NCBI GenBank assembly: GCA_964515005.1
Contig: CAZEVT010000003.1
Location: 12,815 to 76,814 of the forward strand
From: an uncultured Gammaproteobacteria bacterium
GTDB lineage: Bacteria > Patescibacteriota > Microgenomatia > UBA10105 > UBA927
Length of the DNA: 64,000 nucleotides
Reading direction: 5' to 3'
Both the position numbers and the translations under genes were made by a program. Under the pieces are notes generated by a model that saw only the letters and a list, made by a program, of their open reading frames with translations, was not told the origin of the DNA and did not search any database. Shown here piece after piece: positions 1 through 64,000 of this stretch (within the stretch, counting starts at the first letter, position 1; every line of letters starts with the position of its first letter).

Positions 1-2
1 TG

Positions 3-1391
3 TTTTCCACAAGGCTGCCATCGGCAGTCATGGGAATCCTGGCGGTATTGGGGACATATGTACTGGTTCGCGAGCTTTTTGGGAGGAAAAAAGGAGAGGC
101 AGTACCGCTTTTGTCTTCATTTTTGCTTGCAATTTCTCCCTGGCACATTCAGTTTTCCCGAATTGCATTTGAGGCAAATACAGGGATCACGATAAATATT
201 TGGGCTGTGGCGGCATTTCTTGCAGGACTCCGGAGGCGGATATTTCTTCCTGTTTCCGCGGTACTTTTTGGGGTGGGGCTTTATGCATACCACAGTGAAC
301 GTGTCTTTTTGCCACTCATGGTTATTTTTTTGCTGGTTCTCTGTCGCAAGCAGTTGTTCACCTCTGAAAACAAAAAATATGTTGCGGCTGCGATTGTTGT
401 TGGCTTACTCGTGACTATTCCTCTTATTCCCGTATTTTTTAACAAGTCTGCGCTCCTTCGGGCACGAGGGACAAGTTCGTTTACTGATCAGAATAATCTG
501 CTTGCGCGCACCATTGCCAAAATTGAACAGGATCGGAGTGTTGGAGACAGAATGGGAGAGTTGTTGGATAACAGGCGTTTGGTTTGGGTCAAGACGGTGG
601 CCTCCGGATATCTATCTCACTTTTCATTGCAATGGTTGTTTTTAACCGGGGATAATCCGAGACACCACGCGCCTGACATGGGACTCATGTATCTTTGGGA
701 GCTTCCTTTTTTGCTCTACGGCATATACTGGGTCGCCAAGAATGTAAAGGGTCCAACACGCAGTGTTCTTTTTGGATGGTTTTTACTGGCTCCTATTGCG
801 GCCGCCCCCACAACCGGACTTCCCCATGCTATCCGAACGCTTGTTTTTCTGCCCACATTTCAGATATTCACGGCCCTTGGAATTGTTGCCATCGTGACAG
901 CCAGAAAAGGCGTATACAAAAACCTAGCCGCGTATTGCATTATATTCCTCTATGGACTATTTGTGGTGTTTAATTTCGCTTATTATATCGATAAATATTT
1001 TGTACATATGAATCCCGAGTTTTCTGAATATTGGCAATACGGATATGAGGATGCCGTAACGGAGACCGAAAAGATTAAGGGGAAGTATGAAAAAGTCGTC
1101 GTGTCAAATAAACTCGAGCAATCGTATATGTTTTTCCTTTTTTACACGAAATATGATCCCAATAAGTATCTGGCAGGTGGCGGCACGAAATCGGGGAGTT
1201 TTGAGGAGGCACAAAACAAGTTCGACACCTACGAGTTTCGAAAAATAATATGGTCAAATGAGCGGCGTGACGGAACCATTTTGTACGTCGGAGCGCCCGG
1301 CGACATGCCCCACGGAAACGTCAAAAATATTACATTTTTGAACGGGAAGCCGGCAATAGAAATGGCTGATCAGCCAAACGGAGCACCATGA
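3..1391 (+). CDS. Polytopic membrane protein, GT-C-like glycosyltransferase (5' truncated by window edge)
   Basis: The ORF runs open to position 3. Multiple TM helices are followed by a soluble C-terminal domain. It has an S-x-H-I-x-F-S-R loop motif resembling the GT-C domain of the 45246 ORF, and its C-terminal region resembles the 1388 and 6757 proteins. Confidence 0.4.
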   Translation, partial: FSTRLPSAVMGILAVLGTYVLVRELFGRKKGEAVPLLSSFLLAISPWHIQFSRIAFEANTGITINIWAVAAFLAGLRRRIFLPVSAVLFGVGLYAYHSERVFLPLMVIFLLVLCRKQLFTSENKKYVAAAIVVGLLVTIPLIPVFFNKSALLRARGTSSFTDQNNLLARTIAKIEQDRSVGDRMGELLDNRRLVWVKTVASGYLSHFSLQWLFLTGDNPRHHAPDMGLMYLWELPFLLYGIYWVAKNVKGPTRSVLFGWFLLAPIAAAPTTGLPHAIRTLVFLPTFQIFTALGIVAIVTARKGVYKNLAAYCIIFLYGLFVVFNFAYYIDKYFVHMNPEFSEYWQYGYEDAVTETEKIKGKYEKVVVSNKLEQSYMFFLFYTKYDPNKYLAGGGTKSGSFEEAQNKFDTYEFRKIIWSNERRDGTILYVGAPGDMPHGNVKNITFLNGKPAIEMADQPNGAP

Positions 1392-2908
1392 AAAAAATAT
1401 GGATTATTATTGCAATAGTTTTTTTATGGGGAGTGGGTCTTCGTGCTGTGGAGGTATTGAATGGCAACTATTTATTTGGATTTGATATCGGGCGTGACTT
1501 ACTCGTGGCGCGCGATATTGTTGAACATCATAAGTTAACCCTGATTGGTGCGGAAATTGGGTCGGGGAGCGCCGGAATTAACGGTATATTTCAGGGGCCG
1601 GGATATTACTATTTGCTTGCCGTTGTGTATTGGCTTTTCCGCGGTGATCCGTACGGAGTACTCCTTACGATGTTTGCGTTTGGTGTTGCCACGCTCATCG
1701 CCACGTACGTCACGGTGTCCCGCATGTTTGACCGGGTGGTGGCAACACTTGCACTCTTTCTTGTCGGCATATCGCCGCTTATTGTCTCACAGTCGCGGTT
1801 TATTTGGTCGCCGCACCCCGCCTCACTCCTGATTGTTTTTCTTTTGTTTCTTGCATACATGATTCCTACGCGGCCACGCTTATACGCTCCCGCTGCGGTA
1901 TTTCTTGCCGGACTGACGTATCACTTTGAGTTTGCCATGACGGTGCCTATTGTCATGGCTTTGTTTTTGTCGCTTCCCCTCATATTCCGTGTTAAAGATG
2001 TCAGGACATACCTGTACTCTGCCGCGAGCGTGGTGTTGGCGTTTAGTCCTCTGATCGGATTTGAAATGCGTCACGGATGGATGGCTGTGAAGTCAGCGCT
2101 CTCCTACAGCGCGCCTCAAGGGCCTGTGGGTAGTGACGTCTGGTTCCTCCGCATAACCGATCATATGGGTCCGTATATTGCCAACGCGGCAAACTCCTTT
2201 ATACAGGAACATGGACTATTACATGAAAAGTTTTTTGTTGCTCTATCGGGCGCGTTACTCGTTGCGCTTGTTATATTCGCATGGAAAACCAAGAACAAGA
2301 TGCATCGTATGTTTTTCCAATTCTCCTTGCTTCTTTTGGCTACCTCGTATGTCGTACTTCTTTTCCTTAACAATTTCATTTGGGACTACTATCTTATTCA
2401 CGCGCATTTTATCTATATCTATGTTTTTGCCTACTGGCTCGCGTTGACCTTCCGCACAATGAAAAAATCCGTTTTTTCAAAAGCTGCATTCGTGGTACTT
2501 TCGATCTTTCTTTTATCCATGGTCGTATCATCCATTTGGCGCATGAGAGTAAGCTACACCTACGATATTCGCGATTTGGGGGGCGTTGAAAAAATACAGG
2601 GGAAAAAGACGGCAATTGATTACGTCTACACGGACGCCAAGGGGCAACCATTTTCCGAATTTACCTTTATGGCTCCTATCTATACATACCCCTACGAGTA
2701 TCTATTTGAGACGTATGGGAGAAAGAAATACGGATATGCACCGGGGACCGAAAAGAAAGGACTTGTATATCTCATCATCGAGCCTGATGCCTCCAAACCC
2801 TGGACGTATAAAGGGTGGCTTGAAACCGTGATTGTTGATGGAGAAATACTTGATACGGTGACGCTGCCGACCGGGCACATTATACAAAAGCGTATGTTTC
2901 CGCTATGA
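1388..2908 (+). CDS. GT-C fold membrane glycosyltransferase, ArnT/PMT (GT39/83)-like; paralog of 6757..8232
   Basis: 506 aa with an N-terminal TM and the loop motif GFDIGRDLLVARDIVEHHKLTLIG, then about 10 TM helices and a soluble C-terminal domain ending KKYGYAPG...YLIIEPD. Clear paralogy to the 6757 ORF (GPEQGRDFLAIRDIAVNHKLTLIG ... KKYGYLPD...YVVIQRD). Confidence 0.55.
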   Translation: MKKIWIIIAIVFLWGVGLRAVEVLNGNYLFGFDIGRDLLVARDIVEHHKLTLIGAEIGSGSAGINGIFQGPGYYYLLAVVYWLFRGDPYGVLLTMFAFGVATLIATYVTVSRMFDRVVATLALFLVGISPLIVSQSRFIWSPHPASLLIVFLLFLAYMIPTRPRLYAPAAVFLAGLTYHFEFAMTVPIVMALFLSLPLIFRVKDVRTYLYSAASVVLAFSPLIGFEMRHGWMAVKSALSYSAPQGPVGSDVWFLRITDHMGPYIANAANSFIQEHGLLHEKFFVALSGALLVALVIFAWKTKNKMHRMFFQFSLLLLATSYVVLLFLNNFIWDYYLIHAHFIYIYVFAYWLALTFRTMKKSVFSKAAFVVLSIFLLSMVVSSIWRMRVSYTYDIRDLGGVEKIQGKKTAIDYVYTDAKGQPFSEFTFMAPIYTYPYEYLFETYGRKKYGYAPGTEKKGLVYLIIEPDASKPWTYKGWLETVIVDGEILDTVTLPTGHIIQKRMFPL

Positions 2909-4497
2909 AAAAGTTACTCCATAATCCATTGTTTTGGGTAATCGCGGCCTCGCTGCTGCCGATTTTGAGTCTCCTTAACTCGGGCATGCCGGTTGTGCAT
3001 GACGGGCAAGATCATGTCGCGCGGATTGCCAATTTTTATGCAGCCCTCAAAGACGGGATTCTCGTGCCGAGGTGGGCCGCAAACCTCAATTGGGGATACG
3101 GACATCCGGTTCTTATGTTTTTGTACCCGCTGCCCTCGTACCTAGCCAGCCTGTTTCATTTCATAGGATTTTCTCTGGTTGATAGTACAAAGCTAGTGTT
3201 TGGGCTGTCTTTTGTGGCAAGCGCCCTGACTATGTATCTATGGATGCGTGCGGCTTTCGACAAGAACGCGGCGGTTATTGCTGCAGTTTTGTATACATTA
3301 GCTCCCTACCGGTTTGTCGATCTATATGTTCGCGGGGCAATAGGAGAACACCTTGCGTTCGTTTTCCCTCCACTTATATTGTATTTTTTACAGAAGCGTT
3401 CGTTTATTGGCATGTCGGTATCTCTTGCCGCGCTCATTCTTTCCCATAATGCTGTTGCACTTATGTTTCTGCCCATTATCGGGCTCTACGCACTTTATAT
3501 TCTGATTTTTGAAGAGAAGAAAAAGTGGTTGTTTACTGTTCATTGTTTTTTGTCCTTTATTCTGGGTTTTTCCCTGTCTGCCTTTTTTTGGGTCCCTGCA
3601 CTTTTAGAAGGGAGGTTTACTCTCCGCGATATCGTGACTGCGGGTGAGGCACTCAGGCGGTTTGTCCCCTGGTCACAGTTTTTTTACTCTCCGTGGAACT
3701 ACGGGGGAACAGATACGCTGACGAAGTCACTGGGGATCCCGCAGTGGGTGGGGATCATTGGAGCGCTCTTCCTACTTACCAAAACGAAAGAGAAGAAACG
3801 GAAAGTGCTTATTGCGGGTTCGTTCGTGGCTCTGACCGTTTCAATCTTTATGATGACGGAATGGTCACGCCCGATTTGGGCATCAATCAGAATACTGCAA
3901 AATTTCCAGTTTCCTTGGCGGTTTCTTTCGGTGTCTGTGTTTATGGCAGCCTTTCTCGGAGGGATAGCTTTCGCCCAGACAAAAAAATTATTTCTTATTC
4001 TCTACTGCCTATGTATTATTTTCGTAACTTTTCTTATGTGGCATCCAAAAGGATACCAAATTCATGAAGACTCATTGTATTCCGGTGTGTACTCAAGTAC
4101 GACGGATACGGGAGAAAGCAGCCCTATCTGGTCGGTCAGGTTTATGGAGCATGCGCCGGCAGCTCATTTGGAGGTGATCGATGGAAAAGCAACGGTGAAG
4201 GAAACGAAGCGCACGACGACGATTCACGAATATGAGCTTGTCGTCGACAAACCCACGCTGATGCTTGAAAACACCGTGTATTTTCCTGGGTGGATGATAT
4301 ATCTGAATGGGGTTCCCACAGATATTCAGTTCCAAAACCCGAATTACCGCGGACTTATGACGTTTCGAGTGACCGAAGACACAAAATCAGTGCGCGTGGC
4401 GTTTGAGGACACTAAAGTCCGCAAAACCGCAAACGTGATAAGCTTAACATCACTTGTATTTCTGTTTGGACTATTCGTATGGCAAAAAAGAAGATAA
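2905..4497 (+). CDS. Polytopic membrane protein, PTPS-related/YfhO-like putative glycosyltransferase; paralog of 8229..9803
   Basis: 530 aa. N-terminal TM then HDGQDHVARI...PRWAANLNWGYGHP, many TM helices, and a C-terminal extracytoplasmic domain with YFPGW and a terminal TM anchor. Shares these motifs with the 8229 ORF (HDGEYHIIRI...PRWAPDMNSGYGIP...YFPGW). The family name is tentative. Confidence 0.45.
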   Translation: MKKLLHNPLFWVIAASLLPILSLLNSGMPVVHDGQDHVARIANFYAALKDGILVPRWAANLNWGYGHPVLMFLYPLPSYLASLFHFIGFSLVDSTKLVFGLSFVASALTMYLWMRAAFDKNAAVIAAVLYTLAPYRFVDLYVRGAIGEHLAFVFPPLILYFLQKRSFIGMSVSLAALILSHNAVALMFLPIIGLYALYILIFEEKKKWLFTVHCFLSFILGFSLSAFFWVPALLEGRFTLRDIVTAGEALRRFVPWSQFFYSPWNYGGTDTLTKSLGIPQWVGIIGALFLLTKTKEKKRKVLIAGSFVALTVSIFMMTEWSRPIWASIRILQNFQFPWRFLSVSVFMAAFLGGIAFAQTKKLFLILYCLCIIFVTFLMWHPKGYQIHEDSLYSGVYSSTTDTGESSPIWSVRFMEHAPAAHLEVIDGKATVKETKRTTTIHEYELVVDKPTLMLENTVYFPGWMIYLNGVPTDIQFQNPNYRGLMTFRVTEDTKSVRVAFEDTKVRKTANVISLTSLVFLFGLFVWQKRR

Positions 4498-5693
4498 CAC
4501 TATCTATTGCTATGGCGGTATACAACGAAGAGGCAAACCTTGAGTCTTGCCTTTCGTCCGTCGCCTCATTTGCCGATGAAATAGTGATAGTTGACGGAGG
4601 TTCGACAGATCGAACGCGCGAAATAGCCAAAAAGTTTACTTCAAAAATTATTCGCACAGATAATCCTCCGATGTTCCACCTCAACAAACAGAAGGCGCTT
4701 GACGCGTGTGGTGGGGATTGGATTTTGCAGCTTGATGCAGATGAAACAATACCGGCCGAGCTTAAGAAAGAAATTCTTGAGGCAGTGCGCGACGGGTCTA
4801 AAAACGGCTACTACATTCCGCGCAAGAATTACTTCTGGGGTCATTGGATGCGGAAAGGCGGTCAATATCCCGATTACGTGATACGTTTGGTTCGCCGCGG
4901 CAGGGCAAGGTTTCCTTCAAAAACCGTCCACGAGCAGATAGAAGTAGACGGTAAAGTCGGGCACTTAACCCATCCGATGGATCACCTGTCGTACCGAACC
5001 AAGGAGGACTACTTCCGAAAGGCGGATACATATACAACACTCACCGCGCTCGAGATGAAAAAGAATGGAACCCCCAAGAATGCGTGGACGTGGTTACTCT
5101 ATAATATAGTGAAGCCTAAAATGACGTTTCTATCCTTGTTCATCCGACACAAAGGATTTATGGATGGTCGGTACGGACTTATATTTGCCTATTACTCCGC
5201 ACTTCATTTTCCGATTGCCTACAAAAAGTTTTTAAAGTTATTACTTATAACGATTTTCTTTTTAATAGTTACATTCCCCGCACATGCTGACTATGTACTT
5301 CCGTATCCGTCATTTATGCCGGGAAATAAATTGTACAAAGTAACCAGAATTATCGATACGCTTAAGAAGTATTGGTATTTCGGTACTATTGCACAAGCAA
5401 AATATCATTTGGCGCTTTCTGATAAATATTTAGTAGAGGCAAAAACGCTTATGGAGTACAAGCAGTATCTTTTGGGAGTAGACGCCTTGGTACGGTCTGA
5501 CAACGAATTTAAGGCATTGCAACAAACACCGATTGTTAAGGAGGCCGCTGCCGCTCATAAAAAAACCTTATCCGAACTTTTGATAACTACCCCAAAAACA
5601 TTTATCTGGAGTCCGGAGCAATCACCCGCAACAGAGCTTAACTTGGGGCGGATGATACAAACCTCTATTGATCTACGAACGCTATGGCAGTAG
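4479..5693 (+). CDS. GT2 family glycosyltransferase with C-terminal TM segment and extra domain
   Basis: N-terminal SIAMAVYNEE...IVIVDGGSTDRT...LQLDADE is a GT-A (DxD) signature. A hydrophobic helix (LLLITIFFLIVTF) and about 130 aa follow the catalytic domain. Confidence 0.8.
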   Translation: MAKKKITLSIAMAVYNEEANLESCLSSVASFADEIVIVDGGSTDRTREIAKKFTSKIIRTDNPPMFHLNKQKALDACGGDWILQLDADETIPAELKKEILEAVRDGSKNGYYIPRKNYFWGHWMRKGGQYPDYVIRLVRRGRARFPSKTVHEQIEVDGKVGHLTHPMDHLSYRTKEDYFRKADTYTTLTALEMKKNGTPKNAWTWLLYNIVKPKMTFLSLFIRHKGFMDGRYGLIFAYYSALHFPIAYKKFLKLLLITIFFLIVTFPAHADYVLPYPSFMPGNKLYKVTRIIDTLKKYWYFGTIAQAKYHLALSDKYLVEAKTLMEYKQYLLGVDALVRSDNEFKALQQTPIVKEAAAAHKKTLSELLITTPKTFIWSPEQSPATELNLGRMIQTSIDLRTLWQ

Positions 5694-6787
5694 GATTATT
5701 TATCATAACGCTCGCGGCGCTTGGTATATTCTCCTACGGTTTTACGGACCCCAATCTGACACTATCCACGAATCCGTTGTTCCTGCGTTTACACGAGCCT
5801 CTTTTCAACATGGTGTACCACCAACGGCCAACTGCGACGATCCTTTTTCTCTCGCTCCTTTTGATTTTGTTTGTCTGTTATCTATGGTTTCTAAAAAACA
5901 GAGAGAAAATTTTTCCTTCTTGGAACGTAACGCTTAAGATTTTGTTGGTTTCCTCAGTGATGTTTGTTTTTTCATACCCGGCACTTACGTACGATCTTTT
6001 TAACTATATGGCAACGGCAAAAGTTGCGTATCACTATGGAGAAAATCCATACGTGGTAATGCCGGTGGAGATTCCTAATGAACCAAATCTAGCCTTCACG
6101 AGAGCCGCGAATAAATTCGCGCTCTATGGGCCGGTATGGCTTTTGCTTAGCGCGATTCCGCACTTCGTGGGAGCCGGCAATGTCTGGTTGACGATTATCG
6201 CGTTTAAATTTATGAACGCCGTCGTATATCTGGGATTTAGTTATTTCATCTGGCGCATGACGAAAAATCTGACAAACGTAATATTTTTCGCGCTCAATCC
6301 ACTGGTGCTTATCGAAGTCCTTATGAACGGCCATAACGATATCTACATGATGGTACTTGCACTTTTGGGAATTTGGTTTTGGCAAAAGGGAAAGAAAATA
6401 AATGGCATCATAACGTTAGTTGCTTCTTGGTTTATAAAGGGCGCAACGCTACCTCTCATTTTTGTGATGAACAAATCGCTGGTTTGGTCCTACTGGATTC
6501 TAGCAGCCGTATTTTTTATTCTCGCGCCTTTACGCGAAGAGTTGTATCCATGGTATGCGGTTTGGCTTATTATGACAGCTTCATTACTGCCTATGAAGAC
6601 CCATCGGTTTCTCGCGGCTTTTACGCTTGTTCTGTCTTTTGCACTGGAACTGCGGCATCTTCCGTATATGTGGATGGGGTATTATGAAGGACCAGGGCCG
6701 ATGTTAAGGCTCGCACTTACTGTTGTACCGGTAGGTGTGTTTCTCGTGGGCCACGTATGGATAAAAAAACTAAGATTTTTCTCATAG
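5684..6787 (+). CDS. Polytopic membrane protein, possible GT-C (GT87/DUF2029-like) glycosyltransferase
   Basis: 367 aa with about 10 predicted TM helices and conserved loop residues (NGHND). No soluble domain. The call is made by architecture and context only. Confidence 0.3.
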   Translation: MAVGLFIITLAALGIFSYGFTDPNLTLSTNPLFLRLHEPLFNMVYHQRPTATILFLSLLLILFVCYLWFLKNREKIFPSWNVTLKILLVSSVMFVFSYPALTYDLFNYMATAKVAYHYGENPYVVMPVEIPNEPNLAFTRAANKFALYGPVWLLLSAIPHFVGAGNVWLTIIAFKFMNAVVYLGFSYFIWRMTKNLTNVIFFALNPLVLIEVLMNGHNDIYMMVLALLGIWFWQKGKKINGIITLVASWFIKGATLPLIFVMNKSLVWSYWILAAVFFILAPLREELYPWYAVWLIMTASLLPMKTHRFLAAFTLVLSFALELRHLPYMWMGYYEGPGPMLRLALTVVPVGVFLVGHVWIKKLRFFS

Positions 6788-8232
6788 GACTTGCTATTAT
6801 TGCATTCGTTTTGCGATGGTACCTGATGCCGGATCAATTGTTTTTTGGCCCGGAGCAGGGAAGGGATTTCTTGGCCATCCGCGATATCGCGGTCAACCAT
6901 AAATTGACGCTCATCGGCTCCAAAACAGACATTGACGGAGTTTTTCACGGCCCGATTTTTTACTATCTTGCATCCGTCCCGTTTGCGCTTTCCCAGGGAA
7001 ACCCTCTTGGCGTTTCTGCGTTTTTTATATTCATTCAGAGTATTACTGTATTTTTGGCGTACCTGCTTGCATACGAATTAACCAAAAGTCGCCGTGCGGG
7101 ACTCATTGCCGCCACCCTTTTTGCTGTGAGTTATTTGTTAATCGTGTATGCCCGCTGGCTTTCCAATCCTCCGCTCTCCATTCCGCTCTCTTTATTATTT
7201 ATCCTTTCCTTACTTCGGTTTGTGCGCGGTCGTCCGTGGTATCTGGTCGCGGCCGCATTCGTATATGGAATGATCGGACAGGCAGAGTTTATTAATTATT
7301 TACTCTTTGCGGTTATCGGGGTAATTACCTGCTTCATGTACCGGAAAACGGTGGTGCGAACCAGGCCGCTCATTCTCGCCGCGGCCGCAGCAGTGGGTGT
7401 ACTGACATCACTTATCACCTATGTGGCGTTTGATCTTCGGCACGAATTTCTTGTATCCAATGCAGTTGCGGGCCTGCTTATGGGTAAAACCGGATACCGG
7501 TTGGATTTTTTTGGTTCGATAGCGGGAGCATTCAAAATGTTGTGGGAGCAAGCATCAGCAATTCTCGGGTTTTCCGGCCGCACCGCCGGATTTATGTTGA
7601 TTGTTGGGATTGCGTTTGTCTTAATCCGGGCGACGAAAAAGAATCCGGATCACCGCATCCTCGCCGTATGGATATTCGCGCCGCCCGTCGTATTTTCACT
7701 TCTTCGGCATGCAATGCTCGAGCAGTTGTACGCGGGGGTTATCGCCGGACTCCTTATTGGCCTTTCCCTCCTTATTGAATCCATCATGCGGTGGAATGCA
7801 AGGCTCGGGCGAGTACTACTACTTCTGTCCATTGTCATGAGTTTGAGCGTTGTGTACAGGAATCTTCCTATCAATAGGAACGTTTTTTTTCAGGGACCGC
7901 AACCGGCCGTGAGGTATTCGGATCAACTTGCCGCTATCGATTGGGTATACGAACGTGCACAAGGAAGACCCTTTTCTTTTCAGGCATACACAATTCCGTA
8001 CTTTTGGCAGGATGCATGGACATATCTTCTTGGGTATTACGGCAATAAGAAATACGGGTATCTGCCGGATGACCAAGGACGAAAGCTGATGTACGTAGTC
8101 ATCCAAAGGGATACACTTGACCCCGGATTCCAGAAAAAATGGTATGAGGAAACGGTGTCAAAATGGGGGACACGAACGAGTCAGGAAACTATCGGTGAAT
8201 ATCGCGTAGAAGAACTCGCCGTAGGCCTATGA
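6757..8232 (+). CDS. GT-C fold membrane glycosyltransferase, ArnT/PMT-like; paralog of 1388..2908
   Basis: 491 aa with the same N-terminal loop motif and C-terminal KKYGY...D domain as the 1388 ORF. Confidence 0.55.
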   Translation: MDKKTKIFLIGLAIIAFVLRWYLMPDQLFFGPEQGRDFLAIRDIAVNHKLTLIGSKTDIDGVFHGPIFYYLASVPFALSQGNPLGVSAFFIFIQSITVFLAYLLAYELTKSRRAGLIAATLFAVSYLLIVYARWLSNPPLSIPLSLLFILSLLRFVRGRPWYLVAAAFVYGMIGQAEFINYLLFAVIGVITCFMYRKTVVRTRPLILAAAAAVGVLTSLITYVAFDLRHEFLVSNAVAGLLMGKTGYRLDFFGSIAGAFKMLWEQASAILGFSGRTAGFMLIVGIAFVLIRATKKNPDHRILAVWIFAPPVVFSLLRHAMLEQLYAGVIAGLLIGLSLLIESIMRWNARLGRVLLLLSIVMSLSVVYRNLPINRNVFFQGPQPAVRYSDQLAAIDWVYERAQGRPFSFQAYTIPYFWQDAWTYLLGYYGNKKYGYLPDDQGRKLMYVVIQRDTLDPGFQKKWYEETVSKWGTRTSQETIGEYRVEELAVGL

Positions 8233-9803
8233 AAAAACGTATAACCATTATCGCCGCTTGTATGGTTATTGTCGGCGTCAGCTATGCGGTGCTGCCTCTT
8301 TTCGGTCGCTCCTATATTCCGACTCATGACGGGGAATATCACATTATTCGCATTGTGGAGTTTGCAAAGATGCTTGGCGCCGGGTACGTGATACCAAGAT
8401 GGGCCCCAGACATGAATAGTGGCTACGGTATACCGATTTTTAACTACCATTATCCATTGCCTAATTATATCGGATCGTTTGTTCGCATATTTACGAATGA
8501 TGCTGTCTATGCATTTCAAATGAGCATGGGTTTAGGCTATATAGCCCTTGCCGCCGGCGCATTATTATGGCTTTCGGCGATGTTTGGGGCCGTTGCTGCG
8601 CTCGTGGGTACGACGGTCGCGATGTTTGTTCCGTATCTATTTGTGGATCTCTATGTGCGCGGTTCAATCGGTGAGGTTTGGGCGATAGCGTTTCTTTTCC
8701 TGGCACTCAACTTTATAGAAAAAAAGAAGTATATATGGTTCGCGGTGGCTTTAGGGTTTCTTATCTTAAGCCACAATATTTTAGCAATGCTTTTTACTGC
8801 CTTTATCTTTTTTTACCTCTTCATCCAAGACCGCAGAGCCATTCTCTGGATGTTGGGAGGATTGGGATTGTCTGCATTTTTCTGGTTGCCGGCCGTCCTG
8901 GAGCAGAAGTTTGTGGTCGGCCTCAATACCGTTAACTTTCGTGAGCATTTCGTTGCCATCCACGAACTACTCATACCTTCCTGGGGGACCGAGTTTTCCG
9001 GAACAGGAAGCGTGGGAAATAAAATATCTTTTCAGATAGGCTTGGCGCCGATACTGGTGATGGCAGGCGCGCTCTGGGCGTTTCGCCGGGAAAAATCAAA
9101 ACCGCCAAAACGACTCATTATGTTATTTGCGACAGTGATAAGTCTTGGTGTCCTACTTATGCTTCCCATGTTTACGGCTTTCTGGGAATGGGTGAAACCC
9201 TTACAACTCATGCAGTATCCCTGGAGGCTACTGTCGTTTGTCATTCCTGTTGCAGGCTTTGCCGCGGCATACTGGGTAAGTAAGCTAAAAAGACAGTGGT
9301 TGGGGTTGTTTGTTGGGTTGATTGCCGTGTTTTTTGCCGCAGCCTACGCCCGGCCGGTTTTGTATCAACCGAGGAATGAAGCGTATTATCTTTCTCGCGC
9401 AAACTTCACCGATGGAACGTCATCCATGGGCAATAGTTTTTCTACCATTTGGACTGGCTGGAAAAACAGTCGATCGTCGTCTCCCGCAACCGTTAAAAAC
9501 GGAGTTTTAGTGGAGGCGTCGCCTACAAAGTATTTGGATAAGAAATTTTTGGTTTCCATGGATAAAGAAGGGTCGGTTGTCGTCAATACGCTTTATTTTC
9601 CCGGTTGGAAGGCGTTTGTCGATGGCCGAGAAACACCCATTGCCTACACGGGTCATGGTCTTATTGAACTAGCTGTTCCGTCTGGTGAACATACTATCGT
9701 TGTCGCATTCACAGATACCTTGCCCAGAAAAGCAGGTAATATAGTCTCACTCGTTAGTTTGGCGGTACTGTTGTTTTTAGGGTATACTCGCAGAAGAAAA
9801 TGA
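8229..9803 (+). CDS. Polytopic membrane protein, PTPS-related/YfhO-like; paralog of 2905..4497
   Basis: 524 aa with the HDGEYH...PRWAPDMNSGYGIP motif block, many TM helices, a C-terminal YFPGW domain and a terminal TM anchor. Confidence 0.45.
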   Translation: MKKRITIIAACMVIVGVSYAVLPLFGRSYIPTHDGEYHIIRIVEFAKMLGAGYVIPRWAPDMNSGYGIPIFNYHYPLPNYIGSFVRIFTNDAVYAFQMSMGLGYIALAAGALLWLSAMFGAVAALVGTTVAMFVPYLFVDLYVRGSIGEVWAIAFLFLALNFIEKKKYIWFAVALGFLILSHNILAMLFTAFIFFYLFIQDRRAILWMLGGLGLSAFFWLPAVLEQKFVVGLNTVNFREHFVAIHELLIPSWGTEFSGTGSVGNKISFQIGLAPILVMAGALWAFRREKSKPPKRLIMLFATVISLGVLLMLPMFTAFWEWVKPLQLMQYPWRLLSFVIPVAGFAAAYWVSKLKRQWLGLFVGLIAVFFAAAYARPVLYQPRNEAYYLSRANFTDGTSSMGNSFSTIWTGWKNSRSSSPATVKNGVLVEASPTKYLDKKFLVSMDKEGSVVVNTLYFPGWKAFVDGRETPIAYTGHGLIELAVPSGEHTIVVAFTDTLPRKAGNIVSLVSLAVLLFLGYTRRRK

Positions 9804-10840
9804 ACATTGCTATTGACACGTCACCTCTTCATACCGAGCACGGTAGGCGTGGCGTGGGGACCTACGCTAAGAATCTAATCGCTTCATTGAAACAGTACGC
9901 AAGTGAACATTCGTATACTTTATTTACCCGAAAACAAAATATACCCATTAATGCGGATATAGTCCATTATCCGTACTTTGATCCGTTTTTTTTGACGCTC
10001 CCCATCATTAAGCCAAAACCCACGGTCGTGACCGTCCATGATCTTACGCCGCTTGTATTTCCGGGCAAATTTCCCGCCGGGCTTCGCGGGGGGGTGAAAT
10101 GGCAAATTCAAAAACAGTCACTATTGGGAGCCAAAAGAATATTGACGGATTCGGAATATTCCAAACGCGACATCGAGAGAATAATCGGTATCTCCCCATC
10201 CCGCATAGACGCTATTCACCTGGCGCCGGATCCACAATTTATTCGGGTTACAGATGTCAAACTTTTGACGGCAGTCAAGAAAAAATTTGAACTACCTGAC
10301 CGCTTTGTGTTGTATGTTGGGGACGTCAACTGGAACAAAAACGTTCAAGGGCTTCTCAAGGCGTTCGCGCAGTTGGCGCCAAAGGCGAAGCTGGTATTGG
10401 TTGGTGCGGCTTTTACAAATCCGGGGCTTGCCGAAACCAAAGACATACAAAGAGTTATACAATCGCTGAATGTAGCCCAATCAGTAATACTTACTGGCTT
10501 TGTTTCGGGTCGGGAACTTTCGGCTCTTTATTCACTTGCGACCTGTCTTGTTCTCCCTTCTTTTTACGAGGGATTCGGATTCCCGATGCTCGAGGCTATG
10601 GCGTGCGGTTGTCCGGTGGTTACGGCGACTACCTCATCGCTTCGGGAAATAGCCGGTCCTGCCATTGGGGTTCAGCCGGAACGCATAGAGTCGATCGCAG
10701 AGGGGATGTCACACATATTTACTTTGACGCCGAGTGAGCGCGAAAAACTGGTAGGCGAGGGAGATGCATGGGTGAGGAGGTTCACCTGGAAGAAGACTGC
10801 ACGGCAAACGGTCGCCTCATATGAAAGGGCCATGCAGTGA
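9800..10840 (+). CDS. GT4 family glycosyltransferase (GT-B)
   Basis: C-terminal EGFGFPMLEAMACGCPVV motif (the E-x7-E region) and an N-terminal MNIAIDTS...GVGTY start, both typical of GT4. Confidence 0.85.
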   Translation: MNIAIDTSPLHTEHGRRGVGTYAKNLIASLKQYASEHSYTLFTRKQNIPINADIVHYPYFDPFFLTLPIIKPKPTVVTVHDLTPLVFPGKFPAGLRGGVKWQIQKQSLLGAKRILTDSEYSKRDIERIIGISPSRIDAIHLAPDPQFIRVTDVKLLTAVKKKFELPDRFVLYVGDVNWNKNVQGLLKAFAQLAPKAKLVLVGAAFTNPGLAETKDIQRVIQSLNVAQSVILTGFVSGRELSALYSLATCLVLPSFYEGFGFPMLEAMACGCPVVTATTSSLREIAGPAIGVQPERIESIAEGMSHIFTLTPSEREKLVGEGDAWVRRFTWKKTARQTVASYERAMQ

Positions 10841-11523
10841 AAAAACTTTCGATTATTATTCCGGTCTATAACGAAGAGAAAACAGTCGCGGAAATTCTTA
10901 CCCGCGTTTGGCGGGCTCCGCTTGCCGGGTGGGAGAGGGAAATTATCGTCATCGACGACGGATCAACGGATACCACGAGGAAAATTTTAAAATCCTGGGA
11001 GAAAAAGGTGACCGTCCTGTATAGGTCGAAGAACGAAGGGAAGGGAAGCGCGGTAACGATGGGACTACGCAAATCTTCGGGCGATATTATCCTCATGCAG
11101 GATGCGGATCTGGAATATAGCCCGGATGATTACCCGGTACTCCTGACGCCATTTGAAAATGATCACGTCAACATTGTCTACGGCTCACGATTTCTAGGCC
11201 CCCATCTTTCGACCATGTTTATCTATGCCCAGGGGAACAAGTTTGTGACGCTCGTGACCAATCTCTTGTTTAATACAAACATTACCGATATGGAAACAGG
11301 ATATAAAGTGTTCCGGAAAAAAGTTCTTGAAGGTATAACTATTCGCGCCAAACGATTTGATGTTGAACCCGAGCTCACCGCCAAGGTGCTGAAGAAAGGG
11401 TATCAGATTTATGAAGTCCCCATATCCTATTTTGGTCGCAAGTTTTCAGAGGGAAAGAAGCTTACATGGAGAGACGGCGTCGTAGCGCTCTGGACGCTTA
11501 TCAAATTACGATTCGTAGACTAA
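10837..11523 (+). CDS. GT2 polyprenyl-phosphate glycosyltransferase (DPM1/GtrB-like)
   Basis: IIIPVYNEE...IIVIDDGSTDTT...MQDADLEY over 228 aa, the size and motifs of dolichyl/undecaprenyl-phosphate sugar synthases. Confidence 0.8.
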   Translation: MKKLSIIIPVYNEEKTVAEILTRVWRAPLAGWEREIIVIDDGSTDTTRKILKSWEKKVTVLYRSKNEGKGSAVTMGLRKSSGDIILMQDADLEYSPDDYPVLLTPFENDHVNIVYGSRFLGPHLSTMFIYAQGNKFVTLVTNLLFNTNITDMETGYKVFRKKVLEGITIRAKRFDVEPELTAKVLKKGYQIYEVPISYFGRKFSEGKKLTWRDGVVALWTLIKLRFVD

Positions 11524-11532
11524 CCAAGTTTT

Positions 11533-12792
11533 ATGCATCTTAGAGGATTAATTCAGAAAGTCATGTCGCATACTCTCGCCAAGAGTAGTGCAATTGTGTT
11601 TGCCGGAACCATGACGGCAAATGTTTTTGCGTACGTTTATCACCTGCTAATGGGAAGGCTTCTGGGTCCGGCTGGATACGGCGAGCTGTCATCGCTTATT
11701 TCTCTTTTGTACGTATTTTCCGTACCACTGACCGTTGCCAATACGGTAATTGTGAAATACGTTTCCGGTTTTAAGGCGCGAGGGGAAATGGGTCAGGCAA
11801 AATTCCTTTTTTTGAAGTTGACAAAGGTGTTCGCCGTAATTAGCATCATGGGATTTCCCATCGCATACATTGCGGCTCCGACTATCGCATCTTTTCTTCA
11901 TTTGAATTCCCCAGTATTATTTGTTTGGGTCTATCTTCTTTTGGTTTTATCACTTTTGACCGTGGCTGCACTCGGCACACTTACGGGATACCAGAAGTTT
12001 ATCTGGGTCAGCGTGCTTGGGGCTGCAGGACTTCTTCTTAAAGTGGTTTTGAGTATTCCTGCAGTTTCCTGGGGTGTATCCGGGGTTTTGGGCGCTGCGG
12101 TGCTCGCAAGTTTTGTGGGATACGTATGGTTTTTTATTCCGCTTCGGTTTATTCTTCGGGCGAAAGCAAAACCAACCGGGTTAACCGGGAGAGACGCATT
12201 TCGGTATGCGGTGCCGACTTTTCTGACGCTCTTGGGAATAACTTCGCTCTATTCAACAGATATCATTCTCGTGCGTCATTTCTTTGATATGGAAGCTGCG
12301 GGTTTGTACGCGGCACTTGCGGTTCTTGGAAAAATTATCTTTTATGCGTCATCGGCGGTAGGCGTCGTGCTGTTTCCGGTCGTCTCGGAACGCGTGGCGC
12401 GAGGTACTGCAACTCACAAGCTCATTGTGATTGCCGCAGGCAGCGTGGCTTTGCTCTCTCTGGTTCTTACGGCAATATATTTCGTTTTTCCCCATGTCAT
12501 CATAAGCCTACTCTTCGGTAATGCGTACGCGGGAGGTGCGCAGTACTTGGGGCTGTTCGGGGTGTTTCTGGCGCTTTTTTCAATCGGCAACATTATCGCG
12601 CTGTCGTGCCTGGCGCTAGGGAAAACCGGTATAGGAGTCGTCACTATGATTCCCGCGCTGCTCCAGATCGTGGGTATCGGTCTATTTCACGAGAGTATCT
12701 CCTCTGTTATACTTCTCAACATTGCGGTTTCTGCCTTATTTGTTCTTTTATCAGGCGGATATTATTTGAAGACAGCCTATGAAAAAGTTTAG
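11533..12792 (+). CDS. MOP-superfamily polysaccharide flippase (Wzx-like)
   Basis: 419 aa with about 12 TM helices. The N-terminal RLLGPAGYGELS matches the Polysacc_synt R-x-LG-x-E-x-YG signature. Confidence 0.55.
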   Translation: MHLRGLIQKVMSHTLAKSSAIVFAGTMTANVFAYVYHLLMGRLLGPAGYGELSSLISLLYVFSVPLTVANTVIVKYVSGFKARGEMGQAKFLFLKLTKVFAVISIMGFPIAYIAAPTIASFLHLNSPVLFVWVYLLLVLSLLTVAALGTLTGYQKFIWVSVLGAAGLLLKVVLSIPAVSWGVSGVLGAAVLASFVGYVWFFIPLRFILRAKAKPTGLTGRDAFRYAVPTFLTLLGITSLYSTDIILVRHFFDMEAAGLYAALAVLGKIIFYASSAVGVVLFPVVSERVARGTATHKLIVIAAGSVALLSLVLTAIYFVFPHVIISLLFGNAYAGGAQYLGLFGVFLALFSIGNIIALSCLALGKTGIGVVTMIPALLQIVGIGLFHESISSVILLNIAVSALFVLLSGGYYLKTAYEKV

Positions 12793-13570
12793 TCTTATCA
12801 TCCCGGTATACCGGCAGGAAAAAACCATTAAGAGAGATATAGAAGAAGTGTTGGCGACTCTCAAGGGTACCGGGCGCGACTTTGAAATTATTCCCGTTAT
12901 CGACGGGTGGCTGGATAATAGTCTCAAAGAGGCCAGGAAAGTCAAAGATTCACGCGTGCGCGTCGTAGGATACGCAACCAACCATGGAAAGGGGTACGCA
13001 GTACGATATGGATTTTCCGAGGCTCGAGGGGACGTTATCGGATTTAAAGATGGAGGGATGGACCTTAAAGTCAAAGCACTTCCTTTGATGCTTGCGCAAT
13101 TCGAATTTCAGCAGGCAGACATCGTTATCGGCAGTAAACGTCATCCGGATTCGAAAGTTGAATATCCGTTTATTCGGAGAATTATTTCGTGGGGTTACCA
13201 GAAGTTTGCTAAATTACTTTTCGGATTGGATGTGACCGATACGCAGGTAGGGATGAAAATCTACAAGCGGCGTGTCCTTGAAGACGTTCTTCCCAGACTC
13301 TTGGTAAAGCAATTTGCCTTTGATATTGAAATATTGGCCGTTGCCTACCATCTGGGGTACAAAAAGATTTTTGAGGCGCCGGTCGAGATAGACCTTTTTA
13401 CCTCAAAATCGAGTATTGTGTGGGAGAAAATGCTTAAGATTATCTTCAACGTGCTCAATGACACATTTGCGGTATTTTACCGCCTACGGATACGCCGCTA
13501 CTACGATGACGCGAGTAAACGGAAGTGGCGTTTTGATCCGGAACTGAATTTCCGCATAAACATCGGCTAA
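12779..13570 (+). CDS. GT2 family glycosyltransferase
   Basis: LIIPVYRQE...IIPVIDGWLDNS...GFKDGGMD is a GT-A-like fold, 263 aa. Confidence 0.7.
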   Translation: MKKFSLIIPVYRQEKTIKRDIEEVLATLKGTGRDFEIIPVIDGWLDNSLKEARKVKDSRVRVVGYATNHGKGYAVRYGFSEARGDVIGFKDGGMDLKVKALPLMLAQFEFQQADIVIGSKRHPDSKVEYPFIRRIISWGYQKFAKLLFGLDVTDTQVGMKIYKRRVLEDVLPRLLVKQFAFDIEILAVAYHLGYKKIFEAPVEIDLFTSKSSIVWEKMLKIIFNVLNDTFAVFYRLRIRRYYDDASKRKWRFDPELNFRINIG

Positions 13571-13573
13571 CCT

Positions 13574-14686
13574 ATGAACATCCTCATTCTCAACTGGAGG
13601 GATGTACGCCATCCAAAATCTGGGGGCGCGGAGCTTGTTACCATGGAGCACGCGAAAGGGTGGGTTGCTGCCGGTCATAGGGTCACGTGGCTTACCGCAA
13701 GCTACCCGGGAGCCGCAAAAGAGAGCATAGTCGAAGGCGTTCATTTTGTCAGACGTTGGGGGTCACTCTCCGTATATCTTTACGCGCCGATCTATCTTTT
13801 GGCCAATGCAAGACTTGTGGATGTCATTGTGGACGAAGTGCACGGTTTTCCATTTTTTTCTCCTTTGTTTACATGGAAGCCTGTGGTCGTGTTTATTCAT
13901 GAAATAGCGGGTGAAATATGGGATTATATGTTCCCATTTCCAAAAAATATCATCGGGAAATTTTTGGAGCGTTGGTATTTCCGGCTGTACAGACATTGTT
14001 TGTTTTGGACGGACGCGGACTCTACCGTCTCGGAGCTAGTCGAACGAGGGATTCCGCGCACGCAGTGTGTGGCAATACCATGCCCTGTTATCAGGGTACA
14101 GGGGACAGGGTACAGGGGACAGGAAAAAGAAAAGAGTCCGACGTATATTTTTGTTTCGCGAGTCGTCCGGATGAAAGGCGTAGAGGAAATCATTAAAGCG
14201 TTTTCTTTTATCGCGCGCGCGCAAGATGACGCGAGGCTGTGGATCGTTGGCCTTGGCGAACCTGCCTATATTGAGGAGTTGAATCGTATGATGCACGAAT
14301 ATAAGATACAACATCATGTTAAATTTTTTGGAAATGTTTCTGAAAAACGCAAATTTAATCTTATGGCGCGAGCACAACTTCTTTTGCATGCATCTGTGAA
14401 GGAAGGTTGGGGACTTGTTGTGCTGGAAGCGGCATCCATGGGGACTCCCGCAATCGTTTACAATGTGTCAGGCCTCAAAGACGTGGTGAAAAATGGCAGG
14501 ACTGGAATTGTCATTAAAAATAACTCTCCGCACGATATGGCAGAGGAAGCAGTCAAACTTATCGGTGACATGAAACGGTACCGCCAGTATCAAGAAAACG
14601 GAATGATATGGGTGAATAGCCTTAGATGGAAGGATGCCGTCGGCGAAAGCTTGCGGGTCCTTAAAAGAGTCCGTACTGTCCAATAA
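13574..14686 (+). CDS. GT4 family glycosyltransferase
   Basis: EGWGLVVLEAASMGTPAIV motif, an N-terminal ILILNW...SGGAE start, and a short internal tandem repeat. Confidence 0.85.
   Translation: MNILILNWRDVRHPKSGGAELVTMEHAKGWVAAGHRVTWLTASYPGAAKESIVEGVHFVRRWGSLSVYLYAPIYLLANARLVDVIVDEVHGFPFFSPLFTWKPVVVFIHEIAGEIWDYMFPFPKNIIGKFLERWYFRLYRHCLFWTDADSTVSELVERGIPRTQCVAIPCPVIRVQGTGYRGQEKEKSPTYIFVSRVVRMKGVEEIIKAFSFIARAQDDARLWIVGLGEPAYIEELNRMMHEYKIQHHVKFFGNVSEKRKFNLMARAQLLLHASVKEGWGLVVLEAASMGTPAIVYNVSGLKDVVKNGRTGIVIKNNSPHDMAEEAVKLIGDMKRYRQYQENGMIWVNSLRWKDAVGESLRVLKRVRTVQ
14093..14123 (+). repeat. 14-bp direct tandem repeat (AGGGTACAGGGGAC x2.2) inside GT4 gene
   Basis: The repeat spans 14093-14123 and encodes QGTGYRGQ in the inter-domain linker. 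Confidence 0.7.
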
Positions 14687-14707
14687 GGAAGATTTGTTTT
14701 ATAATCA

Positions 14708-15832
14708 GTGCCTACTATGAAGGTGCCTTTTGTTGATCTAAAAATTCAATACGCGCATCTAAAAACAGATATCGATCGCGCCGTTCGTGAAGTGTTCGTT
14801 GAGTCACAATTTATCAATGGGAAAGGCGTGTCGCTGTTTGAAAAAGAATTTGCCAAATATGTCGGTGTAAAGCATTGTATCGCATTAAACTCCGGCACCG
14901 ATGCACTCATTCTCGGTTTTCGTGCGCTTGGCCTTTCGTCGGGCGATGAAGTTATCGTGCCGGTCCATACGTACATTGCGACGGCTCTCGGCGCTTCCGA
15001 AAACGGCTTGCGCCCGGTTTTTGTGGACATGGACCCCATAGATTCCGGTATGGATCTGACAGACCTTAAGAAAAAAATTTCCCCGAAGACCCGCGCAATT
15101 ATTGCGGTTCATCTTTTTGGACAGCCGGAAAAGATGGATGAGTTGAAAAAAATCATCAAAAAAACCGGCAGGAAGATATATCTAGTTGAGGACGCGTGTC
15201 AAGCACATGGAGCACTATATAAAGGCAAGCACGCGGGTTCCTTCGGCGAATTTGCCGCCTTTTCTTTTTATCCGGGTAAAAATCTTGGAGCATATGGTGA
15301 CGCGGGAGCAGTTGTTACCAACAATGCAAATCTTGCCCGTAAGGTACGCCTCCTTCGTGAATATGGGCAGCGCAAAAAATACGTCCATGATACGGTTGGC
15401 GTGAATTCCCGTCTGGATACGCTTCAGGCGGCGTTTCTTCGGACAAAGTTGCCGTATCTTACCGCATGGAATAAAACCCGCCAGGCATGGGCCCAGTATT
15501 ATTCTGAGCGGCTTCGCGGGATTGTCGAGAAGACTCCTCCGTATTTTGCCGATAGGACAAGCGTATTTCATCTTTATGTGGTGCAAGTGCCCAGGCGCAA
15601 TGCGCTCATGCGGACGCTTCTCGCTCAAGGGATATTAACGCTTATTCATTATCCGACGCCGCTTCACTTGCAAAAGGCATACAAACATCTCGGATACAAA
15701 AAAGGCGATTTCCCGGAGGCAGAGAAAGCTTCCCGCCGGATTATTTCTCTTCCCATGTATCCGGATCTTACAAAAAAACAGGTTGATCTCGTCATTGCCG
15801 CGATAAAAAAATTCTATGGACGTTCAGTATGA
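14708..15832 (+). CDS. DegT/DnrJ/EryC1/StrS-family PLP-dependent sugar aminotransferase
   Basis: N-terminal VPFVDLKIQY...NGKGVSLFEKEFAKYVG...ALNSGTDAL is highly characteristic of this family. Start is GTG at 14708, or ATG at 14717. Confidence 0.9.
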   Translation: MPTMKVPFVDLKIQYAHLKTDIDRAVREVFVESQFINGKGVSLFEKEFAKYVGVKHCIALNSGTDALILGFRALGLSSGDEVIVPVHTYIATALGASENGLRPVFVDMDPIDSGMDLTDLKKKISPKTRAIIAVHLFGQPEKMDELKKIIKKTGRKIYLVEDACQAHGALYKGKHAGSFGEFAAFSFYPGKNLGAYGDAGAVVTNNANLARKVRLLREYGQRKKYVHDTVGVNSRLDTLQAAFLRTKLPYLTAWNKTRQAWAQYYSERLRGIVEKTPPYFADRTSVFHLYVVQVPRRNALMRTLLAQGILTLIHYPTPLHLQKAYKHLGYKKGDFPEAEKASRRIISLPMYPDLTKKQVDLVIAAIKKFYGRSV

Positions 15833-16662
15833 AAAGTCCGAAAGTTTCCATAGTCATTACGACAAAAAATGAATCCGGGCACATTGAGCTGTGTCTGCAA
15901 AGCATTAAGGATCAAACATACCGCAATATAGAAATTATCGTAGTCGATAATGGATCGCGCGACCAAACGAAAGAGATAGCCAAACGTTATACTAAACGTG
16001 TATTTGATGCAGGCCCGGAGCGTTCAGCACAGCGTAATTTCGGTGCGAAAAAGGCGAGAGGGAGGTTCCTGTTGTTTCTCGATGCGGATATGATTCTGAC
16101 GCCGGATGTTGTGGCCCGATGCGCGAAGATAACTCAAAAAAACGATTACATCGCGGTGGTCGTACCCGAAAAGTCATTCGGAAGCGGGTTTTGGGCAAAG
16201 TGTAAAGCGCTAGAGCGATCCTACTATGAACACGTTGATTGGATAGAGTCGGCCAGGTTTTTCCAGAAAAAAGCATTTGATAGTATAGGCGGGTACGACG
16301 AAGCGCTTACGGGTCCCGAAGATTTTGAACTCCCCCAGCGAATAAAAGCACGTTTTGGGAATCATGCTGTAGGAAGAATTACTGCGTATATACTGCACGA
16401 TGAGGGAAAACTCTCTCTTGCGAAATTGCTTCGGAAAAAATACTATTACGGAATGCGGATGCGTCGGTACAGCCAAACACAAGGAAGCCGGGAATATTTC
16501 CAAAAGCAGTCAAACATTTTCTTGCGATACGAATTGTATTTTAAGCGCCCAGGTATGTTCATTCGCGACCCGCTCCACGCATTCGGTATGTTAATCATGA
16601 AGTTATTGGAGATGGTTGCCATGGCATTGGGAACTATTCAGAGAAGGGAGCACTATGCGTAA
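15829..16662 (+). CDS. GT2 family glycosyltransferase
   Basis: VSIVITTKNE...IIVVDNGSRDQT...FLDADM. Confidence 0.85.
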   Translation: MKSPKVSIVITTKNESGHIELCLQSIKDQTYRNIEIIVVDNGSRDQTKEIAKRYTKRVFDAGPERSAQRNFGAKKARGRFLLFLDADMILTPDVVARCAKITQKNDYIAVVVPEKSFGSGFWAKCKALERSYYEHVDWIESARFFQKKAFDSIGGYDEALTGPEDFELPQRIKARFGNHAVGRITAYILHDEGKLSLAKLLRKKYYYGMRMRRYSQTQGSREYFQKQSNIFLRYELYFKRPGMFIRDPLHAFGMLIMKLLEMVAMALGTIQRREHYA

Positions 16663-17590
16663 GACCGATAGAATATTCGTTGCAGGAGGGCAGAGTGGAT
16701 TGGTTGGCACTGCCATCATAAGGAGTCTACACTCCAAGGGATATACAAACATCATACTAAAAACGAGGAAAGAACTGGATTTGTTAAATCAAAAAGATGT
16801 GGAGAAGTTTTTTGCTGCCCATAAGCCGGATTACGTGTTTTTGGCAGCGGCCAAAGTGGGCGGCATCCTGGCCAACAGCACAAAGAAAGCGGATTTTATC
16901 TACGACAACATTCAGATTCAGACAAATGTAATCTATAGCGCCTGGAAGTACAAAACAAAGAAGCTGTTGTTTTTGGGGAGTTCGTGTATATATCCCAGAC
17001 TTGCCAAGCAACCGATCAAGGAAAGCTATTTTATGACCGGCCGCTTGGAGCCGACGAACGATGCATATGCGATAGCTAAAATAGCCGGTATCAAAATGTG
17101 TCAGTCGTTCAATGATCAATTCAAAACCAATTTCATATCCGTCATGCCGACAAACCTTTATGGACCGAACGACAACTTTGATCTGAATGATTCACACGTT
17201 CTACCTGCGATGATCCGAAAATTTCACGACGCGAAAACTGCTCACGCGAAAGAAGTGGTCTTGTGGGGAGATGGGAGCGCTAGAAGGGAATTTCTCTATG
17301 TTGATGATATGGCGGACGCGTGCGTCTACCTCATGGAGCATTACAACAACTCTGAGATTATTAATATTGGCTACGGGGGCGATCAAACGATAAAGTCGCT
17401 GGCGCAAACGGTAAAGCGTATCGTTGGCTTCAAGTATCAAATTCGCTGGGATAAAACCAAGCCAAACGGGACACCCCGAAAACAGCTTGATGTGACAAAG
17501 CTGTTTCGGTTCGGTTGGCGACCGACCGTAAAACTGGAAGATGGCATCCGGATGGAGTATGAGTGGTTTTTGCAAAATAGAGCACAATGA
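16655..17590 (+). CDS. fcl: GDP-L-fucose synthase (GDP-4-keto-6-deoxy-D-mannose 3,5-epimerase/4-reductase)
   Basis: IFVAGGQSGLVGTAI, IYDNIQIQTNVI and EPTNDAYAIAKIAG blocks as in Fcl/WcaG. The likely true start is ATG 16655 (MRKTDRIF), not the upstream ATG in the ORF track. Confidence 0.85.
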   Translation: MRKTDRIFVAGGQSGLVGTAIIRSLHSKGYTNIILKTRKELDLLNQKDVEKFFAAHKPDYVFLAAAKVGGILANSTKKADFIYDNIQIQTNVIYSAWKYKTKKLLFLGSSCIYPRLAKQPIKESYFMTGRLEPTNDAYAIAKIAGIKMCQSFNDQFKTNFISVMPTNLYGPNDNFDLNDSHVLPAMIRKFHDAKTAHAKEVVLWGDGSARREFLYVDDMADACVYLMEHYNNSEIINIGYGGDQTIKSLAQTVKRIVGFKYQIRWDKTKPNGTPRKQLDVTKLFRFGWRPTVKLEDGIRMEYEWFLQNRAQ

Positions 17591-18306
17591 ATCTCCTCAA
17601 ACGCTACGGACCCCTTCTTCTTATTTCCTTTATTGCGAGTGAGGGGTATGCGCTTCTCTGGCGCCGCCCGATACTACGATCCTTCAGTCAAAATAGGGAG
17701 GATCTCGTTCTCGACCGCCTTACCGGGCACAAAAAGCGTGGTTTTTATGTAGATGTGGGCGCGTATGATCCATACCGATTCAGTAACACCATGCGATTTT
17801 ACCTGCGCGGATGGCGGGGAATTAACATAGAGCCGGATACAGAGCGTTGGTTGCGGTTCCGAAAGACGCGGAGGCGCGATGTGAATCTGAATATTGGTAT
17901 AGCCGGGAGTCGCGGGAGACTCACATATTATCGTATCGATCCTGCGACGCTTTCCACATTCGAGGCCCGTCACGCGGCAGCATACCTAAGGCAGGGATTT
18001 ACCATTTTGGAGAAAATCAAGGTTGCCGTATTGCCTCTTCGAGATGTTTTTTTTGAGCATGCGAACGATGTACCTATAGACTTTATGAGCATAGATGTCG
18101 AGGGCATGGAGCAGAATGTATTGGCAAGTAACGACTGGAAACGCTTCCGACCCCATTTTCTCTGTATAGAATCTGCGGATTATTCAAAAAAAGGTGAATC
18201 CAAAGATGATAACAAAGACATCGTCGCTTTTCTCAAAAAAGTTGGGTATGCAAAGATCTTTGATAACGGATTAAATTCAATGTATACCGACACACACCAT
18301 GGATAA
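17587..18306 (+). CDS. FkbM-family methyltransferase
   Basis: GFYVDVGAYDP...SNT and NIEPD motifs, 239 aa. Confidence 0.6.
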   Translation: MNLLKRYGPLLLISFIASEGYALLWRRPILRSFSQNREDLVLDRLTGHKKRGFYVDVGAYDPYRFSNTMRFYLRGWRGINIEPDTERWLRFRKTRRRDVNLNIGIAGSRGRLTYYRIDPATLSTFEARHAAAYLRQGFTILEKIKVAVLPLRDVFFEHANDVPIDFMSIDVEGMEQNVLASNDWKRFRPHFLCIESADYSKKGESKDDNKDIVAFLKKVGYAKIFDNGLNSMYTDTHHG

Positions 18307-19177
18307 AGCATTTATTCAATTACTCGCATGCCCGAAGTGCAAAGGAAAAATTATATCGGTTGGGAAGGCACGGCTTCGTTGCAGCAATTGCAATATATAT
18401 TACTCGGTGAAGCACGGTATACCCGTGATGGTTGATTTGAAGCATCTGCCGGAACACTTGCGAGGACAGGTTTCTTATTTTAATGCTGAAGCTAAATCTT
18501 ACGGGATATCGTATACGATGGAAGACTGGCAAAAAAAATATATTGAGAGAATTTTCCGCCAGGTTGACCGAATCAAAGGAAAGATTTTAGTAGATGATGC
18601 TTGCGGGTCCGGCTATGTGACTATTGAGGCCGCCAAACGCGGCGTCCAGGTGATTGCATGTGACCTCAATTTAGTAGCGCTTACAAGACTCCGGCGATTG
18701 GCGCAAGATTTGGAGCTCACCGATAGGGTTTTTTTGGTTTGTTGCTCATCAGAAGCGCTTCCCATACGAAGCGCCAGCGCGGACCTGATCGTCGCGAATG
18801 CAATTTTGGAACACCTTCCGAACGAAAAAGAAGCGATTGCTGATATAACGCGGATTTCCAAAAAGGGCGCGGTTGCCATGATTACGGTGCCTATCGCATA
18901 TTACCTTCTGAATCCCTTGTTTCTAGTGGTAAATTATCTCCATGATAAACGAATAGGCCATTTACGACGGTATACAAAAGAATCGATTCTTGGGCGCTTC
19001 CGGGGGTGGAAGTTTGTGACCCTGTACTATACTGGGCACACGGTTAAAGTCCTGAAAACGCTTGTCAATCAGATCGCGCCCATATTTGATCCGCGGAACA
19101 TAGAGCAGGAAGACGAGAGACGTGCCTCTCAAAAATTGTTTGCGACTAACGTAAGCGTTCTATTACGAAAGCAATAA
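18299..19177 (+). CDS. Class I SAM-dependent methyltransferase with N-terminal Trm112-like zinc ribbon
   Basis: CPKC...CSNC ribbon, then the DDACGSGYVT SAM motif I and an acidic-loop motif. Confidence 0.7.
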   Translation: MDKAFIQLLACPKCKGKIISVGKARLRCSNCNIYYSVKHGIPVMVDLKHLPEHLRGQVSYFNAEAKSYGISYTMEDWQKKYIERIFRQVDRIKGKILVDDACGSGYVTIEAAKRGVQVIACDLNLVALTRLRRLAQDLELTDRVFLVCCSSEALPIRSASADLIVANAILEHLPNEKEAIADITRISKKGAVAMITVPIAYYLLNPLFLVVNYLHDKRIGHLRRYTKESILGRFRGWKFVTLYYTGHTVKVLKTLVNQIAPIFDPRNIEQEDERRASQKLFATNVSVLLRKQ

Positions 19178-19178
19178 C

Positions 19179-20213
19179 ATGGTAGACAAATTAGTTTCGA
19201 TTATTATCGTCAATTGGAACGGCATTAAATGGCTACCGGGGTGTTTTGGGTCGCTTGCGGCGCAGGACTACAAAAACCATGAAATTATTTTTGTCGATAA
19301 TGCCTCGAAGGATGAATCTGTATCGTGGGTTAGAAAACATTATCCAAAAACAAAAATTGTTATAAATAAAGAAAATCTCGGTTTTGCCGATGCCAATAAC
19401 GTAGGCTTCAGGAAAGCAAAAGGGAAATATATATTGTTTCTAAATAATGACACGAGGGTTACTAAAACATTCTTAAACGAGTTGGTGAAAGTTATCGAAA
19501 GCCACAAAAAAATTGCAGGAGTGCAAAGCAAAATTCTCCTCATGGACCATCCAGATACCCACGATAGCGTGGGCGCGTTTCTAACGCCGACGGGATTTCT
19601 TTACCACTATGGCTTTGGGAAAAAGGACCAAAAAAAATATGACAAGCAAATTGATCTTTATACCGCTAAAGGCGCCTGTATGATGTTTAAAAAAGTAGTT
19701 CTGGATCGAGTGACGGTGAATAGTGATATTTTCGACCCGGACTATTTTGCCTACTTTGAAGAATCTGACATGTGTCACAGGGTGTGGCTGGCGGGTTACA
19801 GGATCGTCTATGCCTACGATTCGGTAATTTACCATAAGATGGGCGCCACAAGCGCAGGCATGAATAATGCATTCATCCAGTATCATTCTTTTAAAAACAG
19901 GATCCGCTCATATCTCAAAAACTTCGGTACGCTATGGCTCTGGACCATTTTACCTGTTCATTTGGTGCTTTGCGAGATCTATGCGATCGCTTCGTATCTA
20001 CGGGGCAACTGGGCACTCGGATGGGCAATAGAGCGTGCCTACTGGTGGAATATAAAGCATTTTTCGGAAACGGTATCGATTAGGCGGAAAATCCAACGTG
20101 ATATTCGGATTGTTCCCGATTCGGCTATAGAAAACTTACTATTAGTTAGACCAAGACTTACCTATTATAAAAATCTAATTTCAGGGGACTTAGTTTCCTA
20201 TGAAGATAAGTAA
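19179..20213 (+). CDS. GT2 family glycosyltransferase (rhamnosyltransferase-like)
   Basis: VSIIIVNWNG...IIFVDNASKDES...LNNDT. Confidence 0.85.
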   Translation: MVDKLVSIIIVNWNGIKWLPGCFGSLAAQDYKNHEIIFVDNASKDESVSWVRKHYPKTKIVINKENLGFADANNVGFRKAKGKYILFLNNDTRVTKTFLNELVKVIESHKKIAGVQSKILLMDHPDTHDSVGAFLTPTGFLYHYGFGKKDQKKYDKQIDLYTAKGACMMFKKVVLDRVTVNSDIFDPDYFAYFEESDMCHRVWLAGYRIVYAYDSVIYHKMGATSAGMNNAFIQYHSFKNRIRSYLKNFGTLWLWTILPVHLVLCEIYAIASYLRGNWALGWAIERAYWWNIKHFSETVSIRRKIQRDIRIVPDSAIENLLLVRPRLTYYKNLISGDLVSYEDK

Positions 20214-20946
20214 CAACACCATTAAAAAATCGCAAAGGGAAGAGTTTAATAGCTTGCTTCGTGAAGCAAGGCAAGAATACAGCTCTTTTGTTGAGGACTT
20301 TGCATCACGACATGAGCTTAATACACTTTTACGTTTTATGCCAAACTTGTCCTCGTCTTCAATTTTAGACATTGGCTGTGGGAGGGGTCGTTTTGCAATC
20401 CCTATCGCAAAAATAGCTAAAAATGTTGTCGGCATAGATACGTCTGATTACTCAATTAAATTATTTTGTGGTCAGATAAAAAAAGAACGCCTTCAAAATA
20501 TCTCAGCCCGTGTCATGGATTTTCATGATTTACCAAACGAAAAGAAATTTGATTATGTCCTCATGGTAAACGCGGTTCACCACATTCCGGAAATGAAAGT
20601 GTTACTGGAAAAAGTACGAAAGGTTCTCCGGAAGAACGGTAGACTCATCATTTATGAATTTAACCCGCTCAATCCCCTTTATATACCATTTTTAATTTAT
20701 TATAAACAGGCTTCAATGCATATGAATAGGGAATACTTCCGTAGTAATATATGGACGATGGGTAGGATTTTCGGTCGCTCGAACTATTCTGAAGTCAGTA
20801 AGTTTAGATACGGATTCCTGCCAACGGTTCTCTATAATGTCTCACCGATTTTTGTGAAGATAAATACAGCACTTAATTCCATACCATTGTTGAATCAGCT
20901 CTGTGCGTTTCATATACTTTCGTATAAAATAAGAACACGTGAATAA
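20200..20946 (+). CDS. Class I SAM-dependent methyltransferase
   Basis: ILDIGCGRGRF motif I, with DxxxxxxxxAxxxL and LxxGG-type motifs downstream. Confidence 0.7.
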   Translation: MKISNNTIKKSQREEFNSLLREARQEYSSFVEDFASRHELNTLLRFMPNLSSSSILDIGCGRGRFAIPIAKIAKNVVGIDTSDYSIKLFCGQIKKERLQNISARVMDFHDLPNEKKFDYVLMVNAVHHIPEMKVLLEKVRKVLRKNGRLIIYEFNPLNPLYIPFLIYYKQASMHMNREYFRSNIWTMGRIFGRSNYSEVSKFRYGFLPTVLYNVSPIFVKINTALNSIPLLNQLCAFHILSYKIRTRE

Positions 20947-20980
20947 AAATGACAAATAAACTATATTTTAGTACAGAATT

Positions 20981-22036
20981 CTAAACTTTATACAGAGATT
21001 CAAAGACATGTTGGGAAACCGTAGATGTCCTTTCGAAAATAGTTTTCCAATGTTTCCTTATTGGATAATCATTTTTTGTAATTCGCAACTGATCCTTAAG
21101 ATTTTCATTATCGTAATACTGTTTTGTATAGAATATTCCTTTACACTTCTTATCGATAAGAGAAAAATAATTTTCAATCTGCGGCATGGTCATTTCTTGG
21201 AACGAGTAGATATTGATAAATACGTCAAGGGATTCATCCGCTATGTTTGTTAATTGCCAGGGTGCGAGAAAAACTATTTTGTATTTTGATAATAACGCTC
21301 GGTCAAACTTTTTCATTCTTCGTGAGGCATCATACGTAAGAACCTTATGACGGGGAAAAAGTCGGGACAGGTAATACTGTGAGAGTATCAGTGACCCGGG
21401 AAGATCCACGATAATATATGTGGATTTTGGAATAGCTTTCGAACTTACATATCCGAGTCTGCCATAGCCCGCGCCCAGCTCGGCCACAATGATGTGTTTA
21501 TGTTTTGTTTTAATACGAGGGTATATGGTATAAAATTCATCAAGTGACTGAAGAAGGTCGTATGACATTACCGTTCCGTTAATATCATACGTAACAGGAT
21601 TTCCAATTCGAGGCTCTTCCAATGTATGTAATAAATGGAGAGAATCCCGTTTTCGTATAAGTTGCCAGTACGCCCACAAAAACATCTTGTAGAATCTGGG
21701 GTTTGTTGGAGCAAAGGCAGAAAAGGTCCTATTATATCTCTGTGTTTTAAAATTCTTGATGTCTTCAACATACAACACCCGTTCGAACTGATTATATAAA
21801 TCTTCCCAGTGGATAGAGGGTTTATACACCGGGTCGGCCTTTTCCATGTCGGCACGTAAGCCCTCTAGTTGTTTTAGAAGTCTTACATTTTTAGATGTTT
21901 TGATAGATTTAACGAAAATAAACCTTGCATATAACGAAAATTCCTCCCAAATTCTCTTTGGTATTGCGGATATGAGGCGTGGTTCCATTTTGATATACGT
22001 AAAATATTCCTTAAGAAATATAAGCGTTCTTTTCAT
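20981..22036 (-). CDS. Putative SAM-dependent (sugar O-) methyltransferase-like protein
   Basis: Contains IIVAELGAGYGRLGY, a motif-I-like glycine loop. The rest is unassignable by eye. Low-GC codon usage. Confidence 0.35.
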   Translation of the reverse strand: MKRTLIFLKEYFTYIKMEPRLISAIPKRIWEEFSLYARFIFVKSIKTSKNVRLLKQLEGLRADMEKADPVYKPSIHWEDLYNQFERVLYVEDIKNFKTQRYNRTFSAFAPTNPRFYKMFLWAYWQLIRKRDSLHLLHTLEEPRIGNPVTYDINGTVMSYDLLQSLDEFYTIYPRIKTKHKHIIVAELGAGYGRLGYVSSKAIPKSTYIIVDLPGSLILSQYYLSRLFPRHKVLTYDASRRMKKFDRALLSKYKIVFLAPWQLTNIADESLDVFINIYSFQEMTMPQIENYFSLIDKKCKGIFYTKQYYDNENLKDQLRITKNDYPIRKHWKTIFERTSTVSQHVFESLYKV

Positions 22037-22087
22037 ATTTTGATCCCCAAGTATAACACAAAAGTATTCGAGGAAGAGTGAATAAGG

Positions 22088-22093
22088 TATAAT
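22088..22093 (+). promoter_or_regulatory. TATAAT -10 box 6 nt upstream of ATG 22100 (leaderless geometry)
   Basis: A perfect TATAAT in the divergent spacer between the 20981(-) and 22100(+) genes. Confidence 0.35.
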
Positions 22094-22099
22094 TAGACA

Positions 22100-22882
22100 A
22101 TGACATCCAATGATTTGACCATATTGTTTTTGTCTTGTGACAAATATTCTGATTTGTGGCGGCCCCTTCTCTACTGCTTGCGCAAATATTGGAAAAATTG
22201 TCCCTACCCGTTATACCTGGGAAGCAATACCATGCCCCTAAAAGACAAACAGATACAAACGATACTCTCCGGACCGGACACAGATTGGTCCTCAAGCCTT
22301 CAAGCAATCCTCAAACAGATAACCACACCATATGTTTTTATCTGGCTAGATGACATTTTCCCGATTAAGAGAATCCAATCACAGGATTTTGCTGAGGCGC
22401 TGGAGTTTATGAAAAAACATGATGGCAAACATATGCATATGTTGCCCTCGCCGAAACCGGACAGCAAAACATCCGATGGACAGTATGGCCTCTATGAGAA
22501 AGGCACCCCGTATAGGTGCACCGCATTGGGTTTTTGGAAAGTCTCCTATTTACAAGATTTACTAATTCATAGAGAAAACCCTTGGAATTTTGAAGTCATG
22601 GGATCGTATCGAAGCTCATATGTAGATGGTTTTTATTGCACGATGAGGCCATTATTTCAGTCGCTTCATGTGATTGAGAAAGGACGGATTTTCCGAGCCG
22701 CATATGAGTACTGCCACGCTCATTCGATACCTTTATCAATAGGGAATCGGTCAGTACTTGCCAGTGCATTTCAATTGAGAAGCGAAATTCAGAAATTTTA
22801 TTTTAACAGCGTGAAGCATATTCCTTGGAAGATCCGCGTATCTATGATGAACGTATTGCGAAAATTGCTTATTAGTTATTAA
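22100..22882 (+). CDS. Hypothetical protein, possible GT-A-like nucleotide-sugar transferase
   Basis: 260 aa, soluble, with LSCDKYSDLW and IWLDDIF (DxD-like) motifs. No confident family. Confidence 0.3.
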   Translation: MTSNDLTILFLSCDKYSDLWRPLLYCLRKYWKNCPYPLYLGSNTMPLKDKQIQTILSGPDTDWSSSLQAILKQITTPYVFIWLDDIFPIKRIQSQDFAEALEFMKKHDGKHMHMLPSPKPDSKTSDGQYGLYEKGTPYRCTALGFWKVSYLQDLLIHRENPWNFEVMGSYRSSYVDGFYCTMRPLFQSLHVIEKGRIFRAAYEYCHAHSIPLSIGNRSVLASAFQLRSEIQKFYFNSVKHIPWKIRVSMMNVLRKLLISY

Positions 22883-22903
22883 TAGTTTGTGTATAATGAC
22901 GAT

Positions 22904-23872
22904 ATGAAAAAAGCACTCGTTACCGGAGCAGGCGGCTTTATCGGTCACCATCTAGTCAAAAGGCTTGCTGGGGAAGGATTTTGGGTTCAGGGTGTTGATC
23001 TTAAAAAACCGGAGTATAGTAAATCAGGAGCAGATGAATTTATTATCGGAGATCTTCGTGACCAAAAATTTTGTCAGAAAATTTTAAACCACACATTTGA
23101 TGAAGTATATCAGCTAGCAGCCGATATGGGCGGTGCAGGCTATATATTTACCGGAGACCATGATGCGGATGTCATGCGTAATTCTGCACAGATTAATCTC
23201 AATATGCTTCATTTTGGACGACTTGTGAAGATCAAAAAAATCTTCTTTTCTTCGTCAGCATGTATTTATCCGGAGCGGAACCAGGTAGACCCAAACAACC
23301 CAAACTGTTCAGAAGAGTCAGCCTACCCTGCGGCTCCCGATAGCGAATACGGCTGGGAAAAACTCTTTGGCGAGCGCATGTTTCTCGCATACAGTCGGAA
23401 TTATGGAATGGAAGTACGTATCGCTCGCTTTCACAACATATTTGGGCCAGAAGGCAGCTGGAACAACGGTAAGGAGAAAGTGCCATCAGCAATATGCAGG
23501 AAAGTGGCCGAGGCAAAAGACGGCGGAACTATAAAGATGTGGGGGGATGGAAAACAGACAAGGTCTTTCCTCTATATAGATGAATGCCTTCATGGCGTAA
23601 GGAAGTTAATGAATAGTAAGTTTACAGGGCCTGTGAACATTGGTTCAGAAGAAATGGTTTCTATAAACGGATTAGCTAAAATGATTATGGAAATAGCAGG
23701 AAAGAAGTTGAAAATAAAACACATTCCAGGACCACAAGGGGTGAGAGGCAGAAAATCAGATAATAGATTAATTCAAGAGAAGCTTGGTTGGACGCCGACT
23801 GCGTCTTTGAAAAGCGGACTGGAAAAAACGTATATTTGGATTGATGAACAAGTTCATAAATCCGGCAAATAA
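22904..23872 (+). CDS. gme: GDP-mannose 3,5-epimerase-like SDR (GME family)
   Basis: A long collinear match to the GME signature: AADMGGAGYI, SSSACIYPE, RFHNIFGP.G.W, MWGDGKQTRSF, IDECLHG, IPGPQGVRGRKSDN, KLGW. ATG 22904 (MKKALVTGAGGF) lies 6 nt after a TATAAT box; the ORF track's GTG start at 22889 is less likely. Confidence 0.8.
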   Translation: MKKALVTGAGGFIGHHLVKRLAGEGFWVQGVDLKKPEYSKSGADEFIIGDLRDQKFCQKILNHTFDEVYQLAADMGGAGYIFTGDHDADVMRNSAQINLNMLHFGRLVKIKKIFFSSSACIYPERNQVDPNNPNCSEESAYPAAPDSEYGWEKLFGERMFLAYSRNYGMEVRIARFHNIFGPEGSWNNGKEKVPSAICRKVAEAKDGGTIKMWGDGKQTRSFLYIDECLHGVRKLMNSKFTGPVNIGSEEMVSINGLAKMIMEIAGKKLKIKHIPGPQGVRGRKSDNRLIQEKLGWTPTASLKSGLEKTYIWIDEQVHKSGK

Positions 23873-23891
23873 TTAGAAGAAGGATATTTAT

Positions 23892-24716
23892 ATGATCACA
23901 AATTTAGTTATAGGTTCTGAGGGCGGAATCGGTACCTCGTTATGTAAATTCCTCGAAAAAAAGAATGAAAAGGTAGTACATTTTGATATTAAGAAAGATG
24001 AAAAAGAGGACGGGAGAGTTTTTAAATTCGATTTTAAAAATATAGATAATGTTTATTTTCTCGCTTGGGATGTCGGAGGTTCAAAATATTTATACGAGTC
24101 TAAAGTGCAAATGTCCCAGCTTAAGTGGAATTTGCAGTTAATGGCCAATATTTTTGAGCACATCGAAAAAGACAAGAAAAAATTTTTGTTTGTTTCCAGC
24201 CAGTTATCCGAAGAGTGCGATACGGTCTATGGCGTAACCAAAAGGCTAGGAGAAGTCTGGACGCATTTACTTAAAGGAGCGTGCGTCAGAGTGTGGAATG
24301 CCTACGGGGTAATGGAAGAGCAAAATATAAAAAGTCATGTTATCTCAGATTTTATTTCTCAGGCCCTATTAAGTGGAAAAATTAAAATGATGACAAATGG
24401 AGAAGAATGGCGTCAATTTACGCATATAGACGACGTCTGCAATGCATTTTACATGGCTTTACGTACCAATAATTTGCGTAGAACTGTGTACGATGCAAGT
24501 AGCTACGAATGGGTTCGCATAATTGATATCGCGCAAATAATTTGTGATTTAACCGGTGCAAAATACTATCCTGGAAGGACAAAAGGTCACGATCCACTGC
24601 CGTCACTCAATATGGGGAGATTACCCGGGTGGCTGCCTCGTGTTGCATTAAGGGACGGCATACAGAATATGATCTATCAAACACAGAAATCATTACAACA
24701 TGTTAAAAAGAAATGA
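23892..24716 (+). CDS. SDR-fold NAD(P)-dependent sugar epimerase/reductase (RmlD-like size)
   Basis: N-terminal glycine-rich GSEGGIGTSL and a YGVTK (YxxxK) catalytic motif, 274 aa. Confidence 0.5.
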   Translation: MITNLVIGSEGGIGTSLCKFLEKKNEKVVHFDIKKDEKEDGRVFKFDFKNIDNVYFLAWDVGGSKYLYESKVQMSQLKWNLQLMANIFEHIEKDKKKFLFVSSQLSEECDTVYGVTKRLGEVWTHLLKGACVRVWNAYGVMEEQNIKSHVISDFISQALLSGKIKMMTNGEEWRQFTHIDDVCNAFYMALRTNNLRRTVYDASSYEWVRIIDIAQIICDLTGAKYYPGRTKGHDPLPSLNMGRLPGWLPRVALRDGIQNMIYQTQKSLQHVKKK

Positions 24717-24718
24717 TA

Positions 24719-25711
24719 TCACCGATACAATTTAGATAGATAATTGTTGACAAGGGCCTTTGTCGTGTAGCTTGCATGGGCTTTTTTATACGCGCTTTCG
24801 ATAATCCCCTCATATTTTTTATAATTACTAAGTATTTCTTGAAGTTTTTCATCTAGCTTGCCATACTCATAATAAATAAAATCCTTACCGGGTTCGAAGA
24901 AGTTTTCAATAATGTTAAAAGGATCTTTCCGGCAAAGAATAAGCGTTCGGCACAAGGCGCTTTCAAATATCCTATTCTTCACCTGCGGTATTACAATATT
25001 TTTATTACTAAACATCTCCCAGAAACGATACCATGGCGGAATGAATCGGAAGGCCTCGTTTTTGCGCCAGTCCTTTGTCCTCCAGATGAAAAAAATGTGA
25101 TCAGCCCGCGGAAATAATAAGTTGTGAACTAGGGCTACCTTGCTTTGCGCGAGTAATTTGAGTTTGTCTGGGTACGATACGTCAAAATTGGTGACAAGGT
25201 TGTGCACGCGTTGTGAAACAAATCTGTAGTTATAGTTGCTCATAGTTTGGATGTCCTCCAGAATGCTCGATGAGACTATGCTACCTATGTAAATGATGTC
25301 GAATAGTTTTTTGGTTTTTGGCGGGATATACTCCTCGTTGATAGGGTAAAAGATCGGAACTCTCTTATTATTATGTTGTCTTTTATTTAGCCATGTTGCC
25401 GTATAGGGGCAGATAGTGAAAATTTTATCAAAGTACCGATCATAACTGTCTGTGTCGTCAGGAAGACAAAACTTATTCGGTTCTTCAAATTCCAATCGTA
25501 CGAGCTTACCGGACAGAATGTTGTTTAATTCATTTTTAGATAAATTAAATTGATCCCATTGATAATATTGACCGAAGCCACCCTCTATTAAAACAAAATC
25601 CGCGCATTGTTTTTCGAATTGTTTAAGATGGTAAAATTGTCTTAAATCATCACGGCGCCCTATGTTTTTACCCGTTGGAAGAACCCGCATACTATATTCT
25701 CCTTTTTGCAT
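24719..25711 (-). CDS. Hypothetical protein (candidate novel glycosyltransferase, e.g. fucosyltransferase-like)
   Basis: 330 aa, soluble, with no recognisable motif. It sits among nucleotide-sugar and methyltransferase genes. Confidence 0.3.
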   Translation of the reverse strand: MQKGEYSMRVLPTGKNIGRRDDLRQFYHLKQFEKQCADFVLIEGGFGQYYQWDQFNLSKNELNNILSGKLVRLEFEEPNKFCLPDDTDSYDRYFDKIFTICPYTATWLNKRQHNNKRVPIFYPINEEYIPPKTKKLFDIIYIGSIVSSSILEDIQTMSNYNYRFVSQRVHNLVTNFDVSYPDKLKLLAQSKVALVHNLLFPRADHIFFIWRTKDWRKNEAFRFIPPWYRFWEMFSNKNIVIPQVKNRIFESALCRTLILCRKDPFNIIENFFEPGKDFIYYEYGKLDEKLQEILSNYKKYEGIIESAYKKAHASYTTKALVNNYLSKLYR

Positions 25712-26681
25712 AGAGCTCTATGCTGTCTCCAACCTTAAAAAGGTCTAAAAGAGGTGATAATGAGAACATTTCCAGTAATTTAACAGGAATTGTATATATG
25801 CTGGAGTTTAGTCTGAATATCCGAAGAAAACTTCGGGAGAATATGCCCGAAGATTTCGTTCTCACATAGACAACACGAAATCCATTGTTTCTCATAAGGT
25901 GGGTAAGTCCTCTTATTGTATGATGCGTCCGGTGAAATGGAAGGTGTAAAAACATGTACCCTCCGCAGAGGCGTATGAGCGTTTCATAATTAGGAACACC
26001 AATAATCAGTTCGCCATTTTTCTTCAGAAATTTGTGTGCCCTTTTCAGTTCTGTATTTGGATCGACCAAGTGTTCGACCACGTGGTTTAATCGTACGATG
26101 TCGAACTTCGTATGGAGTTTTGCGACGGCTTCAAGATCAAGGTACGCCCGTATTCCATGGGACCTAAGTTTCTTAACTAATTTTTTGTCAATTTCTGTCC
26201 CGTATGCCGTGCATCCGGCCTTTTGCGCAATTTTGAGAAAATGACCCCCGCCACAGCCAATGTCTAATATTTTGATTCCTGTTGCAGTTTTGGTAGTGAA
26301 TAGTGGGTACGTTTGGAAAAGATAAGTGAAGAAAGGAAAAGTAAGAAACTTTTTTAGAATTAGCCCTTTCGTACTGAGACATGCAGTCATTACTTGTTCT
26401 TCAATGTACACGAGTAGTCTATAAGCGAGGGTATTACTAATTTTATCGTCGTGGGTATACCCGCTATAGTTTTTATAAATTTTATTCAGTTGCGTCTCCG
26501 TGTAGAACGGATAGGAATATCCCGTTCCACAACGGCGGCAGGTGTATATAGTATCGCACGTCGAAAAATCGTCGCGATATACCTGCGAATTGAAAACGAG
26601 ATTTTTTGTGATTGGAGCACTACACACTATACAGCGACCGTGTTTGTAGGTTTGATAATAATCGCTTAAGATCGTTTTCAT
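25692..26681 (-). CDS. SAM-dependent methyltransferase with N-terminal zinc-ribbon (C-methyltransferase-like architecture)
   Basis: CIVC...CRRC ribbon, then ILDIGCGGGHF motif I. Confidence 0.65.
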   Translation of the reverse strand: MKTILSDYYQTYKHGRCIVCSAPITKNLVFNSQVYRDDFSTCDTIYTCRRCGTGYSYPFYTETQLNKIYKNYSGYTHDDKISNTLAYRLLVYIEEQVMTACLSTKGLILKKFLTFPFFTYLFQTYPLFTTKTATGIKILDIGCGGGHFLKIAQKAGCTAYGTEIDKKLVKKLRSHGIRAYLDLEAVAKLHTKFDIVRLNHVVEHLVDPNTELKRAHKFLKKNGELIIGVPNYETLIRLCGGYMFLHLPFHRTHHTIRGLTHLMRNNGFRVVYVRTKSSGIFSRSFLRIFRLNSSIYTIPVKLLEMFSLSPLLDLFKVGDSIELYAKRRI

Positions 26682-26690
26682 CTGACCAGT

Positions 26691-27554
26691 CTAGCTAATT
26701 CGCGAATGCTTGTCCAGGCGCCAGAAGCTGTTATAGACTGTCTTTTTAGTTAACTTTATACCACGATGAGCCAGATAGGGCAGAAGTCCCAGCGAATGCT
26801 GTGTCTTGACGTCCTCTACCAATAAAGTAGTATTTCTCGCTTTTTGAATGAGTCGCTTGCTTCCCTGTAACACTTTGATCTCGTGACCTTCAACGTCGAG
26901 TTTAATAAAGATGTCGGATTTATCGACGTGAGGAAAATGACTTACGTAATTATCAAGCATCTCGGTTTTGATAGTTATCTTTCGTGAGGTTGGAAAACTG
27001 ACGATCATTTTTTGCGGCGGATAGTAATAGAATTTTTGTGTGGCACTTTTATTACTTAATGCCTTCCGAAACAACGTGACGTTATGGAGTCTATTTATAC
27101 GAATATTTTCCTCTAATAATGAGAAGTTTTCCGGGTCGGGTTCAAATGCGTAGATTGCCATATTTTTTGAATCTTTTCGAAATCTATTTCCAATGGTTAC
27201 GGTATATTTTCCGAATTGAGCTCCTATGTCTATAAATATTACCCGACGATTTTGCACCAGCGAATCCGAAATTCGGCGAATAAGTTCTTCAATATCTAAC
27301 CGTTCAAATGCGGGAGAAGTTACTTTTACATCCCAACAAATATCTCTGATGCGAAAATCACCGAATTTTGTCTTAAGGAGCAATTTTTTGGTAAAGTCTG
27401 ATGCAAAGTTTTTCCGGTTAATCACTAAATAGAGGTAATAGAATTCGTTTATAAGAAAACGAAACCGCGGATTTCGACACTCAAGAGGTGACAGAAGATT
27501 ATAGAAGGCTAAAGAAAAATAAAATCTTAACTTTGAAAGACCGGAAAATTGCAT
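26691..27554 (-). CDS. FkbM-family methyltransferase
   Basis: FIDIGAQFGKYT...AFEPDPENF. Confidence 0.65.
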   Translation of the reverse strand: MQFSGLSKLRFYFSLAFYNLLSPLECRNPRFRFLINEFYYLYLVINRKNFASDFTKKLLLKTKFGDFRIRDICWDVKVTSPAFERLDIEELIRRISDSLVQNRRVIFIDIGAQFGKYTVTIGNRFRKDSKNMAIYAFEPDPENFSLLEENIRINRLHNVTLFRKALSNKSATQKFYYYPPQKMIVSFPTSRKITIKTEMLDNYVSHFPHVDKSDIFIKLDVEGHEIKVLQGSKRLIQKARNTTLLVEDVKTQHSLGLLPYLAHRGIKLTKKTVYNSFWRLDKHSRIS

Positions 27555-27632
27555 ACGGTACAGTATAGCTCCTTTTGATTAGCTTTGGAAGGTAATATGA
27601 TACAATTCCTAAGACTTATTTGAAAAGGACGT

Positions 27633-28751
27633 ATGCGTAATAGAAGTATTTACATCTTCATCGGTACGACCGCTGAACTTATCAAACTTGTCCCGGTAAT
27701 CAGGGAGCTTAAAAGACGAAAGATCGTCTTTACCGTCGTTGCATCCGGGCAAAATGATATATATTTTGAAGAATTTGCTGCGGAGTTAGGTAATGTGGAA
27801 ATATCATATGCTGTAACCCCGAAGGGAAAAGAGCCTTCCCTCGTGTTTTTTTTCTTTTGGGCGGTGAGAACCTTTTTTTCACTTATAATGGGAATGAAGG
27901 GACATTTTCAGGGATTAAATAAAACGAACTCATTTTTTATTGTACATGGCGATACAGTTTCATCTCTTATAGGATCACTCGTTGCATCTATGTATGGTCT
28001 TAAACTTGTGCACATCGAGTCAGGACTTAGATCTTTCAATTTTTTGGAGCCTTTTCCTGAAGAACTGTGTCGTTACATAATCTCACGGTTAGCCGATATT
28101 CATTTTTGCCCGAATGCGTGGGCAGTAGATAATCTCAACCTCGTTAAAGGTGTAAAGGTAAATACATATGAAAATACTCTCATAGAAACGTACTGGTCCG
28201 CGCTAAAAACAGCTAGCGACCATCCACTTGTTCACCAACTTCAGAAGCAAAAAACTCCATATTTTGTACTGGTTGTCCATAGACAAGAGCATGTTTTATT
28301 CGGACAAAAGCGAACTGCAGAAGAGCTTAAGTTTGTACTGAACACGGTGCCAAAAAATATGCGATGTATATTTCTCGTTCATGATTTATCTTCGAATTTC
28401 ATCCGGTCTTTGAGTCTGGTCCTATCTCAGAAAGTAGCTGCCAACATGATCCGCGTCGGGCGATTATCGTATCTGGACTTCATGCACTTATTGCGGGGAT
28501 CAGAATTTATGATTACTGATGGCGGCAGTAATCAAGAAGAAATGTACTATATGGGTAAACCGTGTTTACTCCTCCGAGGGACAACCGAACGCGTAGAAGG
28601 GTTAGGGAAAAATGTTATGTTAAGCAAAAACAAGAAGAAAACAATTATGCAATTTTTACGCAATTATAATACGTATAAAAGACGGTCAGTAAAGTTGGAC
28701 CTGCGCCCGTCGGATATAATAGTTGACTATTTATTTAATCATGGCTCATAA
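27633..28751 (+). CDS. UDP-N-acetylglucosamine 2-epimerase-like (WecB/NeuC family)
   Basis: HGDTVSSL...HIESGLRSFN..EPFPEE matches the Epimerase_2 signature. 372 aa. Confidence 0.7.
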   Translation: MRNRSIYIFIGTTAELIKLVPVIRELKRRKIVFTVVASGQNDIYFEEFAAELGNVEISYAVTPKGKEPSLVFFFFWAVRTFFSLIMGMKGHFQGLNKTNSFFIVHGDTVSSLIGSLVASMYGLKLVHIESGLRSFNFLEPFPEELCRYIISRLADIHFCPNAWAVDNLNLVKGVKVNTYENTLIETYWSALKTASDHPLVHQLQKQKTPYFVLVVHRQEHVLFGQKRTAEELKFVLNTVPKNMRCIFLVHDLSSNFIRSLSLVLSQKVAANMIRVGRLSYLDFMHLLRGSEFMITDGGSNQEEMYYMGKPCLLLRGTTERVEGLGKNVMLSKNKKKTIMQFLRNYNTYKRRSVKLDLRPSDIIVDYLFNHGS

Positions 28752-29790
28752 ATCAATTTTGAGTATCGTTATCGCAACGTTTAATTCAGAACGACTCCTT
28801 CCACGTGTGCTAGATTCCATTGCGAAACAAACGTATCCGAGTTCGAAAATAGAAATCCTCACTATTGACGGTGGTTCGACGGACGGGACAAGGGAAATTG
28901 CAAGGTCGTACGGCTGTAGAGTTATCGACAATCCGAAGACGCTCCCCGCATGGGCCAAATATATTGGATACACACATGCCCGCAGTGCGTACCTGATGTA
29001 TCTGGACAGTGATGAGATTATTGAAAGCACTCAGAGTATCAAGAGAAAAATTAATATCCTTCAGTCAAACCCATCGGTTCATGCCGTAACCGGAAGTGGG
29101 TATAAAAGCCCCAAGAGCTATTCTATTTTAAATGATTATATCAATGAATATGGAGACCCGTTTTCGTTTTTCATGTACCGCCTCTCAAAGAGCTATCGAT
29201 TTTTTGTGAGATCGATGAAGACTACATATTCGATCGTGGAGGAAAATAAGGATCATATTATTTTTGACTTTTCTCATTGTCGTGAGTTGCCAATTTTTGA
29301 ATTGGCAGCAATGGGGAGTATCGTAGATCTTCAATATTTGAGAACAAATTTTCCAAATATTTTGAAGAGTCCTGGCTTGATTTGGCATTTTTTCCATTTG
29401 CTTGTTTCCAAAGGCACATACATCGCAATAACCAAAAATGACGCACTCGTTCATTACTCTGTCAATTCGCTTCGTCACTATCTTCGCAAGATTACTTCTC
29501 GTGTGATAACAAATGTTTATACCCCTGCCAAAGAAGGATTTAAGGGGAGAGATGAATTAGCAGCTGGATACGGGTACATTAAACGATATTTATTCTTTCC
29601 CTACACGTTTTCAATCATATTACCTTTGATCGACAGCATATATTTATCGTTAACACGACACAATTTCGGTTACCTTGTGCATGTGCCCTTGTGTATCTAT
29701 ACCGCCAGTTTAATTATGTATTATTCGGTATTAAAGCTATTTGGTAGTCAACCGATTTTCAGATCGTACGGTGGGGCGCAACCTTTATGA
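28744..29790 (+). CDS. GT2 family glycosyltransferase with C-terminal TM helices
   Basis: LSIVIATFNSE...ILTIDGGSTDGT...YLDSDE. The likely start is ATG 28744. Confidence 0.8.
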   Translation, partial: AHKSILSIVIATFNSERLLPRVLDSIAKQTYPSSKIEILTIDGGSTDGTREIARSYGCRVIDNPKTLPAWAKYIGYTHARSAYLMYLDSDEIIESTQSIKRKINILQSNPSVHAVTGSGYKSPKSYSILNDYINEYGDPFSFFMYRLSKSYRFFVRSMKTTYSIVEENKDHIIFDFSHCRELPIFELAAMGSIVDLQYLRTNFPNILKSPGLIWHFFHLLVSKGTYIAITKNDALVHYSVNSLRHYLRKITSRVITNVYTPAKEGFKGRDELAAGYGYIKRYLFFPYTFSIILPLIDSIYLSLTRHNFGYLVHVPLCIYTASLIMYYSVLKLFGSQPIFRSYGGAQPL

Positions 29791-31700
29791 AATCTTACTT
29801 CACAAGAAATAAATTTTCTTTTCTTGCACTAATAGTTGCTATTATATTTTTTATCATTCCCTTTTTTTGGCTGAAGCCCGGATTTGTGGATCTGGGAGGG
29901 GACGCCGGGAGATTATATTTTCTTGATCCTCTCGCTGTTGCGCGGAATTTGTATTCGTATAGTAATTTAGCCTGGGCAACCTCTCACGCCATCATTCCTT
30001 ATGAATTATTTTTGGCTTTTTTGCATAGATTCATTACATCTCCGACAAACATGATTGTTTTGGAACATGGTGTGCAGCTGTCACTGGCGTTTCTTTTTAT
30101 GTTTCTCGTTATACGAGATATACTCTCACTATCGTCGCGACGGTCAGATGTACGTGTAGGATGGGTGAGCATTGCCGGTGGTCTTGTGTACGTTGGATTC
30201 GTTACGAGCATGGGCTGGGCTACATCGCTGCCGAGCCTCAATCAAGTATTTCTCAATCCGCTTCTTTTTTATCTGCTTTTGCGATATTGTCTGAACCGCT
30301 CGTTTTGGTATATGCCGACCATTCTTCTTCTCACTCTCTTATATTCCATAAACTTCGGGTTTTCATCGATGCCCCAGATTATGTCCTTCTATCCGTTGGT
30401 CATAGGGTTTCTTTTGATCGTACTTTCGCGTCTGTTTGGGCGGTCAATTCCATGGCGCGGCTTACTCACCCTGGGATTGCTTTTTGTAGGACTCCATTCT
30501 TTTCATATCATACCAACTATAGCATCCATAGTGGACACAAGTACGACGACGCATTCTTATGTTCTTAGTGATCAGTCGATACAGTATTCGGGTGTACATT
30601 ATTTCGCCGTTAACCATGAGGCACTTGGAAAAATTAGCACAGAATTGTTTGCGCCGTCCAAGGGGAGCCAGAATTTGCTCATTCTCTTGATTCCTATAAT
30701 TATTCTTCTGGGATTCATGGGACGCCCGTCAAAACTCCTAGCGGTAGTCGGGATATTTTTTGCAGTGACCTTTTTCCTCGTTTCCGCAAATATTACGAAG
30801 CTCGGAGTCGAATTGTATCAAAAACTGTTTTATATTCCCGGATTTATGATGTTTCGGTCGTTTAACGAAAAGTGGTATCCGGTTTTCGCGTTCTTCTACG
30901 TACTGCTTTTTGCATTTTCATTCTATTCGCTTGTCAAAAACAAAAAACCATGGATCGTTGTTGCGTTGTCCTTAATACTCATCGGGTCAACCATATATCG
31001 CATCATTCCTTTCTTACAGGGGAAAGCAATCGATGTTCCGCACTATCAATCTAAAAACGTGTCGACGGTATTTTCGATGGATCCGGACTTGATGGATACG
31101 GTTTCATTTGTACGCATACTGCCGGAAGGAAAAGTTTTGACCTTACCTCTCACTTTTCCATATTATCAGATTGCCTACGGTAAAGAGGGTGGAGCGTATG
31201 TGGGCGTCTCCATGATTATAAATTTGGCAGGCAGAGAGGATTTTACGGGATTTTGGCGTTTTGGTGAGTACGCACAGGGCATGTTTGACGCCATTCATGA
31301 CGAGGACGTGAACCGTATTCTACAGATTCTTTCCAGCCTTAAAGTGCGTTACGTTTTTTATAATTCAGACTCCCGCATCATGGATAATTTTCCAGATTAC
31401 CCGTATATATACCCGGGTCTCATGTACTCATCGAAAGATCAGTTGCCGGCCATTCGTGATCAGGCTGCATATAAATCGTTTTTGGCAAAATTACCGCTAA
31501 AAAAGATATATGAAAAAGGATTTTATTCACTGTACGAAATTGGCTATGCTCATCCGCCTGTATATACGTCGAATTTTGAGACACCAGCACGAGAAAATCA
31601 ATATTTTTTTATCGGACGCCTCCTCAGCGTAGCAACACTCGTTATATTCGGTTTGCTTATTTTTCGAGAGCTGGTTCGGAGGCGCAATGAAAAGAACTAA
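29787..31700 (+). CDS. Large polytopic membrane protein, unnamed GT-C-like family (paralog group with 33602 and 36581)
   Basis: 637 aa. N-terminal TM then the GGDAGRLYFLDP loop, about 12 TM helices, an internal YIPGFMMFRSF motif, a C-terminal soluble domain and a terminal TM anchor. Confidence 0.45.
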   Translation: MKSYFTRNKFSFLALIVAIIFFIIPFFWLKPGFVDLGGDAGRLYFLDPLAVARNLYSYSNLAWATSHAIIPYELFLAFLHRFITSPTNMIVLEHGVQLSLAFLFMFLVIRDILSLSSRRSDVRVGWVSIAGGLVYVGFVTSMGWATSLPSLNQVFLNPLLFYLLLRYCLNRSFWYMPTILLLTLLYSINFGFSSMPQIMSFYPLVIGFLLIVLSRLFGRSIPWRGLLTLGLLFVGLHSFHIIPTIASIVDTSTTTHSYVLSDQSIQYSGVHYFAVNHEALGKISTELFAPSKGSQNLLILLIPIIILLGFMGRPSKLLAVVGIFFAVTFFLVSANITKLGVELYQKLFYIPGFMMFRSFNEKWYPVFAFFYVLLFAFSFYSLVKNKKPWIVVALSLILIGSTIYRIIPFLQGKAIDVPHYQSKNVSTVFSMDPDLMDTVSFVRILPEGKVLTLPLTFPYYQIAYGKEGGAYVGVSMIINLAGREDFTGFWRFGEYAQGMFDAIHDEDVNRILQILSSLKVRYVFYNSDSRIMDNFPDYPYIYPGLMYSSKDQLPAIRDQAAYKSFLAKLPLKKIYEKGFYSLYEIGYAHPPVYTSNFETPARENQYFFIGRLLSVATLVIFGLLIFRELVRRRNEKN

Positions 31701-32019
31701 AGCACTAACAACCATTTCACTTTTTCTAATTCCGCTTATAATCGGTGTTGTGTTTGTGGACCTCTCGGGGACATTTTCGTATAGCGATCTTCCTTTTGCG
31801 ATAGCATTTTTGCTATATATTACGTTTGTATTCCTTCAGCGCGCAAAAAGCAGAACTGCCTTTATTATGAGTCTGTTTTTTCTTGCATGGATGGGGCTTT
31901 CGTACGTTCCGACCGGCGCGAGCGTATTGACGGAGCGGATAGGGGAATGGTTTTACTTGTTTTTCGTATTCGGACTTATACAGTACAATAAGGAAGTTTG
32001 GCATATTCCAACGCCATGA
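31687..32019 (+). CDS. Small integral membrane protein (3-4 TM)
   Basis: 110 aa, hydrophobic, translationally coupled to the flanking genes. Confidence 0.35.
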   Translation: MKRTKALTTISLFLIPLIIGVVFVDLSGTFSYSDLPFAIAFLLYITFVFLQRAKSRTAFIMSLFFLAWMGLSYVPTGASVLTERIGEWFYLFFVFGLIQYNKEVWHIPTP

Positions 32020-32687
32020 ATCGACAACAATCATTTTACGATAAGATTCCAGAATATGTTGAATTACAGGGCTATAACCCTGATAAAATCCGATTTATTC
32101 TCGATTCCGTTGACACAGGACTACGCATCTTGGATGTAGGATGCAACAACGGATTTATTGGGTCCATGCTTTTGAGAAAAAAGAATGACGTATACGGAAT
32201 TGACATAGCAGAACATAAAATACGCAGAGCGAAGAAGCGCGGGGTAAAAGCCATTGTAATTGATGTAGAAAATGAAAGCTTCCCGTTCAGATCAAATTAT
32301 TTTGACATTGTGCTGCTTACGGATGTTATAGAACATGTATTTGACACGGATTTGCTGTTACAAAAAATTTACAAGGTGCTTAAACCGGGAGGAACCCTCC
32401 TTATTACGACCCCCAATGTTGCATCGCTCGGCAGACGACTGATGCTTCTGTTCGGAATAAATCCGTTTTTGGAATATTCGACTCGCTACATCGACTATGT
32501 GCCTCGTCCGGTCGGCCATATAAGATATTACACGCATTCTGACCTTCGTCGTCAGCTGGAGCGCAATAATTACCGAAGCGTCATCACCAAAGGCGATCGT
32601 GTTAACTTTATTCTATTTTCGAATATATTTGCAGCGTTTTTGTTTCCGTCGTTGTCAGTCGATATACTTTGCCGAGCCACGAAATAA
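31998..32687 (+). CDS. Class I SAM-dependent methyltransferase
   Basis: ILDVGCNNGF motif I and the VLKPGGTLLITTPN motif. Confidence 0.75.
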   Translation: MAYSNAMNRQQSFYDKIPEYVELQGYNPDKIRFILDSVDTGLRILDVGCNNGFIGSMLLRKKNDVYGIDIAEHKIRRAKKRGVKAIVIDVENESFPFRSNYFDIVLLTDVIEHVFDTDLLLQKIYKVLKPGGTLLITTPNVASLGRRLMLLFGINPFLEYSTRYIDYVPRPVGHIRYYTHSDLRRQLERNNYRSVITKGDRVNFILFSNIFAAFLFPSLSVDILCRATK

Positions 32688-32691
32688 TTCT

Positions 32692-33612
32692 ATGCATTGT
32701 ATTGTTTGCGGTTACACCGCCTGGACATACGTATTTGCCGCACAAGATCGGATGTTCGGATTACCCGGGCAGTTCCGTGAGTACCGGTGCACTCACTGTG
32801 GATTGATGCGTTTATACCCGAAACCATCAAAGGAACAGTTAAAAAAATATTATCCATCCGCGTCGTACTACTCGTACAGGAAGACACGAAATTATAATTT
32901 TTTCAGGAGCCTGCGATCGTATCTCATATCTCATTTATACCGACCTTCCGTATGGTCTGTCATTATCGAGATATTTGTGACAGTTCCCGCGATGCCCCGC
33001 ATACGCCGCGGTCGCATACTTGATGTCGGATGCGGGAGTGGGGAGACCATGTCACTCCTTCAATCGGTAGGATGGGATGTGTATGGACTGGATATTGATA
33101 AGAACGCCATTGGCGTTGCGCGAACACAGGGGTTGCAGCATGCGTCCGTCGGTTCTCATGAAGATATAGGGAAATACCCGGATCATTTTTTCGATGTCAT
33201 ACGCATGTATCACGTTATTGAACATTTATCCGATCCTTTGCTCTGTCTTCGACTTGCACGTAGAAAGCTTAAGTCAGGCGGAGAGATAATTGTCGGTACA
33301 CCAAACGAAGCGAGCTTTGTTGCGAGAGTCGCCAGACAATATTGGTATAATTTGGATTGCCCGAGGCATCTCTATTTGTTCACCCCACAAACGCTCGGCC
33401 TGCTGTTGAAAAAAGCCAAGTTTACGAGTCTTCAGATGAATTTTTGTTCAGCTGGAGGGGTCGTGGGGAGCATGCAATACGTATGTAACGAAATATTCTC
33501 TAAAGATATTAATTTAATAAATCGATTGTGGGTCGTTTTATTGGTTTACCCGTTTGAGTGGTTCCTCGATCGATTGGAGCTTGGTGACGTCTTTGTGACA
33601 TATGCGAAGTAA
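32692..33612 (+). CDS. SAM-dependent methyltransferase with N-terminal zinc ribbon
   Basis: CIVCGY...CTHCG ribbon, then ILDVGCGSGE motif I. The likely start is ATG 32692. Confidence 0.7.
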   Translation: MHCIVCGYTAWTYVFAAQDRMFGLPGQFREYRCTHCGLMRLYPKPSKEQLKKYYPSASYYSYRKTRNYNFFRSLRSYLISHLYRPSVWSVIIEIFVTVPAMPRIRRGRILDVGCGSGETMSLLQSVGWDVYGLDIDKNAIGVARTQGLQHASVGSHEDIGKYPDHFFDVIRMYHVIEHLSDPLLCLRLARRKLKSGGEIIVGTPNEASFVARVARQYWYNLDCPRHLYLFTPQTLGLLLKKAKFTSLQMNFCSAGGVVGSMQYVCNEIFSKDINLINRLWVVLLVYPFEWFLDRLELGDVFVTYAK

Positions 33613-36571
33613 TATGTGGAAAAAATTCATCGCGTTTTTGTACCGTAACTTTGAATACGCTTTTGTCATCATTCTTGCATTCCCACCGCTCCTTTGGTTT
33701 CGCGACGGGTATGTACTCTTAGGTCACGATGCCGGGTTCCGACTCGATTATCTCTCTCAGCTTCCCAATGTATTCTATTCTTGGAATTCTACATATAACT
33801 TCGGAATTGACTGGAGCATGTTTAAGGGATTTCTCGTAACTCAATTTCCGGAAGTTACGTTTTCCGTTCTGACAGGTTCATTTGCCGTAGGAGAAAAACT
33901 GTCTCTCATTTTCTGGTTTGCGCTTATGGGCATAGGGATGTTGACCCTGCTTCGGAGTGTATTTCCGGCACCAACATACAGATTATTTAGATTATTTTCA
34001 AGCACCTTTTACATGTATAACTTTTTTATCCTGAGCGGTTGGACTATTGGCGAACGAGCGAAATTCTCCCTCTGGGCTGCGTTGCCGATTGGACTGCTTT
34101 TGATATACAACGTATTTGTCCGCAATCATTCCGTTATCCGAAACGGAATATGTTTCGGGTTGCTGTACTTTTTCCTTAACGGCGGAGGTGTTCTGCCGTT
34201 GTATGGCGGCACCGTCGTCGTTTTGGGTCTGGCATTTGTCTACTTCACGATACTGAGATTTAGAAAAGACGGATGGAGTGCGGTATGGTTTTGTAGCAAG
34301 GTGATATCGGCTTTTGTACTTCCGTTTGTCTTGTTGAACGCCTATTATATAGTTCCAAATGTTGGACTGCTAAAAACTAGCTACGGTTCTTCTGTTGCGG
34401 CTCAAGGGGGTATAGACGGACTTATCGCATGGGAGCGGGGTATTAGCCAAAATGCGTCGTTTTTTAACGTCATTCGGCTTCAGGGGTTACCTGATTGGTC
34501 GCCAGGCGCCGCGCAGCAGTATATCCATGCTTTTCTTACTAATCCATTTTTGATTATTTTCAGTTTTATTCCCATTGTTTCTATTATTCTGGGGTTTGCA
34601 TGGATACGGTTTGCCAACAGCACAAAAGAACAGCGGTTATTGGTAATATTCCTCATTCTCCTTCTCCCGTTTGGTCTGGTGTTAACAATGGGAACGCATC
34701 CACCGACCGGAATTCTGTACGAATTTGCCATGAAAAAGATTCCAGGGTTTGTGATGCTGCGTTCCAGTTTTTATAAGTTTGCGCCGGCTTTTTGGTTTCC
34801 TATGATTGTACTTTCCGGCTATTTTTTGAATCAACTTTTACTTCGAGTAAAGAAAAGCCCAAAGGTATATCAGATTATAGGCATATGCGCAATCATTGGT
34901 CTTTTGGCCTATCATTATCCGTTTTTTACCACAGACGCATTTACACTATCCGATAATTTTTCTACCCGCGTACGAATTCCGTCATATCTGGCTGACATTA
35001 CCACTCAAGTGAAGAGTCACGTGGAGGAAAGCAGCGCGATTCTTGTCGTGCCCAAAATGGAAATGTATTTTCCTGACTTACCGGTGGATACGTATACTTG
35101 GGGCTATTTCAGCCTGGATATTTTACCCCGTAATGCAATCAACAGACGGTTTATTGCGAATGATGGGCACAACCCGATAGTTCAAAGTCTTTATAACGCG
35201 CTCTATGCAGGCGATGCAGAAGCGACAACATACCTTGCGGGAGTTCTTCGCATCGATTACATTCTTTGGCGTGGGGACGCGAGACTGAGCGTGCAAACAC
35301 AGCTATATGATTCTCCTGATATAGCCAAGACTTTACTCGATACGAATCCGGATTTTAAGCGTATATTTGAAACCGAGTCATGGAGTTTATATAAAATTAT
35401 TCGGCAAGAAGTCGAGCAAAAAATATATGCTACCACATCGGTCGCCGCGTATCGGGGATCGGACGAGGCCGCCGGATTTCTCATACAGGATAAAGAGGTT
35501 CGTGATACGCTCACATTGGCAAAAATTCAGGATACCAGTCAACTTCAGAACATGCCGTATCAACGTCTGTTCTTTGAGGCAGAATGCAGTATGTGTGTGA
35601 AAAACGAATTTCAGAGTCTTGTCGACTCAATTGCTCTACCCAATAAACGTCTGACTCCGGCGTCTCCACTGTTTATGTTTGAAACATGGCGACAAAGCCA
35701 GCTTACGAAGCGCGTAGCTAACCTACCAAACGAACGCATAGACGCAGATCTCGCATTAGCGCAAAACTTTCTCTCTTATGTGAACGCGTTGAACAGACCA
35801 GAGTATTTTGTGCAGTACCTATCATACATGAATGATGCGATGGGTACCTGGGATGGATTCAAGGGGAGAGATAGGAATACGTATGCGATTCGATTACTCG
35901 CGTATATAGAGTCCCATGTGCATGCGCTCGCATCTCTCCAGGGGATGTCCGGTGCCGATGCTGTTTCTCAACGACTTGATGAAATGACGAAGAATTTGCA
36001 GAGGAACGTCTGGATGTCCGAAGGCAGTACATACAGATACATGATTTTGCTTGATGAAGAAGGCACGTATGAGTTGGAAATGAATACAAATCCGTCTGAC
36101 GTTGTGCACATATCACTAGATGGGGTAACACATCAATTAGGTTCACCTGCACGTTTGACATCCGGTTTGCATACAATAGAGGTATCCTTGGTTGACGAGC
36201 ATGTTTGGCGGCCGTATGTGTTTTTGAAAAAATCTATCCAACGCGATTTCGGTAGTCCTCCGCACATTACCTTTACAAAATTGAATCCGACCAAATATAT
36301 CGCGCATGTGAATAACAGTTCGGATCGCCAATTTTTGTTAGTGTTTAAGGAGCAGTATGATCCCCGGTGGACGACATCCATCACGGGTGCGACACACGTC
36401 ATGGTCGATGGATTTGCGAATGGGTGGATTATCAATACACCGGGAGTATACGATGTTGAAGTGTACTATATGCCGCAGGGTTATTTTTATATTGGTCTTG
36501 TTATTACTGGAGGCACGATACTTATTATCGGAATAGCGTATGGTATGTCTATAATGAAGCGTAGAAAATAG
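33602..36571 (+). CDS. Very large membrane protein, unnamed GT-C-like family, with ~600-aa extracytoplasmic C-terminal domain
   Basis: 989 aa. N-terminal GHDAGFRLDY loop, KIPGFVMLRSSF motif, multiple TM helices, a long soluble region and a C-terminal TM anchor (GGTILIIGIAYG). Confidence 0.45.
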   Translation: MRSNMWKKFIAFLYRNFEYAFVIILAFPPLLWFRDGYVLLGHDAGFRLDYLSQLPNVFYSWNSTYNFGIDWSMFKGFLVTQFPEVTFSVLTGSFAVGEKLSLIFWFALMGIGMLTLLRSVFPAPTYRLFRLFSSTFYMYNFFILSGWTIGERAKFSLWAALPIGLLLIYNVFVRNHSVIRNGICFGLLYFFLNGGGVLPLYGGTVVVLGLAFVYFTILRFRKDGWSAVWFCSKVISAFVLPFVLLNAYYIVPNVGLLKTSYGSSVAAQGGIDGLIAWERGISQNASFFNVIRLQGLPDWSPGAAQQYIHAFLTNPFLIIFSFIPIVSIILGFAWIRFANSTKEQRLLVIFLILLLPFGLVLTMGTHPPTGILYEFAMKKIPGFVMLRSSFYKFAPAFWFPMIVLSGYFLNQLLLRVKKSPKVYQIIGICAIIGLLAYHYPFFTTDAFTLSDNFSTRVRIPSYLADITTQVKSHVEESSAILVVPKMEMYFPDLPVDTYTWGYFSLDILPRNAINRRFIANDGHNPIVQSLYNALYAGDAEATTYLAGVLRIDYILWRGDARLSVQTQLYDSPDIAKTLLDTNPDFKRIFETESWSLYKIIRQEVEQKIYATTSVAAYRGSDEAAGFLIQDKEVRDTLTLAKIQDTSQLQNMPYQRLFFEAECSMCVKNEFQSLVDSIALPNKRLTPASPLFMFETWRQSQLTKRVANLPNERIDADLALAQNFLSYVNALNRPEYFVQYLSYMNDAMGTWDGFKGRDRNTYAIRLLAYIESHVHALASLQGMSGADAVSQRLDEMTKNLQRNVWMSEGSTYRYMILLDEEGTYELEMNTNPSDVVHISLDGVTHQLGSPARLTSGLHTIEVSLVDEHVWRPYVFLKKSIQRDFGSPPHITFTKLNPTKYIAHVNNSSDRQFLLVFKEQYDPRWTTSITGATHVMVDGFANGWIINTPGVYDVEVYYMPQGYFYIGLVITGGTILIIGIAYGMSIMKRRK

Positions 36572-36580
36572 TATAACAAT

Positions 36581-38092
36581 ATGTTTCTTTGGTATTTTGC
36601 TTCAGGCGATTTGGAGTTTTTTTGGAAAGAACAGTTGCAGGTTCTTTCATGGTTGCCTCAAGTGTTTCGTGAAGACATCGGATTTGGATTTAATATGCTT
36701 CTGAGCCTGTGGCTCGACTACCCGTTCCGAATTGTATTGAAGATACTATCCGGCATGGGTTTATCCTGGTTTATTATAGAAAAATTATTGTGGCTGTCGG
36801 TTTTATTACTCGCTGTCTATTCATCCTATCTATTGGCGTCACGTATATTGGGGAAAAACGTGTTTACGTATTTGGCGCCCGTCATCTATGCCACAAACAG
36901 TTACTTCTTGCTTCTTTTCAGCGGGGGACAGTTGGGGGTTGCGTTTGCGTACGCAATCGCACCGTTTGTTCTGATGAAATTTTTGCAAGGCAAGGCTATA
37001 GCAAATGGTCTGTGGCTCGCGCTTTTGGTTGTATTCGATCTTCGTATTGCATATTTGGTTGTTGGCGCAATTGTGTTATATCTGATACTTGAGAAGAAAT
37101 TTAGCTCGTTTTATTCTTTAGGAATTTCCCTCGCGGTTGCGGCGAGTGTACATCTGTATTGGATTTTACCCACAGTGTTGGCCAGTCGCGGAACTGCAGG
37201 TTTAGGAGAGCAATTTACCAACCCCGGCATGCTCAAGTTTTTGAGTTTTGCGGATTTCTCACATACGCTCGCGCTTCTCCATCCCAACTGGCCGGAGAAT
37301 TTGTTTGGAAAGGTGTATTTCTTGCAGCCGGAGTTTTTACTCTTGCCAATCATTGCATTTTCCGCGCTTTTATTTCGTGAACAAAAAATTCGTTTCTTTG
37401 CGCTACTGGCCCTAGTGGGAGCATTTTTTTCGAAAGGAGTTCAAGAACCCCTCGGGGGGATTTTCCAGTGGATGTTTACGTATATCCCTGGGTTTGTCAT
37501 GTTCCGAGATCCTACGAAATTCTATGTATTGACTGCAATCGGGTACTCTGTACTTATTCCGTTTGCTCTAAAACGAATGAACAAAATGATACTCTATATA
37601 TGTTTTATTCTTTTTTGGATTTTTACCGTGCGAGCTATCAATGTACGGCCGGTCCAACTTCCGCAGGAATATGTGCAGTTAAAAAATCTTCTTGTTTCGG
37701 ATGCCGTGCCGTCGCGGACGTTATGGATTCCGCAAAAAGAAAACTTCGCTTATTTTTCGGACATTCACCCGATTTTGATATCAACAGCAACTGCATCCAT
37801 AGATTCGAGCGTAAAATATGTTATTGTACCGACCGACGTGAATAAACGCATTTTTTTGAATGATTACAAATTTGATCTGTCAGTTCGAACAAAGCTGATT
37901 GATGAGCTAGGATTAACTTTAAACAGAAATCCGTCCTTTCGTGATCTTGCTGTATTTGAAAATCCAGATTTTACACAGATGCAGAGCACGGTGCCAGCGA
38001 TTGCAGTCAAGCAGCAACGATTGGCAAACGTGGGGCTCTTAGCCAGCATTGTTTCACTCGTTGGCTGGATAATCGCACGAAAAGTATTATGA
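36581..38092 (+). CDS. Polytopic membrane protein, same unnamed family (short form)
   Basis: 503 aa with SGDLEFFW near the N-terminus and a YIPGFVMFRDP motif. Lacks the long C-terminal domain. Confidence 0.4.
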   Translation: MFLWYFASGDLEFFWKEQLQVLSWLPQVFREDIGFGFNMLLSLWLDYPFRIVLKILSGMGLSWFIIEKLLWLSVLLLAVYSSYLLASRILGKNVFTYLAPVIYATNSYFLLLFSGGQLGVAFAYAIAPFVLMKFLQGKAIANGLWLALLVVFDLRIAYLVVGAIVLYLILEKKFSSFYSLGISLAVAASVHLYWILPTVLASRGTAGLGEQFTNPGMLKFLSFADFSHTLALLHPNWPENLFGKVYFLQPEFLLLPIIAFSALLFREQKIRFFALLALVGAFFSKGVQEPLGGIFQWMFTYIPGFVMFRDPTKFYVLTAIGYSVLIPFALKRMNKMILYICFILFWIFTVRAINVRPVQLPQEYVQLKNLLVSDAVPSRTLWIPQKENFAYFSDIHPILISTATASIDSSVKYVIVPTDVNKRIFLNDYKFDLSVRTKLIDELGLTLNRNPSFRDLAVFENPDFTQMQSTVPAIAVKQQRLANVGLLASIVSLVGWIIARKVL

Positions 38093-39936
38093 TACTTATT
38101 CTTATTTTTTATTTATTCTCAACGTTTTTCCTGGGCTGGACCATAGTCAAAAAGTGGTTTGGAGGCTTGCCGACACTTCTGTCAATTGTGGGCGCTTTTT
38201 TGCTGGGAACGGGGATAGGAGTACCGATTACCTATTTCCTGGCAGTTCTTTTTTCTAAAACTAGTGCGCCGATATTGTGGGGTACGATCACGGCTAGTGC
38301 AGCGGCAATTGTCATCAGATATCAGTTATCTCATCCAAAGGCTGATCGTCCTCTGGACGATGTTATCAACAAGAATAATAAAATATCTTTGAGCGAAATA
38401 GCTCTTATCGTATTCTCCATGGTTTTCAGCACGTGGCTTATGACCAAGACGTTTCACGGGAATACGGCAGGAGAGCTATTTGTGGGAAGTAATAATATTT
38501 TTGATTTTGGATTTATGGTTGGGCTCGTCCGGTCGATATCGTGGGGGTCAAATATTCCGATACAGGAACCGTTTTTTGCAGGGTTCCCGCTTTTTTACCA
38601 TTTTTTCTTCGCCTTTTGGGTCGCTCTATGGGAATATTTTGGCGTTCCCATAGTCTGGGCGATGAATATCCCGAGCATACTTTCGTTTACTGCGATGCTT
38701 GTCGTTATATATTATTTGCCTCAAATTATCGCAAAGCAAAAACCCCTGGTTGGATGGATTGCGGTTCTTTTGACCATCACCAATAGTTCACTCACATTTT
38801 GGAAGATTGTAGGCAAACAGGATATCTGGCATCTGTCGACCTATCCATTTGCCGGACCGTTTGACGGATCTACGATTTCCATTTTTGTGACGCTCAATAG
38901 CTACGTGAACCAGCGTCATTTGGCGTTTGCTATCGCATATACGTTGTTTTTATTTCTTGTCTTTATCGTCTGGTTACAGCAAAAGAAAATTTCTCTATCC
39001 CATTCAGTAAAGCTCGGTGTGCTTACTGGTGTTTTATTTTTGTGGAATACCGTGGTGTTTCTTTTGGCCGTCGGAATATTCGGGTTCGTATTTGTTATGC
39101 AAAAGCGATGGAAGTCGGTGATTGTCTTTGGGATGACTGCAGCAACTGTCGCAATTATCGTCTTAGCGCCACAGGCAACGTTGCTATACAAAGTCTTACC
39201 ATTCTTGGGTTATCTGACAGAATCGCAGCGAAGTCTTTTCATACCCACGTGGAATATAGCGGAATACCTTTGGGAAAATTTGAGCATTCTCCCTGTCGTT
39301 GCTGTGTTGGGTTATATTGCTCTGACGAAAAAGACAAGACAATTTCTGCTGCCCTTTATTATTTTCTTTGTGGGCGCATGCATGCTTGCGACGGTCGGAA
39401 AGCGCGGATTTGATCAAAAGCTTCTATCATTTTTTATCATCGGTATCAATGTACTCGCCGCGGTTGGGCTGATGTGGTTGTGGGAGAGGCGCACCGTATT
39501 TTTTCGGGCATGTGCGATTGGTTTGTGCGTTATGCTGACCGTTTCGGGAGTCATAGATCTCTTTCCGATAAAAAACGAATTCGCATACCCTTTAATCGGG
39601 AAAGACAGCCTTCCGCTTATTTCGTGGATTCGGACGAATACAAACAAAAATTCAGTTTTTGTCTCGTATGAGGATATGATTGACCCGGTCGTGCTTGGAG
39701 GCAGAACGAATTACTATGGATTTTTCAAGAATGTCGGTCAATATGACCGTTCTGCGGATGTCAGACGTATATATGCAGGAGATGTTTCTTACGCAAAGAC
39801 GATCGGCATATCCTATATCCTCGTGCCGAAATGGCAGAAAAACGATTTTCCGTATGTGGCTGATACAGAGAATTTACGGAAACGCGTGGGAGTTGCATAC
39901 GAAGACAGCCGCTTCACCGTGTTTGCTATTGAGTAA
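38089..39936 (+). CDS. Polytopic membrane protein with C-terminal soluble domain (possible GT-C glycosyltransferase)
   Basis: 615 aa, about 13 TM helices, conserved loop residues. No assignable family. Confidence 0.35.
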   Translation: MILILIFYLFSTFFLGWTIVKKWFGGLPTLLSIVGAFLLGTGIGVPITYFLAVLFSKTSAPILWGTITASAAAIVIRYQLSHPKADRPLDDVINKNNKISLSEIALIVFSMVFSTWLMTKTFHGNTAGELFVGSNNIFDFGFMVGLVRSISWGSNIPIQEPFFAGFPLFYHFFFAFWVALWEYFGVPIVWAMNIPSILSFTAMLVVIYYLPQIIAKQKPLVGWIAVLLTITNSSLTFWKIVGKQDIWHLSTYPFAGPFDGSTISIFVTLNSYVNQRHLAFAIAYTLFLFLVFIVWLQQKKISLSHSVKLGVLTGVLFLWNTVVFLLAVGIFGFVFVMQKRWKSVIVFGMTAATVAIIVLAPQATLLYKVLPFLGYLTESQRSLFIPTWNIAEYLWENLSILPVVAVLGYIALTKKTRQFLLPFIIFFVGACMLATVGKRGFDQKLLSFFIIGINVLAAVGLMWLWERRTVFFRACAIGLCVMLTVSGVIDLFPIKNEFAYPLIGKDSLPLISWIRTNTNKNSVFVSYEDMIDPVVLGGRTNYYGFFKNVGQYDRSADVRRIYAGDVSYAKTIGISYILVPKWQKNDFPYVADTENLRKRVGVAYEDSRFTVFAIE

Positions 39937-39953
39937 TTTGATAGAATAAGATT

Positions 39954-40895
39954 ATGGACACCAAAACCGCAGTTGTGACCGGTGGAGCAGGATTTATAGG
40001 ATCACACCTTGTTGATGCTCTTCTTTTGGCAGGTCACAAGGTTATTTGTGTCGATAATCTACTGACCGGGTCAGAAGCCAATCTCCAGAAAGCGAAAAAA
40101 AATCCCAATTTTTCATTCATAAACCACGATATTATTGAGTCTCCTCCTGACGTTCCAGACGGCGTTGACTTTGTATTTCATCTGGCGTCTCCGGCCTCGC
40201 CCGTGGATTTTAAGAAACTTGCCGAAGAAATAGCACTCGTGAACTCCGTGGGATCCATCAATATGCTGAAGTTTGCCAAAGAGAAAGGCGCACGATACTT
40301 AGAAGCCTCGACGTCAGAGGTGTACGGAGACCCTAAGGAGCACCCGCAGAAGGAAACCTATTGGGGTAATGTCAACCCCAACGGTATCAGGTCCTGCTAT
40401 GATGAGTCAAAACGTTTTGCCGAGGCCATGACCATGCTATACCTCCGAAAATATGGGTTGGATGCCCGAATTGTACGGATTTTCAACACCTACGGACCGA
40501 GAATGAGGAAGGATGACGGTCGGGTGGTATCCAATTTCATCAATCAGGCCATTTCAGGAACTCCGCTGACGATCTATGGCGACGGGACGCAAACGCGTTC
40601 TTTTTGTTTTGTTTCGGATCTTGTTGACGGGCTCATGAAGGCGATGATGAGCGATCACACCAAAGGCGTCGTATTTAACTTGGGCAACCCAGAGGAGTAT
40701 CAGGTAAAAGAACTGGCAGAAAAGATAAAGACACTTACTGCTTCTTCTTCGCCCATTGAACACGGAGAACTTCCGGAAGATGACCCCACGCAGAGGAAGC
40801 CCGATATAACGAAAGCAAAAACGATACTCGGTTGGGAGCCAAAAGTTACGGTCGACCAGGGACTCAAGATGACGATTGAGTATTACAAAAAATGA
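39954..40895 (+). CDS. uxs: UDP-glucuronate decarboxylase (UDP-xylose synthase-type SDR)
   Basis: VTGGAGFIGSHL, YDESKR, and the RVVSNFI.QA..G.PLTIYGDGTQTRSF block typical of UXS/ArnA-decarboxylase enzymes. Confidence 0.9.
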   Translation: MDTKTAVVTGGAGFIGSHLVDALLLAGHKVICVDNLLTGSEANLQKAKKNPNFSFINHDIIESPPDVPDGVDFVFHLASPASPVDFKKLAEEIALVNSVGSINMLKFAKEKGARYLEASTSEVYGDPKEHPQKETYWGNVNPNGIRSCYDESKRFAEAMTMLYLRKYGLDARIVRIFNTYGPRMRKDDGRVVSNFINQAISGTPLTIYGDGTQTRSFCFVSDLVDGLMKAMMSDHTKGVVFNLGNPEEYQVKELAEKIKTLTASSSPIEHGELPEDDPTQRKPDITKAKTILGWEPKVTVDQGLKMTIEYYKK

Positions 40896-41089
40896 AGCCC
40901 CAGGACATAGGATTTTTCGTGGTATTTGTCGTACTGCTAATTGCGAAACGGCCAAAATTTCTACTAATCGCGGGACTCATTAGCTTTATACTTGCCATTC
41001 CTCTTTTTGCCACGTGGACGTTTTTTACCGCCGAGCGCCTTACTTGGTATGGTGCGGCATTCATCTTTGCTTCACTTCTGCTAAAATAA
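40892..41089 (+). CDS. Small membrane protein (2 TM)
   Basis: 65 aa, hydrophobic, lying between uxs and galE with an ATGA overlap. Confidence 0.3.
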   Translation: MKPQDIGFFVVFVVLLIAKRPKFLLIAGLISFILAIPLFATWTFFTAERLTWYGAAFIFASLLLK

Positions 41090-41093
41090 GCTC

Positions 41094-42071
41094 ATGAACG
41101 TTCTGGTGACCGGCGGGGCCGGGTATATCGGCAGCCATATGGTTCGGATGCTTAGCGCCCGCGGATTTAAGCCGATAGTTTTTGACAGCCTTGAATATGG
41201 CCACAAGGCGGCAATTCCAAAGGAGACTCCGCTTGTCGTTGGCAATGTGAAGGATAAAGCGGCTCTTGAGACTGTTTTTTCAAAAAAAAAGATCGACGCG
41301 GTCATCCATTTTGCCGGGTATCTGATGGTCGAGGAGTCAGTGCGGGACCCCATCAAATACATGAAAAACAACGTCATCTACCCGGTGACGCTTCTTAATG
41401 TCATGCGTGACCACAATGTAGACAAGATTATTTTTTCCTCGAGCGCCGCTGTGTACGGCAATCCCGAAAAAGTACCCATACCAGAAGACCACCCCAAAAA
41501 TCCTTCTAGCCCGTATGGACTCTCTAAATGGTGTTTTGAAGAGCTCCTGGGCGCGCTGAAGTTTAGGGCAATTTCTTTAAGATATTTTAATGCTTGTGGC
41601 GCGAGTCTCGATGGCGCTCATGGAGAAGACCACAGCCCGGAAACCCATATTATTCCGGTTGCAATAAGTACGGCCTTGGGCAAACAAAAAGAGTTTGCCC
41701 TGTATGGCACCGATTATCCGACCCGCGACGGGTCGTGCCTACGGGACTATATTCACATCGAGGATCTGTGCGAGGCCCATATTTTGGCGCTTGAGGCGCT
41801 TGTAAAGGGTCATGGGACGGATGTGTATAATGTGGCAACCGGGGACGGAACCACCAATAAAGAGGTTGTTGCGGCAGTTAAGAAGGCCACTGGTGTTGAT
41901 TTTCCGGTAAAAGAAGCCGCTCGTCGTCCAGGCGACCCTCATAGTTTAGTCGCAGACCCCACGAAATTCAAAAAAGAATTCGGCTGGCAGCCGAAATACT
42001 CGGATATCAATGCAATAGTCGAAACCGCCTGGCAGTGGCATAGTAAACATCCAAAAGGGTATGCCGGGTAG
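41094..42071 (+). CDS. galE: UDP-glucose 4-epimerase
   Basis: VLVTGGAGYIGSH, SSSAAVYG, the YGLSK catalytic motif, and RYFNACGA. Confidence 0.9.
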   Translation: MNVLVTGGAGYIGSHMVRMLSARGFKPIVFDSLEYGHKAAIPKETPLVVGNVKDKAALETVFSKKKIDAVIHFAGYLMVEESVRDPIKYMKNNVIYPVTLLNVMRDHNVDKIIFSSSAAVYGNPEKVPIPEDHPKNPSSPYGLSKWCFEELLGALKFRAISLRYFNACGASLDGAHGEDHSPETHIIPVAISTALGKQKEFALYGTDYPTRDGSCLRDYIHIEDLCEAHILALEALVKGHGTDVYNVATGDGTTNKEVVAAVKKATGVDFPVKEAARRPGDPHSLVADPTKFKKEFGWQPKYSDINAIVETAWQWHSKHPKGYAG

Positions 42072-42207
42072 TAGAATTTCGACACGCTTAATACTTTGCC
42101 CGTATAAGCGAAAGACTACTTGGATCATTTACAGGCAACTTTTATAATGAAAGGACCGTGAGGTTTCGTTAAGCGTAAAAGGCAAAGGTCGAAATTTCAC
42201 AACCCGG
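42064..42207. repeat. 20-bp imperfect terminal inverted repeat bracketing a ~100-bp spacer (MITE-like or structured element)
   Basis: CCGGGTAGTAGAATTTCGAC (42064-42083) is matched by the reverse complement of GTCGAAATTTCACAACCCGG (42188-42207), 17 of 20 positions. Confidence 0.5.
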
Positions 42208-42208
42208 T

Positions 42209-42742
42209 ATGAAGATAGGGATTGATATTAGTCAGATAGTACACGAGGGAACTGGCGTGGCAACCTATGTGCGGCGCATGGTGGAAACGCTACTGAAAAC
42301 TGATAAAAAGAATGAGTACGTTTTGTTTGGTGCATCTCTGCGGTTGCGAGGTGAATTTCAGTCATTTTACAATACATTGCCCCACGAACGGGTTCGGCTA
42401 GTTACGGTTCCCATTCCGCCGACACTGCTTGACATTCTATGGAACCGACTCCATGTTATGCCGGTTGAGAAATTTATCGGTCCCGTGGATGTATTTTGGA
42501 GCAGCGACTGGACCCAACCGCCAATGAGTGCAAAGGGGGTAACGACGATTCACGATCTTACAACCATGAAGTTTCCGAGTGAAATGGACGGACGTATCGT
42601 GCAAACACACGCACGAAGGCTTGCGTGGGTGAAAAAAGAATGTCAGGCAATTTTTTGCGACAGTGAATCTACAAAAAAAGACGTGATGAAACTTCTGGGT
42701 TTTCCGGGAGACAAATTACATGTCATATATCCAGGCATATGA
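42209..42742 (+). CDS. GT4 N-terminal-domain-only protein (half glycosyltransferase; possible remnant)
   Basis: 177 aa with MKIGIDIS...TIHDLT...VIYPGI, then a stop exactly at the GT-B inter-domain boundary. Homologous to the N-half at 51730. Confidence 0.55.
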   Translation: MKIGIDISQIVHEGTGVATYVRRMVETLLKTDKKNEYVLFGASLRLRGEFQSFYNTLPHERVRLVTVPIPPTLLDILWNRLHVMPVEKFIGPVDVFWSSDWTQPPMSAKGVTTIHDLTTMKFPSEMDGRIVQTHARRLAWVKKECQAIFCDSESTKKDVMKLLGFPGDKLHVIYPGI

Positions 42743-43845
42743 ATATTGGAATAGATGGCTATGAAGCAAATATTGAAAATCGAGTCGGAATTGGACGTTA
42801 TGCCTTTGAAATTCTTACGCATCTTTATCCGATAGCCGGGCACCATACGGTAACGGTATTTTTACCATCAAAACCTCTCCCACATATGCCGAAAGAAACA
42901 TCACGCTGGCGCTACCGGGTTGCCGGACCGGCAAACTTATGGACATTTATCGGGTTGCCCTGGGCCATGAAAGCGGTGCATCTGGATGTTATGTATTCGC
43001 CGACGCATTATATTCCTAGGTTTACGTCCGCGCCTCGGGTTATGGCGATTATGGATATTTCCTATCTCAAATATCCCGAGCTTTTTGAGGTCAAAGACCT
43101 CTATCAGCTGCAGCACTGGACGGCATATTCGGTGGCCCACGCCCGGTCGATTTTTACGATCAGCCAGGCCTCCAAAAATGATATAATAGATGCATACAAC
43201 GTACCGGCCTCCAAGGTCGTCGTGACGTATCCCGGTTTTACTATGACTACTGCGTCAAATGTCCCAAGTAAATATAAGATATCAAAAAACTATATTCTGT
43301 CGGTCGGAACAATCCAGCCTCGAAAAAACTTCACGAAGCTCATTGAAGCGTTTGCACTGTTCGTTAAGGAAAACAAGCAAAAGTTTGCAGATTTGGAGCT
43401 TGTGATCATCGGGAAAAAGGGATGGCTTTACGGAGAGATTCTTGAAGCTCCGAAAAAATACGGAGTCGCGGAGCGTGTAAAATTCTTGGATTTTGTGCCG
43501 GAATCTGACTTGCCGAGTTTTTACGCGCATGCCTTATGCTTTGCGCTTCCGAGCTTATACGAGGGATTCGGATTGACCGTTTTGGAGGCGATGGCATACA
43601 GGTGCCCGGTCGTCGTTTCCCGCGTATCCAGTTTACCGGAAATTGCGGGAAAGGCAGGGGTCTATGTAGACCCCGAGAGCGCCCAAAGCATTGCCGAGGG
43701 GCTTTTGACTGCCGTGCGGCAAAGAAATCTAGTGCAGGGAACAAGCAGGGTTCGCGTGGGGCGCGAGCAAGTCAGTAAGTTTACATGGGAAAAGGCAGCT
43801 AGGCAAACACTGGCGGTTCTTGAAGATGTAGGAGGGAAATCATGA
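42739..43845 (+). CDS. GT4 family glycosyltransferase
   Basis: Full length, with [18 protein letters not shown]. Confidence 0.85.
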
Positions 43846-44405
43846 GACTATTTATCGATTTTTGGGTATTTCTTTGTACACTCACGGGGTATATCCCTAG
43901 CCACATCATTCGACTGTTTTTGTATCGGACACTGTTTGGTGTACGAATAGGCAAAGATTCTTCCATACACTGGCGGGCCGAGTTTAATCAACCTATGGGT
44001 GTTAGTATCGGACATAATACCGTCATTGGAAACGATGCATTTTTGGACGGGCGGATGAAGCAGTTTTTGTCATATCGCAAAACCCATGGGTCGCCGCTGA
44101 CAATCGGCAACAACGTTTCGATTGCGGGAGAGGTGCGCATCTACACCATGGAACATGATATCGACTCTCCTGACTTTACCGAAGTGGGCACACCGGTCGT
44201 TATCGACGACTACGCGGTTATAGGAACGCGCGTCACGATCCTTCCCGGGGTACACATCGGAAAGGGTGCAGTTGTGGCATCGGGCGCCGTAGTGACGAAG
44301 GATGTCGGTGAGTATGAAGTCGTAGGAGGGGTGCCTGCCAAACTCATCAAAGAAAGGTCCAAAGATCTCCGCTACACACTGAAATTTGCGAGGCTCTTTC
44401 AGTAA
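43842..44405 (+). CDS. Hexapeptide-repeat (left-handed beta-helix) sugar O-acetyltransferase
   Basis: Tandem [LIV]-G-x-x-x-x hexapeptides ([38 protein letters not shown]), 187 aa. Confidence 0.8.
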
Positions 44406-44407
44406 GT

Positions 44408-45277
44408 ATGGATCTATCCATCATCATCCCCAGTTTTAACACAAAACACCTCACCACGCGCTGCCTGCGGTCTATTGTCGAGACCCTCAAGCGGTCTACG
44501 CTCACATACGAGATTATTGTCATAGATAACGCGTCAACAGACGGTACCGTTTCGGTTTTGAACAATGATTTTCCTCAAGTAATAAAAATACTCAATAAGA
44601 CTAATGTAGGCTATGGTACAGCCAACAACCAAGGATTAGCCGCGGCAAAGGGCACGTATGCCCTGATGCTCAATTCCGACATTGATGCGTTAAACGGCTC
44701 ATTAGAAAACCTTATGGACTTTGCCAAAACCCATCCTAAATCGTTTGTCGGCGGCAAGCTATACAACGAAGACGGATCGCTGCAGCCTTCATGCGGTCCG
44801 ATGTTTACTCCGTGGTACGTCTTTCTTATGCTTTTTTTCCAGGCTGATGAGCTTCGCGTGACCCGGTATTCGCCCGACGAAGTGAAGAGGGTTGAATGGG
44901 TATCTGGTGCGTGCCTGTTGGGCACCAAAAAGGCGTTTTATGACGTCGGGCTATTTGATCAGAGTATTTTTATGTATATGGACGAGATTGAGCTTTTGTA
45001 CCGTGCTGGCAAAAAGGGTTACAAGGTCTGGTTTATCCCGGACGCCCGCTTTATCCATACGGGTGCGGCTTCAAGCGGCAACAAGCGCTCGCCGGTCAAA
45101 AACATTTTTCGGGGGCTCATGTTTTTCTACCGCAAGCACTATTCGCCGTTTGCCGTCATGATGTTGAAGGGCATGCTGACTCTCAAGGCGTATATCGCCA
45201 TTACAATCGGGAAATTGTTGAAAAAACAGGATTTGGTTCAAATTTATGAAGAAGGCCTTCAACTGGTTAACGAGTAA
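44408..45277 (+). CDS. GT2 family glycosyltransferase
   Basis: LSIIIPSFNT...IIVIDNASTDGT...LNSDID. Confidence 0.85.
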   Translation: MDLSIIIPSFNTKHLTTRCLRSIVETLKRSTLTYEIIVIDNASTDGTVSVLNNDFPQVIKILNKTNVGYGTANNQGLAAAKGTYALMLNSDIDALNGSLENLMDFAKTHPKSFVGGKLYNEDGSLQPSCGPMFTPWYVFLMLFFQADELRVTRYSPDEVKRVEWVSGACLLGTKKAFYDVGLFDQSIFMYMDEIELLYRAGKKGYKVWFIPDARFIHTGAASSGNKRSPVKNIFRGLMFFYRKHYSPFAVMMLKGMLTLKAYIAITIGKLLKKQDLVQIYEEGLQLVNE

Positions 45278-48242
45278 TATAGGACTGCTTGCCATCCTAT
45301 TTTTCACGGCGTTTATTCCGCTGTATCCCAAGCTGCCGCTGATCAATGTGATCCGGACCTGGGTGTATGTGCGGCTTGAGGATTTTCTGGTCGCCGCGGC
45401 AATCGGCATCTATATCCTCATTCGCTTCCGGCGCAGGAGTATCCCCAAAACGCCGCTCACGTGGCCCATTCTTTTCTACTGGAGCATAGGAACGGTTTCT
45501 GCGGTATTTTCACTCCTTTTTATAGGGCCGCACCTGGAGGGGTACTTTCCGCATCTGGTTGCGCTGCACTTTATCCGGCGCGTTGAGTACATGATGCTCT
45601 TTTTCATGGCCTACGACGTCATTGTTCATGAAAAATCCCGTGTTAATGCTTTAGTGTGGACGCTTGCCGCAACGATGCTGGGCATCATCATTTACGGGGC
45701 CGCGCAGAAGTTTTTGGGATGGCCGGCGTATCTGACCATGAATGAGGAATTTGCCAAAGGGATTCCTCTGCGGCTTCCGCCGACAGCCCGCATTCCTTCG
45801 ACTTTCGGGGGGCATTATGATCTTGCGGCCTACATTGTACTTACTATCCCTATTTTGGCGACGCTTGTATTTGCAGTACAAAAGTTTTGGCAGAAAATTG
45901 TTTTTTTCGCGCTGTCGGTGGGGGCGCTTGTACTTCTTCTTTTTACTGCGTCCCGTACCTCGTTTCTTGTCTATTTGATTGCCGTATCCGCCACGCTTTG
46001 GTGGTACAAAAAGAAATGGTTTATTGTCCCGGTCATCCTTTTTAGTTTTTGGCTTCTCAATTACGTCGGAGTGGCGACTGACCGGTTCTACAAGACGTTT
46101 CGTTTTTCTGACATCATCGTAGATCTATCCACAGGAAGACCAGTGGGGACGCTCGATAAGCTTGAGGGGACAAGCGCAGTTATCAAGGAATCCGAATCTC
46201 CGGCAGAAGAAAGTTTACCCACGGGTAGTCAGTACATCGGGCTTCCCTCCGGCCAGTTGGCGCAGGAACAGGCCAAAACGATAGAAATATACAAAAGCCT
46301 AGATTTGGCCACTGCGTCGGGAGAAATCGCCACTATCTCTGGCAGTTTCCTCATCCAGAAAGCGCTCGTCTATGACATATCCATAACGACCAGATTTCAG
46401 GGGCAGTGGCCCAAAGCTCTCGCGGCTTTCAAAAGAAACATTTTTTTGGGAAGCGGGTATTCGACGCTTTCACTTGCCGCAGACGGAGACTACATGCGGA
46501 TGCTTGGAGAAACCGGTCTTTTGGGAACCATAGCATTTTTGGGAATTATTGTCGCGGCGTTTGTCTTTTTCTTCCGAAGGAAAGAGACACTTAGCGGTAT
46601 TCCCAAAGCGTATGTTGTTGGGGTATTCGGCGGACTCACCGGGCTACTACTCAACGGCATCCTCATAGACGTCTTTGAGGCGTCCAAAGTCGCATTTTCA
46701 CTATGGCTTCTTTTAGGAGTCGCGATGGCTCTTTTGGCGGTAAAAGAACTGTCACCGAGGAGTTATTTCAAGCTCATGTGGAAAGCGCTGACTTCAAACG
46801 CCGCTTTGCTTTTTTACCTTTTTACGGCAGGCGCGGTACTATTCGGAAGCGCCGTGTCGCATTATTTTTTGGGTGATGACTTCACGTGGCTCAAATGGGC
46901 GACGCAAACCTCATTTGCCGATATATCCCAACTGTTTACCGATTCTGAAGGATTTTTCTACCGTCCTATCCCCAAGCTTTGGTACATGATTCTCTATGCG
47001 TTGTTTTGGCTCAAACCCGAAGGGTACCATGTCATGTCGATCATTCTTTTAGGTGCAAGTTCGTACCTTTTGTTTCTCATCATGCGCCTCACCGGCGTTA
47101 AGCGCACGTTCGCGTTTCTTGCCAGCTTACTCTTTGCCGTGCTTTCGATTCATCATGAAAATGTGTTTTGGATATCCGGGCACAGCAGTTTGCTCTCCGG
47201 AGTATTTTTGTTTGGGAGCATATACGCATACCTTAGGCAGGCGGGTGGCCGCGGAATTTGGAGGGCGGGGCTATGGGTGTTTTCGATGATCCTGGTGATG
47301 CTCTCCATGCTTTCCTATGACGGCATGCTGGTGGCGCCCATAATTCTATCTCTTGTCGGGTGGTTTGTGGTGAAGAAAAAACACGTTACCACATTCATTC
47401 CACTTCTTGCGATTCCTCTGTACTGGTGGGTGCGTACCGCAAGTGGAGCGGTACCGCCTTCCGGGGATTATGGATATAGGCTCAGCGCATTACCCTTTAA
47501 TATTCTGGGCAACAGTGTCGGATATATTGTTTCCGCGTTTTTGGGTCCCCGTATCATGGAAGTTATGAGTGGAGTTCGCACCTATCTGCGGGAAAATCAA
47601 ATGATTGCAGCGGGAGGGGGGGCACTCACTATCGCGGCATTTTCGTTTGTCGCATGGAAGGTAAGGCGCGAAATCGGCACGTATAAAAACGCACTTATAT
47701 GGTTGATTGCGGGGTTTGTTGCCTTGGCTGCCTACGTCGGATTGGGCGGGATGAGCGAACGCTACACATTTGCCGCAAGCGGCTTTTTCGTGATATCTGC
47801 AGGAGCATATGTGTCCACATTGTGGGAGAAAGGCACACGAACGATTTGGAAAATAATTGTGGCCTTTTCGTTTGTCGCACTTATTGTTTGGAACATCGCA
47901 GAAGTGACACGTGTAAGCCGCGATTGGAAAAAAGCTGGTGAGACTTCGCAGCGCTCACTCGTGACGTTGAGCAAAATGTTTTTCCCTCTTAAAGAACAAA
48001 AAAGCTTTGTATTTATCAATATGCCGATTCGCTATGGCCGCGCCTGGATATTTCCGACGGGACTTGCGGATCCGTTGTGGCACGTTTTTCGTTTAAGTGA
48101 TTGGCGCTATACCGTAACGAATGTTTCTACCCCGCAGGAAGCCTATGCGTTGCCCATCACCCAGGGGTATACACCGGAAGTCTTTATTTTCGACAATTTT
48201 ACCCTAAAGCGACTCGTGAAAGAGATTCAGGTAGTTCAATAG
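45246..48242 (+). CDS. Fusion membrane protein: O-antigen ligase/polymerase-like (Wzy_C) domain + second GT-C-like polytopic domain
   Basis: 998 aa. The N-half carries FTASRTSF and STFGGHYDLAAY loop motifs typical of the WaaL/Wzy_C family. The C-half (about aa 500 onward) is a further TM bundle of roughly 12 helices with an SIHHENVFWISGH loop. Confidence 0.5.
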   Translation: MKKAFNWLTSNIGLLAILFFTAFIPLYPKLPLINVIRTWVYVRLEDFLVAAAIGIYILIRFRRRSIPKTPLTWPILFYWSIGTVSAVFSLLFIGPHLEGYFPHLVALHFIRRVEYMMLFFMAYDVIVHEKSRVNALVWTLAATMLGIIIYGAAQKFLGWPAYLTMNEEFAKGIPLRLPPTARIPSTFGGHYDLAAYIVLTIPILATLVFAVQKFWQKIVFFALSVGALVLLLFTASRTSFLVYLIAVSATLWWYKKKWFIVPVILFSFWLLNYVGVATDRFYKTFRFSDIIVDLSTGRPVGTLDKLEGTSAVIKESESPAEESLPTGSQYIGLPSGQLAQEQAKTIEIYKSLDLATASGEIATISGSFLIQKALVYDISITTRFQGQWPKALAAFKRNIFLGSGYSTLSLAADGDYMRMLGETGLLGTIAFLGIIVAAFVFFFRRKETLSGIPKAYVVGVFGGLTGLLLNGILIDVFEASKVAFSLWLLLGVAMALLAVKELSPRSYFKLMWKALTSNAALLFYLFTAGAVLFGSAVSHYFLGDDFTWLKWATQTSFADISQLFTDSEGFFYRPIPKLWYMILYALFWLKPEGYHVMSIILLGASSYLLFLIMRLTGVKRTFAFLASLLFAVLSIHHENVFWISGHSSLLSGVFLFGSIYAYLRQAGGRGIWRAGLWVFSMILVMLSMLSYDGMLVAPIILSLVGWFVVKKKHVTTFIPLLAIPLYWWVRTASGAVPPSGDYGYRLSALPFNILGNSVGYIVSAFLGPRIMEVMSGVRTYLRENQMIAAGGGALTIAAFSFVAWKVRREIGTYKNALIWLIAGFVALAAYVGLGGMSERYTFAASGFFVISAGAYVSTLWEKGTRTIWKIIVAFSFVALIVWNIAEVTRVSRDWKKAGETSQRSLVTLSKMFFPLKEQKSFVFINMPIRYGRAWIFPTGLADPLWHVFRLSDWRYTVTNVSTPQEAYALPITQGYTPEVFIFDNFTLKRLVKEIQVVQ

Positions 48243-48244
48243 CT

Positions 48245-49687
48245 ATGGGAAATCAAAAAAACAGGTTTTTCGGTGTTTGGCTTACGGCAATAGCAATCGT
48301 TGCTTTTGCTCTGCGCCTCTACCATATCAACGGCCCGGTTGCCGACTGGCACAGCTGGCGTCAGTCGGATACGGCCGCAGTTGCGCGTAATTTTCTGCGG
48401 TTTGGGATTGATCCGTTGCATCCGAGGTATGACGACCTGTCCAATATTCAGTCCGGGAAAGACAATCCCATGGGATGGCGGATGGTGGAGTTTCCCATCT
48501 ATCAGACGATAGGTGCGTTTCTTGCCCAATCATTTCCGGGACTCACCATTGAAGTTTGGTTGCGTCTGGTAACTATAGTGGCATCGGTCGGAACGACAGT
48601 ACTGGTTGGCCTTTTGGCCGCAGAATTTATTTCTCCCTTAACCGGAATTATTGCCGCGGGCATCTATGCAGTTCTTCCTTACAGCGTCTATTACGGCCGC
48701 GCGATTCTTCCGGATTCCTTTATGGTATTTTGGGGGGTATTCAGTCTGTGGCTTCTCACACGCGGGAAAGGCTATCCGTGGATTATCGCCAGCGCCGCGG
48801 CCGGGGGAGTTGCGCTTTTATCCAAACCCATGGCCGCGTTTCTTCTTATCCCTGTTCCATATATTGTATTTCGGCAGTTCGGGTTTTCCCGGCAGCTTTT
48901 TGCTCGACTCTTTATATATGCTCTGATAAGTCTCGTTCCACTTATACTTTGGCGCAGGTGGATATTGCAGTTTCCTGAAGGCATTGCCGTCAGCTCGTGG
49001 CTCTTAAACGGAAATGGCATTCGGTTCAAAGGGGCCTGGTTTCGGTGGCTATTTGCCGAGCGCATCGGCAATCTTATTCTGGGGTATTGGGGCCTCATTC
49101 CCTTCGGGCTAGGGCTTGCGGCGTCGGTTACCAAAAAAGAAGGCTGGTTTTTCCGTTTTTGGGCAATCGGGGTTTTGACCTACTTTATTGTCTTTGCCTC
49201 GGGTAACGTGCAGCACGATTATTATCAAATCCTCATCATTCCCGCCCTTGCCATATTTACGGCCAAGGGAATCGTTTCACTTCTCCAATATAAGCGGTCG
49301 GGAATGGTCGTTGCCGCATTGAGTCTTCTTGCGATGCTGGGGTTTTCCTGGTACACCATCCGCACGTACTATTGGATAAACCGCCCGGAAATCGTCGAAG
49401 CGGGGAAGGCCACGGACGCGATGATACCTCGGGACGCCAAAGTGATCGCCTCCTATAACGGGGATACGACATTCTTGTATCAGACCGGCAGGCAAGGTTG
49501 GCCTTTGGGATTTGAAATTGACAAGAAAATCGCGATGGGGGCAACGCACTATGTGACAGTTTCGCCAAGTGACAGTGACGGCGAGACCAAAGACTTGGCA
49601 AATCGGTATACCGTGCTTGTTCGGAACGAAAAATTTGCGATTATTGACCTGACGAGGCCCCGCCTACCGGCGGGCAAGCCAAAATGA
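48245..49687 (+). CDS. GT39/83-family (ArnT/PMT_2-like) membrane glycosyltransferase
   Basis: WHSWRQSDTAAVARNF motif near the first loop and about 11 TM helices. The likely start is ATG 48245, 3 nt after the upstream stop. Confidence 0.7.
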   Translation: MGNQKNRFFGVWLTAIAIVAFALRLYHINGPVADWHSWRQSDTAAVARNFLRFGIDPLHPRYDDLSNIQSGKDNPMGWRMVEFPIYQTIGAFLAQSFPGLTIEVWLRLVTIVASVGTTVLVGLLAAEFISPLTGIIAAGIYAVLPYSVYYGRAILPDSFMVFWGVFSLWLLTRGKGYPWIIASAAAGGVALLSKPMAAFLLIPVPYIVFRQFGFSRQLFARLFIYALISLVPLILWRRWILQFPEGIAVSSWLLNGNGIRFKGAWFRWLFAERIGNLILGYWGLIPFGLGLAASVTKKEGWFFRFWAIGVLTYFIVFASGNVQHDYYQILIIPALAIFTAKGIVSLLQYKRSGMVVAALSLLAMLGFSWYTIRTYYWINRPEIVEAGKATDAMIPRDAKVIASYNGDTTFLYQTGRQGWPLGFEIDKKIAMGATHYVTVSPSDSDGETKDLANRYTVLVRNEKFAIIDLTRPRLPAGKPK

Positions 49688-50874
49688 AAATTCTTTTTGT
49701 TTCAGCCGTCCTGCCGTACCCCTTGCATTCCGGGGGACAGATCCGGATATATAATCTGCTGAAACGGTTGGGGAAGAAGCACGAGATTCACCTCTATTCC
49801 TTTATCCGGTCGGAAAGTGAAAAAAAGTATCTTCCGAAGTTATCATTTTGCAAAAAGGTCGTCACGGTTCTGCGAGGCCGTGTATGGCAGCCGAAATATC
49901 TGTTCAAAGCAATAACCAGCTCGTACCCTTTGTTATGGAGTAGTTACGATAACCGGGAGATGTTTGGGCTTTTGTCAGGCGAGATTGGCCGCGACAACTA
50001 TGATCTTGTCCATATAGAGCCGGGATATGTGTTCCCGTCGCTCCCCCCGATTGATATTCCTTTGGTGGTGTCCGAACATAATATTGAGCATACGGTCTAT
50101 GCGGCATACGTGGGCACGCTGCCGAAAGTACTAGGACCCTTTCTTTCCCGTGACGTGGAAAAAATAAAACAATGGGAAGAAAAGGTCTGGAAGCGCGCCA
50201 GTCACGTGACTGCAGTCTATGAAGGCGATCAGAAGCATATTGCTTCGATTATTGATCTCAAAAGGGTGAGCATTGTTGGGAACGGCGTTGACCTTGCGCA
50301 GTTCCTTTTCCTGCCGAAAAAGACCCTTTCTCAAAAGGAATTAACATTCCTGTATGTCGGTAACTTTTTGTGGATCGAGAATATTGACGCGGTCGAGTAT
50401 CTCCTCAAGAAGGTTTGGCCCGTTATTATGCAACACTATCCGGGCGCGCGGTTGCGGATTGTGGGGAAGCATCTTCCTCTACGGCTTCGCCTCCTCGGGG
50501 GATCCCCCTCGGTTTCATTTTTTGAACATGTTGAGGAAATTTACAAGGAATATCAATCGGCCGATATTCTTCTTGCGCCCATCCGGGTCGGCGGAGGAAC
50601 AAAATATAAACTGATCGAGGCAATGGGCAGCGGCTTGCCGGTCATCACGACAAGCATTGGCGCACAGGGCATCGAACACAAAGGATCACGGGGACTCCTG
50701 GTTGCTGATTCTCCCGAAGAAGCGCTACAATCCGTGAGGACGCTTCTCGATAATACAAAGAGGATATTTTTGGTGACCAATGCGCGGTCTGTCATTGAGA
50801 AATCTTTTTCCTGGGACGTGATTGCCAAACAACTGGAAGGGGTCTGGAAGCAAACCTATGAACACGGCAACTGA
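49684..50874 (+). CDS. GT4 family glycosyltransferase
   Basis: GG.KYKLIEAMGSGLPVITT C-terminal motif and an N-terminal MKILFVS...SGGQ start. Confidence 0.8.
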   Translation: MKILFVSAVLPYPLHSGGQIRIYNLLKRLGKKHEIHLYSFIRSESEKKYLPKLSFCKKVVTVLRGRVWQPKYLFKAITSSYPLLWSSYDNREMFGLLSGEIGRDNYDLVHIEPGYVFPSLPPIDIPLVVSEHNIEHTVYAAYVGTLPKVLGPFLSRDVEKIKQWEEKVWKRASHVTAVYEGDQKHIASIIDLKRVSIVGNGVDLAQFLFLPKKTLSQKELTFLYVGNFLWIENIDAVEYLLKKVWPVIMQHYPGARLRIVGKHLPLRLRLLGGSPSVSFFEHVEEIYKEYQSADILLAPIRVGGGTKYKLIEAMGSGLPVITTSIGAQGIEHKGSRGLLVADSPEEALQSVRTLLDNTKRIFLVTNARSVIEKSFSWDVIAKQLEGVWKQTYEHGN

Positions 50875-51733
50875 ACTTTCGATCATCATCGTCAACTTTA
50901 ATACCAAAGACATCACTCGCGCATGTCTGGATTCCATACGGAAATGGTCGGAAGGGCGCCCGTGGGAAATCATCATGGTCGACAACGGCTCGACTGACGG
51001 CAGCGTCGAGATGCTCGAGAAGTACCCGGGAATTACCCTCATTTTAAACAAAAAAAATTTGGGATTTGCGAAGGCGAATAACAAAGGGATAAAGGTTGCC
51101 AAGGGAAAATATATCCTCCTTTTGAATTCCGATACAGAGATCCATCAGGATTCCGTCCAAACCATGCTGCGATTTATGGATGGGCATCTGAAGGCAGGCG
51201 CGGCTACGTGCAAGCTGGAACTCATGGACGGCACAATGGATCCTGCGTGCCACCGGGGATTTCCTACTCCCTGGGCATCATTGAGCTATCTTCTCGGACT
51301 TGAGAAACTGTTCCCAAAATCCCGGCTATTTGCCGGCTATCACCTTGGGTACAAAAATATGGATATTCCGCACCAGGTGGATTGCGTAAGCGGTGCCTTT
51401 TTTATGGCCCGCCGCGAAGCGATTGACGCGGTAGGAGTACTTGACGAAGATTATTTTTTCTATGCCGAAGATATCGACTGGGCATACCGTTTCAAGAAAA
51501 AAGGGTGGGAGATCTGGTTTAATCCGGAAGCCACGGTTCTGCATAAGAAGAAACAAAGCGGGAGGGCAAATGTACTACGATCTCGACAAATCAAAACCGA
51601 GATGTACTTCCATACGTACAACTGGCTCTTCTTTAAAAAACACTATGCGAAAAAATATGGTCCGTTGGTCTCGATCCCCGTGAGCATTTTTTATACGATC
51701 CGCTTGTTTTTGCTCAAAAACTTTTCTCTATGA
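50858..51733 (+). CDS. GT2 family glycosyltransferase
   Basis: LSIIIVNFNT...IIMVDNGSTDGS...LNSDTE. The likely start is ATG 50858. Confidence 0.85.
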   Translation: MNTATELSIIIVNFNTKDITRACLDSIRKWSEGRPWEIIMVDNGSTDGSVEMLEKYPGITLILNKKNLGFAKANNKGIKVAKGKYILLLNSDTEIHQDSVQTMLRFMDGHLKAGAATCKLELMDGTMDPACHRGFPTPWASLSYLLGLEKLFPKSRLFAGYHLGYKNMDIPHQVDCVSGAFFMARREAIDAVGVLDEDYFFYAEDIDWAYRFKKKGWEIWFNPEATVLHKKKQSGRANVLRSRQIKTEMYFHTYNWLFFKKHYAKKYGPLVSIPVSIFYTIRLFLLKNFSL

Positions 51734-52260
51734 AGATTGGCATTGATGCGCGCCTTATCGACGAAACCGGAGTTGGGAGATATATCCGGAACCTTATAGT
51801 GGAACTGGGAAAGATTGATAAGACAAATTCATACGTTGTCTTTTTACGGAAACGTTCCTACGGCGATTTCGTTGCGCCGAATGCGCGCTGGCAAAAACGG
51901 CTTGCGGACGTGCCATGGCATAGCGTCGCCGAACAATTATTTATGCCGGCGATATTTAATGGGGGGAAATTGGATCTCCTCCATGTGCCGTACTTCAACG
52001 TCCCGCTTTTGTACTTTGGGAAATTTATTGTGACGATCCATGATTTAACCGTTCTTCACGTTCATACCGGTAAGGCAAGTACCCTCCCATATTTTTTCTA
52101 TCAAATCCGGCGGTTGGGATATCATCTGTCACTACTAAAAGCGCTTTCCTGGGCAGAAAAGATTATTGCGGTGTCGGGGGCAACGAAGAAAGAAATTACC
52201 GATCATTTTGATGTGCTGCCCGCGGATATTACGGTGATTTACGAAGGGGGATCGTTATGA
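51730..52260 (+). CDS. GT4 glycosyltransferase, N-terminal half (split gene)
   Basis: 176 aa with MKIGIDAR...TIHDLT...VIYEGGSL, then a stop. A G5 tract lies at 52246-52250 just before the stop. Confidence 0.6.
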   Translation: MKIGIDARLIDETGVGRYIRNLIVELGKIDKTNSYVVFLRKRSYGDFVAPNARWQKRLADVPWHSVAEQLFMPAIFNGGKLDLLHVPYFNVPLLYFGKFIVTIHDLTVLHVHTGKASTLPYFFYQIRRLGYHLSLLKALSWAEKIIAVSGATKKEITDHFDVLPADITVIYEGGSL

Positions 52261-52775
52261 AGACGCCGTATTTTCTCTATGTTGGAAATGCATATCCTCA
52301 TAAAAACCTGGAAATTCTTATAGACGCATTTGCTGCGCTCGGCGGCGATACCACGCTTGTCCTGGTGGGAAAAGATGATTATTTTTATAAACGGCTGAAA
52401 CAAAGTGAACGAGTGAAGACGCTGGGAAACAGAATTGTTTTTAAAACGAGTGTATCGGATAGAGAACTGGGAAGTTTGTACCGCGATGCGCAAGCATTTG
52501 TATTTCCGTCGCTCATGGAAGGCTTCGGATTGCCTGCCATCGAAGCACTTGCCCATGGTTGTCCGGTCATTTGTTCGGATATACCCGTCTTTCATGAGAT
52601 TCTTGGTGAGGCAGCAACATACTTCGATCCGAACGACGTCGACCGCCTTACAAAAATTCTCGCGGTTGCCCTAGAAAAAAGACCCAGAGTCGACGGGAGT
52701 ATCGTAAAGAAGTATTCCTGGCAAAAAATGGCTAAGGAGACATTATCTGTATATGAAAATCGGTCTCGTCTATGA
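52257..52775 (+). CDS. GT4 glycosyltransferase, C-terminal half (split gene)
   Basis: 172 aa with PYFLYVGN...EGFGLPAIEALAHGCPVI. Starts 4 bp inside the preceding half's stop. Confidence 0.65.
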   Translation: MKTPYFLYVGNAYPHKNLEILIDAFAALGGDTTLVLVGKDDYFYKRLKQSERVKTLGNRIVFKTSVSDRELGSLYRDAQAFVFPSLMEGFGLPAIEALAHGCPVICSDIPVFHEILGEAATYFDPNDVDRLTKILAVALEKRPRVDGSIVKKYSWQKMAKETLSVYENRSRL

Positions 52776-53871
52776 CCGCGTAAATAAATGGGGCGGGGCT
52801 GAGCGGGTTCTTCTTGCGCTCCATGAGATTTGGCCGGAGGCGCCGCTTTATACTGCGGTCTACGACGAGAAACGTGCATCATGGGCAAAGGTATTTGAGG
52901 TTCATCCTTCGTTCCTGCAGCATATTCCCTTCGCCAAAAATAATCACGAGTTTTATCCATGGTTTACTCCCATGGCCTTTGAAACGTTTCGCTTTGACGG
53001 ATATGATGCAGTGCTTTCAGTGACGTCTGCGGAGGCTAAAAATATTATTACCAAGCCCGGTACCGTGCATATATGCTACTCCCTGACCCCGACGCGATAT
53101 CTTTGGAGCGGAGAGAAAGAATATGTAAAATATTCAGATCAAATTTCATCACACATGTTTCGTCTGTGGAGGGCGACGCTCAAACGATGGGACCAGGTTG
53201 CGGCTTCGCGACCCGATTATTATCTTGCCATTTCCAACCATGTTGCGGGTCGCATAAGGAAATACTACCAGCGGGAAACAGAAAAAGTTATCTATCCGCC
53301 GGTTGATCTTCAGATGTTTCGGCCAGAGGCCGATCAGCCTTTGGCTGATACGCCGAATGGTAAAGGCGACTATTTTCTTTGTGTTGCAAGGCTCGTGCCG
53401 TATAAACGTGTGGACCTTGTCATAGATGCGTTTAACAAATTAGGCTGGCTGCTCAAAATTATCGGCAGGGGTAGAAGCGAGTCATCGCTTCGGCAAAAGG
53501 CAAAAAAGAATATTGAATTTGTCGGTGGTGATTTGACAGATGAAGAAGTCCGTGCCTATTATCAAAAGGCCCGTGCTTTTGTGTTTGGGGGCGTCGAAGA
53601 CTTTGGTATTGTATCGCTTGAGGCTCAAGCATGCGGCAAGCCGGTGATTTGCCCGCGGGACTCCGGAATGGCGGAAACCGTGATGGAGGGCAAAACCGGA
53701 GAATTGTTCAGCGAGCAGTCAGTCGGTTCGCTTACCGCCGCGTTGCGAAAGTTTGATAAAGGGTGGTATGATAGCGACTTCTGCCGCACAAACGCAGAAA
53801 AATTTTCTATGGACCGATTTAAAAAAGAAATGAAGGAGACTGTGATGAGGTTGGCGACACATACACTATGA
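52753..53871 (+). CDS. GT4 family glycosyltransferase
   Basis: EDFGIVSLEAQACGKPVI motif, with an N-terminal MKIGLVYD...WGGAE start. Confidence 0.8.
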   Translation: MKIGLVYDRVNKWGGAERVLLALHEIWPEAPLYTAVYDEKRASWAKVFEVHPSFLQHIPFAKNNHEFYPWFTPMAFETFRFDGYDAVLSVTSAEAKNIITKPGTVHICYSLTPTRYLWSGEKEYVKYSDQISSHMFRLWRATLKRWDQVAASRPDYYLAISNHVAGRIRKYYQRETEKVIYPPVDLQMFRPEADQPLADTPNGKGDYFLCVARLVPYKRVDLVIDAFNKLGWLLKIIGRGRSESSLRQKAKKNIEFVGGDLTDEEVRAYYQKARAFVFGGVEDFGIVSLEAQACGKPVICPRDSGMAETVMEGKTGELFSEQSVGSLTAALRKFDKGWYDSDFCRTNAEKFSMDRFKKEMKETVMRLATHTL

Positions 53872-54950
53872 AGGCAATAATATTCGCAGGCGGAGTAGGC
53901 ACAAGGCTGTGGCCGCTTTCCCGAAAAAAATCCCCCAAGCAATTTGAAAAAATTGTCGGCAACAAGTCGACCCTCCAGTTGGCTGCGCAGCGTCTTCTCC
54001 CTGATTTTTCCTGGAAAGACATCTATGTTTCGACCGGCAAGCCGTACGTTGAACTGATTCAAAAACAGCTCCCCGAGGTGCCTGCCGATCAGGTTATTGG
54101 TGAACCCGAGATGCGGGATGTTGGGCCTGCCGTCGGCCTTATAACGTCGCTTCTTGTGAAAAAGTCGCCCCTTGAGCCAATGGTCATCCTTTGGAGCGAT
54201 CATCTGGTCAAAAAAGACGCGCTGTTTCGAAAAGTTCTCATGGCCGCGGGGGATATAGTGAAAAAAGAACCCGACCGCATTATTTTTGTTGCCCAAAAGC
54301 CGCGATTTGCTAGTGAAAACCTGGGATGGATTGATTATGGAAAAGAAATGCAGCGGGAAAACGGCGTTCCGTTTCACGCATTTGTCGACTTTCAATACCG
54401 CCCGGACGGGGCCACTGCCAAACGCTACTTGGAAAGCGGCCATCATGCGTGGAATCTCGGGTACTTCGTCACGACCCCGCAATTTTTGTGGAAACAATAC
54501 GAGCGGTTTGCCCCGAATGTTCACCAAGGACTATCCCGGATTGCCGATGCCTGGGGCACTACGCGATTTGAAGAAGTTCTTGCCGAGGTATACCCGACGC
54601 TTGAGAAAATCAGCTTTGACAACGCGATTCTGGAAAAACTCGACCCGGGGGGTGCGCTGGTTGTTTCTGAAAACATCGGATGGAGTGATATTGGCGCGTG
54701 GGAAGCGCTCAAGGAGGCGCTTCAGGAGGCGGAGGACAAAAATGTCACGCAGGGAAAAGTGATTCTAACCGATACGTCCGATTCGCTTGTTTATAACTAC
54801 ACGGATCAGACCATCGCAACGATTGACGTTGATGATATGCTCATCGTTACGACCGATGACGTGGTACTCGTCTGCAAGAAATCATCGGTACCCAAAATAA
54901 AAAAACTGGTCGAAAGCTTGAAAGGGACAGAGCACGAGCATCTGACATAA
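53868..54950 (+). CDS. manC: Mannose-1-phosphate guanylyltransferase (GDP-mannose pyrophosphorylase)
   Basis: AIIFAGGVGTRLWPLSR...PKQF N-terminal signature, 360 aa. Confidence 0.8.
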   Translation: MKAIIFAGGVGTRLWPLSRKKSPKQFEKIVGNKSTLQLAAQRLLPDFSWKDIYVSTGKPYVELIQKQLPEVPADQVIGEPEMRDVGPAVGLITSLLVKKSPLEPMVILWSDHLVKKDALFRKVLMAAGDIVKKEPDRIIFVAQKPRFASENLGWIDYGKEMQRENGVPFHAFVDFQYRPDGATAKRYLESGHHAWNLGYFVTTPQFLWKQYERFAPNVHQGLSRIADAWGTTRFEEVLAEVYPTLEKISFDNAILEKLDPGGALVVSENIGWSDIGAWEALKEALQEAEDKNVTQGKVILTDTSDSLVYNYTDQTIATIDVDDMLIVTTDDVVLVCKKSSVPKIKKLVESLKGTEHEHLT

Positions 54951-54957
54951 GCCTTCT

Positions 54958-55596
54958 ATGGGATATTCGTCGACGAAGCGGTGTATCGATATAGGCGGAA
55001 GTGTACTTTTGGGAGTATTCTTTTTTCCCATTTCTCTTGTGACGGCACTAGCCATTTACTTGGATTCCCCCGGACCGATATTTGCCGACACCCCCCAGCG
55101 GGTAGGAAAAGGGGGCAAACTCTTTAAGCTCTATAAATTCCGTTCGATGGTCGTCCATGCGCATGAAAAGCTGCGGAGCGACCCGAAGCTGGCGAAGCTT
55201 TACAGCGAATACAAGAAAAACAGCTACAAGCTTCTGGATGATCCGCGGGTGACCCACGTCGGCCGCTTAATCCGCAAGCACTCACTCGACGAAATTCCCC
55301 AACTTCTCAACGTCATGCGGGGCGACATGAGCCTTGTTGGGCCCCGGCCGTATTACCCGGATGAGCTCGTTGAACAGCAGCGAAAGTATCCGCATACGAA
55401 AGACTTGGTGAAAGTCGTGCTTTCGGCAAAGCCCGGTATTACCGGCCACTGGCAGGTGTCTGGGCGAAGCGAAGTTAACTTTGACAAGCGGATAAAAATG
55501 GATGCAGACTACGTCAAAAAGCGTTCGCTTCTTATGGACATATCGATTCTTCTGAAAAGCCCCTGGGCCATGATCTCGGGCAAAGGCGCGGTGTAG
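54958..55596 (+). CDS. Polyprenyl-phosphate hexose-1-phosphate transferase (bacterial sugar transferase, PglC/WbaP C-domain type)
   Basis: KRCIDI, a single TM, and [21 protein letters not shown]. Confidence 0.85.
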
Positions 55597-55599
55597 CGG

Positions 55600-55628
55600 T
55601 TGACAAGAATTGGGTAATACGCGAAAAT
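55600..55628 (+). promoter_or_regulatory. Candidate promoter TTGACA-N17-GAAAAT, 6 nt before ATG 55635
   Basis: Exact -35 hexamer, a 17-nt spacer and an A/T-rich -10-like hexamer. Leaderless geometry. Confidence 0.35.
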
Positions 55629-55634
55629 AATACA

Positions 55635-57638
55635 ATGCCCGAGGAGCTCAAAAAAATAGAACTGGAGACGACGCCTCGGCCAAAGGCCGACCAGCCTCTG
55701 GCTGGTGTACCCGCTTTGAACTCCATGAACAAGAAACCATTTCCCTGGAAATTTATTTTCATTCCTTTAGGCGTCATCCTTGTTTTCCTCGTTGTGATCG
55801 GACTCATGTTGCTTCCGCTTCGCGGCGTTATGGCCAAAGCCCAAAACGTTGCGCAAACCGGTCGTATCCTTGGGGATGCCGTGAAAAGCCAGGACCTGGT
55901 GAAGGCAAAAGAAGGGCTTGCAGCGACAAGGAAAAGTCTTGAGGAGCTTCGGAGTGAGTACGGCAAAATAAAACCGCTTATGGTCGTTCCTCTTCTCGGC
56001 GCGTATATAAAAGATGGCGATCACGCAATCAAAGCAGGGTTTGCCGGACTTGATGCGGGGGACAAGGCCATCGAAGCACTCGAGCCCAATGCGGACATTC
56101 TGGGACTCAAAGGCAAAAGCACATTTGTCTCGGGGACCGCCGATGACCGGATCCAGACAGCAGTCAAAACCATGAACGCGCTCGTGCCAAAAATAAATGA
56201 AATGGCCGGAAGCATCGATACCTTACGACGCGAAATCGACGCGATAGATCCCGCGCGCTACCCCGACCACATCGGCAAGACGTCCATTCGGCCGCGCCTC
56301 GTGGGAATCAAAGAAGTCATTGAAAATGCGGCGAATTTGTTTGTGAATGCACAGCCTTTACTCGTGAATCTACCCAAACTTCTTGGCGAGCCCGATGAAA
56401 AGCGCTACCTCGTGCTTTTCCAAAACGACAAGGAACTTCGGTCAACAGGCGGATTCATCACCGCCTACGCACAGTTCCGGTTTGTACGGGGCAAAGCAAT
56501 TTTGGAAAAATCAGATGATATCTACGCGCTTGATGCCGCCAAGACCAAGAAGTTTGAAGCACCCCGGGAAATTTCCACGTTCCACAAAGGTGTCTATGAG
56601 CTCCACATCCGCGACTCAAATCTTTCGCCCGATTTCAAGACGTCCATGCTGAAGTTTGAAGAAATGTACAACACCACATCTGGTAAAGAAAAAATTGACG
56701 GTATTTGGGCGATGGACACGCATGTACTGGTCGAGGCATTGAAGATTTTAGGCCCCATGAACGTATACGGCCGCGTGTTTAGTGCAGAAATTGACAAGCG
56801 GTGCGATTGCCCCAAGGCAGTCTACGAACTTGAGGATTATTCGACGCGCCCGGTCAACTATGTGAAGACCGCGCGCAAAGATATTATCGGTGTCCTTCTT
56901 CAGACTATTTTGCAGCAGGCCTTGGGCGTTTCCCCTTCCAAGTACTGGGGACCGCTTTTCCAGATGCTCATTACGGAAATTAACGAAAAGCATGTCCTTG
57001 CATACTTCCATGATCCTGCCGCCCAGAAGGCCGCGGAAAGCTTCAATATGGCAGGTCGCATTATGGCGGCAACCGACACGGCGACGCTTTTGAAGTATGA
57101 AGAGGGCAACGGCTGGGACTATCTCCACGTCAACCACAGCAATATGAGCGGCGCTAAAGCCAATATGTTTGTATCGGAGAAAATTACCAAAGACACGACC
57201 GTAAATACCGACGGAACGGTGATCACTAAATTAACCGTCGATTATAAAAATCCCTACAAAGGAAGCGACTGCGGACTCGAGTCCGGAGGGCTCTGCCTTA
57301 ACGCGCCGCTTCGCAATTGGGTGCGGGTGTTTGCGCCAGCAGGAAGCAAGCTCGTTGAGAGTAAAGGCACTCAGTCGCCCAAAGACAGCAAAGCGACGCC
57401 CATGGAGACCTATGACTCACTGGGAAAAACTGTGTTTGAAGGGTTCCTCATCGTCAACCCATTGGGGACAGCGAAGCTTGAGCTGACGTATACGTCACCG
57501 GTTTCCCAGGTAGACGGGAAATACAAGCTCCTTATCCAGCGCCAGCCGGGATCTGACGATCAGGAGTTTATTCTCAAGCTCGGCGGTAAAGAAAGAAAGA
57601 AATTTATCCTCAAAACTGATACGGAGGTAGTATTGTAG
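55635..57638 (+). CDS. Membrane-anchored extracytoplasmic protein, possibly DUF4012-like
   Basis: N-terminal TM anchor, a 600-aa soluble domain, and an LVLFQNDKELRSTGGFI motif. The family assignment is tentative. Confidence 0.4.
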   Translation: MPEELKKIELETTPRPKADQPLAGVPALNSMNKKPFPWKFIFIPLGVILVFLVVIGLMLLPLRGVMAKAQNVAQTGRILGDAVKSQDLVKAKEGLAATRKSLEELRSEYGKIKPLMVVPLLGAYIKDGDHAIKAGFAGLDAGDKAIEALEPNADILGLKGKSTFVSGTADDRIQTAVKTMNALVPKINEMAGSIDTLRREIDAIDPARYPDHIGKTSIRPRLVGIKEVIENAANLFVNAQPLLVNLPKLLGEPDEKRYLVLFQNDKELRSTGGFITAYAQFRFVRGKAILEKSDDIYALDAAKTKKFEAPREISTFHKGVYELHIRDSNLSPDFKTSMLKFEEMYNTTSGKEKIDGIWAMDTHVLVEALKILGPMNVYGRVFSAEIDKRCDCPKAVYELEDYSTRPVNYVKTARKDIIGVLLQTILQQALGVSPSKYWGPLFQMLITEINEKHVLAYFHDPAAQKAAESFNMAGRIMAATDTATLLKYEEGNGWDYLHVNHSNMSGAKANMFVSEKITKDTTVNTDGTVITKLTVDYKNPYKGSDCGLESGGLCLNAPLRNWVRVFAPAGSKLVESKGTQSPKDSKATPMETYDSLGKTVFEGFLIVNPLGTAKLELTYTSPVSQVDGKYKLLIQRQPGSDDQEFILKLGGKERKKFILKTDTEVVL

Positions 57639-57655
57639 CCGCTAGACATACCCGC

Positions 57656-58201
57656 GTGTATACGGCGGAGGGAATAGTGCTGAAGCGAAAGAGTATTGGA
57701 GAAGCCGATCGCATGGTTTCCCTGTTTACCAAAAAGTATGGCAAGGTGAGAGTATTGGCCCGGGGCGTTCGGAAAGTAAGTAGCCGGCGCGGTCCTCACA
57801 TAGAAGTGTTCAACCACGTGATTGCCACCATCCATAAAGGTGAGCATCAGGAATCGCTTTCTGAAGTTTCCCCTCTTGGAACGTTTGAAAATATACGAGG
57901 AGATCTTACGCGCATCGCGGCGGCATATTATCTCTGCGAACTCATCGACGGGCTCCTGCCCGAAGGACAAGTACACGAGGACGTGTTTAGGCTCTTGTCG
58001 GATGCGCTCACGACTCTCGGTACGGTTGAAACAAACCGGGTCGAGGTCCTCCGTGACCGGTTTGCCGCAGCGCTTCTTCGAATGCTTGGGTTTCTTGAAA
58101 AGGGAAAAAAGCCGCCGGGGCAGGATATAAATGCCTATGTCGAACACCTTTTGGAGCGTAGGCTCAAAACCGTGCGTCTGGCTTCACAGCTTAACATTTG
58201 A
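57656..58201 (+). CDS. recO: DNA repair protein RecO (short form)
   Basis: N-terminal EGIVLKR...GEADR..SLFT...G..R OB-fold pattern. GTG start. 181 aa. Confidence 0.7.
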   Translation: MYTAEGIVLKRKSIGEADRMVSLFTKKYGKVRVLARGVRKVSSRRGPHIEVFNHVIATIHKGEHQESLSEVSPLGTFENIRGDLTRIAAAYYLCELIDGLLPEGQVHEDVFRLLSDALTTLGTVETNRVEVLRDRFAAALLRMLGFLEKGKKPPGQDINAYVEHLLERRLKTVRLASQLNI

Positions 58202-58213
58202 TACTATGTATCC

Positions 58214-59833
58214 ATGACCAACCTCGATAGTATTGTTGCCCTTGCCAAACGCCGCGGTTTTATTTACCCCGGATCAGAAATCTACGGAGGTCTTGCAAAC
58301 GCTTGGGATTATGGTCCTGTAGGGGTTGAACTGAAAAACAACATTAAAAATTTATGGTGGAAAAAATTCGTTCATGGGCGCGATGATATCGTTGGGCTCG
58401 ATGCTGCCATAATGATGAATAGAAAAGTATGGGAAGCCTCTGGTCACGTCAACAATTTTACTGATCCGTTAGTGGAATGCCTAAATTGTCATTATAGGGA
58501 TAGGGTTGATCAGATATTGCCAACAGATAAGTTGGTAAATTTTAGAAGTATTGTTTTGAGTGATATCGAAAAACAACAAAAAAAATTAAATGATAGTCTT
58601 GCCGGAATAACGAGTATTCCAAAAGTTATTGAAAGAATCGAATCAGCAACATATTTGAATGAAGCGCAAAAAAGAGAATTTATTAAATCGTTAAAAGGGG
58701 TAAAAGATGCGGAATTGAATTCCTCTGTAATTAGTAATACCCGATTGAGCAAAATAATCGAAGACGTAGGAAAGTCATTTAAATATGAGGGTGAATTAAC
58801 TCAATTTATTCTAAATACATATACGCCGTGCCCGAATTGTGAAAGGAAAAACATTTGGACACAGCCTAAAAGTTTTAATTTGATGTTTAAAACAAACATG
58901 GGACCAATTGATGACAGTTCTTCGTTAGTGTACCTTCGTCCAGAGACTGCGCAGGCTATGTTTATAGACTTTAAATCTGTTCTAGACACAACAAGAATGA
59001 CTATTCCTTTTGGAATTGCTCAAATTGGCAAAGCGTTTCGTAATGAAATAACAACAGGAAATTATATATTTAGAACAAGAGAATTTGAACAGATGGAGAT
59101 AGAATATTTTATTCCAGAACCAACAAATAAGAATGATTGGCTAGATTATTTTATCGAGTGGAAGAACGAATTTTACGAATGGTTTAAACTAATTGGTCTT
59201 GATGTAAATAAAATTAAAGAATACGACGTTCCTGAATACGAGCTTGCCCACTATTCTAAAAAGACGATTGATTTTGAATACGAATTTCCCTTTGGATTAA
59301 AAGAACTTTATGGTCTCGCCTATAGAACAAATTTTGATTTAAAAAATCATGAAAGAATGTCAGGTAATATAATGAAATATAGAGATAATCTGACTGCGGA
59401 AGAGTATTATCCTCATGTAATAGAGCCGACTTGGGGTGTAGATAGAACAGTGCTCGCAGTATTATGTGATGCTTATAGGGAAGAAGGAGAGAATGAAAAA
59501 AAACGGATATATTTAAAAATAAAACCTATCTTGGCACCATATAAGATAGCAGTCTTTCCATTAGTTCGTAACAGAGAAGATATAGTCGATAAAGCGCGAA
59601 GTGTTTATAAAAAACTAAAGCAAAAGTATAATGTGATTTGGGATGACAGAGGTAATATTGGTAAACGGTATTATTCGCAGGATGAAATTGGTACACCTTG
59701 GTGTGTTACAGTTGATCATCAGACGCTTGAGGATGATACCGTGACTATCCGCGACCGGGATACGACCGAGCAGGATCGGGTCAATATTTCCAAGCTAACG
59801 GAATATATTGACGAAAGGCTACGCAGCCTGTAA
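58214..59833 (+). CDS. glyQS: Glycine--tRNA ligase, single-chain (alpha2) type
   Basis: RRGFIYPGSEIYGGLANAWDYGP, VGLD.AI, FRNEI and the class II motifs. Includes an internal AT-rich insertion-like segment. Confidence 0.9.
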   Translation: MTNLDSIVALAKRRGFIYPGSEIYGGLANAWDYGPVGVELKNNIKNLWWKKFVHGRDDIVGLDAAIMMNRKVWEASGHVNNFTDPLVECLNCHYRDRVDQILPTDKLVNFRSIVLSDIEKQQKKLNDSLAGITSIPKVIERIESATYLNEAQKREFIKSLKGVKDAELNSSVISNTRLSKIIEDVGKSFKYEGELTQFILNTYTPCPNCERKNIWTQPKSFNLMFKTNMGPIDDSSSLVYLRPETAQAMFIDFKSVLDTTRMTIPFGIAQIGKAFRNEITTGNYIFRTREFEQMEIEYFIPEPTNKNDWLDYFIEWKNEFYEWFKLIGLDVNKIKEYDVPEYELAHYSKKTIDFEYEFPFGLKELYGLAYRTNFDLKNHERMSGNIMKYRDNLTAEEYYPHVIEPTWGVDRTVLAVLCDAYREEGENEKKRIYLKIKPILAPYKIAVFPLVRNREDIVDKARSVYKKLKQKYNVIWDDRGNIGKRYYSQDEIGTPWCVTVDHQTLEDDTVTIRDRDTTEQDRVNISKLTEYIDERLRSL

Positions 59834-59842
59834 GCTGGTTCT

Positions 59843-60301
59843 ATGAACAAGAAAATAGGAATTATTGTTGGAGTTTTAGCACTTCTACTCGTTGTAACCG
59901 GCGTGGTTGTCTACAAGGCGGTGTTTTCCCAAAAACCTGCGGTTGTTGAGGAGGTCATCGATGAACCGTTGCCGCCTGCGGATGCCACAATTTCCGTGGA
60001 GATTACCAAAAGCAAAGTGAGAGAAAATACACTGGTGTTGACGGTTTCGGGATTGGGATCCAACTATTCAACACTTGCATATGAGATAAGCTACGAAACC
60101 CAGGGAGTAGTGCAGGGAGTCACGAGCCAACCGCTTGTTTTATCAGGAAAAGATACGTTTGTGCGGGATGATATCTATCTTGGTACGTGTTCTGGGAAAG
60201 TCTGTAAGCCACATCTAGGAGTCAAAAAGGTTTCGGTCGTTATCGAATTTACCGACTCTTCCGGCCAAAAGAGCCAGTTTTCGAAAGATTATACGCTGTA
60301 A
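59843..60301 (+). CDS. Hypothetical signal-anchored exported protein
   Basis: N-terminal hydrophobic helix, then a Ser/Thr/Val-rich beta-like domain, 152 aa. Confidence 0.35.
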   Translation: MNKKIGIIVGVLALLLVVTGVVVYKAVFSQKPAVVEEVIDEPLPPADATISVEITKSKVRENTLVLTVSGLGSNYSTLAYEISYETQGVVQGVTSQPLVLSGKDTFVRDDIYLGTCSGKVCKPHLGVKKVSVVIEFTDSSGQKSQFSKDYTL

Positions 60302-60495
60302 TGTTTGCCAAAACGTGGTTCGAGATTTTATCGGAATTATTCGTAAACCTTGCAGCCGGTTGGTTTGCAGTGGTATTTATTGAACCGCAGTTCGGCTCTG
60401 TGGGGACTGTTTGGTTCTTGATTCACAGATTTATACTTGGTATGCTTTCATTGTCCTTTGCGAAATTACTTCGCGACGAAAGTAAAAAGCTATGA
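60301..60495 (+). CDS. Small hydrophobic protein
   Basis: 64 aa with 2 predicted TM helices, ATGA-coupled to the flanking genes. Confidence 0.3.
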   Translation: MFAKTWFEILSELFVNLAAGWFAVVFIEPQFGSVGTVWFLIHRFILGMLSLSFAKLLRDESKKL

Positions 60496-60617
60496 TGAAT
60501 TTCAGTCAGATTACAAATAACATTGCCGTTTTATACTCATTGGCATTTATCATTGTGCTTTTAATGTATATTGCCTTTTATAAAAAATCTCCTCGGCAAA
60601 AATCTGGACGGAAATAA
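60492..60617 (+). CDS. Possible 41-aa single-TM micro-protein
   Basis: ATG overlaps the upstream stop (ATGA). The ORF is MMNFSQITNNIAVLYSLAFIIVLLMYIAFYKKSPRQKSGRK. It is not in the ORF track (<60 aa). Confidence 0.2.
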   Translation: MMNFSQITNNIAVLYSLAFIIVLLMYIAFYKKSPRQKSGRK

Positions 60618-60672
60618 GACAAAGACAGTTTTCCAAATATTACTACCTGTAGGCAGTTTAGATTGATAAAAC

Positions 60673-60701
60673 TTGACAAACTAGAGCGTCAAGAGTACTA
60701 T
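60673..60701 (+). promoter_or_regulatory. Sigma70-like promoter TTGACA-N17-TACTAT
   Basis: Exact TTGACA at 60673-60678, a 17-nt spacer, and TACTAT at 60696-60701. ATG 60709 lies 7 nt downstream. Confidence 0.5.
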
Positions 60702-60708
60702 GGGCGAC

Positions 60709-61092
60709 ATGAAGCGCGAGATTGACCTAACGCAGCAAACGTTTTTTAAATCCCGTTTACCCCAAGAAGGACCTCTGTCTGGTGTTAGGTCATATCATTC
60801 CGGAGTGTTTCAGCAAGAAAGTTTGCCAGAATTTGGAATACTTGTTGTAGAAAAAGCAGAGAGGAATTATTTCAAGAAAAAGGTAAAAACTATTCCAGTA
60901 ACTGACATCACTGATCCTGATACTCAGGTATGGTTAACAGGATCGCCTAAAGCACTATCAGTGAAGCTAGCGGAGCCACCTGCCGGATTTGTTCAGGATA
61001 CAGAAGGAGCGAGAATTGCGTTGGAAAAAGGTGGGTTTCTAGAAGAACAGCCAGCGCTTCTTGTAGTTCCTGACAAAAAATTCGACTACTAA
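60709..61092 (+). CDS. Hypothetical soluble protein (probably leaderless; track ORF starts at 60700)
   Basis: A TTGACA-N17-TACTAT promoter overlaps the 60700 ATG. The in-frame ATG at 60709 sits 7 nt after the -10 box, so 60709 is the preferred start. Confidence 0.35.
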   Translation: MKREIDLTQQTFFKSRLPQEGPLSGVRSYHSGVFQQESLPEFGILVVEKAERNYFKKKVKTIPVTDITDPDTQVWLTGSPKALSVKLAEPPAGFVQDTEGARIALEKGGFLEEQPALLVVPDKKFDY

Positions 61093-61172
61093 ATCGCTAA
61101 TTTTCTCCCTAACTCTACAGGTAGCGTATATTTTACCCTCATAACTCAACCTGTTATTTCGTGAAATACCCC

Positions 61173-61235
61173 TTGACATTCCGTGAAAAATGGGTGACTA
61201 TGGATATGGATGGGAAGATATGGTAGAGTTAGGGA
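61173..61235 (+). promoter_or_regulatory. mraZ promoter region with 10-bp-phased TGG(G/A/T) direct repeats (putative MraZ operator)
   Basis: TTGACA at 61173-61178. TGGG/TGGA/TGGG/TGGT/AGGG begin at 61191, 61201, 61211, 61221 and 61231. TAGAGT sits 6 nt before the mraZ ATG. Confidence 0.5.
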
Positions 61236-61646
61236 ATGAAGTTGTTCCTTGGTGAATACGATCATGCACTGGACGATCGGGGCCGTATAACGCTCCCGAG
61301 AAAGATTCGGCAAGAGTTAGGAGACGAAAGGGAATTGGTACTTGCGCGCGGGTTTGATACATGCATTTTTGGGTTTGACCGGTCCAGTTGGGAACGAGAA
61401 GCGGGAAAGCACCTTGAAACACCGGTGACCGATGAAAAAGGAAGGAGTTTGCGCCGCTATCTGTTTTCAGGGGCGCAAAAAGCGGACATAGACAAGCTTG
61501 GTCGTATTCTTTTGCCTGCCCAGCTCAAGGAATATGCTTCGATTTCCCGTAATGTAGCAATCATAGGCGCCGGAGACCATTTTGAGATTTGGGACAAGAA
61601 GAAATGGGACACATATGAAGCCACACATACCGGTTCTCCTGCGTGA
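61236..61646 (+). CDS. mraZ: Transcriptional regulator MraZ
   Basis: Two DxxGR-type half-domain motifs (LDDRGRITLP and IDKLGRILLP), 136 aa, at the head of rsmH-ftsL-ftsI. Confidence 0.9.
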   Translation: MKLFLGEYDHALDDRGRITLPRKIRQELGDERELVLARGFDTCIFGFDRSSWEREAGKHLETPVTDEKGRSLRRYLFSGAQKADIDKLGRILLPAQLKEYASISRNVAIIGAGDHFEIWDKKKWDTYEATHTGSPA

Positions 61647-62406
61647 AGCCGTTGACGGGCTCCAAGTAACCCCAGGGAAGCGTTTTATCGATGCGACGTA
61701 CGGTGGCGGTGGACATGCACGAGAGATTGAGCGGCTAGGTGGGCAAGTGTTGGGAATAGATACTGATCCGGACGCTGGGGCAATACTCGGAAACTTTAGA
61801 AATATTGAAAAAATAGCGATTGAGTATGGATTTGGTGAAGTTGATGGGATCTTATTTGATTTGGGAGTATCGAGCCATCAGCTGGATACGGCAGAAAGAG
61901 GCTTTAGTTATAGGTTCGGAGACGCGCCGCTGGACTCGCGACTCAATCAAAGTGAAGGGATCACCGCCGCGGAATACTTAAAAACAGTGAGTGAAAACGA
62001 ATTATATGAAACTTTGGCAACGTTTGGTGAAGAAGAGCATAGTCGGGCAATTGCTGTTGCTATTATCAGGGCCCGTCACTTAAGTCCGGTGGCAACAACC
62101 GGAGATCTTTTAAAAATTGTCGGCAAAAACGCCGCATCTCGGGTATTTCAGGCACTACGCATTGCCATAAATGATGAGCTTCATGCTCTCAAAGATGGCC
62201 TGCAAGGGGCGAAGGCACTTTTAAAGCCAGGAGGAAGACTCGTTGTTATCAGCTTTCATTCATTGGAAGACCGGATCGTAAAGTTATTTTTACAATCCGA
62301 TGCATGGAAGGTGATAACGAAAAAACCAATAACGCCAAGCGAAGAGGAAATAAGAGAAAATATACGGTCAAGAAGCGCAAAAATGCGGATTGCCGAAAGA
62401 ATATGA
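61615..62406 (+). CDS. rsmH: 16S rRNA (cytosine1402-N4)-methyltransferase RsmH (MraW)
   Basis: HIPVLL.E, DAT.G.GGH and FDLGVSSHQLD signature. The likely start is ATG 61615. Confidence 0.9.
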   Translation: MKPHIPVLLREAVDGLQVTPGKRFIDATYGGGGHAREIERLGGQVLGIDTDPDAGAILGNFRNIEKIAIEYGFGEVDGILFDLGVSSHQLDTAERGFSYRFGDAPLDSRLNQSEGITAAEYLKTVSENELYETLATFGEEEHSRAIAVAIIRARHLSPVATTGDLLKIVGKNAASRVFQALRIAINDELHALKDGLQGAKALLKPGGRLVVISFHSLEDRIVKLFLQSDAWKVITKKPITPSEEEIRENIRSRSAKMRIAERI

Positions 62407-62699
62407 ACATTCTAAGAACCATAGCAAAAACTATCCCGGTATTCGTCATTCTTCTTATCGTGGCCCAGATTATCTGGAGTAATACCCTCGTCGGATCCGG
62501 CCGTGAGGTTCTGGCTATTGATGCTGCCATTTCAGAACTTCGCCAGGCCAACGGTCAGCTCGGCGAACAAGTGGCCTCGGCAAGCAGTCTCGTTACCGTC
62601 GCGGCTAAGTCCAAAGAACTGGGGCTCGTCGAGCCTTCAAAGGGCCAATTTGTTATGATAGGAAGTGAGACCCTGCCTGTGGCTCTTGCCCGCCCGTAA
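62403..62699 (+). CDS. ftsL: Cell division protein FtsL-like (single TM + short coiled region)
   Basis: 98 aa from ATG 62403 (ATGA overlap with rsmH). N-terminal TM, positioned between rsmH and ftsI. Confidence 0.5.
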   Translation: MNILRTIAKTIPVFVILLIVAQIIWSNTLVGSGREVLAIDAAISELRQANGQLGEQVASASSLVTVAAKSKELGLVEPSKGQFVMIGSETLPVALARP

Positions 62700-62708
62700 C
62701 TCTCACTT

Positions 62709-64000
62709 ATGTGGAGGATTTGGTCGCTATTTGCCGCTTTCGCTTTCATTTTCTTTATTATTATCTCCCGTCTCTTTTACTGGCAGATTATCGCGGGTGA
62801 CCGGCTCCGGACCGAGGCGGCGGCGCAGTACAAGCTGCAGCTGACGATTCCGGCGGCGCGCGGCACCATTGCAGACACGGGCGGCAGCCCTCTTGCTATG
62901 AACGAGGAGGCGTATCTGGTCTATGCCCAGCCCAAGGAGATTACCGATATGCTTACGTTTTCCCGTCTGGTTGCGCCAGTTCTGTCTGCTGAAGAGGCGT
63001 CTGTTTCTTCGCAGCTTTTGATTCCCGGCCGCGTCTGGGTACCTTTGGCGCATAAAATTGATAATGAGATTGCGGATGAGCTAAAAAAACTGAATCTTAC
63101 CGGCCTCGGGTTTGAACGGGAAGCAAAACGGTACTACCCCGAGGCGTCGATGGCTGCCCACTTACTGGGATTTGTGGGAGCCGACGAGATAGGGCGCGAT
63201 TTGGGATACTTTGGCCTCGAAGGCTACTATGACCGCGAGCTTCGGGGAAGAGACGGCAGCATTACGCTTGAAAAAGATGTCGCAGGCGCGGCAATTCTGG
63301 TTGGCGACACCAAACGGATTGAAGCAGAAGACGGCCGGTCACTTGTTCTCTGGACCGACCGGACGGTACAACAAATTGTCGAGAAGCGGCTGGCGGCCGG
63401 AATTCAAAAGTACGGCGCCAAGGAGGGGTCGGTGGTCGTCATGGATCCCAAAACGGGCGGGATTCTTGCCATGGCTTCCGCCCCGGGCTACGATCCGGCG
63501 GATTTCAGCGCGTTTGATAAATTGCTCTACAAAAATCCGATCGTTGCATCCGCGTATGAGCCGGGAAGTACGTTTAAAGTGCTTGTGATGAGCGCCGCGT
63601 TAAATGAGAAGGCGGTGAAGGCGGATACGAAAATGAATGAAGACGGGCCAGTGCAGGTGGGAGAATATGCCATCCGCACCTGGAATAACGAGTATCACGG
63701 GCAGCAGTCAATGACGGAAGTCATACAGCACTCATCAAACGTCGGCATGGTATTTGCCGCCCAAAAGCTCGGGAAGGACAAATTTGTGCAGTACCTCCAT
63801 GATTTCGGGATTGGAGAGGCAACGGGCATAGACCTACAGGAGGAAGGTTCACCTGAACTGCGGGATGACCGCGACTGGCGCGAAATCGATCTTGCGACTG
63901 CCGCGTTCGGTCAGGGGGTCGCGGTGACCCCTATCCAGATGGCGCGCGCGGTTGCGGCGATTGCCAATGGAGGAGCCATCATGGAGCCGCATATGGTGCG
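62709..64000 (+). CDS. ftsI: Peptidoglycan D,D-transpeptidase FtsI / PBP (3' truncated by window edge)
   Basis: N-terminal TM, RG.I.D..G..LA, VVVMDPKTGGILAMAS, the STFK active-site motif and the HSSNVG (SxN) motif. The ORF is open to the end of the window. Confidence 0.85.
   Translation, partial: MWRIWSLFAAFAFIFFIIISRLFYWQIIAGDRLRTEAAAQYKLQLTIPAARGTIADTGGSPLAMNEEAYLVYAQPKEITDMLTFSRLVAPVLSAEEASVSSQLLIPGRVWVPLAHKIDNEIADELKKLNLTGLGFEREAKRYYPEASMAAHLLGFVGADEIGRDLGYFGLEGYYDRELRGRDGSITLEKDVAGAAILVGDTKRIEAEDGRSLVLWTDRTVQQIVEKRLAAGIQKYGAKEGSVVVMDPKTGGILAMASAPGYDPADFSAFDKLLYKNPIVASAYEPGSTFKVLVMSAALNEKAVKADTKMNEDGPVQVGEYAIRTWNNEYHGQQSMTEVIQHSSNVGMVFAAQKLGKDKFVQYLHDFGIGEATGIDLQEEGSPELRDDRDWREIDLATAAFGQGVAVTPIQMARAVAAIANGGAIMEPHMV

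Follow-up and report, generated by a model that had tools for sequence, protein, structure and literature searches.

Two overlapping genes encode the halves of a predicted GT4 glycosyltransferase

The 64,000-nucleotide stretch of DNA analysed here (the window) carries two forward-strand genes that together correspond to a glycosyltransferase of family GT4. The first (51730..52260) encodes a 176 aa protein, the N-half, which comprises the GT4 N-terminal Rossmann domain and ends in ITVIYEGGSL. The second (52257..52775) encodes the 172 aa C-half, with the C-terminal Rossmann domain. It starts with MKTPYFLYVGNAYPHKN (first residues MKTPYFLYVGN; N-terminal peptide MKTPYFLYVGNAYPHK) and terminates in the C-terminal helix ...YSWQKMAKETLSVYE (also given as …SWQKMAKETLSVYE). 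As an earlier note on this DNA had observed, the two ORFs overlap by ATGA (52257..52260, forward strand), such that the TGA stop codon of the N-half lies inside the ATG-A of the C-half. The same 4 nt overlap is present at 15 or more other gene junctions within the window, and here it is likely to serve as a site of termination-reinitiation coupling.

In GT-B enzymes, the N-terminal domain forms the acceptor side and the C-terminal domain the nucleotide-sugar donor side. The Pfam domain Glyco_transf_4 (PF13439) is complete in the first ORF, where residues 14-173 match profile positions 3-165 of 170 (E=1.3e-10; 42 bits, cut-off 28.5). Residues 2-142 of the C-half match positions 14-159 of 172 in Glycos_transf_1 (PF00534; E=4.4e-30; 104.9 bits, cut-off 26.4). 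The donor-binding domain also contains, as read from the sequence, the EX7E motif that is the signature of retaining GT4 enzymes (E-GFGLPAI-E; 52518..52544, forward strand). Both of its glutamates (E264 and E272) are invariant in 121 sequences, namely 120 fused orthologues and the window.

An AlphaFold model was built from both halves joined end to end as one chain. The result is a confident GT-B fold (pLDDT 89.5, pTM 0.83) whose only low-confidence stretch, residues 172-177, lies between the last strand of the N-domain and the first strand of the C-domain. This stretch and the Pfam domain limits place the cut exactly at the inter-domain hinge, in agreement with the earlier note. The top Foldseek matches of the joined model in the PDB are MshA, BshA, PimA, PglA and WaaG (probability 1.0, TM 0.6-0.8). 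Judged from sequence and model, the two halves between them possess both GT4 domains, the EX7E motif and a predicted GT-B fold, consistent with their assignment to family GT4.

The pair resides in a conserved polysaccharide cluster of forward-strand genes identified by Pfam. Upstream are a complete GT4 gene (49684..50874) and a GT2 gene (50822..51733), the stop codon of which overlaps the N-half start, again by ATGA. Downstream are another complete GT4 gene (52753..53871), a gene for a ManC-like NTP_transferase (53868..54950) and one for a Bac_transf initiating phosphoglycosyl transferase (54958..55596). The window holds three complete GT4 genes besides the split pair. An orphan GT4 N-domain is also encoded in the window, at 42209..42742.

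The split recurs at the same hinge in related sequences

Comparison with orthologues, which the earlier note had suggested, revealed relatives that are split at the same hinge, with fused positional orthologues coexisting among them. Split and fused forms occupy a common slot, [X], in the order PMT_2 - GT4 - GT2 - [X] - GT4 - ManC - Bac_transf - DUF4012, and can therefore be regarded as the same gene. Upstream neighbours are alike in split and fused loci, and the downstream order is kept in L170, L171 and the GTDB loci. The gene remains fused in positional orthologues of 60-69% identity.

Two sequences share the exact junction of the window. JGI contig L001, independently assembled from another dataset, equals window positions 51008-53194 with one synonymous SNP, and its GGGGG run (G5) and split are identical. 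The more distant L168 (76% and 72% amino acid identity in the N- and C-half, respectively) has the junction LEGGQL*/MKTPYFL, with G5 and ATGA as in the window. The ATGA overlap is also found in L169 and L173.

Some 70 further Gottesmanbacteria protein clusters (90% identity) are split at the same hinge through another junction, TAT GAA GGA TAA / ATG AAG GAT AAn, which lacks a G run. At this common junction, position 4 of the C-half holds K, N or S (D in one case), and the codon for this residue, read in the other frame, completes the stop codon of the N-half (TAA or TAG for K, N and S; TGA for D). Roughly 100 homologues of the N-half stand alone (169-177 aa); at 90% identity, 69 clusters end in [IV]YEG* and 21, forming a second clade, end in YE[AS][AP]*. 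About 100 stand-alone C-half homologues (152-190 aa; beginning MKD[KNS]YFL, M[KNS]LP.., MKTP or MKKP) are encoded on the same contigs as the N-halves, and these contigs reach 1.09 Mb. The DNA of 15 split loci contains at least six junction variants, including YEG*/MKDK, EGGSL*/MKTP, YEGVSQ*/MKKP, HEGADKS*/MKEK and, in clade B, YEAA*/MKLP. Stop codon and ATG overlap in all of them, and the ATG stands four residues before the YFL strand in every variant except that of clade B (six residues). The C-half of L098, partly N-masked in the stored record, was left out of the comparison. Such conservation of separate, adjacent N- and C-domain ORFs across lineages indicates a split GT-B architecture.

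These relatives bear on two explanations that invoke the G5 run at 52246-52250. One added G would indeed fuse the ORFs (...YEGGIVMKTPYFL..., reading …YEGGIVMK… across the junction), as the earlier note had stated. A homopolymer sequencing error and phase-variable expression were two of the three readings that it offered. The first would make the split an artefact of sequencing or assembly in a gene that is truly fused. However, L001, which carries a SNP of its own, agrees in sequence, and the junction of the approximately 25%-divergent L168 is identical. Furthermore, the gap to fused orthologues is about 25 nt and not 1 nt, both halves are under purifying selection (see below), and the split is found in assemblies from NCBI, JGI, ENA and Logan, one of them a complete chromosome. 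We give an error of this kind practically no credence.

Under phase variation, slipped-strand changes in G5 length would switch the gene back and forth, with an active enzyme in the fused state and an inactive one in the split state. The run lies 7 nt ahead of the stop codon, G6 would yield a single ORF, and homopolymer switches are well known in glycosyltransferase genes of Neisseria, Campylobacter and Helicobacter. However, typical contingency tracts are longer than G5, and the length of the run is constant in the window, L001 and L168. No fused allele with so short a linker was seen among the 120 fused orthologues, and the fused form would be at least eight linker residues short. Moreover, no homopolymer accompanies the split in about 90 related clusters. 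The run is also not special for frame restoration: the C-half frame stays open upstream until a TGA is reached (52209-52211), so that the ORFs would be fused by any net +1 indel within about 46 nt. A +1 slip at a phase-variable G5, as first proposed, is thus extremely unlikely.

Both halves are under strong purifying selection

Between the window and L168, the N-half has a dN of 0.17 and a dS of 1.9 and the C-half a dN of 0.20 and a dS of 2.3, or dN/dS of about 0.09 each. The median dN/dS over 11 split loci is 0.08 for the N-half and 0.16 for the C-half, and most pairs of split loci give 0.03-0.18; saturation of synonymous sites affects most pairs (pS 0.65-0.88), and all these ratios are to be read as upper-bound-like estimates. 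The window halves retain all 55 positions that are invariant in the 120 fused orthologues and 124 of the 127 conserved there at 90% or more, positions of which the fused orthologues themselves deviate at a median of 2 (range 0-8). These values indicate that both halves are under strong purifying selection. Selection of this kind attests to the usefulness of each half separately and is not proof of joint working.

The same data weigh against a pseudogene, in which a frameshifting deletion would have inactivated the GT4 and neighbouring complete GT4 genes would cover its function. The lesion does resemble a frameshifting deletion, and the flanking complete GT4 genes, of the three in the window, could in principle compensate for the pair. 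However, the ORFs of both halves are intact with all invariant residues and the EX7E motif kept, the ratio of about 0.09 per half was obtained between two sequences with the same exact junction, purifying selection extends likewise across the wider split clade, and start and stop are tightly overlapped in every junction variant. A pseudogene is therefore very unlikely.

The junction probably arose by deletion of the linker

The earlier note had put the linker at about 20 aa shorter than in the intact paralogues. This figure holds when the longest fused orthologues are the reference; against the shortest, which have 15 residues between YEG and YFL where the hypothetical fusion has 7, the deficit is 8 aa. 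Even this smaller deficit means that the lesion relative to fused orthologues is an out-of-frame deletion of about 25 nt and not a 1-nt indel, which upholds the view that the short linker reflects a real structural change.

The junctions have the appearance of deletions, out of frame, that ran from one short direct repeat in the linker to another. In the fused orthologue L097, the linker DNA reads CGA AGG CTC ATC ... CCG TAT TTC. For the window, we infer that the repeats were TA-CGAAGG, within the codons for Tyr-Glu-Gly, and CGA-AGG from an Arg-Arg of the old linker, and that the loss of about 25 nt between them took out most of the linker and moved the C-domain into the -1 frame. A codon four residues ahead of the first C-domain strand would have supplied the ATG, which the TGA of the N-half now overlaps. 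The 10-mer CGAAGGGGGA (52242..52251, forward strand), which contains G5, is probably the deletion scar. The untranslated C-frame upstream of the window ATG (RRGIV) is still like the end of the ancestral linker (KKPIV, RRLI). An alternative origin of the window junction from the common YEG*/MKDK type, by insertion or duplication of 16 nt, is less favoured: the putative duplicate is only 9/16 similar. An independent deletion from a fused ancestor seems to fit better.

Neighbour-joining trees (200 bootstraps) were built on the N-domain and on the concatenated halves. Clade B stands apart from clade A, with fused lineages in between (support 0.9-0.985), and all A-type split genes form one clade with the seven closest fused genes (support 0.80). 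None of these trees recovered the split genes as monophyletic, and the branching order within the A-type clade is not resolved.

A broader reading joins independent, repeated fissions at the hinge to an advantage of combinatorial domain pairing. Direct repeats in the linker codons would make out-of-frame deletion recur, and the GT4 orthologue of Gottesmanbacteria and related Microgenomates would have been split several times. The separate domains of acceptor and donor side might then pair variously, for example with the orphan N-domain at 42209..42742. If true, this would provide more glycan linkages per gene for a tiny genome. Taken as a whole, we regard this reading as unlikely.

Translation of the two ORFs

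The CGAAGGGGGA 10-mer lies 6 nt before the ATG of the C-half and is Shine-Dalgarno-like. It is identical in L168 despite a difference of about 70% at synonymous sites, and its anti-SD duplex (-9.1 kcal/mol) ranks in the top 2% of background. However, SD enrichment is absent from the gene starts of the window, with medians of -2.6 kcal/mol for starts and background alike, so the G-rich motif cannot be claimed as the ribosome-binding site of the C-half and is kept as a possibility. It is the overlap of the ORFs, then, from which we infer translational coupling.

Programmed ribosomal frameshifting or transcriptional slippage could instead yield one fused polypeptide, and the two ORFs would then be an annotation view. 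UUA UGA stands a few nucleotides downstream of AGGGGG, an arrangement that we take to resemble the prfB +1 frameshift site, and the end-to-end joined sequence is modelled as a normal GT-B fold. However, the frame of the C-half is -1 (+2), and a prfB-like +1 shift would lead into the wrong one, which rules out this type of event. The junction contains no X XXY YYZ heptamer. Opposite shifts would also be needed in different loci (+1 for YEG* junctions and clade B; -1 for the window type, L169 and L173), while all variants keep the ATG at its place before the YFL strand. A single fused product is accordingly very improbable indeed. A minor fused product through rare -1 slippage at the window junction type is possible.

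A natural heterodimeric GT4 enzyme as the favoured reading

The conserved split and the purifying selection on both halves strongly support the two-polypeptide reading that the earlier note had listed. We favour, at a probability of roughly 0.8, a GT4 enzyme with the GT-B fold that is genuinely heterodimeric and arose by gene fission at the inter-domain hinge. Both halves would be made off one operon mRNA by termination-reinitiation at ATGA. They would presumably associate non-covalently, rebuilding the catalytic cleft from the acceptor-side N-domain and the donor-side C-domain with its EX7E motif. The C-domain of a GT-B fold normally has its C-terminal helix packed back onto the N-domain. The enzyme may carry out one step of a polyprenyl-phosphate-linked surface-glycan pathway in what is probably a Gottesmanbacteria (Patescibacteria) genome; the candidate pathway members in the cluster are Bac_transf, GT2, the GT4s, ManC and PMT_2/Wzy-like proteins.

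A natural heterodimer is thus predicted in one of the largest glycosyltransferase families, and more than 100 sequence clusters keep the split, apparently under selection. Fused positional orthologues serve as built-in controls, and the mutational scars are legible enough for reconstructing the fission. For reduced Patescibacteria genomes, the pair is a clean candidate case of a gene split by microhomology deletion that left dual-coded stop/start overlaps. It also offers a system for studying GT-B domain recognition without a covalent hinge, which might be useful for 'mix and match' glycosyltransferase engineering. Caution is warranted, as annotation pipelines would call such pairs frameshifted pseudogenes or fragments.

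Comparison with known systems

The usual view of GT-B glycosyltransferases is that of a single chain in which hinge motion drives catalysis. To our knowledge, the MurG-like Alg14/Alg13 (EpsE/EpsF) enzymes are the only textbook natural exception. A literature search, with most subscription journals outside its scope, found no described split GT4. It yielded only Alg13/14, EpsE/F and engineered splits, plus a general remark that glycosyltransferases figure commonly among the fusion/fission families of archaea (PMC11237513).

The single-chain enzymes MshA, BshA, PimA, PglA, WaaG and sucrose-phosphate synthase share with the window pair the fold (Foldseek probability 1.0, TM up to 0.80 against single-chain GT4 enzymes), the two Pfam domains, the EX7E motif and the C-terminal helix. 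In these enzymes a covalent hinge lies within one polypeptide, whereas in the window the hinge has been deleted and the domains are separate gene products. The phase-variable lgt glycosyltransferase genes of Neisseria, with their homopolymeric tracts, have a G run in the coding region where a 1-nt change alters the frame, as here. In contrast, the window tract is 5 nt long, invariant in length across lineages and dispensable for the split in most relatives.

Among engineered systems, separately expressed GT-B domains self-assemble non-covalently into active enzymes ('mix and match'; PMC10937113), and the assembly proposed here is therefore physically feasible. Those splits were made in the laboratory, in natural-product glycosyltransferases, whereas the window split is natural, of family GT4 and apparently maintained by evolution.

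The closest architectural parallels are Alg14/Alg13 (a eukaryotic UDP-GlcNAc transferase) and, from bacteria or archaea, EpsE/EpsF and Cps14F/Cps14G, which like the window pair are cut at the inter-domain boundary into an acceptor-side N-domain and a donor-side C-domain subunit. Alg14/Alg13-type enzymes are inverting and MurG-like, built from PF08660 (Alg14) and PF04101 (Glyco_tran_28_C), whereas the window pair combines PF13439 and PF00534 with EX7E. A Pfam search of the halves (E<=0.01) matched only GT4-type families and neither PF08660 nor PF04101, and the likeness appears to be one of architecture, not of homology within that family. Alg14/Alg13 and EpsE/EpsF are natural split GT-B enzymes, and in prokaryotic systems of this type the genes are adjacent, in N-then-C order, and fused and split forms coexist across lineages (PMC8993221). 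The Alg14/Alg13-type split is ancient and probably of single origin. In contrast, the window-type split appears to be young: fused orthologues remain, several different junctions exist, and the putative deletion scars can still be read.

A GT4 gene pair divided at the inter-domain hinge

Two forward-strand ORFs at 51730..52260 and 52257..52775 encode an N-half of 176 aa ending in ...ITVIYEGGSL* and a C-half of 172 aa starting with MKTPYFLYVGNAYPHKN. They overlap by the ATGA at 52257-52260, and one G added to the GGGGG run at 52246-52250 would yield ...YEGGIVMKTPYFL..., as the earlier note described. That note also placed the split exactly at the inter-domain boundary, and predictions of domains and structure agree. 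Pfam identifies the N-half as a complete Glyco_transf_4 N-domain (profile 3-165/170) and matches the C-half to Glycos_transf_1 from profile position 14. When the halves are joined end to end, the AlphaFold2 model is a confident GT-B fold (pLDDT 89.5, pTM 0.83) resembling the single-chain GT4 enzymes MshA, BshA, PimA, PglA and WaaG. Its sole low-confidence segment, residues 172-177, separates the last N-domain strand (167-169) from the first C-domain strand (181-185), which together with the Pfam limits positions the cut exactly at the hinge.

The split is not an artefact, given L001, a 2,187-bp contig from JGI metagenome 3300010391. This contig matches window positions 51008-53194 at every base but 52643, where a C/T difference is synonymous, and carries both the G5 run and the split. 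A sequencing error in the G run is contradicted by this independent contig, by agreement with a divergent lineage (locus L168), and by the fused genes, which differ by 25 nt. Adding one G does join the ORFs, but so does any net +1 indel within ~46 nt, because the C-half frame meets no upstream stop until the TGA at 52209-52211; in this respect nothing sets the G run apart. Moreover, YEG and YFL are separated by at least 15 residues in fused orthologues versus 7 in the hypothetical fusion (the two ORFs joined by one extra G), leaving the window pair short of at least 8 linker residues. Judged by these linkers, the lesion is an out-of-frame deletion of ~25 nt instead of a one-base indel.

Split and fused relatives

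The best 120 matches to the hypothetical fusion are all fused proteins of 335-395 aa, at most 67% identical to it (69% in a MAFFT alignment) and, where named, from Candidatus Gottesmanbacteria or Patescibacteria. Half-length proteins are missing from this search because fused matches score higher. A scan of JGI metagenome contigs revealed three loci (L022, L040 and L055), all split at the window's site. Their best segments match the hypothetical fusion at 69-78% identity, and their N-halves match that of the window at 73-78%. Searches with each half separately, clustered at 90% identity, yielded ~100 clusters of stand-alone N-halves (169-177 aa) and ~100 of stand-alone C-halves (152-190 aa), which co-occur on the same contigs of up to 1.09 Mb from NCBI, JGI, ENA and Logan. 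Among the N-half clusters, 69 end in [IV]YEG* (junction type A1) and 21, representing a more distant clade B, end in YE[AS][AP]*. The five nearest loci among GTDB species representatives (L082-L085 and L098), one of them on the complete 995-kb chromosome OY969569.1, are split; in the remaining GTDB loci (N-domain identity of 64% or less) both domains share a single frame. Comparison with orthologues, as proposed in the earlier note, thus reveals that they are not all fused and that many are split at the same hinge.

Type A and B split loci have the same gene order as fused loci, among them the nearest two, L170 (protein P0001) and L171 (P0002): a PMT_2-like membrane protein, GT4, GT2, the split or fused GT4, GT4, a ManC-like NTP_transferase, Bac_transf and DUF4012. 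Split and fused genes are positional orthologues in a predicted polyprenyl-phosphate-linked surface glycan cluster. In two Logan loci, L162 (1074..1585) and L169 (2137..2648), a ParE toxin/PhdYeFM antitoxin pair directly follows the C-half; GT4-ManC occupies that place in the window and most relatives, so the cluster was rearranged in these lineages. Many binchicken/SRP co-assembly MAGs carrying a Gottesmanbacteria-type cluster (L086, L087, L089 and others) are titled 'uncultured Gammaproteobacteria bacterium', which gene content and nearest relatives indicate is almost certainly a labelling artefact.

Within 52389..52440 (KRLKQSERVKTLGNRIVFKT) of the window C-half is an ~11-aa segment that is kept in L168, in fused P0001 and P0002, and in a subset of A1 members with C-halves of 169-178 aa. 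It is gone from most A1 C-halves (152-166 aa; ...KRLGIQPKTVTD...), an indel that may help to order the fission events.

Junction architecture

We compared the junction DNA of 15 split loci. In most, AT[CT] TAT GAA GGA TAA (IYEG*) overlaps T ATG AAG GAT AAn (MKD[KNS]YFL) by 11 nt with the C-half in the +1 frame (type A1). Type A2 (window and L168) joins [YL]EGG[SQ]L* to MKTPYFL through ATGA, with the C-half in the -1 frame and a G5 run. The ATGA overlap also occurs in types C (L169; YEGVSQ*/MKKPYFL) and D (L173; HEGADKS*/MKEKYFL). In L172 (A1-dup), YEGV* is paired with MKEYNLMKDKYFL and there is an 18-nt duplication of TATGAAGGA, and in type B (L163 and L166) TYE[AS]A* and M[KS]LP[ED]KFFL overlap by 14 nt, the C-half again in the +1 frame. 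No type other than A2 has a G run. Phase variation through changes in G5 length is contradicted by these data, since G5 is invariant in three sequences and many split relatives lack any homopolymer.

A start codon overlapping the upstream stop is kept in all variants, and in all but type B it lies four residues ahead of the YFL strand, at a position occupied by I, V or L in fused orthologues. In A1, the Tyr-Glu codons supply the C-half ATG, and C-half residue 4 is K, N or S, or D in one case. The codons for this residue complete the N-half stop in the other frame (TAA/TAG for K/N/S, TGA for D); on sequence grounds, the restriction is a dual-coding signature. Programmed frameshifting, in which ribosomes would make one chain by shifting at the junction, is disfavoured. 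A prfB-like +1 shift would miss the frame of the window C-half, which is -1; a slippery heptamer is absent; and the junction types would require opposite shifts, yet all retain the ATG.

Origin of the fission

In fused orthologues, the YEG codons and the DNA close to the linker end hold short direct repeats that are shifted by one base relative to each other; a deletion between such repeats could have produced the fission. L094 and L095 read TAT GA[GA] GGA ... ATA AAG GAT CCA TAT, and in L095 ATGAAGGA and ATAAAGGA agree at 7 of 8 positions. Deletion here would give T ATG AAG GAT CCA TAT, the A1 junction prior to a Pro-to-Lys/Asn change creating the TAA stop. Similarly, the L097 linker contains CGA AGG CTC ATC, and deletion between TA-CGAAGG (Tyr-Glu-Gly) and CGA-AGG would give a window-type junction, with the G5 run as part of the scar. 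The untranslated C-frame upstream of the window C-half ATG reads RRGIV, resembling the linker ends KKPIV and RRLI. Short tandem repeats, at both peptide and DNA level, occur in several fused linkers among L086-L090 (for example KFQISNFKFQIS in L086, VKSQKSKVKSQK in L090 and SRITYHVSR in L087) and indicate that hinge-coding DNA is generally slippage-prone.

In neighbour-joining trees (200 bootstraps), every A-type split gene and all 120 fused orthologues share a clade from which clade B is excluded (support 0.9-0.985), a topology that favours two or more independent fissions. The A-type genes all cluster with the seven nearest fused genes (support 0.80); the order within this group is not settled, and none of the trees recovers monophyly of split genes. 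The linkers of fused P0001-P0004 are full and ancestral-looking, so these genes did not arise by re-fusion. They could be basal; otherwise fission must have happened repeatedly, a recurrence that the direct repeats make plausible.

Selection on both halves

Because the window and L168 have the A2 junction in common, they diverged after that split. Between them, dN and dS are 0.174 and 1.90 for the N-half and 0.203 and 2.32 for the C-half. In a comparison of 11 split loci, synonymous substitution is saturated (pS 0.65-0.88), pN within type A is 0.10-0.18 (N-half) and 0.16-0.31 (C-half), and median finite dN/dS is 0.08 and 0.16, respectively. The window halves retain all 55 positions invariant in the 120 fused orthologues and 124 of the 127 conserved at 90% or more, where fused sequences themselves show 0-8 deviations (median 2). 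The EX7E motif is unbroken (C-half, 52518-52544). Selection and conservation thus contradict decay into a pseudogene, ruling it out for the family and making it very unlikely at the window locus itself.

The 10-mer CGAAGGGGGA, which spans the G5 run, is the same in the window and L168, though ~70% of synonymous sites differ, an identity that hints at nucleotide-level constraint. It pairs with the anti-Shine-Dalgarno (SD) sequence at -9.1 kcal/mol (top 2%), but gene starts in the window lack SD enrichment, so we stop short of calling it a ribosome-binding site.

A second stand-alone N-domain

A further stand-alone GT4 N-domain (42209..42742, + strand; 177 aa, PF13439 profile 3-166/170) ends in ...HVIYPGI*, at the hinge position equivalent to the cut in the split pair. 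The next gene, which overlaps it by ATGA (42739..43845, + strand), is not a cognate half-gene: its 368-aa product is a complete GT4 that includes an N-domain of its own, though a weakly scoring one. Most homologues of the 42209..42742 product are full length, at about 360-385 aa, but the two top-ranked representatives of 50% clusters have 182 and 193 aa and likewise end just past YPG. The C-domains of the full-length homologues best match that of 42739..43845 (41-45% identity), and the stand-alone domain shares only 27-29% identity with the window's other GT4 N-domains. Candidate explanations are an orphan acceptor domain, a remnant and an N / N'-C rearrangement.

A putative two-subunit GT4

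Of the readings offered in the earlier note, G5 phase variation and sequencing error are contradicted, and a two-polypeptide GT-B enzyme, here a two-subunit GT4, is inferred as the best explanation. A single mRNA would encode both halves, with termination-reinitiation where stop and start overlap, and the halves would then join non-covalently to form the catalytic cleft. The GT-B architecture is one ground for this proposal. The others are a natural precedent, the mostly split Alg14/Alg13 and EpsE/EpsF (PMC8993221), and the auto-assembly of separately expressed GT-B domains into active enzymes (PMC10937113).

Exact ATGA overlaps occur in at least 15 other adjacent same-strand ORF pairs in the window (for example 1388/1391, 2905/2908, 8229/8232, 9800/9803, 42739/42742, 49684/49687, 51730/51733 and 53868/53871). 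SD complementarity upstream of 45 gene starts in the window does not exceed that at random positions, the median being -2.6 kcal/mol in both sets. The pattern points to a genome that depends on translational coupling, not SD sites.

We found no description of a natural two-gene GT4 in open-access full texts and bioRxiv, and the split should be of moderate interest to specialists in glycosyltransferases and genome evolution. Alg14/Alg13 and EpsE/EpsF are likewise GT-B enzymes split at the hinge. However, they are MurG-like, and by Pfam the window pair lies outside that family.

Follow-up and report, generated by a model that had tools for sequence, protein, structure and literature searches.

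Extended -10 promoters of the sigma-70 type (TGnTATAAT) are familiar from E. coli and Gram-positive bacteria, in which a TG lies one base upstream of the hexamer and the -35 element is dispensable. The leaderless genes of bacteria carry a Pribnow box located 6-8 nt from the start of promoter-proximal genes, and Shine-Dalgarno (SD) sequences are used elsewhere (PMC6028130). In the GeneMarkS-2 survey this arrangement is termed 'group C', and its main homes are the Actinobacteria and Deinococcus-Thermus (PMC6028130). A search for leaderless genes in Patescibacteria, CPR or Saccharibacteria recovered no description in the searchable literature, but only mentions in reference lists. A data set of transcription start sites (TSS) reportedly exists for Nanosynbacter lyticus.

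The DNA analysed here is a stretch of 64,000 nucleotides, which we call the window. There are about 60 genes in it, nearly all of them on the plus strand. Long operons for glycosyltransferases, sugar epimerases and membrane proteins are followed by recO, by a gene resembling that for glycyl-tRNA synthetase (glyS), and then by the start of the dcw cluster (mraZ, rsmH, ftsL and ftsI). ATGA overlaps between stop and start codons occur at 17 gene junctions. To judge from the DUF4012 protein of the window, whose homologs at 70-75% identity are labelled Candidatus Gottesmanbacteria or Patescibacteria group by their sources, the host is an uncultured Gottesmanbacteria-like member of the CPR. Proteins identical to those of the window occur on contigs from JGI sample 3300010391. 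Scans of the window for tRNA genes and for Rfam families returned no match to either, and therefore its intergenic regions are not explained by an RNA gene.

An earlier note on this DNA had described eight genes at which a -10-like hexamer stands a fixed 6 or 7 nt before an ATG, and had proposed that these genes lead their loci and give rise to leaderless mRNAs. Our analysis makes it quite probable that the hexamers are sigma-70 -10 elements set so that transcription would start at the A of the ATG, or within one base of it, to yield leaderless mRNAs. The sites that bear on this proposal are given below, with the eight original sites first.

60673..60711, plus strand: promoter of gene 60709; TTGACA at 60673-60678, 17 nt, TACTAT at 60696-60701, 7 nt, ATG; 10 of 12 consensus matches.
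61221..61238, plus strand: proximal extended -10 of mraZ (P2); TGG, TAGAGT at 61224-61229, 6 nt, ATG at 61236.
58199..58216, plus strand: extended -10 of the glycyl-tRNA synthetase-like gene (glyS); TGA, TACTAT at 58202-58207, 6 nt, ATG at 58214; the TGA is the stop codon of recO.
55600..55637, plus strand: promoter of the DUF4012 gene; TTGACA at 55600-55605, 17 nt, GAAAAT at 55623-55628, 6 nt, ATG at 55635; 10 of 12 consensus matches.
22088..22102, plus strand: -10 of gene 22100; TATAAT, 6 nt, ATG at 22100; the product has 260 aa and no assigned function.
22892..22906, plus strand: -10 of an NAD-dependent epimerase gene; TATAAT, 6 nt, ATG at 22904; within a 21-nt gap.
39939..39956, plus strand: extended -10 of an epimerase/dehydratase gene; TGA, TAGAAT at 39942-39947, 6 nt, ATG at 39954.
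41079..41096, plus strand: extended -10 of a GalE-like epimerase gene; TGC, TAAAAT at 41082-41087, 6 nt, ATG at 41094.
27562..27590, minus strand: a promoter absent from the earlier note; TTCCAA at 27585-27590, 17 nt, TATACT at 27562-27567, 7 nt, ATG at 27554.
26688..26716, minus strand: a weak candidate, likewise newly listed; TGGACA, 17 nt, TAGACT, 6 nt, ATG at 26681; the TAG is the upstream stop codon.
36569..36583, plus strand: a weak-to-moderate candidate, likewise newly listed; TAGTAT, 6 nt, ATG at 36581; the TAG is the upstream stop codon.
22050..22058, minus strand: extended -10 of gene 22036; TGT, TATACT (TGTTATACT), 13 nt before the ATG at 22036; predicted leader of about 6-7 nt, no SD.
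27598..27635, plus strand: contrast case with a leader, gene 27633; TGA, TACAAT at 27598-27606 (TGATACAAT), 26 nt, ATG; AAGGA lies 4 nt before the ATG.

The positions given for the eight original sites are right, including the TTGACA-N17-TACTAT-7 nt-ATG arrangement at 60709, with the exception that the hexamer at 55623-55628 reads GAAAAT and is not a TAnnnT match; the TTGACA-N17 ahead of it is real. Each of the eight genes starts with ATG, the stretch between the -10 and the ATG leaves no room for an SD, and none of the eight (0/8) has a properly spaced one (4-12 nt), just as had been said. The description of these genes as locus-leading holds only for 22100, 60709 and 61236, which follow real intergenic regions. 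The remaining five lie a short distance behind a gene on the same strand: 21 nt for 22904, 17 nt for 39954, 4 nt for 41094, 38 nt for 55635 and 12 nt for 58214.

Several of the sites have features of their own. In a divergent intergenic region of 63 nt, the hexamer of gene 22100 makes up the plus-strand half. Gene 60709 (60709-61092) encodes a product of 127 aa with no Pfam match. What looks like a 198-nt gap before 41094 is occupied by a small ORF (40892-41089) that encodes a hydrophobic product of 65 aa and overlaps the upstream stop codon via ATGA, and the first base of its TAA stop is the final T of the 41094 hexamer. Three other matches were dropped as candidates, namely 62304 (TACAAT at a gap of 7), since the ftsL start in relatives corresponds to about 62403; 59843 (TAAGCT, its TA supplied by a stop codon), since its orthologs carry a GGGAGG SD; and 2905 (TATGTT), which belongs to an overlapping gene.

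To count the arrangement, 57 gene starts of the window were compiled and TAnnnT was scored at all gaps of 0 to 39 nt upstream of the start codon. There are ten starts with the hexamer at a gap of exactly 6 nt and three at a gap of 7, and each of the remaining gaps has between 0 and 4. Among all 2217 ATGs of the window on both strands, TAnnnT occurs at gap 6 in 36, or 1.6%, against which 10/57 has a binomial p of 2.7e-8. Removal of 22904, whose start had been picked to fit the pattern, leaves p = 3.5e-7. If one overlapping gene is left out as well, together with the three matches (minus-strand 26681, 36581 and 59843) whose TA belongs to the stop codon of an upstream gene, the count falls to a conservative 6/57, for which p is still 3.3e-4. 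The recurrence of a -10-like hexamer at gap 6 is real and well above chance. The earlier note had named enrichment over an AT-rich background as a check on its proposal, and that background is exceeded by a peak at one offset. A generic promoter-consensus scan of 55000-62000 found 11 sites versus 11.1 in shuffled sequence; since this is no excess, the scan is uninformative on its own.

The hexamers keep company with other promoter elements. An extended -10 TGn is present at four of the eight original sites (39954, 41094, 58214 and 61236; 6.5% expected per site, p = 0.001), and a perfect TTGACA-N17 is present at two (55635 and 60709). The sites at 22100 and 22904 have neither TGn nor TTGACA, but both have a perfect TATAAT. 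The motif also follows gene arrangement. When it is defined by at least four of six matches to TATAAT, A at position 2, T at position 6 and a gap of 6-7 nt, it precedes 11 of the 25 window genes that do not overlap their upstream neighbour versus 3 of the 36 that do (Fisher p = 0.0017). These features support the reading that the hexamers would act as sigma-70-type DNA promoter elements rather than as RNA-level signals. Candidate leaderless ORFs did not differ from other genes in the folding energy of their first 30 nt (p = 0.22), and 41094 is rather structured over that stretch, at -8.6 kcal/mol.

For mraZ, 52 distinct upstream sequences were obtained from relatives whose MraZ is 60-95% identical. 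Two further features upstream of this gene enter the comparison.

61173..61201, plus strand: distal promoter of mraZ (P1); TTGACA, 17 nt, GACTAT; predicted TSS near 61208, with a leader of about 28 nt.
61191..61235, plus strand: candidate MraZ-box repeats; five TGGnn units with an exact 10-nt period, at 61191, 61201, 61211, 61221 and 61231.

At P2, none of the 52 unique relatives departs from TGGTAGAGT in the TG, the TA or the final T, and the gap is always 6 nt without any indel. The middle three nucleotides of the hexamer occur in 10 forms and the 6-nt spacer in 28 forms. At P1, the position of TTGACA is fixed in 51 of the 51 relatives whose sequences reach that far, and the -10 holds to the form nAnTAT. 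Thus P1, as a predicted promoter that is equally conserved and located 35 nt further upstream, is a competitor of the leaderless reading for mraZ. The five TGGnn repeats, which overlap both P1 and P2 and are conserved in relatives, resemble an operator built of MraZ boxes; PMC8475190 mentions such boxes ahead of the dcw cluster. The fourth repeat, TGGTA, provides both the TG and the TA of the P2 -10, and because of this the conservation of TGGTA may partly reflect the operator. The repeats give no explanation for the invariant T at position 6 of the P2 hexamer.

There are at least 12 relatives with TG(A/G/C)TA(C/G)(A/T)AT-N6-ATG in front of glyS, with at least nine different spacers among them, and the motif is retained even in relatives where the TG lies outside the recO stop codon. 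At a greater phylogenetic distance, relatives carry an AGGAGG SD in place of the motif. Relatives of the DUF4012 gene (55635), which have the N-terminus MPEELKKIEL in common, carry TTGACA-17-GAAAAT-7-ATG in locus L162, TTGACA-17-AACAAT-7-ATG in L164 and TATAAT-6-ATG in L165. Gene 60709 is accessory and is absent from L162, which is the closest relative; locus L094 has two paralogs of it, both with TTGACA-N17/18-TA(C/G)TAT-N7-ATG and with differing spacers. Orthologs of gene 22904 with 86-87% identity are preceded by TATAAT-7-ATG in L175 and by TAAAAT-7-ATG in L177. Their spacers have otherwise diverged, and in L177 the motif resides inside the 3' end of the upstream gene. For gene 27554 on the minus strand, L175 keeps TTCCAA-16-TATACT-7-ATG and the SD-like AGGAG of the window is lost there. 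Outside the listed sites, 10 of the 16 His_Phos_1 genes that adjoin mraZ in relatives are preceded by TATAAT-N6-ATG. Positions 2 (A) and 6 (T) of the hexamer and the spacing are therefore conserved while neighbouring bases vary at mraZ, glyS, DUF4012, 60709, 22904, 27554 and His_Phos_1.

Other comparisons show where the motif gives way to something else. Homologs of gene 22100 have 255-266 aa and the same N-terminus, and where its orthologs are internal, overlapping genes they have an SD (AGGA or GGGAGG) in place of the -10. Only 5 of 30 ftsI orthologs have the motif, so it is gene-specific. The candidate at 26681 on the minus strand is not conserved in L175. The loci from relatives that were used here yielded no ortholog for 39954, 41094 or 36581, and look-ups of the exact sequence returned only a contig from the same sample for 39954 and nothing for 41094. 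The same promoter type also precedes the predicted short leaders of genes 27633 and 22036. In front of gene 27633, TGnTACAAT is kept at 24 nt from the ATG in L172 and at 15 nt in L175, and the SD is not kept. In front of gene 22036, L175 keeps TGCTATACT, followed by 14 nt and ATG.

A search based on relatives of glyS gave 80 genomic loci, 52 of which are from CPR. Genes were called in these loci by a crude ORF rule in which the first ATG is the start and the motif is ignored. Among the 619 genes of the 52 CPR loci, TAnnnT occurs at gap 6 in 85 and at other gaps in about 22 (2.3% for all ATGs; p ~3e-39). The peak persists when cases that overlap a stop codon are taken out (62/489). There is no peak in the non-CPR loci (6/187 at gap 6), and in loci from Actinomycetota, which served as the positive control, there are 3 of 122 starts at gap 6 versus 0 at each of the other gaps from 0 to 10. 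The 85 motif-bearing CPR genes more often have T at -15 (0.69 versus 0.38) and G at -14 (0.49 versus 0.15), as befits an extended -10, and TT at -35/-34 is weakly enriched. In the pooled CPR loci the motif is equally common in gaps of 1-60 nt and in long gaps, and it precedes 9 of the 15 genes that have a 4-nt-gap arrangement like that at 41094. Across the same CPR genes there is also an ordinary SD peak, located 4-8 nt ahead of the start, and orthologs of 59843 have a textbook GGGAGG. SD-dependent initiation is therefore intact in the lineage, within a mixed regime. What is observed directly is the motif with its exact position, enrichment, partner elements, conservation and presence across CPR loci. 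As for the wider reading, we lean slightly towards the view that extended -10 promoters abutting the ATG make leaderless expression a major phylum-wide mode in CPR (Patescibacteria). If that is true, the mode would account for roughly 10% of all genes and roughly 40% of non-overlapping starts in this lineage, and orthologs would switch freely among leaderless, SD-led and overlap-coupled initiation. Promoters would then frequently be nested in the stop codon or final codons of the gene ahead of them.

What we infer from these patterns is that such promoters fire, that the 5' ends of their transcripts coincide with the A of the ATG and that these transcripts are translated. RNA polymerase would recognize TGnTAnnnT or TTGACA-N17-TAnnnT and melt the -10 region, and transcription would begin 7-8 nt downstream of the hexamer, which is where the A of the ATG is located. 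The resulting transcript would have neither a 5' leader nor an SD, and ribosomes would initiate directly on its 5'-terminal AUG. Initiation would thus take three forms: many non-overlapping starts would be leaderless, a minority of genes would be SD-led, and within long operons there would be ATGA-type coupling. The mixed leaderless and SD regime put forward in the earlier note, with the -10 placed for a start at the ATG, is supported as far as sequence analysis reaches.

Other explanations for the spacing were weighed against this one. A case for chance, by which A+T-rich intergenic sequence, stop codons and selectively chosen starts would together produce the pattern, could be made from the three of ten window matches that take their TA from a stop codon, from the two starts that had been picked to fit, and from the consensus scan of 55000-62000 (11 versus 11.1). 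Such an origin would have to produce a peak confined to one offset that remains at p = 3e-4 in the conservative count of 6/57, that recurs in independent loci whose starts were called blind to the motif, that survives removal of stop-codon overlaps and that is conserved in orthologs. The offset profile, the control with all ATGs and the removal of stop overlaps led us to reject it, and we consider it hardly credible. Alternatively, TAnnnT-N6-AUG could be an RNA-level element for non-SD ribosome binding or enhancement (A/U-rich, of the S1 type or the GeneMarkS-2 'group B'). The low use of SD in the window would suit an element of this kind, as would the location of the motif, which can fall in a very short gap between same-strand genes and now and then within the 3' end of the upstream one (L177 and the class with 4-nt gaps). 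A translational signal is not expected to bring along TG at -15/-14 or TTGACA at 17 nt, however, and the invariant bases, A at position 2 and T at position 6, are key -10 contacts rather than a sign of general A/U richness. Moreover, group B motifs precede all genes, internal ones included (PMC6028130), whereas the motif described here is nearly absent at overlapping internal genes (3/36) and in front of most ftsI orthologs (5/30 with the motif). The co-occurrence with TGn and -35 elements and the rarity at overlapping internal genes are the grounds on which this explanation, which seems to us very improbable, was rejected.

It could also be that the promoters are real and that expression is mainly leadered or polycistronic, with leaderless transcripts as a minor by-product. 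In that case mraZ would be expressed from P1 with a leader of about 28 nt, and 22904, 39954, 41094 and 58214 would be expressed via read-through mRNA by SD-independent initiation or re-initiation. This arrangement agrees with the invariance of mraZ P1 (51/51 relatives) and with the location of five sites only 4-38 nt behind a same-strand gene, and a search of 55000-62000 found no terminator-like site on the plus strand. Most window genes are without an SD, which means that SD-independent initiation on leadered RNA must exist here, and genes 27633 and 22036 exhibit the same promoter type with short leaders. However, the exact 6-nt spacing is then left unexplained unless a TSS at the ATG matters. 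The promoter for a leadered message could sit anywhere, and at 27633 the distance does vary, from 15 to 26 nt, whereas glyS, mraZ and His_Phos_1 hold exactly 6 nt while the spacer sequence drifts. A predominantly leadered origin of expression therefore strikes us as unlikely. Read-through operon mRNA may nevertheless contribute to, or even dominate, the expression of the five sites located 4-38 nt behind a same-strand gene, and because five of the eight sites are so placed, these internal promoters are possibly minor.

The leaderless reading has consequences for the choice of start codons. The earlier note had preferred 60709 over 60700 and 22904 over 22889, and both choices agree with independent evidence: the two L094 paralogs begin with MKRE and have no equivalent of ATG 60700, and the product in the source annotation, of 322 aa, begins at 22904, as do the orthologs of 86-87% identity at the equivalent position. 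Its examples of SD-type starts fared less evenly, in that 23892 and 27633 are reasonable and 31998 (TTG) is doubtful because an ATG at 32016 makes the ATGA overlap that is typical of the window. TTG 31998 is probably a mis-start. The genes with the -10/ATG arrangement are just those at which automated callers have erred: in L162 the start of the DUF4012 gene was put at a TTG within its own -35 box, and the source annotation cut gene 22100 to 216 aa, in contrast to the 255-266 aa and the conserved N-terminus of its homologs. For this reason the -10/ATG geometry is of practical value for the annotation of gene starts in CPR metagenome-assembled genomes. In addition, TGnTAnAAT placed 6 nt before an ATG would constitute a minimal expression signal for the emerging genetics of Patescibacteria. 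For the evolution of translation initiation, the pattern suggests that bacteria with reduced genomes and ribosomes may widely use leaderless initiation.

The mraZ region is also comparable to systems described elsewhere. The TGGnn repeats of the window, with their 10-nt period, are like the TGGGN-N5 repeats that are said to have been described for E. coli MraZ by Eraso et al. 2014. As at Pmra of E. coli and the Mollicutes, mraZ is the first gene of the dcw cluster, a canonical promoter is present, and direct repeats are located between promoter and ATG (PMC8475190). The region differs from the known Pmra in that there are five repeats rather than three, in that they run right up to the ATG, and in that the fourth repeat doubles as an extended -10 located 6 nt from the ATG.

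The likeness to extended -10 sigma-70 promoters lies in the placement of the TG and in the invariant A at position 2 and T at position 6. The difference from the usual members of that class is that here the element appears to be set so that +1 falls on the start codon. With the GeneMarkS-2 group C genomes (M. tuberculosis, Streptomyces and D. deserti), the window shares a Pribnow-type box 6-8 nt upstream, the absence of an SD at such genes and a dual model of gene starts. It departs from them in several respects. Its lineage is Gottesmanbacteria-like CPR with 45% G+C, outside the phyla listed for group C, and its leaderless architecture is predicted from sequence. The extended -10 TGn is prominent here and the -35 is mostly weak, and many promoters lie in gaps of 4-25 nt and partly occupy the 3' end or stop codon of the gene before. 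The mechanism is already known and is modelled by gene finders, and the findings from the window leave it unchanged. What is new is the taxonomic range, which is extended to a lineage apparently without a prior description of leaderless genes.

The glyS-like gene at 58214-59833 is a mosaic in comparison with its counterpart in L162, the locus of the closest relative, and this is especially so at 58447-59639. Its promoter and N-terminal 26 residues match those of L162, and beyond residue 26 the protein is only 47% identical and the DNA cannot be aligned. The gene body also carries an insertion of about 120 amino acids relative to L162, and its G+C content is low (38.5%). Together, these features suggest that the body of the gene was replaced through recombination with a foreign homolog. 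In two other relatives, L134 (near 4000) and L164 (near 12712), a G+C-rich hairpin followed by a T-run, resembling a terminator, is located immediately 5' of the glyS ATG, and no recognisable promoter or Shine-Dalgarno sequence (SD) lies between this element and the ATG.

The gene that follows, 59843, has orthologs in relatives with a textbook GGGAGG SD located 5-6 nt upstream of the ATG. In the window (region 59780-59845), the altered 3' end of glyS displaces the SD remnant, GAAAGG, to 24 nt from the ATG, so that 59843 lacks both an SD and a good -10 box.

The segment 60171-61182 is missing from L162 and looks like an accessory cassette. It includes two small ORFs as well as gene 60709, which has a promoter of its own. 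Members of the 60709 family were found in only one of about 60 relatives, L094, which has two tandem paralogs. The features of this segment and of the adjoining region upstream of mraZ (61236) are as follows.

60301-60495: hydrophobic ORF of 64 aa, overlapping the next
60492-60617: hydrophobic ORF of 41 aa
60672-60693: palindrome CTTGAC-N10-GTCAAG, covering the -35 box and spacer of the 60709 promoter
61191-61235, plus strand: five direct TGGnn repeats (TGGGT, TGGAT, TGGGA, TGGTA, aGGGA) with a period of exactly 10 nt

The palindrome, which was also picked up by a terminator scan on the minus strand, could be a repressor site. The TGGnn repeats are located between the distal mraZ promoter and the mraZ ATG, and repeats of this 10-nt period are retained upstream of mraZ in 52 relatives. 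They look like a candidate MraZ autoregulatory operator, which would span both candidate mraZ -10 boxes.

A lower G+C content (37-42% versus 44-51% elsewhere) distinguishes the region from about 20000 to 32000, wherein every minus-strand gene of the window is found. This region resembles a variable island, made up of sugar-modification genes and set within the glycan locus. GT4-type glycosyltransferases at 42209-43845 and 51730-52775 have their N- and C-domains encoded on separate ORFs, with an ATGA overlap linking one to the other. L162 and L165 share this split, which rules out a frameshift error and indicates that the arrangement is conserved.

Automated gene calls in public records misplace starts at these promoters (L162 4548, L094 1679, L174 1329 and L175 9355). 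In L162 and L094, the TTG of the TTGACA -35 box is annotated as the start codon, and orthologs of gene 22100 are shortened to 216 aa in L174 and 207 aa in L175.

The apparent 198-nt intergenic region upstream of gene 41094 is occupied by another small ORF, which ends 4 nt before the ATG.

40892-41089: hydrophobic ORF of 65 aa, whose start codon overlaps the stop codon of gene 39954-40895 (ATGA)

Among same-strand gene pairs exactly 4 nt apart in the pooled CPR loci L008-L077, nine of the 15 downstream genes carry a TAnnnT hexamer 6 nt before the start codon. The last T of the hexamer doubles as the T of the upstream stop codon, such that the -10 box is nested within the final codons of the gene before it, and this arrangement is the same as that at 41094.
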